Part shown: in pieces, positions 1-14,593 of the stretch
Layout of the letters: each line of letters begins with the position of its first letter
How positions within the stretch are numbered: the first letter of the stretch is position 1
Made by a program: the position numbers and the translations under genes
Notes under the pieces: model-generated
Seen by the model: the letters and a program-made list of their open reading frames with translations, nothing else
What the model was told of the DNA's origin: nothing
Database searches by the model: none
Source of the DNA: a virus
UHGV virus genome: UHGV-1704081
Direction: 5' to 3' (one strand)
DNA length: 14,593 bases

Positions 1-95
1 AATGGCGCGACAAGGTTGATCACGAGCTAACAGTCAAAGACGGCGGCGCAATCCAGATTGAAACATCACCGATGAGCACTCTATTCGGAAAATGA
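1..95 (+). CDS. 3' end of upstream gene, probably terminase small subunit (P22 gp3-like); partial, truncated by window start
   Basis: Frame 3 is open from the window edge (…WRDKVDHELTVKDGGAIQIETSPMSTLFGK) to TGA at 93-95, which overlaps the ATG at 92-94 of the next gene (ATGA). Position directly upstream of the large terminase matches P22-like gene order. Identity is inferred from position only. Confidence 0.5.
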   Translation, partial: WRDKVDHELTVKDGGAIQIETSPMSTLFGK

Positions 96-1507
96 CCTCG
101 ATTAATCCTATCTTTGAACCGTTCATTGAGGCGCATCGCTACAAAGTCGCCAAAGGCGGTCGAGGTAGCGGTAAATCATGGGCAATTGCGAGGCTGCTTG
201 TTGAAGCGGCGCGCCGACAGCCTGTGCGTATTCTCTGCGCTCGTGAACTGCAAAACAGTATCAGCGATTCGGTAATCCGGTTGCTTGAAGACACCATCGA
301 GCGGGAAGGGTATTCGGCTGAGTTTGAAATTCAGCGTTCAATGATTCGTCATCTCGGAACTAATGCTGAATTCATGTTCTACGGCATCAAAAACAACCCG
401 ACGAAGATTAAATCGCTCGAAGGCATTGATATCTGCTGGGTGGAAGAAGCGGAAGCGGTAACGAAGGAATCATGGGATATCCTGATTCCAACCATCCGTA
501 AGCCGTTCTCTGAAATATGGGTGAGCTTTAACCCGAAGAACATCCTCGACGATACCTATCAGCGATTCGTCGTAAATCCTCCTGATGATATTTGTCTGCT
601 GACGGTGAACTACACCGACAACCCGCACTTTCCTGAAGTTCTCCGTCTGGAGATGGAAGAGTGTAAACGCAGAAATCCGACACTGTATCGTCACATCTGG
701 CTTGGTGAGCCAGTAAGCGCAAGTGATATGGCAATCATCAAACGTGAATGGCTTGAAGCCGCAACCGATGCGCACAAGAAACTCGGATGGAAAGCGAAAG
801 GCGCTGTTGTTTCTGCACATGACCCATCAGATACAGGGCCGGATGCCAAAGGTTATGCATCGCGCCACGGTTCGGTAGTTAAGCGCATTGCCGAAGGTCT
901 GCTGATGGACATCAACGAGGGTGCTGACTGGGCAACTTCGCTGGCGATTGAAGACGGTGCTGACCATTACCTGTGGGATGGTGATGGTGTTGGTGCCGGG
1001 CTACGCAGACAGACAACGGAAGCGTTCTCCGGCAAGAAAATCACCGCCACGATGTTCAAGGGCAGCGAATCGCCATTCGATGAAGATGCTCCGTATCAGG
1101 CCGGAGCATGGGCTGATGAAGTCGTACAGGGTGACAACGTTCGCACTATTGGTGATGTGTTCCGCAATAAGCGAGCACAATTCTATTACGCGCTGGCTGA
1201 CAGGCTGTATCTGACATATCGGGCGGTTGTTCACGGTGAGTATGCAGACCCAGACGACATGCTGAGTTTCGACAAAGAAGCGATAGGCGAGAAGATGCTG
1301 GAGAAGCTGTTTGCAGAACTGACGCAGATTCAGCGCAAATTCAATAACAACGGGAAGCTGGAGCTTATGACTAAGGTCGAAATGAAGCAGAAGCTCGGTA
1401 TTCCATCTCCTAACCTGGCTGATGCGCTGATGATGTGTATGCATTGCCCGGAGTCGGCTGCGCAACCCGACTATTCCAGTTACTCAATTCCTTGTGGTGT
1501 AGGTTGA
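92..1507 (+). CDS. terL: Terminase large subunit (P22 gp2-like ATPase/nuclease)
   Basis: 471-aa ORF. N-terminal P-loop-like Walker A (VAKGGRGSGKS) and Walker B-like stretch (DICWVEEAE). Size fits P22/Sf6-type large terminases. Sits immediately before the portal gene; stop TGA 1505-1507 is followed by the portal ATG at 1509. Confidence 0.9.
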   Translation: MTSINPIFEPFIEAHRYKVAKGGRGSGKSWAIARLLVEAARRQPVRILCARELQNSISDSVIRLLEDTIEREGYSAEFEIQRSMIRHLGTNAEFMFYGIKNNPTKIKSLEGIDICWVEEAEAVTKESWDILIPTIRKPFSEIWVSFNPKNILDDTYQRFVVNPPDDICLLTVNYTDNPHFPEVLRLEMEECKRRNPTLYRHIWLGEPVSASDMAIIKREWLEAATDAHKKLGWKAKGAVVSAHDPSDTGPDAKGYASRHGSVVKRIAEGLLMDINEGADWATSLAIEDGADHYLWDGDGVGAGLRRQTTEAFSGKKITATMFKGSESPFDEDAPYQAGAWADEVVQGDNVRTIGDVFRNKRAQFYYALADRLYLTYRAVVHGEYADPDDMLSFDKEAIGEKMLEKLFAELTQIQRKFNNNGKLELMTKVEMKQKLGIPSPNLADALMMCMHCPESAAQPDYSSYSIPCGVG

Positions 1508-1508
1508 T

Positions 1509-3707
1509 ATGGCAGAAAAAAAGATGACTGACTGGCATCGCAAGGTGCTGTGCAACTTTGATAATGCCTGGTCAGCAACGCAGGATATGCGTGAGCAGAT
1601 TATTGAGGCTCAACGTTTCGTACGTGTGTCCGGCGCACAGTGGGAAGGCAGCACAAACGCTGGTTACTCATTTGATGAAGGCAGGTTTGAGCATTACCCG
1701 CGCTTTGAACTGAATAAGATTGCCCGTGAATGTGATCGCATCATTGGCGAGTATCGACAGAATCGCATCAGCGTTAAGTTCAGGCCTAAGGATGACAAGG
1801 CATCGGAAGCGTTAGCCGAAAAAATGAACGGCAAATTCCGCGCTGACTATCAGGAAACATCCGGTGGCGAAGCGTGTGATAACGCATTTGATGATGCTGT
1901 AACGGGCGGATTCGGTTGTTTCCGCATGTGTGCCGATTACGAAGATGAAATGGATCCGAGTAACGAGCAGCGACGCATCAGTCTTCTTCCTGTTTACGAC
2001 CCAGCGACATGCGTCTTCTTCGATCAGGACAGCAAGCAATATGACCGCTCTGATGCTATGTGGGCTATGGAAATGTTCTCCATGACGCCTAAAGCGTTCG
2101 AGACTGAATACCCTGATTCCATCGCGGCAAGCCTTTCTCGTGATGACACTGGCACTCAATATGACTGGTCAACGCCCGATGCCATCTATGTTGGACGCTA
2201 CTACGAAGTTCGCATAGAGAAGGTGAAGCTCACGGCGTGGCGCAACCCTGTTAGCGGAGAAACGGCAATCTATGATGAAGAGCAAATCAAAGATATTGTC
2301 GACGAGCTGACCGATGGTGCATTCGAACTGATTGGCGAGCGAACGGTGAAGAAGCGCCGCGTTTATTGCGGTCTTCTGTCTGGCGCTGAATGGCTGGAAG
2401 AACCGAAGCGTATTCCGGGTGAACATATTCCTCTCATCCCGGTATATGGGCGTCGCTCATTTGTTGATAATCAGGAGCGAATTGAAGGCCACGCAGCAAA
2501 AGCGATGGATGCACAGCGTCTTGAGAACCTGATGGTTTCCATGATTGCAGATAACGCTACTCAGGCTGGCGGTGATGGCATTCCTGTAGTTGATGTTGAC
2601 ATGATTCCTGGTCCTCTCGCCGCTCATTGGGCGGAGCGCAACAAAAAGCGCCCGGCGTTCCTGCCGATGGTCAGTCTGAAAAACAAAAACGGAGATATTA
2701 CTGCGCAGGCTCAGGTCAGCAGTTATACGCCTCCGACACAAATGCCTCCAGCTCTTGCCGGGCTATTGCAGTACACCGGAACGGCTATTCAGCAAATTAC
2801 AGGTGCGTCGCAGCTTGAGAACATGCCGAGCAACGTCGCCACCGATACCGTTGATAGCATCTTTAACCGGATGGACACGCAGTCCTATATCTACATGGAC
2901 AACATGGCTAAATCCATGCGCCGCGCTGGCGTTGTGTGGCTTTCTATGGCGCGTGAAGTCTATGGCAGCGATACGCCGATGCGTATCGTTAATGAGGACG
3001 GCAGCGATGACGTGGCGCTGATGACTGGTGAAGTGGTTGACCGTCAGACAGGGCAGGTTATCGCGCTTAACGACCTTTCGCAGGGTAACTATGAAGTGAC
3101 TGTCGATGTCGGTCAGTCGTTCGCTACTCGCCGTGATGCAACGGTTAAGTCGTTACTTTCCATGCTGGCACTTATCCCGCCAGGAACGCCGAAGCATGAC
3201 CTTGTATCGTCGATGATTCTCGACAATATGGACGGCGAAGGGATGGACGACCTGAAAGAATACAACCGCAATCAGTTGCTTCTGTCTGGCGTTATCAAGC
3301 CGAGAACGCCTGAAGAACAGCAGATGGTTGAACAGGCGAAAAAACAACAGGCCAGTCAGCCAGATCCGGCTATGGTTGCAGCGCAAGGTCAGCTTCTTGC
3401 TGGTCAGGCTGAATTGCAGAAAGCGCAGAACGAACAGGCAGCCATTCAGGTTAAAGCATTCCAGGCACAGACTGATGCTCAGGTTGCAGCGGCAAATGTT
3501 GTGAAAATACTCGCATCTGCCGATAGTCAGCAGAAATCTGATATCCGCGAGGCTCTGAAACTGCTCGGACAGTTCCAGCAACAGCAAGGAGACAATGCCC
3601 GTGCTGATGCAGAGCTTGTCCTGAAAAGTCAGGCACAGGGCCATGCACAACGAATGGACATCAGCAGCATCCTGCAAAAATCAACTCAGCAACAACCACA
3701 GCAGTAA
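1509..3707 (+). CDS. Portal protein (P22 gp1-like)
   Basis: 732-aa ORF, size close to P22 portal as I recall it. Segments recognisable from P22 gp1 by memory (e.g. RRVYCG…GEHIPLIPVYG, C-terminal …QRMDISSILQKS…). Long A/Q-rich helical C-terminal region consistent with the portal barrel. Position after terminase. Confidence 0.9.
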   Translation: MAEKKMTDWHRKVLCNFDNAWSATQDMREQIIEAQRFVRVSGAQWEGSTNAGYSFDEGRFEHYPRFELNKIARECDRIIGEYRQNRISVKFRPKDDKASEALAEKMNGKFRADYQETSGGEACDNAFDDAVTGGFGCFRMCADYEDEMDPSNEQRRISLLPVYDPATCVFFDQDSKQYDRSDAMWAMEMFSMTPKAFETEYPDSIAASLSRDDTGTQYDWSTPDAIYVGRYYEVRIEKVKLTAWRNPVSGETAIYDEEQIKDIVDELTDGAFELIGERTVKKRRVYCGLLSGAEWLEEPKRIPGEHIPLIPVYGRRSFVDNQERIEGHAAKAMDAQRLENLMVSMIADNATQAGGDGIPVVDVDMIPGPLAAHWAERNKKRPAFLPMVSLKNKNGDITAQAQVSSYTPPTQMPPALAGLLQYTGTAIQQITGASQLENMPSNVATDTVDSIFNRMDTQSYIYMDNMAKSMRRAGVVWLSMAREVYGSDTPMRIVNEDGSDDVALMTGEVVDRQTGQVIALNDLSQGNYEVTVDVGQSFATRRDATVKSLLSMLALIPPGTPKHDLVSSMILDNMDGEGMDDLKEYNRNQLLLSGVIKPRTPEEQQMVEQAKKQQASQPDPAMVAAQGQLLAGQAELQKAQNEQAAIQVKAFQAQTDAQVAAANVVKILASADSQQKSDIREALKLLGQFQQQQGDNARADAELVLKSQAQGHAQRMDISSILQKSTQQQPQQ

Positions 3708-3797
3708 TTAACCCATAACGTGCAATGGCTGTCTTTATGAGGCCAGGCACCCTATTGCCTTCCGATGGGCTGAACATCGAGTAAACAGGGGTAACAA

Positions 3798-4691
3798 ATG
3801 GACCAGATGGCAGAAAACACACCAGAAGTTGAAATCGAAACCGACGCGTCAGAGCAGATTCCTGATGATGTCGAACTGGCTGAAGAAGTCGAAACAGAAG
3901 ATGGCAGTGAGTCCTCCGGCAATGATGCAGAGGAAGCTACTGAAACTGATGACGACGAATCAGAACAGGAATTCTACTTTGGTGACGAAAAGCTGGATTC
4001 GCCAACCAGCGAAGATAGCGCAGAGCATGGACTGGTAAAACACCTGCGCAAGACGATTAAAGAGAAAGACCGCGAGCTGAAAGAGCTGATGCGTCAGTCT
4101 CAGAAACCCGTCGAGCAGCAGCCGGTAATCACTCAACCACCGCGAATGCCAAAACTGGATGATGAGGACATCGGTTTCGATGAAGAAATCTATCAGCAAC
4201 GCATGGCTAAGTGGGCAGAGGATAACGGAAAGTACCAGCAACAGGAGATGGCTCGCAAGCAGAAGGAGCAGGAGCTTCAGGCTGCCTATCAAGAGCGATT
4301 ATCCAAATATCAGCAACGTGTTAAGGCTCTCAAAGTTCCTGGCTATCAGGAAGCTGAGCAGGCCGTACTCGAGGAAATTCCCATCGAGACACAAAACGCG
4401 ATCCTGTTTGAGTCAGAGAAGCCGGAAATCGTTGTTCTGGCACTCGGTCGCAACGCTGAACTGCGCAAGCAACTGGCAGAAGCTACCAACCCCGTAGCAA
4501 TTGGTCGTCTGCTGGAACGTATCGAATCGAAGGCCAGAATCATGCCAAAAGCAAAAACCACGGCAGCCACAACCCCGACAGTTAAGGGTAGCAACGGCGC
4601 AGTAATCAACAACCTCGACAAACTGAAAGCCAAGGCGCTGGAAACTGGTGACTGGACGCCGTATTTCGCCGCTAAAAAGGCAAAAAAATAA
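3798..4691 (+). CDS. Scaffolding protein (P22 gp8-like)
   Basis: 297-aa ORF between portal and coat. Very acidic low-complexity N-terminus, charged helical middle, basic C-terminal tail (…WTPYFAAKKAKK) resembling the coat-binding end of P22 scaffold. GGGG Shine-Dalgarno 6 nt upstream of the ATG. Confidence 0.8.
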   Translation: MDQMAENTPEVEIETDASEQIPDDVELAEEVETEDGSESSGNDAEEATETDDDESEQEFYFGDEKLDSPTSEDSAEHGLVKHLRKTIKEKDRELKELMRQSQKPVEQQPVITQPPRMPKLDDEDIGFDEEIYQQRMAKWAEDNGKYQQQEMARKQKEQELQAAYQERLSKYQQRVKALKVPGYQEAEQAVLEEIPIETQNAILFESEKPEIVVLALGRNAELRKQLAEATNPVAIGRLLERIESKARIMPKAKTTAATTPTVKGSNGAVINNLDKLKAKALETGDWTPYFAAKKAKK

Positions 4692-4709
4692 CCTATCGGA
4701 GCATTAAGC

Positions 4710-5963
4710 ATGGCTAACCAATTAGCAAAAGACCTTGAAATCATGTTCGAAAACTACGTTGAAGGCTTTGAGGCCGCCTGCGTAGTTTCCCGTAACGCTA
4801 AAAAATTCCGTCCCGGTGATACAGCAATGCAGCGAGCAGGTGATGTTCTGTATCGTCCGCAGCATTACCACATGAACATTGAAGAAGGCCTAGATCTCAG
4901 CGGCAAAACGCCAACAGCACTGGTTCAGCGCCTTGTTCCTTCTGTGTTCAAGGAGCCGAAAAACATTCTGTACACTCTGGATGCGCGTGAAATGCGTGAC
5001 CCTGAGCATAAAACTGAAGCTGGTCGCGCCGCAGGTATGCGCCTTGCTGCACAGATTGACTCTGACCTGATTTCCATGGTCACGCAGCGTGCTACTAACG
5101 TGATCACAATGGCTGACTCAACCACTGGTTCACAGGGCCGTGATTTGTGGAACTGTGCGGCAGGTATTGATGCCACCATGACGGCGATTGGTGTACCACA
5201 GGGTATCAACCGTCGCTCTTTCTGGAACCCCTTCAACTACAAAGACCTTGCTGGCGAGCTTGGTCACCGTGCCTATGCTCAGGGCGCAACCCTGACAGCA
5301 TACGAAAAAGCGCAAATCCCTCCGGTTGCGTCCTTTGATAGCTACAAGACCGATATTTCTGGTCGTGTTCCGAAGGGTACAGCAACTTCCCTGACGCTGG
5401 CGGCTGAACCTGCGCACAAGGTTGAAGCGAAAGATGCCAACGATATGCCAGTGGATAACCGACAGGGGACCATTACGGTATCTGCATCTGGTTTGCAGGT
5501 TGGCGATGCGTTTACCATCGCAGGCGTGAATTCCGTACACCAGATCACCAAAGATACCACCGGGCAGCCGCAGGTATTCCGCGTTCTGGCAGTAAGCGGA
5601 ACGACAGTAACTATCTCCCCGAAAATTCTGCCGCCTGACAACGCGGATGTCGCCAGCCGACCATATGCAAACGTTGATGCTAACGCGGCAAATGGTGCAG
5701 CAATTACCATTCTCAACAAAAATGCCGCACCGGCTAACCTGTTCTGGGCTGATGGTTCTGTTGAGCTGATGTACGGCAAACTGGCGTTCCCGACTGGTCA
5801 GGGTCCACAGGTAATGACAGCAACCACCGAGCAGGGCGCTACGCTGATCATGTCTTACGCCTTCGACCACATCAAAGGCGTAACCACTGCTCGTTTCACC
5901 ACTCTGTACGGTTGCTCTGTACTTGTTCCTGAATATACGGGCATCGTTATTGCCGGGCAGTAA
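4710..5963 (+). CDS. Major capsid (coat) protein (P22 gp5-like family, divergent from P22)
   Basis: 417-aa ORF directly after the scaffold gene. GGAG Shine-Dalgarno 8 nt upstream. Size and position match P22-like coat proteins. Followed by a strong stem-loop terminator. Confidence 0.85.
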   Translation: MANQLAKDLEIMFENYVEGFEAACVVSRNAKKFRPGDTAMQRAGDVLYRPQHYHMNIEEGLDLSGKTPTALVQRLVPSVFKEPKNILYTLDAREMRDPEHKTEAGRAAGMRLAAQIDSDLISMVTQRATNVITMADSTTGSQGRDLWNCAAGIDATMTAIGVPQGINRRSFWNPFNYKDLAGELGHRAYAQGATLTAYEKAQIPPVASFDSYKTDISGRVPKGTATSLTLAAEPAHKVEAKDANDMPVDNRQGTITVSASGLQVGDAFTIAGVNSVHQITKDTTGQPQVFRVLAVSGTTVTISPKILPPDNADVASRPYANVDANAANGAAITILNKNAAPANLFWADGSVELMYGKLAFPTGQGPQVMTATTEQGATLIMSYAFDHIKGVTTARFTTLYGCSVLVPEYTGIVIAGQ

Positions 5964-5970
5964 TTTTGGT

Positions 5971-5993
5971 GGGGCTTCGGCCCCATTTTTATT
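5971..5993 (+). terminator. Rho-independent terminator-like hairpin after the coat gene (probably partial/leaky)
   Basis: GGGGC-TTCG-GCCCC (5971-5984): 5-bp GC stem with a UUCG-type tetraloop, followed by ATTTTTATT. Starts 8 nt after the coat stop codon. Confidence 0.6.
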
Positions 5994-6004
5994 GGGAGAA
6001 GACA

Positions 6005-6193
6005 ATGGCACGAACAATGCTCTATAAGCCGGGCAACATGATCACCTGTGGTCAGGTTGCTGTCGATTACATCATTGTTGATGACGAAGAAGTTAAATCT
6101 CACCTGAAAAAAGGCTGGGTAAAAGCTCCTGAAGAAACCGCAACGAAGCAAAAAGTGGCTAAGGCGGAAGAAGATGGCGAAAACGAAGGGTGA
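6005..6193 (+). CDS. Small hypothetical protein (62 aa) between coat and gp4
   Basis: ATG at 6005 preceded by GGGAG (5994-5998) with 6-nt spacer. The ORF track's longer version starts at TTG 5966, inside the terminator, which is less plausible. 3' end overlaps the gp4 start by 20 nt. Charged C-terminal half (KQKVAKAEEDGENEG). No function assignable. Confidence 0.4.
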   Translation: MARTMLYKPGNMITCGQVAVDYIIVDDEEVKSHLKKGWVKAPEETATKQKVAKAEEDGENEG

Positions 6194-6635
6194 TCTCGTT
6201 CTAAAGGCTTTACGAAAAGCCGGGCTGTATTCCAATGCCACGTTGACAGATGCTGACCCTCAGGCAATTGAAGATGCCATTAATGACCTCGAAGACATGA
6301 TGGCAGCATGGCAGGCTAAAGGTATCGAGCTTGGATATCAGTTTGCGGATACAGAAAACGGCATCATGCCGTTACCTGACGATGATTCAGGTATCCCTGC
6401 ATGGGCAAATGATGGCGTCGCTTTGAAGCTCGCTGTGCAAGTGTGCATGGATAACGTCATTCAGCCGTCGGATGCTCTCCTGACCGCTGCTGACAGTGCA
6501 TATCAGACAATCTGTATCGCTTTAACCAAAATACCACCACTTGAGCGACGAAATGACATGCCTCGCGGTAGTGGTAACAAAAGCGCGTTTACGTGGAATC
6601 GGTTTTACATCGAGAAAGATGATCCGAGTACGTGA
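6174..6635 (+). CDS. Head-to-tail adaptor / portal-closure protein (P22 gp4-like)
   Basis: 153-aa ORF. N-terminus (MAKTKGDLVLKALRKAG…ATLTDADPQAIEDAINDLEDMMAAWQ) resembles P22 gp4 as I recall it. Position before the gp10-like gene. Confidence 0.85.
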   Translation: MAKTKGDLVLKALRKAGLYSNATLTDADPQAIEDAINDLEDMMAAWQAKGIELGYQFADTENGIMPLPDDDSGIPAWANDGVALKLAVQVCMDNVIQPSDALLTAADSAYQTICIALTKIPPLERRNDMPRGSGNKSAFTWNRFYIEKDDPST

Positions 6636-6644
6636 GGTGAATAA

Positions 6645-8063
6645 ATGCCGATTCAGCAACTTCCGCTTATGAAAGGCGTCGGCAAAGACTTTCGAAACGC
6701 CGACTATATCGACTATCTGCCAGTGAATATGTTGGCTACACCAAAAGAAATCCTTAACAGCAGCGGATATCTTCGCTCATTCCCGGGCATTGCCAAACGT
6801 TCTGATGTGAACGGCGTATCGCGCGGCGTCGAGTACAACATGGCGCAGAATGCTGTTTATCGTGTGTGTGGTGGCAAGCTGTACAAAGGAGAAAGTGAAG
6901 TCGGTGATGTTGCCGGAAGTGGTCGCGTATCAATGGCGCATGGTCGAACATCACAGGCGGTAGGCGTTAACGGGCAACTGGTCGAATACCGCTATGATGG
7001 CACGGTTAAAACCGTCTCAAACTGGCCTGCAGACAGCGGGTTTACGCAGTATGAGTTAGGTTCGGTTCGTGATATTACGCGCTTACGTGGGCGTTATGCG
7101 TGGTCAAAAGACGGTACTGATTCATGGTTCATCACTGACCTTGAAGACGAATCACATCCTGACCGATACAGCGCACAATATCGTGCAGAATCGCAGCCTG
7201 ACGGCATCATCGGAATCGGAACATGGCGAGACTTCATCGTCTGCTTTGGTTCATCGACGATTGAATATTTCTCCCTGACTGGCGCAACCACAGTTGGTGC
7301 TGCTTTATATGTCGCACAGCCATCGCTGATGGTGCAAAAAGGCATCGCCGGAACTTACTGCAAAACGCCATTCGCTGATTCTTATGCGTTCATCAGCAAT
7401 CCGGCAACAGGTGCTCCGTCTGTATACATCATCGGCTCCGGTCAGGTATCACCAATCGCCAGCGCGAGCATTGAGAAAATTCTCCGCTCCTACACTGCTA
7501 ATGAACTGGCTGATGGTGTGATGGAGTCTCTGCGATTTGATGCGCATGAGCTGCTGATTATCCATCTTCCGCGCCATGTTCTGGTGTACGACGCATCTTC
7601 AAGCGCCAATGGTCCGCAATGGTGTGTGCTGAAAACAGGCCTGTATGACGATGTGTACCGCGCTATCGACTTCATTTACGAAGGCAATCAGATAACGTGC
7701 GGCGATAAGCTGGAATCGGTTACTGGCAAATTGCAGTTCGATATCAGCAGCCAGTATGGGCTTCAACAGGAACACCTGCTGTTTACTCCACTGTTCAAAG
7801 CGGATAACGCCAGATGCTTCGATCTGGAGGTGGAATCATCCACTGGCGTAGCTCAGTACGCCGACCGCCTGTTCCTCTCTGCAACCACTGACGGCATAAA
7901 TTACGGACGTGAGCAGATGATTGAACAGAATGAACCGTTCGTTTACGACAAACGTGTTTTGTGGAAGCGAGTCGGGCGCATCAGGAAAAATGTCGGCTTC
8001 AAATTGCGCGTTATCACGAAGTCACCTGTCACTCTGTCTGGCGCTCAGATAAGGATTGAGTAA
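6645..8063 (+). CDS. Tail hub protein (P22 gp10-like)
   Basis: 472-aa ORF, the same length as P22 gp10 as I recall. N-terminus [16 protein letters not shown]…[27 protein letters not shown] matches my recollection of gp10. Stop overlaps the next start (TAATG at 8061-8065). Confidence 0.9.
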
Positions 8064-8911
8064 TGGCGGATTCGAATCTCAATGTGCCGGTAATCATTCA
8101 GGCTACACGGCTCGACACATCAGTCCTTCCACGCAATATCTTCTCGCAGTCGTATCTGCTGTACGTTATCGCACAGGGTACTGATGTTGGTAACGTGGCG
8201 AACAAGGCCAACGAGGCCGGACAGGGCGCTTATGACGCACAAGTCAGGAACGATGAGCAGGATGTGATTCTCGCTGACCATGAGCAGCGAATTTCTGCTG
8301 CGGAAGCAACGCTTGTTAATCATGAGGAGCGAATCAGCCAGGCAGAATCAACTCTTCAGGAACATGAAACACGAATAGCTCAGAATGAAAGCGATATTGC
8401 GTCGCTTGATACCAGAGTTCAGTCGCTGGAATCGCAGGTTTCAGACCATGAAACGCGCATCGATGCTCTGGAGTATGCCACTACTCGCAAGAAGTCAGAG
8501 GTTGTTTACTCTGGCGTATCTGTAACCATCCCGACAGCGCCGACCAACCTTGTTAGCCTGCTGAAAACGCTAACGCCGTCATCCGGCACGTTGGCACCAT
8601 TCTTCGACACCGTTAACAACAAGATGGTTGTGTTCAACGAGAACAAAACCCTGTTCTTCAAGCTGTCGATTGTCGGGACGTGGCCCAGCGGAACCGCCAA
8701 CAGGTCAATGCAGCTAACATTTTCCGGCTCTGTTCCTGACACACTGGTCAGCAGTCTTAATGCGGCGACAACGACCGATAACATCCTGTTAGCTACGTTT
8801 TTCAGCGTGGATAAAGACGGCTTTCTTGCCACAAATGGCAGTACGTTAACCATTCAGTCTAATGGTGCGGAGTTTACTGCTACAACCATCAAAATCATTG
8901 CGGAGCAGTGA
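8063..8911 (+). CDS. Tail needle (P22 gp26-like) with coiled-coil repeat region and extended C-terminal domain
   Basis: 282-aa ORF. N-terminal [27 protein letters not shown] is typical of the gp10-binding tip of tail needles. A central 14-residue tandem repeat (HExRI…) predicts a trimeric coiled coil. The ~140-residue C-terminal region is beta-rich (T/S/V-rich), longer than I would expect for a P22-type needle. Confidence 0.85.
8279..8473 (+). repeat. In-frame tandem 42-nt (14-codon) repeats, about 4.6 copies, encoding the needle coiled coil
   Basis: Units start at 8279, 8321, 8363, 8405 and 8447 (partial): [14 protein letters not shown] / [14 protein letters not shown] / [14 protein letters not shown] / [14 protein letters not shown] / [10 protein letters not shown] degenerate extra unit precedes at 8237. 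Confidence 0.8.
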
Positions 8912-9390
8912 TGGAAATAAAGCTCATCGATAATCCGGTGAAGCTTGCAGAATTCCTCAACAACCCGGCAAACACGGGAAATATCGTAGATAGTGGAGAC
9001 AAATACTACATCAAGCCTGATGCGGTATACCTCGGCATCTACGAAGGATTAGTGCTGGCTGGCGTTCATGAAGTGCGTAACTTCTGGCATAGCGTTGTTG
9101 AATGCCATGCGGTGTATGACCCCGGATTCCGTGGCGAATATGCACTGCAAGGGCATCGATTATTCTGCAAATGGCTTCTCGAAAACTCACCATTCCTTAA
9201 CAGCATCACTATGGTTCCTGACACAACGAAATACGGACGGGCAATTATCCGTTTGCTTGGCGCTACCCGTGTTGGTCACCTTGATGATGCTTATACCAGC
9301 AATGGAAAGCCTGTGGGCATCACGATTTATCAGTTACCGCGCTCAAAATACGAGGAGCTAACGAATGTTAATTTTCCAGATTGCCAATAA
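8911..9390 (+). CDS. P22 gp14-like protein (needed for ejection-protein function/assembly)
   Basis: ATG at 8911 overlaps the gp26 stop (TGATG) and has GGAG (8902-8905) 5 nt upstream. The ORF track's start at GTG 8908 leaves too short a spacer. ~159 aa, in the position of P22 gene 14. Confidence 0.75.
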   Translation: MEIKLIDNPVKLAEFLNNPANTGNIVDSGDKYYIKPDAVYLGIYEGLVLAGVHEVRNFWHSVVECHAVYDPGFRGEYALQGHRLFCKWLLENSPFLNSITMVPDTTKYGRAIIRLLGATRVGHLDDAYTSNGKPVGITIYQLPRSKYEELTNVNFPDCQ

Positions 9391-10018
9391 GCACCTCAGC
9401 AAAGCTGTTTACTGCAAAGGTGGCAGTGATGGCGGTTCAAAGGCACAGGAACGCGCAACTGAAAAGGGCATCGAATTGCAGCGTGAAATGTGGCAGACGA
9501 ACATGCAAAACCTTGCACCGTTCACGCCACTCGCTCAGCAGTACGTATCACAGTTGCAAAATCTTTCCTCTCTTCAGGGGCAAGGGCAGGAGCTTAACCA
9601 GTATTACAACTCCCAGCAGTACAAAGACCTTGCAGGGCAGGCGCGTTACCAGAGTCTGGCAGCAGCAGAGGCAACGGGTGGATTAGGCTCTACAGCAACA
9701 GGAAACCAGTTAGCAGCAATCGCACCTACACTCGGTCAAAACTGGCTGTCAGGTCAGATGAACAACTACAACAATCTGGCAAATATCGGCCTTGGCGCTC
9801 TTACAGGTCAGGCAAACGCCGGGCAGAACTATGCCAACAACGTCAGCCAATTGTATCAACAGCAGGCGGCAGCATCTGCGGCTAATGCGAATAAACCATC
9901 AGGATTTCAGAGCGCCCTTGGTGGAGCCGCAGCAGGTGCAGCTGCAGGTACTGCAATCATGCCTGGTTGGGGTACAGCAATTGGTGCTGGCGTCGGTTTT
10001 CTTGGTTCACTTTTTTAA
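9365..10018 (+). CDS. Ejection (injection) protein, P22 gp7-like
   Basis: 217-aa ORF with GAGGAG (9352-9357) 7 nt upstream of the ATG. Q/N/A-rich sequence and a glycine-rich hydrophobic C-terminus (…GGAAAGAAAGTAIMPGWGTAIGAGVGFLGSLF) fit a membrane-inserting ejection protein. First of three ejection-protein genes, as in P22. Overlaps the gp14 3' end by 26 nt. Confidence 0.75.
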   Translation: MLIFQIANKHLSKAVYCKGGSDGGSKAQERATEKGIELQREMWQTNMQNLAPFTPLAQQYVSQLQNLSSLQGQGQELNQYYNSQQYKDLAGQARYQSLAAAEATGGLGSTATGNQLAAIAPTLGQNWLSGQMNNYNNLANIGLGALTGQANAGQNYANNVSQLYQQQAAASAANANKPSGFQSALGGAAAGAAAGTAIMPGWGTAIGAGVGFLGSLF

Positions 10019-10030
10019 TGGAGGTGTCTC

Positions 10031-11392
10031 TTGGCTACATGGCAACAGGCTGGTAATTCAGGCGCGCTTCTTGCCGGGTTAGGCGGCATGAACTCCAACG
10101 CTCCAAGAGCAAGTGATGCAGACGCCACGCTTGCATACATTCGACAGAATAACGAGATGGAGCGTTCAGGACGTAATAACGTTGGCTTGCAGGCTTTGCA
10201 GGGCATTTCATCTGTCATGGATATGTATAAGCAGATGGATCAGCAGAAGCGACAGCAAGAGTTTCAGCAGGCTTATGCTGATGCATATACATCTGGTGAC
10301 CGCGATGCAATGCGAAAACTGGCATCACAGTATCCTGAGCAGTTTGACGCTGTAAGAAACGGCATGAAATTTGTCGATGAAGACCAGCGTTCCACTGTCG
10401 GCACACTGGCAGCAAGTGCCAGACTGGCAGCTTCATCTCCAGAAGCCATGATGTCATGGTTGCAGAACAACTCATCTGAGCTTACTCGTGCCGGAGTAGA
10501 CCCTCTGGATGTGGCGAAAATGTATCAGCAAAATCCACAAGGTTTCACAGAGTTTGTTGATCACCTTGGAATGGCTGCTCTTGGTCCGATTGATTACTTC
10601 AATGTTCAGGACAAGATGGCTGGTCGTGAAATTGACAGAGGCAGGCTGGCAGAGACAATCCGCAGCAATCAGGCTGGCGAGGCGCTAACAGCACGTGGTC
10701 AGAATATCACGATGCGCGGTCAGGATTTATCGATGCAGAGAGCATCAATGAAAGGGTCGGTTGGGAATAATGAGCGTACAGTTCAGTTAGCAGATGGCAG
10801 AACTGTAACGGTAGGCGGGAAGCTTCACGGCGCTGGGGCTAATGCGTTCTACGAAGGTATCGACAACGAGGGGAATATGGTTCGCGTCCCTGCTGGCTCT
10901 ATTGCCGCTCCGGCTACATCGGCAGCAAGCGCGCAGAATTACGCAATGAAGAAAGATCTTGATGCAATTTCTGGTGCATCAATTGACGATCTTGGCTTCA
11001 TGACTGGCATTACAGGCTCTTCAGGTTCTCCTGCTCTTGGTGCAGATATTCGTAGCCGTGTATCTGGTGGTGATCAGAGGAAACTATACAACGCTGCACA
11101 GCGAATCCAAGGAAAGATGCAGAATCAGGGCATTGCAGCAGCCAGAGACATGGGGGCATCCGGTATCAACACCGTTGCAGAAGCAAAGCTGTATTTTCAA
11201 GGTATGCCACAGGTTGATTTCTCAAGCCCTGAAGCACTGCAACAATCAATGCGCGACATTCAGCAATATACCGACAATTACAACCAACAATATAACGTTA
11301 ATGTTGGTAAATCTCAGCGGCAGCAATCTCAACCTACACAGGTATCACAGCCAGCAGCCAGCAGTAACTTTTCTTCACTATGGGGTGATTAA
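10031..11392 (+). CDS. Ejection protein, P22 gp20-like
   Basis: 453-aa ORF starting at TTG 10031, with GGAGG (10020-10024) 6 nt upstream. No in-frame ATG is available near the 5' end. Middle position of the three ejection genes. Stop overlaps the next start (TAATG at 11390-11394). Confidence 0.75.
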
Positions 11393-13257
11393 TGGCTAAA
11401 GCATGGAAAGATGTTATCGCCTCTCCACAGTATCAGGCGTTAACTGAAGAACAGAAAGCACAGGCTCAAGCGCAATATTTTGATGAGGTTGTTGCCCCTA
11501 AGGCTGGTGACAAATGGGCTGAAGCAAGAGATCAGTTTTATGCAGCATACCCTCCGCCTCAGCAGCAGAAAGAAGAACCATCATTGATGCAACAAGCTGG
11601 CGATTGGCTCACTGGTGGTCAAAGTGCAGGGCAAATTGCAGAACAGGCTGGTCGTGGTCTGGTAAACATACCATTTGACGTATTGCAGGGTGGCGCAAGT
11701 CTGATTAATGCAATCAGTCAGGGGCTTGGTGGCCCCAAGGTTTTGGACGATGTCTATCGTCCAGTAGATCGACCAACAGACCCTCATGCGCAAGCTGGAG
11801 AAACAATTGGCGGGTATTTAGTTCCAGGAGTTGGAACGGCAGGAAGCATGGCTATTGGATCACTGGCAGAGGCCGCAAATCAGAAAGGCGATTTCGCACA
11901 AAATGCAGCTAAAAATGCCGGAGTTAACCTTGCCGCTCAGGGGGTTCTTTCCGCAGCAGCAAAGGGAATAGGGCGTGGAATTACTGCTGTTCGTGGCGAA
12001 ATATCACCAGCAGATCAGCAATTGCTCAAGCGTGCCGCTGCGGCAGATGTACCAGTTATGACATCGGATGTAGTTCCTCCAAAAACAAAACTTGGCAATC
12101 AACTGCAGGGTTACTCAGAAGGAGTCATAGCTGGTACTGGACCAATGAGAGCCGCACAGCAGGATGCCAGAACCAAGCTTGTTAATCGCTTCACCGAAAA
12201 ATACGGCGACTACGATCCATCTGTAGTCGTTGATAGTCTAAAGTCAGGCGTTGCAAGGGAAAAATCGTTAGCCAAGTCAAAACTAAACAGCCTGTCAGGA
12301 AGAATGGTTGGAAAGCCAGTTGATACAAGTGGCGCCATAAGAGCTATCGACGGAGCAGTAAACGAACTTGGGAAACTTAAAGGTGTTTCTGACACCCAGA
12401 CCATTTCTGCGCTTAATGATTATAAGAATGCCATTCAGGAGATAACAAATGGAGATGATGCCTTTGAGTTACTTGATAAGCTGAGAACTCAGTTCCGCAT
12501 TGACGTAAAAGGCGATCGTACAGTTCTGCCATCAATGTCGCAAACAATGGTCGACAGGGTCTACAACTCGCTAACCAATAGCCTTAGTAAATCTATAGCG
12601 AAAGGACTTAGCCCAAAAGATGCTTCAGCATGGAGAGCGGGAAAAGCTGATTATGCAAAAATGGCAACACATGCAACTCAAACGCGCCTTAAAAACGTTC
12701 TAAACAAAGGAGATTTAACTCCCGAGGCTGTAAATACCATTGTGTATGGACAATATGGGTCAGATATAGCTCGATTGTACGGGAAACTCGATCAAAAAGG
12801 TAAAGACATGCTAAGGGCGGCATATATCAGCAAAATAGCTGACAAGGTAGGTGACAGCCCTCAGAAAATGATGACCGAGCTTGGCAAGCTGCAAAAACAA
12901 GCAAATGGTCAGGTGTTTAAAACTGTATTTGGTGGGAAGAACGGAAAAGAGATAGAGGGGATGTTATCTATTCTCGATGCTACCAAAAGAGCATCTGAGG
13001 CTAATGTTGTGACGAAGACTGGCATGACACTCGCGCCTTTGGTAAGGGTTATTGGTAACCTAAAAACCGGAGGCGCGCTATTGGCTGGGGAAACAGGGAT
13101 TGGCCTTATGTCGAGGGTTTATGAAAGCCCTATGGCTAGGAATGCGCTCTTACGTCTGGCAAACACTAAAGCTGGAACGCCAGCTTATGAAAGAGCGTTA
13201 AGCAAAGCTGCAAATGCCATCAGACCGCTGCTTGCCACTGAGGCAACACAGCAGTGA
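11392..13257 (+). CDS. Ejection protein, P22 gp16-like
   Basis: 621-aa ORF, close in size to P22 gp16 as I recall. Last gene of the ejection-protein trio. A/G/K-rich composition typical of this family. Confidence 0.8.
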   Translation: MAKAWKDVIASPQYQALTEEQKAQAQAQYFDEVVAPKAGDKWAEARDQFYAAYPPPQQQKEEPSLMQQAGDWLTGGQSAGQIAEQAGRGLVNIPFDVLQGGASLINAISQGLGGPKVLDDVYRPVDRPTDPHAQAGETIGGYLVPGVGTAGSMAIGSLAEAANQKGDFAQNAAKNAGVNLAAQGVLSAAAKGIGRGITAVRGEISPADQQLLKRAAAADVPVMTSDVVPPKTKLGNQLQGYSEGVIAGTGPMRAAQQDARTKLVNRFTEKYGDYDPSVVVDSLKSGVAREKSLAKSKLNSLSGRMVGKPVDTSGAIRAIDGAVNELGKLKGVSDTQTISALNDYKNAIQEITNGDDAFELLDKLRTQFRIDVKGDRTVLPSMSQTMVDRVYNSLTNSLSKSIAKGLSPKDASAWRAGKADYAKMATHATQTRLKNVLNKGDLTPEAVNTIVYGQYGSDIARLYGKLDQKGKDMLRAAYISKIADKVGDSPQKMMTELGKLQKQANGQVFKTVFGGKNGKEIEGMLSILDATKRASEANVVTKTGMTLAPLVRVIGNLKTGGALLAGETGIGLMSRVYESPMARNALLRLANTKAGTPAYERALSKAANAIRPLLATEATQQ

Positions 13258-13274
13258 CTAAATGCCATGGATGG

Positions 13275-13463
13275 TTATTTCCCTAGCACATGAAACAATG
13301 TTTGCTTTAATTCCACCCATACAATTATGACCACTATAGACAGACAAAAGAAACTGAATGCATTGGCATCACGATCGAAACCTTCTCCGGCACTAAATCC
13401 GTAAAAGGTCATAAAAAATATAAAAATTGCGCACTTTGCAACGTTTACAAATTTTTTCTTCAC
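13275..13463 (-). CDS. Small predicted two-helix membrane protein (62 aa from GTG; 87 aa if the upstream ATG at 13538 is used)
   Basis: Minus-strand ORF convergent with gp16. Strong Shine-Dalgarno AGGAGG (complement of 13469-13474) with 5-nt spacer before in-frame GTG (complement of 13461-13463). Product MKKKFVNVAKCAIFIFFMTFYGFSAGEGFDRDANAFSFFCLSIVVIIVWVELKQTLFHVLGK: basic N-terminus, two hydrophobic segments, short acidic loop. AT-rich. Confidence 0.55.
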   Translation of the reverse strand: MKKKFVNVAKCAIFIFFMTFYGFSAGEGFDRDANAFSFFCLSIVVIIVWVELKQTLFHVLGK

Positions 13464-13527
13464 ACCAACCTCCTTAGTTTTGCGCAGGATACCAGATGAT
13501 AATGTGTAGTTGGAGTAGCGCGGTTGC

Positions 13528-13594
13528 AATGCAAGCATTTTGTTTTAGTTTTATGCTTGCTTGTATGTGTGTACAGTGTATATAATGCAAGCAT
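13528..13594. promoter_or_regulatory. Three copies of a GCAAGCAT core motif (two direct, one inverted) flanking the promoter; candidate operator sites
   Basis: AATGCAAGCAT at 13528-13538 and again at 13584-13594 (11/11 identical; the second overlaps the -10 box). The inverted copy ATGCTTGC at 13553-13560 overlaps the candidate -35. Spacing is GCAAGCAT-N14-ATGCTTGC-N26-GCAAGCAT. Confidence 0.4.
13557..13586 (+). promoter_or_regulatory. Candidate sigma70 promoter for the downstream accessory ORF
   Basis: Perfect -10 TATAAT at 13581-13586. Candidate -35 TTGCTT at 13557-13562 (18-bp spacer), or TTGTAT at 13561-13566 (14-bp spacer). Lies about 34 nt upstream of the ATG at 13620, in an AT-rich intergenic region. 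Confidence 0.5.
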
Positions 13595-13619
13595 ACATCA
13601 CAACAAAGGTTCTTGCATT

Positions 13620-14588
13620 ATGACTGAAAAGAAAAGTGGCGAAGGGAAAGCTAAGGGCGGGATCGCTCGCGCAAAGTCGCTGACTAAAGAGCAGCGTTCT
13701 GAAATAGCAAAGAAAGCAGCTGCTGCAAGATGGAAAAGTAAGATTCTCAGGGCAACTCATCGTGGTAACTTTTTAGATGATTTTGGCATTGACGCTGAAT
13801 GTTATGTACTGGATGACGAGTCGAAAACTGTCGTTGTTACGAAAACTGGATTATCTCAGTTGCTAGGGATTGGTGAACATGCCAGGGATTTAGATCAACT
13901 GCTTGGCGCTCAGTATATGAGCAAATACCGAGATCTAGAATTGCAGCGAAAAATGGAAAATCCCTATAAATTTCAACTTACTTCGAAGTCTAAAACCGTT
14001 CATCAAGCGTTAGGTTATGACATTACAGCAATTGTTGATATTGGTAGGGCACTAATAGAAGCCAAAGATAATGACGATCTACCACAATCACGGTTAAAGG
14101 CAGCCGCCGCAGCACAGAGACTTATTAATGCCTCCGCTAAGGCGGGAATTAAGGGGGTTGCGTATGCGCTTGCTGGTTATCGCCCAGAAGTTCAGGCTGT
14201 CATTGACGAGTTCAAAGCGTTTGTTCGTGAAGAGGCTCGTCAATATGAAAAGGAATTTCCAGATGAGCTATACGAGGAGTGGTATCGACTGTACGGCCTG
14301 AATAGGCCAGAGAAAGGACGGCCTATTCGTTTTGGGCAGCTAACCAACATGCAGATATACACCCCGCTAGCAAAGAGTAAAGGTAAAATCCTTGAACAGA
14401 TTCGAGCCAGCCGAGACGAGAACGGAAAACAATCTGATAAGTTGCATCTGTTCCTTTCTGAAATTGGTGTCAAGGCTTTGCGTCAGCATATCGGTAAGCT
14501 TCTTGGTGTCGCAGCGATGAGTGAGACAAGAGAAGAATACGAAAAAGGAATAGAAAAGGTTTTCGGAAGAATGAAACCAGAAATCTAA
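13620..14588 (+). CDS. Hypothetical protein (~322 aa) with a highly basic N-terminal segment; function unknown, candidate accessory/defence gene
   Basis: Long ORF. ATG at 13620 preceded by AAAGG (13605-13609) and the TATAAT promoter. N-terminus MTEKKSGEGKAKGGIARAKSLTKEQRSEIAKKAAAARWKSK is K/R/A-rich, suggesting nucleic-acid binding. No Walker A, HNH or other catalytic motif seen by eye. The ORF track's TTG 13524 version adds 32 hydrophobic residues. Stop TAA at 14586-14588 is followed 2 nt later by ATG at 14591. Confidence 0.8.
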   Translation: MTEKKSGEGKAKGGIARAKSLTKEQRSEIAKKAAAARWKSKILRATHRGNFLDDFGIDAECYVLDDESKTVVVTKTGLSQLLGIGEHARDLDQLLGAQYMSKYRDLELQRKMENPYKFQLTSKSKTVHQALGYDITAIVDIGRALIEAKDNDDLPQSRLKAAAAAQRLINASAKAGIKGVAYALAGYRPEVQAVIDEFKAFVREEARQYEKEFPDELYEEWYRLYGLNRPEKGRPIRFGQLTNMQIYTPLAKSKGKILEQIRASRDENGKQSDKLHLFLSEIGVKALRQHIGKLLGVAAMSETREEYEKGIEKVFGRMKPEI

Positions 14589-14593
14589 TTATG

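Follow-up and report, generated by a model that had tools for sequence, protein, structure and literature searches.

The DNA analysed here, a stretch of 14,593 nt from virus genome UHGV-1704081 (the window), corresponds to the late region of a P22-like phage, as judged by the Pfam and PHROGs identities of its genes. Genes for gp7 (9365-10018) and gp20 (10031-11392) are followed by a plus-strand gene for a gp16-type DNA ejection protein (11392-13257; phrog_770 'DNA transfer protein', E = 1.5e-241; annotated as P22-gp16 family in relatives), the final structural gene ahead of an accessory region that holds a small leftward ORF and a longer rightward gene. The accessory region (13258-14593) is AT-rich, as the first-pass annotation had stated, with a GC content of 0.422 compared with 0.503 upstream and with a minimum of 0.460 among equal-sized upstream windows; the small ORF has a GC content of 0.349 and the intergenic region 0.391. 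The AT-rich zone does not, however, begin directly after the gp16-like gene as claimed, since the fall in GC is already under way within the 3′ part of gp16 (0.455 for 12000-13257). Gene order in relatives is gp16, sieA or another cassette, P63C, mnt, arc, ant and tailspike, with mnt, arc and ant lying downstream of the position that matches the window end, and sieA is sited between genes 16 and 9 (PMC10883804). By gene order, what follows the last ejection gene here is, as had been proposed, the sieA/immI locus for accessory genes known from P22-like phages. Neither ORF qualifies as a core virion gene or as Mnt, Arc or Ant, and no Pfam match to the Arc/Mnt ribbon-helix-helix, P22_AR_N or P22_AR_C domains was obtained for either. 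Among 5426 complete E. coli genomes the P63C allele occurs in 73 (1.3%) and the small ORF, at ≥99% identity, in 89.

The small convergent membrane-protein ORF described from the first reading was confirmed. It encodes 62 aa on the minus strand (13275-13463), begins with GTG, matches phrog_21338 (E = 4e-45) and has two hydrophobic segments by hydropathy (residues ~5-26 and 32-57). RefSeq annotates it in none of the 89 genomes that carry it. Searches by tblastn with the 62-aa protein returned near-identical copies only, and since all of these are ≥96.8% identical, selection cannot be gauged. The GTG is preceded by a leader and Shine-Dalgarno (SD) sequence (13464-13528, minus strand; AAGGAGG, read as CCTCCTT on the plus strand); four aligned loci show no variation from the start codon on. 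Otherwise unrelated leftward cassettes have this leader, SD and GTG start in common, and the junction of cassette exchange falls exactly at the start codon. Occupants of the slot among relatives are sieA, a lipoprotein, a TM/coiled-coil protein and the 62-aa ORF, four unrelated envelope-type proteins, which agrees with the expectation that cargo would vary across related P22-like prophages while the flanks stay. A piece of 34-48 nt (window 13453-13500) is kept by itself in many E. coli prophages. An 87-aa reading of the ORF from an ATG at 13538 was rejected, because the GTG at 13463 is indicated as the start by the exchange junction, by the SD and by the sieA start that PGAP calls; in loci that lack P63C, homology also stops short of 13538.

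In its location the 62-aa ORF resembles sieA, lying between homologues of gene 16 and gene 9 on the opposite strand. SieA is the superinfection-exclusion protein of P22-like phages and blocks DNA injection by superinfecting ones. It is a multi-TM protein with a conserved cytoplasmic motif, FxRYPxEAxxFNK (Leavitt et al. 2024, PMC10883804), which is carried as FGRYPGEAKVFNK by the SieA of one relative (locus L003) and is absent from the 62-aa sequence; BLASTP of the 62-aa protein against the same SieA gave E = 10. The possibility that the ORF is a truncated sieA was ruled out by this lack of similarity and of the motif. Position and protein type would make the two-TM protein a candidate envelope-level exclusion factor.

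The rightward gene (13620-14588, plus strand) encodes 322 aa, the length originally reported. Its product matches phrog_2384 (E = 1.7e-104) and, over residues 199-286, the Pfam P63C domain (PF10546, E = 6.8e-14; 52.7 bits against a gathering cut-off of 26.1), as do 29 of 29 aligned homologues. The description of this protein as lacking any recognisable catalytic motif is therefore half true, in that a Pfam domain is present. The P63C domain is said to have been defined by Iyer et al. in 2002, and a literature search on it found essentially no relevant work. RefSeq names the identical protein (WP_000136767.1) 'P63C domain-containing protein', and the family comprises 5950 clusters at 50% identity. 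The cargo had also been called novel, which does not fit the 322-aa gene, a member of a large, already named, uncharacterised family.

The P63C protein begins with a basic two-helix motif (residues ~10-38, GGxARAxxLxxExRxxIAxKAAxARW), continues with a beta/alpha domain (~43-170) and ends in the helical P63C domain (~199-286 and beyond). The structural comparison suggested by the first-pass annotation was made with an AlphaFold2 model (mean pLDDT 76) and gave a mixed result. Foldseek against BFVD returned Mx8 p63, the founding family member, together with weak hits among Bro-N, Ant-N, KilA-N and 'repressor domain' proteins (E from 1e-3 to 1, TM-score ≤0.53), whereas no relative was found in the PDB, either by sequence or by Foldseek on the better model (E > 2). 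The weak fold matches, which fall in the beta/alpha domain, point to a domain resembling Bro-N/KilA-N within the N-terminal part. Pfam searches with 29 family members at E ≤ 5 found P63C only, and no Bro-N, KilA-N, ANT, P22_AR or HTH domain.

A further gene had been thought to begin 2 nt after the P63C stop codon. The ATG concerned (14591-14593) forms the last bases of the window, and comparison with relatives ruled it out as a gene start. Phage 611R6, which is identical through this ATG, continues as TAATTATGAAACCCACCGTCAGGTGGGTTTTTT, an intrinsic terminator, and the relatives L002 and L001 read ...TAATTAT(G/A)AAACCCACCGTCAGGTGGGTTTTTT and then enter mnt, which is the next gene and lies convergently on the minus strand. 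The final bases of the window (14589-14593, plus strand) are thus the first bases of an intrinsic terminator after the P63C gene, as in relatives.

The start of the P63C gene is interlaced with four 10-bp boxes (ATGCAAGCAT/ATGCTTGCAT) in the order + - + -, which overlap the -35 element, the -10/+1 region and the SD/ATG. Box 1 (ATGCAAGCAT, 13529-13538, plus strand) is an upstream operator-like site. Box 2 (13553-13562, minus strand; ATGCTTGCTT on the plus strand) is inverted, has one mismatch and includes the -35 candidate TTGCTT (13557-13562). After an 18-nt spacer the -10 hexamer TATAAT (13581-13586, plus strand) follows; the box 3 core opens with the last T of this hexamer, and box 3 (ATGCAAGCAT, 13585-13594, plus strand) lies over -10/+1. 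Box 4 (13609-13618, minus strand; GTTCTTGCAT on the plus strand) is again inverted with one mismatch (T at 13611; TGCTTGCA in close relatives) and is situated between the SD (AAAGG, 13605-13609) and the ATG at 13620; in most other loci the start codon itself is formed by box 4 (TGCTTGCATG). Exact TGCAAGCA occurs only twice in the 14.6 kb, the two copies being 56 bp apart and both in the 156-bp intergenic region, and five box matches with at most one mismatch fall inside 100 nt, a clustering equalled in 0 of 300 shuffles. A search for the box sequence in the literature returned primers only. As a separate observation, which counts against a DNA-operator reading, the inverted boxes could equally fold as hairpins in a longer transcript.

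The first-pass annotation had placed a divergent promoter in this region. Its rightward half is legible as a sigma-70-type promoter (TTGCTT/TATAAT) whose position is conserved in 57 aligned loci, although a consensus promoter/terminator scanner did not call it, the -35 matching at 3 of 6 positions; a leftward promoter was found neither by the scanner nor by eye. Across the 57 loci box 2 contains, as its -35 candidate, TTGCAT in 37, TTGCTT in nine and TTGCAA in nine, and the -10 position reads TAnaAT (T 70-88%, A 80-88%, final AT 80-95%). The typical layout comprises TTGCAT as the -35 in box 2, a spacer of 17-18 nt, a TAnaAT -10 whose last base is also base one of box 3, and AGGA ahead of box 4.

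Of 80 homologous loci with 41-72% aa identity, 55 carry the + - + - array, with modal start-to-start box spacings of 23/31/24 bp and an exact-motif density of 6.3 per kb upstream of the gene compared with 0.032 per kb elsewhere in the loci. Organism labels include Enterobacterales, Burkholderiales, Myxococcota, Acidobacteriota, Alphaproteobacteria and Firmicutes-labelled MAGs, and ORF23 of ST104, at 29% identity, has the same array. The canonical array is missing in the remaining 25 loci, many of which show variant boxes. Variants include ACGTGCA repeats at the 933W homologue, TACTTGC/GCAAGTA in an acidobacterial subgroup and GCACGCA at another locus (L085). It is mainly in the N-terminal motif that the acidobacterial subgroup departs from the main group, the Bro-N-like domain being almost identical. 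Box sequence and protein subfamily co-vary, and the boxes in their arrangement accompany the gene across phyla and types of mobile element. Since the array is retained beside sieA-slot cassettes, after cI and beside IS1 transposases, its linkage is to the P63C gene and not to neighbouring genes.

In keeping with moron behaviour, as is the 1.3% frequency of the allele in complete E. coli genomes, close homologues of the P63C gene are found at four classical accessory spots in lambdoid prophages, and at each of them promoter and terminator are kept. Homologues lie directly downstream of cI in ST104 and in Klebsiella prophages, the 933W homologue adjoins roi, the identical protein WP_000136767.1 is common to prophages of different structure, and the movement of the gene is not tied to particular ant, mnt or cI alleles. 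Small convergent genes that follow P63C in the Klebsiella prophages were considered as possible counterparts of the 'histone H1' partner described below and were rejected.

Bacteria belonging to other phyla also have full-length homologues, 45-50% identical, within IS1-type transposons. At no fewer than 25 distant loci (≥25) the P63C gene lies within conserved terminal inverted repeats, GGTAGTG(T/G)(C/G)TCAGTTTGAAAT, together with a divergent single-ORF IS1-family transposase (NF033558, PF03400), which starts beside box 1, and a small partner protein; P63C is a constant core component of these elements. The partner is named 'histone H1' and has the same N-terminal motif as the P63C protein; it could be the real binder in those elements, which counts against the P63C protein as binder. 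Other cargo of the IS1-type carriers comprises dCTP-deaminase-like, methylase/Mrr, DUF3800 and toxin-antitoxin genes. In the window, no match to the inverted-repeat consensus within 3 mismatches and no transposase ORF was found, which indicates that the phage copy of P63C is not a resident transposon. A literature search for ISMhu11 or IS1 passenger genes returned nothing useful.

The locus had been put forward as a single superinfection-exclusion or defence module. What it holds instead is two independent 'moron' cassettes, the smaller of which lacks both SieA homology and the SieA motif. A defence match was looked for in PADLOC-DB v2.0.0 (2023; covering systems to that date), in which neither protein hit a family at E ≤ 1, and NCBIfam gave no match to either; an exclusion or defence role for the P63C gene would be plausible. 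Taken together, our explanation, which we hold to be reasonably probable, is that two independent moron cassettes share the sieA/immI locus, and that P63C most likely encodes an autorepressor which binds DNA sequence-specifically at the four boxes. In the leftward cassette, expression of the 62-aa protein would use the leader, SD and start position that relatives use for sieA. The rightward cassette would be a self-contained transcription unit for the P63C protein, with its own sigma-70 promoter, SD and terminator, and the protein would bind the four + - + - boxes over the -35, the -10/+1 and the SD/start codon and so repress its own gene. Contact would probably be made through the basic two-helix motif at the N-terminus, either alone or together with the Bro-N-like domain. 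The BFVD matches, and a local hhalign match to the KilA-N-like region of BstA, hint at DNA binding, against which stand the weakness of the fold matches and the lack of a DNA-binding domain in the Pfam searches. The P63C protein as box binder, and repression as the effect of binding, are inferred, and autorepression appears very probable because variant boxes go with variant protein subfamilies.

An alternative for the boxes is that they act in RNA, with boxes 1/2 and 3/4 forming hairpins in a 5′ leader that hide the SD and AUG and so govern translation or termination, whether or not a protein takes part. Both box pairs are inverted repeats, the predicted hairpins are more stable than those of shuffled sequences (-14.0 kcal/mol, z = -2.85, and -10.8 kcal/mol, z = -3.59), box 4 overlaps the SD/ATG, and in variant subfamilies both arms change together. 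However, the conserved -35/-10 pair is located between boxes 2 and 3, so that transcription is predicted to begin at about the end of box 3, giving an RNA without boxes 1-3 and with a leader predicted to be unstructured (z = +1.65). The four arms are moreover constant across phyla, where two independent stems would be expected to covary freely, and Rfam, searched with the 5′ region at a permissive threshold, gave chance-level matches only (E ≥ 0.6, far under gathering scores). Action in RNA is on these grounds distinctly unlikely. It is somewhat easier to imagine, though still unlikely, that P63C is a transposon-derived regulator, an IS1-family core gene captured by phages and only self-regulating, and that the 62-aa ORF is not a gene. 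The IS1-type loci, with the gene inside terminal inverted repeats beside a divergent transposase and a small partner, fit such an origin, as does the absence of the 62-aa ORF from RefSeq annotation in all 89 genomes. Set against it are the absence of a transposase or inverted-repeat remnant from the window, the intactness of phage copies, one protein being shared among structurally different prophages, and the occupation of four different accessory positions with promoter and terminator kept each time; in favour of the 62-aa ORF stand its strong SD, its membership of a PHROG family and a start junction shared with sieA.

For the function of the P63C protein beyond autorepression, a role as an antirepressor-type or lysis-lysogeny regulator, functionally part of immI like Ant and not of exclusion or defence, is very unlikely. 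Such a role would suit the neighbouring mnt/arc/ant, the weak fold likeness to Ant N-terminal and Bro-N domains and the roi gene next to the 933W homologue, but the homologues in IS1-type transposons of other phyla have no phage repressor as target, the gene is mobile independently of ant, mnt and cI alleles, and no match to P22_AR_N, P22_AR_C or ANT was obtained. A fairly unlikely yet more probable analogy is with BstA, in which case P63C would be a single-protein defence of the abortive-infection or anti-replication type and the array would provide dosage control and a self-sparing element like aba. The architecture is similar (~310-320 aa, N-terminal KilA-N/Bro-N-like domain, helical C-terminus), P63C homologues stand at the bstA/rex position after cI in ST104 and Klebsiella prophages, the BstA cognate element overlaps the gene start (PMC8585504) as the boxes of the P63C subfamilies do, and the cargo of the IS1-type carriers described above is of a compatible kind. 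An hhalign pairing of P63C 46-84 with the KilA-N-like region of BstA (9-53) points the same way, but its probability is 13.8% over 39 columns covering the N-terminal beta-hairpin/helix only, and BLASTP against BstA (BTP1 st313-td) was not significant (E = 0.82). PADLOC likewise gave no match for the protein, and a constant core position in IS1-type elements, as opposed to variable cargo, suits an element-maintenance or regulatory role at least equally well. Returning to the autorepressor, our guess by analogy, for the effector role of the helical P63C domain, is that the protein may also be a tightly dosed, BstA-like effector acting on the DNA of its element or of competitors, which is preferred here over an enzyme or an antirepressor. 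Carried further, and with only a small chance of being correct, P63C proteins could be a widespread, hitherto unrecognised class of self-repressed single-gene DNA-targeting effectors of the BstA kind, in which the array, recognised by the protein, sets the dose and marks the carrier as self while box-less foreign DNA is hindered in replication or establishment. Such self-marking would explain why the gene-plus-box unit is found at four prophage defence hot spots and as the core of IS1-type elements with toxin-antitoxin and defence cargo.

These results tie P63C (PF10546), a large uncharacterised family without a solved structure, to a phylum-spanning box array in its own promoter. The family itself was already known; what is new here is the four-box array interlaced with the P63C promoter and start codon, which offers a concrete experimental entry, since a binding site, a reporter and specificity variants can be read from the sequence. 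The interval from gp16 to P63C/mnt emerges as a cassette slot for small envelope proteins swapped exactly at the start codon, and slot cassettes such as the 62-aa ORF, missed by RefSeq in 89 of 89 genomes, are cheap candidates for new exclusion proteins. The IS1-family group, with its constant P63C/'histone H1' core and variable toxin-antitoxin and defence cargo, bears on the movement of defence genes between phyla.

Among known systems, SieA and the 62-aa ORF lie in the same slot, flanked by gene 16 and by the immI/tailspike genes, and agree in strand, leader, SD and GTG start position (relatives L003 and L089), and both are prophage-side membrane proteins. They differ in that SieA has ~160-200 aa and at least four TM helices, compared with the two hydrophobic segments of the 62-aa ORF, and in the lack of sequence similarity noted above.

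BstA, an abortive-infection protein with a cognate aba DNA element overlapping its gene start (Owen et al. 2021, PMC8585504), resembles P63C as a single prophage protein of ~310-320 aa that has a KilA-N/Bro-N-type domain (putative in P63C) at its N-terminus and is otherwise helical, and in having a short DNA element at the gene start that differs between protein variants, which for P63C is a candidate cognate element identified by sequence. The bstA gene lies directly after the prophage repressor, whereas the P63C gene, here and in relatives from E. coli and Salmonella, has gp16 on one side and mnt on the other. The aba element is 63 bp long with terminal direct repeats, whereas the P63C array consists of four 10-bp repeats around a promoter, and unlike BstA, P63C also resides in IS1-type transposons. 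Bro-N/KilA-N/Ant-type proteins (P22 Ant, Roi, Rha) appear, from the structural model, to share with P63C an N-terminal beta/alpha domain of DNA-binding type and a helical C-terminal domain, and like it are found in phage accessory and regulatory regions, including immI; P63C differs from them in its extra N-terminal basic two-helix motif and in giving no Pfam match to these domains at E ≤ 5. That P63C also occurs in transposons outside phage contexts speaks against a repressor-specific antirepressor.

Autorepressed multi-operator promoters, such as P22 Mnt/Arc at Pant/Pmnt, the lambda CI operators and IS1 InsA, likewise have sites over the -35, the -10 and the gene start, repeats spaced for cooperative binding and a regulator gene beside its sites, the P63C protein being the candidate binder in the present case. 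The P63C boxes are unrelated in sequence to the Mnt, Arc, CI and InsA sites, and the array differs from those promoters in its strict + - + - order and in its conservation across phyla together with promoter, SD and ATG. IS1-family elements with passengers provide the last comparison: distant P63C loci have IS1-type repeats and a transposase, whereas here the P63C gene and its array alone are present, as a phage moron.

The closest DNA relatives of the window are P22-like (Lederbergvirus) phages and E. coli prophages, and profile matches identified its homologues of P22 gp7 (9365-10018, PF25688), gp20 (10031-11392, PF16928) and gp16 (11392-13257, phrog_770). In relatives, gp16 is followed by a short leftward gene, a P63C-domain gene, a terminator, mnt (leftward), arc, ant and the tailspike gene. 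sieA lies between genes 16 and 9, and of 66 sequenced P22-like phages only 22 are reported to carry it (PMC10883804). This gene order and the published placement of sieA agree with the first-pass annotation, which had assigned the sequence after gp16 to the accessory sieA/immI region. Both ORFs suspected there were recovered: a convergent small membrane-protein ORF (13275-13463, minus strand; 62 aa, two hydrophobic stretches) with a GTG start six bases after AAGGAGG, and a 322-aa P63C-domain ORF (13620-14588). A third gene thought to begin 2 nt after the P63C stop is not real, as sequences identical up to the ATG at the window end continue as ATGAAACCCACCGTCAGGTGGGTTTTTT, a stem-loop and T-run, with mnt coming next on the opposite strand. 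The AT-richness noted after gp16 is present (GC 0.422 for 13258-14593 versus 0.503 for 1-13257, no equal-sized upstream window falling under 0.460), but the drop begins earlier, within the 3′ third of gp16 (12000-13257, GC 0.455). The C-terminal third of gp16 is also where SieA-escape mutations map in P22 (PMC10883804). The composition suggests that the accessory cassettes and the 3′ end of gp16 are parts of one mosaic segment richer in AT. Two E. coli prophages differ in this region. One P22-like prophage (L088) carries another unexpected immI-region cassette between the P63C gene and mnt, a gene for a 178-aa ClpP-family protease (7047-7583, minus strand; PF00574). In strain EC556 (L004 3229-6375) the annotation gives the gp16 homologue as a truncated pseudogene, lying ∼1.4 kb from the P63C gene; this makes it probable that the prophage is defective, although its P63C protein is intact and identical.

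The window was aligned with three relatives carrying different leftward genes. Leftwards from the P63C gene, all four loci share one sequence across the leader and Shine-Dalgarno (SD) sequence as far as the GTG and are unrelated beyond it, the pattern of variable cargo between conserved flanks that had been proposed as a check. The exchange boundary lies exactly at the GTG start codon (window 13463/13464, with equivalents in L001, L002 and L003), and a second mosaic boundary lies ∼35-55 nt into the leader (around 13495-13517). A piece of 34-48 nt (window 13453-13500) containing the start codon, SD and early leader is conserved alone in many E. coli prophages. The slot holds SieA (L003, with the FGRYPGEAKVFNK motif, and L089, PF26849), a lipoprotein of 161 aa bearing a lipobox (L090), a protein of ∼110 aa that has a transmembrane segment at its N-terminus and a coiled coil (L002, L088) or the 62-aa protein (window, L001), and all four are of envelope type. 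Over its full length the 62-aa protein matches a PHROG of 62 positions, and it showed no similarity to SieA. Among 5426 complete E. coli genomes, 89 carry its ORF at ≥99% identity; three phage records also have it, and none of the records listed annotates it. Phages JEP4, phiv205-1 and UPF_BP1 and many E. coli prophages have it without a P63C gene; the locus therefore comprises two independent cassettes rather than the single novel module first envisaged. An exclusion role for the 62-aa protein would be a reasonable guess from its position and protein type, yet present evidence does not establish either it or the P63C protein as acting in exclusion or defence.

The 322-aa protein matches PF10546 (E = 6.8e-14) and phrog_2384 (E = 1.7e-104) and is identical to WP_000136767.1, already named 'P63C domain-containing protein' by RefSeq. 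The family comprises 5950 clusters at 50% identity (E ≤ 1e-3), with no function reported in the searchable literature. Sequence searches of PADLOC, the defence-database scan recommended earlier, and of NCBIfam and the PDB returned no matches. A basic two-helix motif, GGxARAxxLxxExRxxIAxKAAxARW, at the N-terminus is followed by a beta/alpha domain whose likeness to Bro-N is weakly supported, and then by the helical P63C domain. Of 5426 complete E. coli genomes, 73 carry the window allele. In another E. coli prophage the gp16-mnt slot is taken by a second allele with an overall identity of only 54% (L088 6001-6993, protein P0088). Since its operator region and first 34 residues are identical to those of the window, sequence comparison places a recombination boundary within the coding sequence, immediately past the N-terminal motif.

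The 156-bp intergenic region between the two ORFs contains four 10-bp boxes in alternating orientation: ATGCAAGCAT at 13529-38 and 13585-94, and inverted copies at 13553-62 (ATGCTTGCTT) and 13609-18 (GTTCTTGCAT). The two exact 8-mers in this region are the only ones in the window, and the cluster was reproduced by none of 300 shuffles. Among 80 homologue loci (41-72% identical) fetched from one-genome-per-species data, 55 had the same boxes in the same order, with modal start-to-start spacings of 23, 31 and 24 bp and the last box abutting the start codon. The exact 8-mer was enriched ∼200-fold at the array (6.3 per kb, versus a chance level of 0.032 per kb in the remaining ∼10 kb of each locus). 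Organism labels span Enterobacterales, Burkholderiales, Nitrosomonadales, Xanthomonadales, Alphaproteobacteria, Myxococcota, Acidobacteriota, Verrucomicrobiota and two Firmicutes-labelled MAGs, MAG labels needing caution. ORF23 of ST104, only 29% identical, also has the array. At 13611, in box 4 of the window, a T replaces the G (TTCTTGCA), all close relatives examined having the exact TGCTTGCA (L001 9512, L002 8151); at box 2, ST104 and every close E. coli relative examined read TGCTTGCT.

In an alignment of 57 arrays, a -35-like hexamer lies inside box 2 (TTGCAT in 37, TTGCTT in 9, TTGCAA in 9), followed after a 17-18 nt spacer by a TAnaAT hexamer whose last base is also the first of box 3; AGGA lies just 5′ of box 4, which completes the ATG (TGCTTGCATG). 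The P63C gene is a self-contained transcription unit whose control signals are interlaced with the four conserved boxes. In the window, the predicted -35 (13557-62) and -10 (TATAAT, 13581-86) elements place the predicted transcript start near 13593, upstream of the SD (13605-09) and ATG (13620). Were the boxes instead arms of an RNA switch, the inverted pairs could form hairpins (z = -2.9 and -3.6), which would require transcription from further upstream, but the predicted transcript contains box 4 only and is unstructured (z = +1.65). Since all four arms keep one sequence across phyla and the region matches no Rfam family, the boxes are read as putative DNA operators, RNA stems being the less probable reading.

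P63C homologues, the close ones at 62-80% identity, are also found at three more of the classical accessory sites of lambdoid prophages: immediately after cI (the rex/bstA position; Klebsiella and ST104), between the Q and holin genes (Enterobacter) and in the nin region adjoining roi (933W), behaviour typical of a moron. In distant bacteria, a divergent gene for a single-ORF IS1-family transposase (NF033558 up to 4e-30; PF03400) starts beside box 1 in ∼50 of the 80 loci, most of which also have a convergent gene for a 73-97-aa protein ending in the same two-helix motif (for example L016 5969-6208, L018 3452-3685 and L027 5968-6261, all minus strand). These small partners, named 'histone H1' by NCBI in some cases, belong to a family of at least 8000 members in the protein collection that has no Pfam or NCBIfam model, and are absent from phage copies of the P63C unit. 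Their ending, ...GGLKGGKARAxKLTxEERSEIAKKAAKARW, is the motif of P63C residues ∼10-38. Both copies of a conserved terminal inverted repeat, GGTAGTG(T/G)(C/G)TCAGTTTGAAAT, surround the three genes in at least 25 loci (L059 1452-3916, with perfect 22-bp repeats; L016 3973-6275; L066 1391-5260; L032 777-3534; L019 3125-6287; L064 2432-6264; ∼20 more), delimiting elements of 2.3-2.5 kb at minimum and up to 4.7 kb. Because the same three genes lie inside the repeats while the extra space varies, P63C is a constant core gene of these IS1-type elements and not variable cargo. Across many phyla the layout is this core plus a variable extra segment, in which defence- and toxin-antitoxin-type genes ride in an insertion sequence. 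The cargo includes dCTP-deaminase-like (PF22769/PF06559), DNA methylase-Mrr_cat fusion, DUF3800, PemK/MazF toxin, HicA toxin and CopG-type antitoxin genes (L017 3227-3976, L066 1526-2800, L064 2455-3876, L015 3174-3950, L078 3583-3993, L019 3402-3973, L048 6070-6759).

The array accompanies the P63C gene whatever its neighbour, be it a sieA-slot cassette, cI or the IS1 transposase gene, and divergent subfamilies have different repeats at the same place: TACTTGC/GCAAGTA in eight acidobacterial loci, GCACGCA in L085, and, for the 933W homologue (27% identical), three ACGTGCA/TGCACGT copies replacing the ATGCAAGCAT boxes (L007 3830-3916, upstream of L0095). Acidobacterial proteins differ from those of the main group chiefly in the N-terminal motif, the Bro-N-like domain being almost the same, a hint, confounded by phylogeny, that the N-terminal helices may read the box. 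Given the array-gene linkage, the co-variation of box and subfamily and this likely reader, autogenous repression would be the simplest account. We infer with fair confidence that P63C would bind the boxes and repress its own gene, keeping its level low and constant in the lysogen. As box 1 lies near their starts, P63C may also affect the leftward cassette or, in IS1-type elements, the transposase. Alternatively, P63C could be an Ant-like regulator, or a transposon regulator merely carried along; it is core to the IS1-type elements, and the window contains neither transposase nor inverted repeats.

P63C thus represents a very widespread, uncharacterised family of mobile-element proteins with a precisely conserved, experimentally tractable predicted operator array, and is also the core of an IS1-type transposon group; neither the array nor this core role is recorded in the searched literature, Rfam, Pfam or PADLOC. 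The closest functional analogue that can be named may be BstA, a single protein that prophages encode after cI and that has a KilA-N-like domain at its N-terminus; a cognate DNA element, which overlaps the beginning of the bstA gene itself, cancels the activity of the protein (PMC8585504). Membership of the BstA family was rejected, since hhalign aligned the beta-hairpin/helix of the N-terminal domains with only 14% probability and BLASTP found nothing. The likeness lies in the architecture class, the position after cI in some phages and the subfamily-specific DNA element, and on these grounds we hypothesize a functional parallel between P63C and BstA.

What the first reader, a model, noticed from the sequence alone, without database searches (positions are those of the whole stretch)
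13275..13463. Small two-helix membrane protein convergent with the ejection genes: candidate injection-blocking (Imm-like) exclusion factor or small membrane toxin
The 62-aa product has a KKK N-terminus, two ~15-20-residue hydrophobic segments and a short acidic loop. It has a near-consensus Shine-Dalgarno (AGGAGG, 5-nt spacer, GTG start). Small inner-membrane proteins of this architecture include exclusion factors that block DNA entry, such as T4 Imm (as I recall it) and, by function, P22 SieA. The location beside the DNA-ejection genes fits such a role. It could alternatively be a small membrane toxin or a holin-like protein.
Basis: inference. Interest (0 to 1): 0.7.

Follow-up and report, generated by a model that had tools for sequence, protein, structure and literature searches.

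The report
Small membrane gene in sieA slot
This is a real but almost never annotated gene for a 62-residue, two-helix membrane protein. It sits exactly where phage P22 keeps its superinfection-exclusion gene sieA and uses the same start signals, so it is probably a new, unrelated way for a prophage to stop related phages injecting DNA.

Summary
Window 13275-13463 (minus strand) encodes a 62-aa protein with a GTG start, AGGAGG five bases upstream, an N-terminal KKK, two hydrophobic helices and a short acidic turn. It lies 17 nt from the end of the P22 gene-16-type ejection gene, convergent with it.

It is a genuine gene. Homologs of 61-66 aa exist down to 32% identity. They have no indels, dN/dS is 0.14-0.42, variation is biased to third codon positions, and every other frame contains stops.

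It has no detectable homology to SieA, to T4 Imm or to any named family. Its only match is phrog_21338, of unknown function.

The key result is positional. The gene occupies the sieA slot of P22-like prophages. In some phages, 421 nt upstream are 98-99% identical to P22, and the homology ends exactly at the start codon. The same leader precedes at least 11 unrelated cargo families, and 10 of them have signal or transmembrane segments. None of the 54 loci carrying this gene has sieA.

The most likely function is a prophage-expressed inner-membrane exclusion factor acting on the gp16/gp20 DNA-delivery conduit. This is inferred from position and context, not demonstrated.

A published exclusion "antisense RNA" from the same slot in phage BTP1 (STnc6030) contains a conserved 23-aa membrane ORF. 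Its escape mutations map to the same gp16 segment as SieA escape mutations.

The parts
13275..13463 (-). Coding sequence of the 62-aa protein (GTG start at 13463-13461, TAA stop at 13277-13275)
   Evidence: phrog_21338 matches full length, E=4e-45. Homologs and purifying selection.
13386..13451 (-). Helix 1 (about residues 5-26), preceded by the KKK N-terminus. Conserved K10, F14, M18 and G22 lie on one helical face.
   Evidence: Hydropathy, AF2 helix 2-25, conserved columns in alignment A4.
13308..13367 (-). Helix 2 (about residues 33-52), ending in the conserved W-x-E-[IL]-K membrane-boundary motif
13461..13494 (-). Leader, Shine-Dalgarno sequence and start codon shared with P22 sieA (tggtatcctgcgcaaaactaAGGAGGttggtGTG). 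AGGAGG is at 13474-13469.
   Evidence: 97% identical over 34 nt to the P22 sequence that ends at the sieA GTG. The same leader precedes at least 11 unrelated cargo genes.
13499..13504 (-). Candidate -10 hexamer CATTAT. In JEP4/HS1-type contexts it is paired with TTGATA at 17 nt. In the window the only -35-like hexamer is TTGCAA, at 19 nt.
   Evidence: No consensus promoter was found in the window itself. The promoter is therefore unproven.
13258..13274 (.). 17-nt spacer between the two convergent stop codons. It contains CCATCCATGGC (13274-13264 on the minus strand) and has no terminator.
   Evidence: A similar motif follows the stop codon of homologs 44-53% identical at protein level and of several other cargo genes.
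11392..13257 (+). Gene-16-type DNA ejection protein (621 aa), the convergent neighbour. Over the last 157 aligned columns its C-terminal domain is 57% identical to P22 gp16, and it keeps the glycine equivalent to P22 G532.
13620..14588 (+). Divergent neighbour, a P63C-domain protein gene. It is not part of the small gene, but it shares the 156-nt control region.
   Evidence: Pfam PF10546, E=7e-14; RefSeq annotation.

Best explanation
The ORF is a real gene for a 62-residue helical-hairpin inner-membrane protein with both ends in the cytoplasm. It is one of many interchangeable cargo genes in the sieA slot of P22-like prophages. That slot is the first position of the 'ant moron' (the variable, independently expressed gene block between gene 16 and the tailspike gene). 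It is convergent with ejection gene 16 and antisense to the late operon.

The gene is expressed from the prophage through the same leader, ribosome-binding site and start codon that drive P22 sieA. The most likely function matches that of SieA without any homology to it. From the inner membrane, the protein would prevent superinfecting P22-like phages from delivering DNA. It would do so by interfering with the gp16/gp20 ejection-protein conduit, or with a host factor the conduit needs, such as YajC.

What is shown: the gene is real, it is under purifying selection, it is predicted to be a two-helix membrane protein, and it is a start-codon-precise replacement of sieA. What is inferred: expression in the lysogen, inner-membrane location and topology, and the exclusion function and its target.
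For: **Real coding gene.**
- phrog_21338 matches full length.
- Members of 61-66 aa exist down to 32% identity with the same architecture.
- dN/dS is 0.14-0.42 with no indels.
- Variable sites by codon position are 16/7/28 (p = 0.0012), and all other frames are closed.
- The exact protein is seen on at least 1000 contigs, always as 'hypothetical'.

**Membrane hairpin.** Supported by hydropathy and charge distribution and by AF2 at pLDDT 85.7.

**Slot identity.**
- P22 sieA is convergent with gene 16 at 22 nt.
- Its leader ggtatcctgcacaaaactaaggaggttggtGTG is the window's leader.
- In L023, L024, L027 and L033, 421 nt upstream are 98-99% identical to P22. [quoted passage not shown] The homology stops at the start codon.
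- Type B sieA of the E. coli HS prophage has the same leader.

**Position and exclusivity.**
- All 54 loci with this gene have it convergent with a gene-16-type ORF, and none has sieA type A or B.
- There are no plasmid copies.
- The leader precedes at least 11 unrelated cargo families, 10 with signal or TM segments, each combined with several different upstream contexts.

**Published precedents for the slot.**
- In sieA-less BTP1, a lysogen transcript from the same slot confers exclusion. Its escape substitutions fall in gp16 codons of about 583-595 (PMC7067206). These align with the P22 SieA-escape sites G532/P546.

**Abundance.** The gene is in 89 of 5426 complete E. coli genomes. By DNA search, sieA type A is in 35 and type B in 21.
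Against: - There is no sequence or profile similarity to SieA, and the gene lacks the SieA motif FxRYPxEAxxFNK.
- It is much smaller than SieA (62 versus 164 aa; 2 versus 3 helices).
- No expression data exist for this gene, and no consensus promoter was found in the window's own upstream region.
- The slot's other cargo genes are all uncharacterised, so occupying the slot does not prove an exclusion function.
- In Salmonella and Serratia the gene is often the second gene behind a lipoprotein or a Rap1a-like periplasmic protein. It might therefore act as a partner or anchor rather than alone.
- The periplasmic turn, the part most exposed to an incoming conduit, is the least conserved region.
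- A cleavable signal peptide instead of helix 1 cannot be excluded with these tools.
Confidence: 0.5

Rival explanations
1. It is a prophage-expressed envelope protein with a different lysogenic-conversion or defence role. It does not block injection by P22-like phages. Possibilities include modulating a host membrane protein, acting against other phage types or bacteriocins, anchoring the co-transcribed periplasmic cargo, or serving as a membrane effector of abortive infection.
For: The slot holds at least 11 unrelated, uncharacterised cargo families. Tandem partners include a lipoprotein, a Rap1a-like (type VI secretion immunity-type) protein, Fic and PIN proteins. A Serratia prophage remnant with a truncated gene 16 keeps the gene intact.
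Against: The gene precisely replaces sieA and was never found together with it. It is invariably linked to gene 16 and absent from plasmids or any other context examined. Both experimentally studied products of this slot exclude P22-like phages through gp16.
Confidence: 0.25
2. The functional product is the RNA. The transcript runs without a terminator into the 3' end of gene 16 and acts as an antisense RNA on late messages of incoming or resident phage. This is the mechanism proposed for STnc6030 in BTP1. The ORF would be secondary or would have a dual function.
For: There is no terminator in the 17-nt spacer. The gene lies antisense to late-operon read-through. Exclusion by STnc6030 has been published and interpreted as an antisense RNA effect.
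Against: The ORF shows protein-level constraint across 32-98% identity. No phage carrying the 62-aa gene was among the records matching the BTP1 gene 16-tailspike spacer of STnc6030, and there is no Rfam hit. The BTP1 data themselves fit a protein better: induction is unaffected, all four escape SNPs are nonsynonymous, the main transcript is about 500 nt, and a conserved 23-aa ORF is present.
Confidence: 0.08
3. It is a small membrane toxin (type I toxin-like) or a class II holin-like pore former.
For: It is a small, very hydrophobic two-helix protein with charged ends, an architecture shared with class II holins and some toxins (from general knowledge).
Against: It has a strong, unoccluded Shine-Dalgarno sequence and the lysogen-active sieA leader, so it would be made constitutively. 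It is present intact in 89 complete E. coli genomes and on at least 1000 contigs. No antitoxin RNA family was found. Its neighbours are gene 16 and a P63C gene, not lysis genes, and it is antisense to the late operon.
Confidence: 0.07
4. It is a chance ORF, or a decayed remnant of a larger gene such as sieA.
For: Short ORFs are common in the window. RefSeq annotation skips it in most genomes. There is a faint local resemblance to the SieA C-terminus (AIFIF...GE..F).
Against: Length and architecture are conserved across genera, dN/dS is below 1, variation shows codon-position bias, and alternative frames are closed. The resemblance to SieA is not significant.
Confidence: 0.02

Closest known systems
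P22 SieA (superinfection exclusion protein A; Pfam PF26849; types A, B and C of Leavitt et al. 2024, PMC10883804)
   Same: Same genomic slot and orientation: convergent with gene 16 at about 17-22 nt and antisense to the late operon. Same leader, Shine-Dalgarno sequence and GTG start. Both are predicted integral membrane proteins. The two were mutually exclusive in the loci examined.
   Different: No detectable homology. The protein is 62 aa with 2 helices, versus 164-210 aa with 3-4 helices. It lacks the conserved cytoplasmic FxRYPxEAxxFNK motif. Its function is untested.
T4 Imm (small inner-membrane immunity protein that blocks DNA injection)
   Same: By recollection, a small inner-membrane protein of under 90 aa with two hydrophobic segments. 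The proposed function of blocking DNA entry is the same.
   Different: The ORF matched no Pfam family at all at E<=1, so it is not a member of the Imm superinfection-immunity family. The phage type and expression programme also differ: Imm is an early gene of a lytic phage, whereas this is a prophage gene.
STnc6030 of Salmonella prophage BTP1 (Owen et al. 2020, PMC7067206)
   Same: The product of the same gene 16-tailspike slot, on the same strand, highly expressed in lysogens. It confers phage-specific exclusion, with escape changes in the gp16 C-terminal domain. A family member 44% identical to the window protein (L054) sits behind a BTP1-like leader region.
   Different: It was published as a non-coding antisense RNA. 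Its only SD-preceded, conserved ORF in the gene 16-tailspike spacer is 23 aa with one helix. Homology to the 62-aa family is not demonstrable.
phrog_21338 (PHROGs family of unknown function)
   Same: Full-length match to the 62-position profile, E=4e-45. This is the family the gene belongs to.
   Different: The family carries no functional annotation.

Membership tests
SieA (PF26849; types A-C) | Sequence or profile homology to SieA | tested here: not met
   No Pfam hit at E<=1. BLASTP against P22 SieA gives E=0.29. hhalign of the two family alignments gives 0.1% probability.
SieA (PF26849; types A-C) | About 160-210 aa with three or four TM segments and the C-terminal motif FxRYPxEAxxFNK | tested here: not met
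   62 aa with two helices. The motif is absent from the sequence (compared).
SieA (PF26849; types A-C) | Located between genes 16 and 9 of a P22-like prophage, convergent with gene 16, with the sieA leader and start | tested here: met
SieA (PF26849; types A-C) | Inner-membrane location and block of DNA injection by P22-like phages | not testable with these tools
   Only prediction is available. Fractionation and plating or K+ efflux assays are needed.
T4 Imm superinfection-immunity family | Match to the Pfam family model | tested here: not met
   A scan of all Pfam-A returned no family for the 62-aa protein at E<=1.
T4 Imm superinfection-immunity family | Small protein with two membrane-spanning segments | tested here: met
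   This is architecture only and does not define membership.
phrog_21338 | Full-length hmmscan match | tested here: met
   E=4.3e-45, residues 1-62 against profile positions 1-62 of 62.
Known anti-phage defence systems (PADLOC-DB 2.0) | Match to any defence-protein model | tested here: not met
   No hit at E<=1.
Holin / lysis cassette protein | Encoded in the late lysis cassette next to endolysin and spanin genes, co-oriented with late genes | tested here: not met
   The neighbours are gene 16 and a P63C gene, and the ORF is antisense to the late operon.
Type I toxin-antitoxin | Cognate cis or trans antisense RNA and translationally repressed toxin mRNA | tested here: inconclusive
   No Rfam family in 12900-13900 at E<=1 other than chance-level hits. 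The strong exposed Shine-Dalgarno sequence argues against this class, but unknown small RNAs cannot be excluded.
STnc6030-type antisense RNA | Nucleotide similarity to the BTP1 STnc6030 region | tested here: not met
   blastn of the BTP1 spacer found 29 phage records. None of them was a phage carrying the 62-aa gene (JEP4, phiv205-1, UPF_BP1).

The most novel reading that the evidence does not exclude
The sieA slot of P22-like phages is a start-codon-precise, hot-swappable expression cassette. It carries at least 11 unrelated envelope proteins, all of which exclude superinfecting P22-like phages by attacking the conserved C-terminal domain of ejection protein gp16 (or its gp20 or YajC partners) at the inner membrane. 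The 62-aa hairpin protein is a minimal such blocker and is the commonest of the three compared (this gene, sieA type A, sieA type B) in E. coli. The 23-aa micropeptide hidden in BTP1's 'antisense RNA' STnc6030 is an even smaller one. Injection can then be blocked by single- or double-helix micro-proteins that have been systematically missed by annotation.
Probability: 0.3. Interest if true: 0.75.

Novelty: new variant of a known kind. Interest (0 to 1): 0.58.

Why it matters
Only about a third of sequenced P22-like phages carry sieA (PMC10883804). This gene, and the other cargo families fused to the same leader, would explain what the rest carry in its place.

By DNA search of complete E. coli genomes, this gene is commoner (89 genomes) than sieA type A (35) or type B (21). 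RefSeq nevertheless left it unannotated in most listed genomes (38 of the 40).

If it blocks injection, it is a 62-residue tool for dissecting how gp16 and gp20 cross the inner membrane. That makes it much simpler than SieA for structural and genetic work.

The shared leader gives a sequence handle for harvesting a whole set of unrelated candidate exclusion proteins.

The same analysis suggests a cheap test, mutating one start codon, of whether a published exclusion 'antisense RNA' (STnc6030) is really a micropeptide gene.

Tried and rejected
- **Homology to SieA.** A visual match (AIFIF...GE..F) was not significant by BLASTP (E=0.29) or hhalign (0.1%).
- **Named families.** Pfam, NCBIfam and PADLOC scans gave nothing. 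The weak EpsG and TtrC hits to the 87-aa form fall far below their cut-offs and reflect hydrophobic composition.
- **Fold search.** A search of the AF2 model against BFVD (a library of predicted viral protein structures) gave no match at E<=0.001, as expected for a bare hairpin. The afdb50 library was not available.
- **Rfam.** Only chance-level eukaryotic hits.
- **Promoter and terminator scan of the window.** No consensus promoter and no terminator between the convergent genes. A TTGATA-17-CATTAT promoter is present only in JEP4/HS1-type upstream contexts. The P22 sieA promoter annotated in the record is not picked up by the scan either.
- **The 87-aa ATG-start version** (RefSeq WP_021547413.1). 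Rejected because the extension is not conserved and homology between phages breaks inside it.
- **Homology between the BTP1 23-aa peptide and helix 2 of the 62-aa family.** Profile scores are 1.5 and 4.8 bits, reached by 10% and 0.55% of shuffles. This is inconclusive.
- **Searches that gave little.** The 2026 bioRxiv preprint on the P22 translocation channel could not be opened.
- **Holin and toxin readings.** Considered and set aside for the reasons given under rival explanations.

Full report
**1. The observation**

On the minus strand the window reads ...ctaAGGAGGttggtGTGaagaaaaaa..., with AGGAGG at 13474-13469, a 5-nt spacer, GTG at 13463-13461 and the TAA stop at 13277-13275. The product is 62 aa: V/MKKKFVNVAKCAIFIFFMTFYGFSAGEGFDRDANAFSFFCLSIVVIIVWVELKQTLFHVLGK.

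Kyte-Doolittle analysis shows two hydrophobic stretches, at about residues 5-26 and 33-52. Net charges are +4 at the N-terminus, -2 in the turn (E27, D30, R31, D32) and +1 in the C-tail. By the positive-inside rule, both ends are cytoplasmic. AlphaFold2 on an 11-sequence alignment gives a helical hairpin (helix 2-25, turn 26-29, helix 30-59) with mean pLDDT 85.7.

The gene is convergent with a 621-aa ORF (11392-13257), with 17 nt between the stop codons. That ORF follows gp7 and gp20 homologs (PF25688, PF16928). In 99%-identical E. coli prophages RefSeq names it a 'P22-gp16 family phage DNA ejection protein'.

**2. Is it a gene?**

Length alone says nothing, because the window has 98 ORFs of at least 40 aa. 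The longest form of this ORF starts at ATG 13538 (87 aa), and RefSeq annotates that form in a few genomes. Comparative data settle both questions.

- *The family.* The 62-aa form matches phrog_21338 end to end (E=4e-45). A search of 5.8 billion proteins found 62-aa homologs in Salmonella and Serratia at 79-82% identity. A profile search of 1.8 billion cluster representatives found only 12 proteins, including members of 61-66 aa at 32-53% identity with the same architecture.
- *The start.* The 25-residue extension of the 87-aa form differs or is missing in relatives, and many relatives have ATG where the window has GTG.
- *Selection.* Among E. coli, Salmonella and Serratia alleles there are no indels and dN/dS is 0.14-0.42. 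Variable sites fall 16/7/28 by codon position (p = 0.0012). All five alternative frames contain stops in every homolog.
- *Conserved residues.* K10, F14, M18 and G22 are spaced to lie on one face of helix 1. S37, F38, I43, I46, I47, W49, E51 and K53 are conserved in helix 2 and at its cytoplasmic boundary. The turn is variable. Periodic conservation in helix 1 argues that it is retained as a helix rather than cleaved as a signal peptide, but I could not run a signal-peptide predictor.
- *Annotation status.* The exact protein occurs on at least 1000 contigs and is always called hypothetical. The DNA is present in 89 of 5426 complete E. coli genomes and is almost never annotated.

**3. What it is not**

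No Pfam, NCBIfam or PADLOC model matches the 62-aa protein. This excludes membership of the SieA family (PF26849, which the search tool lists for SieA homologs) and of the T4 Imm family.

A tempting local resemblance to the SieA C-terminus is not significant: BLASTP gives E=0.29 and profile-profile comparison gives 0.1% probability. A fold search against predicted viral structures gave nothing significant. Rfam gave nothing.

**4. The decisive context: the sieA slot**

In P22 itself, sieA lies convergent with gene 16 at 22 nt, in the same orientation as the window ORF. The 34 nt ending with the sieA GTG are 97% identical to window 13494-13461.

In four viral contigs (L023, L024, L027, L033), 421 nt upstream of the small ORF are 98-99% identical to P22. 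This stretch includes hkcC and the 85 bp that Leavitt et al. included upstream of sieA, as the putative PsieA promoter, in their functional single-copy sieA construct (PMC10883804). The homology ends exactly at the start codon, which is ATG in L033. The 62-aa coding sequence has therefore replaced the sieA coding sequence codon for codon behind the same expression signals.

The type B sieA of the E. coli HS prophage, shown experimentally to exclude P22, carries the same leader with the window-type acacattatcatc extension.

In all 54 loci I collected that encode a family member, the gene is intact and convergent with a gene-16-type ORF at 17-45 nt. That ORF is 600-790 aa in intact prophages. 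The upstream neighbour varies widely. None of these loci encodes SieA type A or B, and no plasmid carries the gene. Many of the 54 loci are close relatives, so they are not 54 independent observations.

**5. The slot is a cassette**

In these the leader is followed by ORFs of 62, 68, 75, 99, 103/106, 107/109, 116, 129, 140, 149 and 164 (SieA) aa.

- By BLASTP these are 11 unrelated families.
- Ten of the 11 have a signal-like or transmembrane stretch.
- Apart from SieA, none has a known function.
- Nearly all are convergent with a long ORF at -4 to 63 nt, and each cargo is found behind several different upstream contexts. The window's own upstream context also precedes six other cargo types.

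This region is the gene-16-proximal edge of the 'ant moron' described as being in rapid flux by Villafane et al. 2008 (PMC2629481). In four literature searches I found no description of the fixed leader and start-codon junction or of this 62-aa gene.

**6. Mechanism**

[quoted passage not shown] The host protein YajC is also required for P22 plating (PMC10883804).

*Inferred for the 62-aa protein.* It is made in the lysogen from the sieA-type leader. It inserts as an N-in/C-in hairpin. It interferes with assembly or function of the gp16/gp20 conduit at the inner membrane, or masks a host partner of that conduit. The window's gp16 keeps the conserved C-terminal domain, which is 57% identical to P22 over the last 157 aligned columns and includes the G532-equivalent glycine.

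*Weak points.*
- Transcription is unproven. The window's 156-nt divergent control region has no consensus promoter for the small gene. The CATTAT hexamer that forms a TTGATA-17-CATTAT promoter in JEP4/HS1-type contexts is present at 13504-13499, but here the only -35-like hexamer is TTGCAA at 19 nt.
- The other cargo genes are uncharacterised.
- In Salmonella and Serratia the gene often follows a lipoprotein or a Rap1a-like gene in the same orientation, so it could act with a partner.

I put the exclusion function at about 0.5. I put the narrower claim, that this is a real prophage membrane-protein gene allelic to sieA, above 0.9.

**7. An independent precedent, and a possible reinterpretation**

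BTP1 is a P22-like prophage with no ant moron. Its slot yields STnc6030, a transcript abundant in lysogens (D23580 403942-404727, which is L176 5704-6489 on the minus strand). When cloned, it makes cells fully immune to BTP1 but not to P22, and it does not reduce prophage induction. The four escape SNPs are all nonsynonymous in the gene-16 homolog, at D23580 404041-404078. I map these to about codons 583-595 of 655. The authors classed STnc6030 as an antisense RNA because it has no ORF longer than 60 aa (PMC7067206).

- *A hidden ORF.* In the 155-nt spacer, on that strand, I find GGAGGgtttATG followed by a 23-aa hydrophobic ORF, MERDLLNFVFLIFGLVVGKLLFA (L176 6083-6012).
- *It looks conserved as a protein.* Phage L, and by blastn also ST64T and ST104, carries MNRDLLNFAFLIFGIVVGRLLFA at the same place. 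There are 16 nucleotide differences in 69 nt. Seven codons differ only synonymously and four changes are conservative. The upstream DNA is unrelated apart from the ribosome-binding site.
- *Transcript length fits the ORF.* The roughly 500-nt species seen on Northern blots would end just past this ORF and short of the proposed 'seed'.
- *Escape sites coincide with SieA escape sites.* In an alignment of gp16 proteins, the BTP1 escape segment (columns 629-642) contains the column of P22 P546 (636) and lies 7 columns from G532 (622).

Taken together, exclusion from this slot in BTP1 looks like a protein acting on gp16, not an RNA.

A member of the 62-aa family (L054, 44% identical to the window protein) sits behind a leader about 75% identical to the BTP1 tailspike-proximal leader, in the place of the 23-aa ORF. 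Homology between the 23-aa peptide and helix 2 of the 62-aa family is not demonstrable.

**8. Rivals**

- A different envelope function, or a role as partner of the tandem cargo, remains quite possible (0.25).
- An RNA-only function is contradicted by the protein-level constraint. A dual function cannot be excluded, because the transcript must run antisense into gene 16 (0.08).
- A toxin or holin role fits the architecture but not the strong, constitutive, lysogen-type expression signals, the antisense position in the late operon or the wide intact distribution (0.07).
- A chance ORF or a sieA remnant is effectively excluded (0.02).

**9. Novelty and verdict**

The protein family already exists in databases as an unnamed hypothetical protein (phrog_21338). 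What appears to be new is the following.

- It is recognised as a start-codon-precise alternative to sieA.
- By DNA search it is commoner in complete E. coli genomes (89) than sieA type A (35) or type B (21).
- It belongs to a cassette with at least 11 unrelated, mostly envelope-targeted cargo families.

If the inferred function holds, it is a new, non-homologous and much smaller variant of a known kind of system, prophage-encoded injection-blocking superinfection exclusion. Interest is moderate to high for phage biologists. The claim can be tested directly with existing P22 tools.

Noticed in passing
L176 (BTP1, LT714109) 6012-6083 minus strand; L177 (phage L) 1209-1280: The published exclusion 'antisense RNA' STnc6030 of prophage BTP1 contains a 23-aa hydrophobic ORF, MERDLLNFVFLIFGLVVGKLLFA, preceded by a Shine-Dalgarno sequence. 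It lies in the same slot as sieA and the window ORF. Phage L (and by blastn ST64T and ST104) has MNRDLLNFAFLIFGIVVGRLLFA there, with 16 nt differences of which 7 codons change only synonymously, although the upstream DNA is unrelated. This looks like a missed micropeptide gene.
   Followed up: partly
L176 5803-5840 (BTP1 gene 16, about codons 583-595) versus P22 gp16 G532/P546: The STnc6030-escape SNPs reported by Owen et al. 2020 map to the same segment of the gp16 C-terminal domain as the SieA-escape substitutions of Leavitt et al. 2024. The BTP1 segment spans alignment columns 629-642; P22 G532 and P546 are at columns 622 and 636. This suggests protein-level targeting of gp16 in both cases.
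   Followed up: yes
Window 13461-13494 and IMG/VR loci L056-L175: The leader CAAAACTAAGGAGGTTGGT+RTG precedes at least 11 unrelated cargo ORF families (62 to 164 aa). Ten of the 11 have signal or TM segments, and all sit in the gene-16-convergent slot. Each cargo occurs behind several upstream contexts, so exchange happens at a fixed translation-initiation region.
   Followed up: partly
Window 13529-13594 (also 13612-13621): Three copies of the near-palindrome ATGC(A/T)(A/T)GCAT (two exact AATGCAAGCAT, one with one mismatch) cluster within 66 bp of the divergent control region between the small gene and the P63C gene. They flank a TTGCTT-18-TATAAT promoter-like site for the P63C gene. Only one other one-mismatch match exists in the whole window. 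They look like operator sites for an unknown repressor. L053 has a similar arrangement.
   Followed up: partly
L018 (P22) 3829-3831 and loci L023, L024, L027, L033: Leavitt et al. state that the SieA start codon is uncertain (162 or 164 aa). Homology between sieA phages and phages with the 62-aa gene ends exactly at the GTG of the 164-aa form, which is ATG in L033. AGGAGG lies 5 nt upstream. This supports the 164-aa start.
   Followed up: partly
Window 13264-13274; the same position in L021, L053, L054, P22 and several other cargo types: An 11-nt motif, CC(A/G/T)TCC(A/G/T)TGGC, follows the stop codon of the slot gene even where the proteins are only 44-53% identical or are unrelated. It may be a recombination boundary sequence or an RNA 3'-end signal. 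No terminator is present.
   Followed up: no
L009 and L022 (Serratia fonticola chromosome): A degraded P22-like prophage with gene 16 truncated to 329 aa still keeps an intact mnt, Rap1a-like and 62-aa gene block. The contig was seen in 14 samples. This hints at retention of the moron after phage decay.
   Followed up: no
L013-L017 5483-5968; L010-L012; L021 1410-1883; L030 4325-4873: In many prophages the 62-aa gene is the last gene of a two-gene unit. The first gene varies: a 161-aa lipoprotein (LAGC lipobox) behind the sieA leader, a Rap1a-like periplasmic protein, a Fic protein or a PIN-domain protein.
   Followed up: partly
Window 11392-13257: The window's gp16-type protein (621 aa) matches no Pfam family, including Phage_P22_gp16 (PF26808). 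Even so, its C-terminal 157 aligned columns are 57% identical to P22 gp16, and part of the gene is 75% identical to P22 gene 16 at the nucleotide level. The Pfam model evidently misses this gp16 type.
   Followed up: no
89 complete E. coli genomes (for example NZ_CP028192 2421237-2421425): RefSeq leaves this conserved gene unannotated in most listed genomes: 38 of the 40 rows show no feature under the match. Where it is annotated, RefSeq uses the 87-aa ATG-start form (WP_021547413.1) rather than the conserved 62-aa form.
   Followed up: yes

Follow-up and report, generated by a model that had tools for sequence, protein, structure and literature searches.

The locus described here raises the question of which protein acts at an array of short repeats located directly in front of a prophage accessory gene, and whether the product of that gene is itself the binding factor. 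The array lies in a 14,593-nucleotide stretch of viral DNA (UHGV virus genome UHGV-1704081), which is referred to as the window and represents the late region of a P22-like (Lederbergvirus) Escherichia coli prophage. The late genes of the window encode terminase, portal, scaffold, coat, gp4, gp10, gp14, a gp26 needle with an Sf6-type knob, and the ejection proteins gp7, gp20, and gp16, and gene 16 ends at position 13257. The slot 3' of gene 16 corresponds to the position of sieA and immI in P22. Here, the sieA slot is occupied by a 62-amino-acid ORF, which is divergent from the gene for a P63C-domain protein and has a leader (13464-13494) sharing 97% identity with that of P22 sieA, with a mosaic joint at approximately 13455-13461. 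The repeats are found in the 156-bp gap between these two genes, i.e., in an immI-like region. In E. coli relatives, the P63C gene is followed by a convergent Mnt-like gene, 16 nt beyond it, and then by arc, ant, and the tailspike gene; the window stops 5 nt past the P63C stop codon, so that any downstream terminator would fall outside its range. The original prediction had described this gap as a divergent promoter region with three repeat copies on its -10 and -35 elements, and had proposed that the accessory gene is autoregulated or controlled by a prophage repressor, possibly with the basic N-terminal segment of the downstream protein as the binding partner.

The 11-mer AATGCAAGCAT was confirmed to occur twice (13528-13538 and 13584-13594), together with the inverted core ATGCTTGC at 13553-13560, and no further exact copy of the 11-mer is present in the window. 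With up to 2 mismatches allowed, 10 matches are found in the whole window versus 9.0 expected, and 5 of these 10 are packed into the 92 bp of 13528-13619. The three reported copies are real, but the array holds four sites: it consists of four copies of the 10-bp near-palindrome ATGCAAGCAT (ATGC-AA-GCAT) that together cover 13529-13618 (Table 1), and the fourth copy, GTTCTTGCAT, had been overlooked. The entire array was recovered in a repeat search as a 33-nt imperfect palindrome (13528-13560 / 13587-13619). Relative to the predicted promoter, the sites are positioned at about -65, -35, -10/+1, and +20. The proposed placement on the promoter boxes holds for site 2, which lies on the -35, and for site 3, which overlaps the -10, but not for site 1, which is located about 20 bp upstream of the -35. 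The degenerate fourth site owes its deviation to a G to T change at 13611, an otherwise invariant core position. This change is private to the window, since its near-identical relatives all carry the intact version of the site; an exact match to the surrounding 76-nt stretch was found in none of 62 E. coli records, and all those listed differ at one position. The change may represent a weak-operator allele or a sequencing error.

Table 1. Coordinates in the window of the repeat array, the predicted expression signals, and the flanking genes; functional designations are predictions.
Feature	Position	Strand	Sequence or product	Remarks
ORF in the sieA slot	13275..13463	-	Hydrophobic, 62 aa; GTG start, strong SD AAGGAGG	phrog_21338 E=4e-45; translation
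Putative operator site 1	13529..13538	+	ATGCAAGCAT	Upstream of -35; exact copy; equivalent site in the four-site cassettes of other loci
Putative operator site 2	13553..13562	-	ATGCTTGCTT	Inverted; contains -35-like TTGCTT (13557-13562); sequence and repeat search
-10 hexamer	13581..13586	+	TATAAT	Perfect; shares its last two bases with the start of site 3
Putative operator site 3	13585..13594	+	ATGCAAGCAT	Covers the -10 end and the predicted transcription start; exact copy
Shine-Dalgarno-like element	13605..13609	+	AAAGG	Between sites 3 and 4; sequence
Putative operator site 4	13609..13618	-	GTTCTTGCAT	Degenerate; last base lies 2 nt upstream of the ATG at 13620; GTGCTTGCAT in relatives
P63C-domain protein gene	13620..14588	+	322 aa; regulated gene and proposed regulator	PF10546 E=7e-14; phrog_2384 E=2e-104
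N-terminal motif	13647..13733	+	KAKGGIARAKSLTKEQRSEIAKKAAAARW, codons 10-38	Proposed operator-binding module; invariant G13 G14 A16 R17 R26 A30 R37 W38

The promoter assignment combines the perfect -10 hexamer with a candidate -35 that is separated from it by an 18-nt spacer. A consensus promoter scan called no promoter at the array, because this -35 matches the consensus at only 3 of 6 positions; its reading as a -35 is supported by the constrained spacing between sites 2 and 3 across cassettes. Transcription is predicted to start at approximately 13593, inside site 3, as deduced from the position of the -10. The divergent character of the region was not established: a scan for a sigma-70 promoter of the minus-strand ORF was empty at the thresholds used, and the homology to P22 is limited to the sieA leader, with the annotated P sieA outside it.

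Relatives of the array were detected well beyond the immediate neighbors of the window. Distant blastn comparison revealed that 13552-13634 is 78% identical to the region upstream of orf23 in Salmonella phage ST104, a gene that is located between cI and gene 24 and encodes a protein only approximately 30% identical to the window protein. Moreover, the same four sites precede the homologue in Burkholderia phage Bups phi1 (48% identity). A search pattern for sites 1-3, comprising 21 specified bases and leaving site 4 free, was found in at least 120 IMG/VR contigs, and in at least 104 of these a P63C homologue (20-100% identity) begins directly after the fourth site that the pattern did not require. 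Among the matches listed, the P63C gene is directly downstream in 104 of approximately 115 true viral matches, and the viral loci lacking a P63C start mostly contain the same cassette, either truncated at the contig end or with a single site in the opposite orientation. Approximately five viral pattern matches were unrelated to the cassette and were set aside, as were chance or unrelated matches in coding regions and in REP- or CRISPR-like repeats (L027, L036, L153, L155, L190, and L211). The viral matches listed include 75 unique cassettes with a locus GC content of 0.39-0.73, in which the 10-mers are kept and the spacers are unrelated.

A scan of one genome per species with the same pattern yielded 49 further bacterial loci with a P63C gene, including alpha-, beta-, gamma-, and deltaproteobacteria, Acidobacteria, a Dehalococcoidia (Chloroflexi) MAG, and a Pseudonocardiaceae MAG. 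An estimated 45 or so of the 120 genome pattern matches are expected by chance, and matches in coding sequences or repeat elements were excluded. Overall, the four-site layout was encountered upstream of P63C homologues of 24-100% identity in more than 150 loci (GC content 39-73%), most of which were collected with the pattern that imposes sites 1-3. A motif-blind sample, in which homologues were gathered by protein similarity (all at 61% identity or higher), contained at least two sites in each of its 57 distinct upstream regions and at least four in 52 of the 57, compared to 0-1 in background 200-nt windows. The genomic context of the cassette varies: the window carries it in the immI region, ST104 carries it between cI and gene 24, and in phages of Burkholderia, Pseudomonas, and Paracoccus it is located at other positions. 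The search of related prophages suggested by the original prediction has thus revealed recurrence of the array in at least 120 viral contigs and dozens of bacterial genomes, and the array is therefore not a chance arrangement.

The anatomy of the cassette was analyzed in 103 non-redundant cassettes, 78 of which were used for the counts on promoter geometry. Within a stretch of exactly 10 bp, information content reaches approximately 2 bits per core position, and it falls to approximately 0 bits in flanks and spacers; site 4, which the pattern did not require, retains 1.2-1.9 bits per core position. Core-to-core spacings amount to 20-25 bp for sites 1-2, 31-32 bp for sites 2-3, and 21-25 bp for sites 3-4. 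The spacing of 31-32 bp between sites 2 and 3, present in 62 of the 78 cassettes, corresponds to a promoter spacer of 17-18 nt, as the TTGCAt of site 2 is followed at a distance of 17-18 nt by a TAnnnT hexamer with its end in site 3. In 47/78 cassettes, the final base of this hexamer coincides with the first T of the site-3 core, and A2 and T6 are both present in 56/78. A minority class has a site2-site3 spacing that is about 10 bp, or one helical turn, shorter, and carries TTGACA just upstream of site 2. Signals for translation follow the same layout: an SD-like tetramer is found between sites 3 and 4 in 63 of the 78 cassettes, and the last core lies at most 1 nt from the start codon, or overlaps it, in 79 of the 103. 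For example, Gordonia phage Barco has TTTGCAAGCATG at the start codon. As far as can be judged from these predicted signals, the array always covers the promoter and translation start of one gene, namely that encoding P63C.

The protein encoded by this gene matches PF10546 in residues 199-286 (52.7 bits versus a gathering cut-off of 26.1), and 1682 P63C homologues were found at E ≤ 1e-5. Its N-terminal motif has the consensus KGGxARAxxLxxExRxEIAxKAAxARW. Comparison of the motif and of the whole protein with Pfam, NCBIfam, and PDB sequences returned nothing beyond P63C, and the two helices predicted for the motif are of low confidence (pLDDT 52-65), so that its proposed DNA-binding role is without structural support from relatives or from the model. 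The PADLOC defence models gave no family at E ≤ 0.01 for the P63C protein of the window, and the literature searched contained incidental mentions of the P63C domain, none of PF10546, and, for the 10-mers, unrelated primer matches only. An almost identical KGG motif forms the end of a family of proteins of approximately 80 amino acids, and in 15 of 60 diverse clusters the P63C gene has a tail-to-tail neighbor that encodes a small protein with this motif; judged by sequence, the motif is common to two putative partner proteins, P63C and the small convergent protein. No GCAAGCAT sites were present within 2.5 kb of the genes for the approximately 80-amino-acid proteins, and the idea that these small proteins share the same operator was rejected, as GCAAGC cores were not found nearby. 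ATGCT..AGCAT repeats preceding the ATG of the small protein were also considered, and were found in only 2 of 6 loci.

The distribution of the N-terminal motif parallels that of the sites. Comparison of the window protein with ST104 orf23 revealed 68% identity in the first 40 residues and approximately 27% in the remainder, next to the 78% identity of the promoter DNA. Across three clades of protein bodies, motif and sites are gained or lost together. The P63C proteins of Midgardsormr38, SI8, Javan515, L341, and L347 lack the N-terminal motif, and their genes lack the sites. Pkon1, the body of which is 81% identical to that of SI8, combines the motif with GCAAGCAT sites, which also applies to L343 and L346, and the motif is accompanied by GCAAGCA-type sites in Lodos, Barco, and L373. 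Moreover, proteins with another second helix are associated with other repeats: 933W-type proteins, with the diverged helix RKESSRKAVAAKK, have ACGTGCA/TGCACGT repeats that are kept down to 52% identity, L371 (ESARNAA) shows repeats of the GTACGCA type, and vB_E192a (ERAKKAV) has two copies of GTTAGATAT. The promoter and the first 40 codons are adjacent, and block recombination alone could produce the co-occurrence of motif and operator. As a separate observation, the P63C genes of the five members lacking motif and sites directly follow a repressor gene.

The comparison shows the sites and their layout, their deep conservation, the strict linkage to one gene, and the co-occurrence with the motif; binding by P63C, repression, the position of the transcription start, and the stoichiometry of the complex are inferred. 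The P63C product probably represses its own promoter, most plausibly via its N-terminal motif, and this negative autoregulation is the explanation favored here. The region 13529-13618 would constitute a self-contained promoter-operator cassette for the P63C gene, in which a predicted sigma-70-type promoter (-35 TTGCTT, -10 TATAAT, start near 13593) is covered by the four sites. The protein would bind these sites on double-stranded DNA, most probably through the two-helix KGG-ARA...RW motif and probably with one dimer per site, and occupancy of the sites would shut off P63C transcription. Such autoregulation would keep the level of a prophage-expressed accessory protein low and buffered. The view that the repeats are operators over a promoter is in agreement with the conserved sites and free spacers, and with their placement on a -10-like hexamer and the start codon, while autoregulation of the accessory gene is suggested by the sites travelling with the gene across hosts and contexts. 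Since contexts and hosts differ, the binding factor must travel with the cassette. Co-occurrence of the sites with the N-terminal motif makes the basic N-terminal segment a likely binding partner, as had been proposed.

The sites might alternatively be operators of another protein, such as the prophage CI, a ribbon-helix-helix repressor of the Mnt/Arc type, a host factor, or the small convergent partner. Arrays of short pseudo-palindromes are a typical feature of ribbon-helix-helix operators; moreover, the Mnt-like gene is close to the P63C gene in the E. coli relatives, Arc-like genes adjoin the P63C gene of Pkon1, and the small tail-to-tail protein ends in the same motif. The array is nevertheless kept in ST104, Bups phi1, and Lodos, where neither Mnt/Arc nor CI nor the small partner is adjacent, and no known host regulator is common to Enterobacteria, Burkholderia, Acidobacteria, and Gordonia. 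The complete genome of the related phage vB_EcoP-611R6 contains four copies of TGCAAGCA, three in the cassette and one chance-level copy in recT. A second site cluster is absent from this genome, and its cI/cro and mnt/arc promoter regions, the necessary targets of those repressors, are devoid of TGCAAGCA. The P22 Oarc/Omnt operators (L004, 3468-3514) have no similarity to ATGCAAGCAT either, and these findings argue against CI, Mnt, and Arc and for the P63C product. Control by another protein is therefore considered unlikely, and this applies to the prophage repressor control that had been offered as the alternative to autoregulation.

Given binding by P63C itself, the sites could serve mainly for activation or as a dose-dependent switch, in which occupancy of sites 1-2 would assist RNA polymerase at a weak -35, with repression via sites 3-4 setting in as the protein concentration rises. 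The -35 (TTGCTT or TTGCAT, 3/6) is indeed weak and lies inside site 2, next to a strong -10, and overlap with the -35 is the position used by class II activators and lambda CII, so that this arrangement would also fit activation and not only repression. The location of sites 3-4 on the -10, +1, and initially transcribed region is, however, the classical repressing position, and all four sites are equally conserved, with no sign of graded affinities, and an activating or switch-like role is given only a small chance. About the same small weight is assigned to a role at the RNA level, in which read-through transcripts, from the late operon in this case, would fold and bury the start codon, or the protein would repress translation by binding to the hairpins; transcripts initiated at the internal promoter would not contain the 5' arms and would hence be translated. 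A perfect 10-bp inverted repeat (13582-13591 / 13612-13621) extends with its 3' arm into the first two bases of the ATG and places the SD in the loop, and the predicted fold of 13520-13640 has a free energy of -36.5 kcal/mol (z = -2.97), while RNA beginning at the predicted start shows no structure (z = +1.5), so that late-operon read-through could be translationally silenced. In addition, the stem is retained in ST104 with an A-T to T-A swap, and alternating AA/TT site centers are the majority pattern (ATAT in 63/103). The stems are kept by sequence and without covariation, however: core pairs never vary, and pairing just outside the 8-bp core is found in 15-19 of 37 cases. A covariation test of the hairpin between sites 3 and 4 gave no support outside the invariant core. 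Furthermore, the ATG-proximal site is a direct copy in approximately 20% of the non-redundant cassettes, others have site 1 in reversed orientation, sites 1-2 lie upstream of the predicted start and often right behind a terminator, and the variant with the shorter site2-site3 spacing matches DNA helical geometry. An Rfam scan of 13200-13800 returned noise only, with nothing near gathering scores. RNA folding would have a minor, possibly additional role.

Self-repression by the P63C product may be part of a broader arrangement, which is put forward tentatively. The KGG-ARA...EIAxKAAxARW motif might be a new, portable, sequence-specific DNA-binding module with an essentially invariant ATGCAAGCAT operator across phyla, which would move with the four-site cassette as a self-repression unit between P63C bodies, and the convergent partner encoded in a quarter of diverse loci would share the operator in a two-component, toxin-antitoxin- or defence-like system. 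P63C proteins are widespread among prophages, where their genes occupy loci that are usually taken by exclusion or defence genes expressed in lysogens, and the tightly self-limited expression predicted here is typical of toxic effectors. The conserved operator and its candidate binder provide a specific predicted protein-DNA pair, and with it an experimental handle, and the site array can serve as a simple sequence signature in searches for further cassettes of this kind. Operator sequences normally change quickly. Conservation of a 10-bp site across phyla, while the regulated protein drops to 25% identity, is unusual and would be in keeping with a recognition module that is compact, under strong constraint, and potentially reusable as a regulatory part.

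Self-repression via promoter-overlapping operators is a familiar general mechanism, and apparently neither the operator and its extreme conservation nor the candidate binding motif or the partner protein has been described before. The closest positional parallel is the P22 immI region (Pant/Pmnt with the Arc and Mnt operators), which shares the neighborhood between gene 16/sieA and the tailspike gene, as well as short symmetric operators directly over the promoter hexamers of an accessory gene. The P22 operators ATGATAGAAGCACTCTACTAT and AGGTCCACGGTGGACCT differ in sequence from the ATGCAAGCAT of the window, however, and P22 has one site per repressor whereas the cassette has four. Moreover, the P22 binder is a separate ribbon-helix-helix repressor, whereas the binder proposed for the window is the regulated protein itself, and no antisense RNA is evident in the window. 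AbiEi-type antitoxins have an N-terminal DNA-binding domain that binds inverted repeats in their own promoter. The proposed N-terminal DNA-binding module on an effector body would resemble such abortive-infection and toxin-antitoxin regulators, as do the repeats over the own promoter and the location on a mobile, prophage-borne element; unlike in AbiEi-type systems, the motif of the window matches no known DNA-binding family, the protein has no PADLOC match, and four sites reach over the start codon. The cassette also shares features with lambdoid morons, autonomous units of promoter, gene, and sometimes terminator inserted into prophage genomes: it has its own promoter, often follows the terminator of the upstream gene, and occupies classic moron positions beside the repressor gene or in immI beside sieA, although descriptions of morons do not usually include a dedicated operator array with the deep conservation seen for P63C. 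Finally, as in IS10 fold-back inhibition, masking of the start codon by the inverted repeat could be restricted to transcripts initiated 5' of the gene's own promoter. Unlike in IS10, the repeat sequence of the P63C cassette is kept across phyla and its inverted orientation is not universal, which points to protein-DNA recognition rather than RNA pairing.

A small open reading frame (ORF) of 73-94 aa lies directly 3' of the P63C gene on the opposite strand, i.e., tail-to-tail with it, in 15 of the 60 diverse clusters of P63C homologue loci, and the gap between the two convergent genes mostly ranges from -59 to +12 nt. The C-terminal end of this small ORF reads KGG-ARA...EIAKKAAAARW, which is the same motif (KGG motif) that is found at the start of the P63C protein. 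This suggests that P63C and the small ORF constitute a two-gene system of which the motif is common to both members. Small KGG-motif genes are also encountered without P63C, and in these loci (L128 and L132) they likewise run convergent to another gene and overlap it. Moreover, the small KGG-motif genes have a conserved upstream element of their own, GGTAGTG(T/G)(C/G)TCAGTTTGA, positioned approximately 40-80 nt before the gene start across unrelated lineages, and this element may be a promoter recognized by an alternative sigma factor.

Features of the window and of the compared loci and genomes (L-numbers)
Feature	Location	Strand	Remark
62-aa hydrophobic ORF	window 13275-13463	-	in place of sieA
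Terminator-like hairpin	window 13169-13186	-	within 3' end of gene 16
Small convergent ORF	L144, L163, L164, L165, L168, L177, L191, L192, L210, L222, L224, L244, L248, L106, L217		
Small KGG-motif gene without P63C	L128 2501-3546		overlapping convergent partner: Bro-N protein
Small KGG-motif gene without P63C	L132 2041-2730		overlapping convergent partner: 153-aa ORF
GGTAGTG element	L128 ~2440, L129 ~2410, L376, L378, L380		
GGTAGTG element	L144, L168, L192, L210, L222		upstream of small ORFs
933W-type repeat set	L006 (933W) 2880-2930, L370, L372, L371		

The surroundings of P63C vary among the loci compared. An IS1/IS1595-like transposase ORF (MNKLSLKQRAQILHLLVEGNSLRATARIADVS...) is located upstream of the cassette of four near-palindromic sites in 12 of the 60 P63C clusters, and is also present in L142, L128, and L129. 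Its recurrence beside this cassette among environmental genomes hints that the P63C module is also carried on insertion-sequence-like elements. P63C homologues are often located in the 'rex' position, immediately downstream of the gene for the prophage repressor (L336, L339, L340, and L005). Among these, the homologues without the N-terminal motif begin just 35-160 nt past the repressor gene, which suggests that they are co-transcribed with the repressor in lysogens. The 933W-type homologues (L0095 family), which Stx phages carry in their nin region, possess a distinct repeat set; this set includes a perfect 24-bp palindrome (ACGTGCATATTTAAATATGCACGT) and a third ACGTGCA, and is kept down to 52% protein identity.

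In the window, position 13611, within the site that precedes the P63C start codon (site 4), is a T versus a G in all near-identical relatives (GTTCTTGCAT versus GTGCTTGCAT), and none of the 62 E. coli complete-genome records contained an exact match to 13575-13650. This T could represent an operator-down allele that occurs naturally, or it could be due to a sequencing error.

On the other side of the cassette, the P22 sieA leader (13464-13494) is kept although the 62-aa ORF replaces sieA, and a mosaic joint is found at the 5' end of this ORF (13455-13461). The 62-aa ORF occurs without annotation in phages JEP4, phiv205-1, and UPF_BP1, and the hairpin approximately 90 nt past its stop codon is a possible terminator. 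In other E. coli strains, the cassette and the P63C gene adjoin sieA or other ORFs. Finally, P22 itself contains an open plus-strand reading frame between sieA and t-mnt (L004 2532-2890, beginning ATGAAAAAAGTTAAC) that is absent from the annotation of the P22-pbi record; in P22, this unannotated frame fills the slot that is held by the P63C gene in the window.

What the first reader, a model, noticed from the sequence alone, without database searches (positions are those of the whole stretch)
13620..14588. Unassigned ~322-aa protein with a histone-tail-like basic N-terminus and no visible catalytic motif
The first ~40 residues (KKSGEGKAKGGIARAKSLTKEQRSEIAKKAAAARWKSK) look like a nucleic-acid-binding tail. 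The rest is mixed, predicted largely helical, with conserved-looking blocks (HRGNFLDDFGIDAECYVLDDESKTVVVTKTGLSQLLGIG; EFPDELYEEWYRLYGL) that I cannot match to a known family from memory. It has its own promoter and is immediately followed by another gene, which suggests a sensor or DNA-binding component of a multi-gene system.
Basis: partly seen in the sequence, partly recalled or inferred. Interest (0 to 1): 0.8.

Follow-up and report, generated by a model that had tools for sequence, protein, structure and literature searches.

The report
Self-regulated prophage P63C accessory gene
The ORF is a real, conserved prophage gene of the named but functionally unknown P63C family; it travels as a self-contained cassette with its own promoter and four palindromic DNA boxes that its basic N-terminal tail probably binds, and it most resembles the prophage defence protein BstA in layout and genomic position.

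Summary
The 322-aa ORF (13620-14588, +) is real, intact and under purifying selection. It is not unassignable. It matches Pfam P63C (PF10546) and PHROG 2384, both of unknown function, and RefSeq names it 'P63C domain-containing protein'. It lies in a P22-like E. coli prophage between ejection gene 16 and immI, the slot P22 uses for sieA. The next gene is a convergent mnt, not an operon partner.

New here: the ~95 bp upstream carry four 10-bp palindromic boxes (ATGC-WW-GCAT) over the -35, the -10, the ribosome-binding site and the start codon. Boxes and tail travel together across Gamma-, Beta- and Alphaproteobacteria and Actinobacteria, down to 29% protein identity. They are about 420-fold enriched upstream of these genes. 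In 2.9 million viral contigs, 37 of 43 exact box pairs abut such a gene. Tail-less P63C genes have no boxes and sit directly 3' of the phage repressor. One contig joins the same tail and boxes to a true BstA abortive-infection protein.

Best reading: an autorepressed, lysogen-expressed accessory protein with a DNA-binding tail and a Bro-N/KilA-N-like N-domain, probably a BstA-like anti-phage factor. The autoregulation is well supported by inference; the defence role is a hypothesis. No solved structure resembles the protein.

The parts
13620..14588 (+). CDS, 322 aa, P63C domain-containing protein (identical to RefSeq WP_000136767.1)
   Evidence: ORF; Pfam PF10546, PHROG 2384; RefSeq annotation; purifying selection
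13644..13733 (+). N-terminal basic tail, aa 9-38 (GKAKGGIARAKSLTKEQRSEIAKKAAAARW), modelled as two short helices; proposed reader of the boxes
   Evidence: helices 11-20 and 23-37; invariant G13 G14 R17 A30 R37 W38; only block conserved in all box-linked relatives; free-standing module in 6262 protein clusters
13746..14189 (+). N-domain, aa 43-190, alpha/beta then helical, confidently modelled; weakly Bro-N / Ant-N / BstA KilA-N-like
   Evidence: pLDDT 85-93; hhalign to BstA aa 30-162, probability 53%, E 1.3e-4; weak BFVD hits named Bro-N / Ant N-terminal; no PDB match
14214..14477 (+). P63C domain (Pfam PF10546), aa 199-286, helical, poorly modelled
   Evidence: E 6.8e-14, 52.7 bits; pLDDT 47-79
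13529..13538 (.). Box 1, ATGCAAGCAT (O1 left)
13553..13562 (.). Box 2, ATGCTTGCTT (O1 right, one mismatch); overlaps the candidate -35 TTGCTT at 13557-13562
   Evidence: sequence
13581..13586 (+). Candidate -10 hexamer TATAAT, 18 nt after the -35; overlaps box 3 by 2 nt
   Evidence: read from the sequence; conserved in alignment A2
13585..13594 (.). Box 3, ATGCAAGCAT (O2 left)
13609..13618 (.). Box 4, GTTCTTGCAT (O2 right; two mismatches here, GTGCTTGCAT in most other copies); ends 1 nt before the ATG
13275..13463 (-). Divergent small gene, 62 aa from a GTG with Shine-Dalgarno AAGGAGG, two hydrophobic segments, PHROG 21338. It is a variable neighbour in the sieA slot, not part of the cassette.
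   Evidence: other occupants of this position

Best explanation
The gene is a single-gene 'moron' cassette of a temperate phage. Its promoter is overlaid by four palindromic ATGC-WW-GCAT boxes at about -91, -67, -35 and -11 from the ATG. The protein's own basic two-helix N-terminal tail binds these boxes and represses the promoter, so the lysogen holds the protein at a low, steady level (inferred, about 0.65). The body is a Bro-N/KilA-N-like N-domain followed by a helical P63C domain and is the effector. By its layout, its genomic slots and a shared 5' module with BstA, it most likely acts on the DNA of infecting or competing phages as a BstA-like exclusion or abortive-infection factor (inferred, about 0.4). 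Shown here: gene integrity and selection, family membership, the mobility and architecture of the cassette, and the statistical link between boxes, tail and gene. Not shown: any binding, repression or phage phenotype.
For: - **Real gene:**. Family.
- **The cassette moves as a unit.** The same ~95 bp with boxes precedes homologues in the P22 sieA slot, directly 3' of cI in Klebsiella prophages and ST104, between Q and holin, at a prophage end next to dinI, and as a lone opposite-strand gene. In several copies a terminator-like hairpin sits just 5' of the boxes.
- **Boxes are specific to these genes.** Density is 23 per kb in the 130 nt upstream against 0.055 per kb elsewhere, in loci found by protein alone. 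All 80 tail-matched viral loci have 1-4 boxes at fixed positions. Of 43 exact box pairs in 2.9 million viral contigs, 37 abut such a gene, with the ATG overlapping or abutting the last box or lying 53-56 nt downstream of the exact pair. The reverse-orientation scan agrees.
- **The tail tracks the boxes.** It is the only block conserved down to 29% identity. Canonical tails go with GCAAGCA boxes in phages of Enterobacteria, Burkholderia, Pseudomonas, Paracoccus and Gordonia, which argues against a host factor. Variant tails in 933W and E192a go with different repeats. Three tail-less P63C genes have no boxes.
- **Lysogen-expressed position.** Tail-less and tailed homologues sit directly 3' of, or next to, the phage repressor in at least seven lineages.
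- **Link to BstA.** One contig has the same tail and boxes on a protein 48% identical to BTP1 BstA (PADLOC BstA E 6e-122). Profile-profile comparison aligns window residues 61-201 with BstA residues 30-162. BstA is a lysogen-expressed abortive-infection protein encoded 3' of cI, with a DNA self-immunity element that spans its own start codon (PMC8585504).
Against: - There is no experimental evidence for binding, repression or defence.
- The window protein has no PADLOC hit at E<=1 and lacks the BstA C-terminal domain.
- Similarity to BstA's N-domain is only 53% probability. Foldseek/BFVD hits are all weaker than E 1e-3.
- The tail motif occurs in thousands of unrelated small proteins.
- The tail-plus-BstA fusion is a single contig.
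- In 933W the homologue lies in the nin (lytic) operon.
- The near-universal conservation of the box is unlike BstA's variant-specific aba elements.
- Box 4 is degenerate in this particular copy.
Confidence: 0.45

Rival explanations
1. It is an antirepressor-type switch protein, like P22 Ant or Roi. The N-module targets it and the P63C domain binds and inactivates a repressor or another regulator, affecting induction of its own or of competing prophages.
For: A natural chimera (P0123) joins residues 1-127 of this protein to ORF6C/P22_AR_C, the C-terminal domain of Ant. The named BFVD structural hits are Bro-N, Ant N-terminal and 'repressor domain' proteins. The gene sits beside immI (mnt-arc-ant) here. 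The same order, P63C / Arc(-) / Arc(+) / KilA-N, recurs in Paracoccus phage Pkon1. In 933W it lies next to roi in the nin region.
Against: Many homologues are placed directly 3' of the prophage's own repressor, apparently co-transcribed in the lysogen. That would be self-defeating for an antirepressor aimed at that repressor. No Pfam hit to P22_AR, Bro-N or KilA-N. P0123 may be a rare recombinant or an assembly artefact.
Confidence: 0.2
2. It is a transcription factor whose main job is to regulate other phage or host genes (a lysogenic-conversion regulator); autoregulation is incidental.
For: It has a probable sequence-specific DNA-binding head and a Bro-N/KilA-N-like domain. P63C was originally described among viral transcription-regulator domain fusions (my own knowledge of Iyer et al. 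2002; the paper was not retrievable).
Against: Box pairs are almost confined to the gene's own 5' end: 37 of 43 exact pairs in viral contigs. Elsewhere in the 14.6-kb window there is only one single near-match, which is chance level. Density elsewhere in the loci is 0.055 per kb.
Confidence: 0.1
3. The boxes work as RNA, not DNA. Inverted boxes form 5'-UTR hairpins that hide the start codon, and the arginine/lysine-rich tail is an RNA-binding peptide (like lambda N with boxB) that gives translational autoregulation.
For: The last box overlaps or abuts the ATG in nearly all copies, and the spacer holds the ribosome-binding site. A 10-nt perfect inverted repeat runs 13582-13591 / 13612-13621. 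The tail's composition resembles arginine-rich RNA-binding motifs (inference).
Against: Each box is itself a 10-bp palindrome, and its sequence, not just its complementarity, is conserved across phyla; no compensatory changes are seen. The best -10 overlaps the left box of the proximal pair, so the transcript should lack that arm. The distal pair lies upstream of the promoter and just after a terminator.
Confidence: 0.1
4. It is one component of a multi-gene system with its neighbours, for example with the small divergent membrane protein or with mnt/arc/ant.
For: It shares a divergent promoter region with a small membrane ORF in this window. In Salmonella it is divergent from a real SieA. The P63C-Arc-Arc-KilA-N order recurs in Paracoccus phage Pkon1.
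Against: The divergent neighbour differs from copy to copy, even beside the identical protein: 62/87, 75, 109, 134 and 161-164 aa. In most other contexts there is no immI and no divergent gene.
Confidence: 0.07

Closest known systems
BstA, a prophage-encoded abortive-infection protein with the aba self-immunity element (Owen et al. 2021, PMC8585504)
   Same: Both are a single ~300-aa prophage protein with an N-terminal viral DNA-binding-type domain and a second, uncharacterised C-terminal domain. Homologues occupy the same slot, directly 3' of the cI repressor. Both have a short functional-looking DNA element straddling the 5' end of the gene. One natural protein carries this finding's tail and boxes on a true BstA body.
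   Different: The window protein does not hit the BstA model and has a P63C C-terminal domain instead of the BstA one. N-domain homology is only suggestive. BstA's aba is specific to each variant and has CCCGCC direct repeats. The boxes here are palindromes, nearly invariant across phyla, and overlie a promoter, which points first to autorepression. This copy lies in the sieA slot, not 3' of cI.
P63C domain family (Pfam PF10546; phage Mx8 p63 C-terminus), including ST104 orf23 and 933W L0095
   Same: It passes the Pfam threshold. Length and tail / N-domain / P63C order are shared. ST104 orf23 has the same terminator, boxes and tail at its 5' end.
   Different: The window's subfamily is a divergent branch: 52.7 bits, against 94-118 bits for canonical members, and 25-31% identity to them. 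No function is recorded for any member in the searched literature.
P22 SieA and lambda RexAB (classical lysogen-expressed exclusion genes)
   Same: Same genomic slots: gene 16 to mnt for sieA, and 3' of cI for rex. Both are accessory genes expressed independently.
   Different: No sequence relationship. SieA and RexB are membrane proteins, whereas this protein is soluble and looks DNA-binding. In Salmonella it coexists with SieA.
P22 Ant and Bro-N / KilA-N modular phage regulators
   Same: Modular design with an N-terminal DNA-binding-type domain and a swappable C-terminal domain. Structural hits are weak. A chimera carries the Ant C-terminal domain.
   Different: No Pfam match to Bro-N, KilA-N or P22_AR. 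Regulation is by its own boxes rather than by Mnt/Arc.

Membership tests
P63C (Pfam PF10546) | Score above the Pfam gathering threshold | tested here: met
   52.7 bits against a cut-off of 26.1, E 6.8e-14, residues 199-286 covering profile positions 3-92 of 93
PHROG 2384 (phage protein family of unknown function) | Full-length profile match | tested here: met
   E 1.7e-104, residues 6-321 against profile positions 4-328 of 338
BstA abortive-infection system | Match to the BstA protein model (PADLOC PDLC02356) or the BstA C-terminal domain (PF26567) | tested here: not met
   No PADLOC hit at E<=1 and no PF26567. Positive controls: BTP1 BstA 1.9e-124 and the L023 protein 6.1e-122.
BstA abortive-infection system | KilA-N-like N-terminal domain homologous to BstA residues 32-147 | tested here: inconclusive
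   hhalign of the enriched P63C profile against the BstA profile: probability 53%, E 1.3e-4, 114 columns. Against a single BstA sequence the probability was 6%.
BstA abortive-infection system | Encoded directly 3' of the prophage repressor and expressed in the lysogen | tested here: inconclusive
   True for homologues in Klebsiella prophages, ST104, SI8, Midgardsormr38, Javan515 and Kuwabara. This copy lies between gene 16 and mnt. Expression was not testable.
BstA abortive-infection system | Abortive-infection phenotype and DNA-based self-immunity (aba) | not testable with these tools
   Needs phage challenge and high-copy box-titration experiments
SieA (PF26849) | Match to the SieA model; membrane protein | tested here: not met
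   No Pfam hit. A true SieA sits next to the homologue in Salmonella.
Bro-N / KilA-N / P22 antirepressor domains | Pfam match to PF02498, PF04383, PF10547 or PF10548 | tested here: not met
   None at E<=1. Only weak structural resemblance: Ant N-terminal domain, probability 0.94, E 0.14, target-normalised TM-score 0.50.
KGG / YciG / LEA_5 hydrophilic stress-protein repeats (for the tail) | Pfam match over the tail | tested here: not met
   No hit for the window protein. Relatives give only sub-threshold LEA_5 hits of 16-22 bits against a cut-off of 40. JGI labels some tail-only proteins 'YciG'.
Any protein of known 3D structure | Sequence or fold match in the PDB | tested here: not met

The most novel reading that the evidence does not exclude
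P63C proteins are an unrecognised, widespread family of prophage-encoded anti-phage proteins, parallel to BstA. The ~30-aa tail with its ATGCWWGCAT box array is a portable control module, shared between P63C and BstA bodies and conserved from Proteobacteria to Actinobacteria. The module sets the level of the protein by autorepression and, as the prophage replicates and the boxes multiply, titrates the protein away, giving self-immunity like aba.
Probability: 0.25. Interest if true: 0.8.

Novelty: new variant of a known kind. Interest (0 to 1): 0.55.

Why it matters
P63C has been a named domain with no function since about 2002, and it is present in well-studied phages such as 933W and ST104 and in about 4% of complete E. 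coli genomes. This analysis turns an 'unassigned ORF' into specific, cheap experiments: a defined 100-bp operator fragment, a defined 30-residue candidate reading head, and a phage-challenge test prompted by the shared slot and shared 5' module with BstA. If the tail-box pair is confirmed, it would be a compact, portable autoregulatory part. It would also point to a DNA-binding function for a short motif found in thousands of otherwise unannotated small proteins.

Tried and rejected
- **Curated defence and naming models.** NCBIfam and PADLOC gave no hit.
- **Literature.** Searches for 'P63C', 'P63C domain', PF10546, L0095 and the box sequence found nothing functional. Iyer et al. 2002 is not held.
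- **Finding the tail on other proteins.** The tail-only locus search in viral contigs returned only close P63C relatives. Tail-only protein searches did find thousands of other carriers, but three small-protein loci had no boxes, so 'tail implies boxes' does not hold in general.
- **Host-regulator sites.** I compared the boxes by eye with LexA, CRP and Fur sites. I rejected this because the boxes recur in phages of hosts from different phyla.
- **Pseudogene.** Rejected.
- **Operon with the downstream gene.** Rejected, because that gene is a convergent mnt.
- **Promoter scan.** The simple scan did not call the promoter I propose, so that promoter rests on direct reading and on conservation.

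Full report
**1.

The window is the late half of a P22-like (Lederbergvirus) prophage of E. coli. It encodes terminase, portal, scaffold, coat, gp4, gp10, the needle, and ejection proteins gp7, gp20 and gp16, which ends at 13257.

It is a functional gene. Compared with two near-identical copies it has 4.2% and 6.9% synonymous differences and no non-synonymous ones. dN/dS is 0.26 and 0.18 against copies at 77% and 54% protein identity, and none of the eight copies examined has an internal stop. Homologues form 1682 clusters in the protein database. The DNA is present in 240 of 5426 complete E. coli genomes.

**2. It belongs to a named family of unknown function**

- Pfam P63C (PF10546) matches residues 199-286 at 52.7 bits, against a cut-off of 26.1.
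- PHROG 2384 ('unknown function') matches full length at E 1.7e-104.
- RefSeq already names the identical protein WP_000136767.1 'P63C domain-containing protein'.
- NCBIfam, PADLOC and PDB sequence searches return nothing.
- Full-text searches found no functional study of any P63C protein.
- Distant relatives (25-31% identity) include ST104 orf23 and 933W L0095.

**3. Context**

In full-length copies the gene lies between gene 16 and the immI region (mnt, arc, ant) followed by the tailspike. This is where P22 carries sieA. The next gene starts 15 nt after the stop but is a convergent mnt, so the two do not form an operon.

Upstream and divergent is a small ORF at 13275-13463 on the minus strand. 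It is 62 aa from a GTG with a strong Shine-Dalgarno sequence, has two hydrophobic segments, and matches PHROG 21338. The occupant of this position changes from copy to copy. In Salmonella it is a true SieA.

**4. The gene is a mobile, self-contained cassette**

Homologues occur as lone genes in several classical accessory-gene positions of temperate phages:

| Position | Examples |
|---|---|
| sieA slot (gene 16 to mnt) | E. coli and Salmonella P22-like prophages |
| Directly 3' of the CI repressor, same strand | Klebsiella prophages (80% identity); ST104 |
| Beside the repressor | metagenomic contigs L016, L017 |
| Between antiterminator Q and holin | Enterobacter prophage |
| Prophage end, next to dinI | Rahnella; Salmonella phage SEN34 |
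| Lone opposite-strand gene inside an operon | metagenomic contig L013 |

The ~95 bp upstream travel with the gene in all of these contexts. In several copies that block is preceded by a terminator-like hairpin followed by a T-run.

**5. The upstream block is an array of palindromic boxes over a promoter**

In the window the boxes are:

| Box | Coordinates | Sequence | Overlap |
|---|---|---|---|
| 1 | 13529-13538 | ATGCAAGCAT | - |
| 2 | 13553-13562 | ATGCTTGCTT | candidate -35 TTGCTT (13557-13562) |
| 3 | 13585-13594 | ATGCAAGCAT | perfect -10 TATAAT (13581-13586) by 2 nt |
| 4 | 13609-13618 | GTTCTTGCAT | ends 1 nt before the ATG; GTGCTTGCAT in most copies |

The spacer between boxes 3 and 4 holds the ribosome-binding site. 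Each box is itself an ATGC-WW-GCAT palindrome.

- **Enrichment in independently found loci.** In loci found by protein identity alone, boxes with at most one mismatch occur at about -91, -67, -35 and -11 from the ATG. Density is 23 per kb there, against 0.055 per kb in the rest of the loci, roughly 420-fold.
- **All tail-matched loci have boxes.** All 80 viral loci retrieved through the tail peptide have 1-4 boxes at these positions.
- **The converse scan.** I scanned 2.9 million viral contigs for ATGCAAGCAT-N10-22-ATGCTTGCAT and found 43 contigs. In 37 of them a homologue starts right at the motif: the ATG overlaps the last box by 2 nt, abuts it, or lies 53-56 nt downstream. In one of the 37, the gene body is split off by a ~1.4-kb insertion. 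The other six look like chance or terminator hairpins, and none has a tail-bearing ORF next to the motif.
- **Reverse orientation.** The reverse-orientation scan gives the same picture. Every new contig with three or more boxes has a tail-bearing protein of ~325-355 aa beside them.

**6. The tail is the best candidate for the box reader**

- **Conservation.** Among box-linked proteins spanning 100% down to 29% identity, the only block conserved in all is G-[KR]-A-x-GG-x-ARA-xx-[LM]-[ST]-xxx-R-xx-IA-xx-AA-xx-RW.
- **Host range.** Canonical tails co-occur with GCAAGCA-type boxes in phages of Enterobacteria, Burkholderia (Bups phi1), Pseudomonas (Lodos), Paracoccus (Pkon1) and Gordonia (Barco). 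That range makes a host-encoded binding factor unlikely.
- **Variant tails, variant repeats.** Two relatives have variant tails ending ...KAVAA[KR]... (933W L0095 and Burkholderia E192a). They carry other repeats instead: ACGTGCA and GTTAGATAT.
- **No tail, no boxes.** Three P63C relatives lack the tail: Erwinia phage Midgardsormr38, Salmonella phage SI8 and Streptococcus phage Javan515. They have no boxes and no inverted repeats. All three lie immediately 3' of the phage repressor, as if they use its promoter.
- **DNA rather than RNA.** What is conserved is the box sequence, not just complementarity between boxes. The likely -10 overlaps the left box of the proximal pair, so the transcript should lack that arm.
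- **Caveat.** The tail is a widespread free-standing motif. It occurs in 6262 representative protein clusters: alone, in tandem, at the C-terminus of 50-90-aa proteins, or fused to an XRE-type HTH. No Pfam or NCBIfam model covers it. Three loci of such small proteins have no boxes. The tail-box link therefore holds for this class of cassette, not for every carrier of the motif.

**7. The protein body**

AlphaFold2, run on 59 homologues, gives mean pLDDT 74. Residues 43-190 are confident (85-93): a beta-hairpin region followed by helices. The P63C part is helical but poorly modelled.

A natural chimera, P0123, fuses residues 1-127 of this protein to the ORF6C/P22_AR_C part of Ant. This fits the known shuffling of N- and C-terminal modules among such phage proteins.

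**8. The link to BstA**

One viral contig (L023) has the same tail and the same boxes in front of a protein with no P63C domain. That protein is 48% identical to BTP1 BstA over 286 residues (E 2e-96) and matches the PADLOC BstA model at 6e-122.

BstA is a validated prophage abortive-infection protein. It is encoded 3' of cI and highly expressed in lysogens. It has a KilA-N-like N-domain, and a 63-bp DNA element that spans its start codon gives the prophage self-immunity (PMC8585504).

An enriched P63C profile aligns window residues 61-201 with BstA residues 30-162 at 53% probability, E 1.3e-4. The motifs shared in order are CYVLDD..KT.V..RG...LG against GVLNDGTPYLT.RGLA.MCG, and the GYD(P) region. 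The window protein is not itself a BstA: it gives no PADLOC hit and lacks the BstA C-terminal domain.

**9. Most likely mechanism**

The cassette is an insulated unit of promoter, operator and gene. The protein, probably as a dimer or higher oligomer, uses its N-terminal tails to bind the four palindromic boxes that cover the -35, the -10, the ribosome-binding site and the ATG. This represses its own synthesis and keeps a low constant level in the lysogen (inferred, about 0.65).

The body probably acts as a BstA-like factor against incoming or competing phage DNA (inferred, about 0.4). The grounds are the shared slots, the shared 5' module, the suggestive N-domain homology and the two-domain layout.

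A further speculation is that multiplied boxes on a replicating prophage titrate the protein away, as aba does for BstA. The near-invariance of the box argues against variant-specific immunity of the BstA kind.

Rivals are listed with their tests: an Ant/Roi-like antirepressor (0.2), a regulator of other genes (0.1), RNA-level control (0.1), and a component of a multi-gene system (0.07).

**10. Verdict**

Its 'nucleic-acid-binding tail' idea is supported by comparative evidence. 'No family' and 'multi-gene system' are not supported.

The protein is a divergent member of a known but uncharacterised family. The box-tail cassette, its sharing with BstA, and the recurrent placement of the family next to the repressor do not appear in the searched literature, and they make the function testable. 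I rate it a new variant of a known kind, a BstA-like accessory protein expressed in the lysogen, with interest 0.55.

Noticed in passing
window 13275-13538 (-); probable true start GTG at 13463: Small divergent ORF: 62 aa from a GTG preceded by AAGGAGG, two hydrophobic segments, PHROG 21338 of unknown function. It occupies the sieA position and is not annotated in the RefSeq copy L001. The occupant of this position varies between otherwise identical prophage regions: 75, 109 and 134 aa, or a real SieA of 161-164 aa.
   Followed up: partly
proteins P0121-P0269 and P0390-P0501: The N-terminal tail motif (GG.ARA..LT.EQRSEIA.KAA.ARW) is a widespread free-standing module. It is found in 6262 representative clusters: alone, in tandem (up to 11 copies), at the C-terminus of 50-90-aa proteins that begin 'RP.D.NQLAK.IVD..TGE', or fused to an XRE-type HTH. 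No Pfam or NCBIfam model covers it. JGI sometimes labels these proteins 'YciG'.
   Followed up: partly
L165 and L166, 2501-3201: A 66-aa tail-bearing protein (P0402) lies 20 nt upstream of a SocA_Panacea-domain gene. Panacea is known to me as an antitoxin domain, so this may be a toxin-antitoxin-like pair. There are no ATGCWWGCAT boxes upstream.
   Followed up: no
L023 (IMGVR_UViG_3300020050_008442), gene on the minus strand next to boxes at 1533-1605: A BstA homologue (48% identical to BTP1 BstA) carries the same N-terminal tail and the same upstream boxes as the P63C cassettes. None of the 120 closest BstA homologues has a tail.
   Followed up: yes
protein P0123 (277 aa): Chimera: residues 1-127 are identical to the window protein, followed by the ORF6C/P22_AR_C domains of the antirepressor Ant. 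This could come from a deletion that joins the P63C gene to the nearby ant gene.
   Followed up: partly
L010 upstream of 8001, compared with window 13528-13594: Some Salmonella copies lack 56 bp between the two direct AATGCAAGCAT repeats (boxes 1 and 3). This leaves a single box pair and a TGTAAT in place of the TATAAT -10.
   Followed up: partly
L157 (ST104 orf23) 3917 vs 3953; L156 (933W L0095) 4417 vs 4459: The deposited or RefSeq start codons of these homologues lie inside or upstream of the repeat boxes. An in-frame ATG placed like the start codon of the other family members gives the conserved tail at the usual distance, so the annotated N-terminal extensions are probably wrong. Gene callers also extend the window protein, to 339 aa in P0001.
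   Followed up: partly
L171 (Paracoccus phage vB_PkoS_Pkon1) 1165-3297: The order and orientation are the same as at the window locus: P63C (+), Arc-like (-), Arc-family repressor (+), KilA-N protein (+). It is in an alphaproteobacterial siphovirus and has canonical boxes upstream of the P63C gene.
   Followed up: no
L031 and L101 (same contig, IMGVR_UViG_2872092312_000001): A homologue is split: boxes and the first ~40 codons are separated from the rest of the gene by about 1.4 kb, presumably an insertion. L099 also has a 108-aa truncated copy.
   Followed up: no
L014 about 6825-6900: Just upstream of the Enterobacter cassette, between Q and holin, there is a sequence that looks by eye like a tRNA gene. 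I did not check it with ARAGORN.
   Followed up: no
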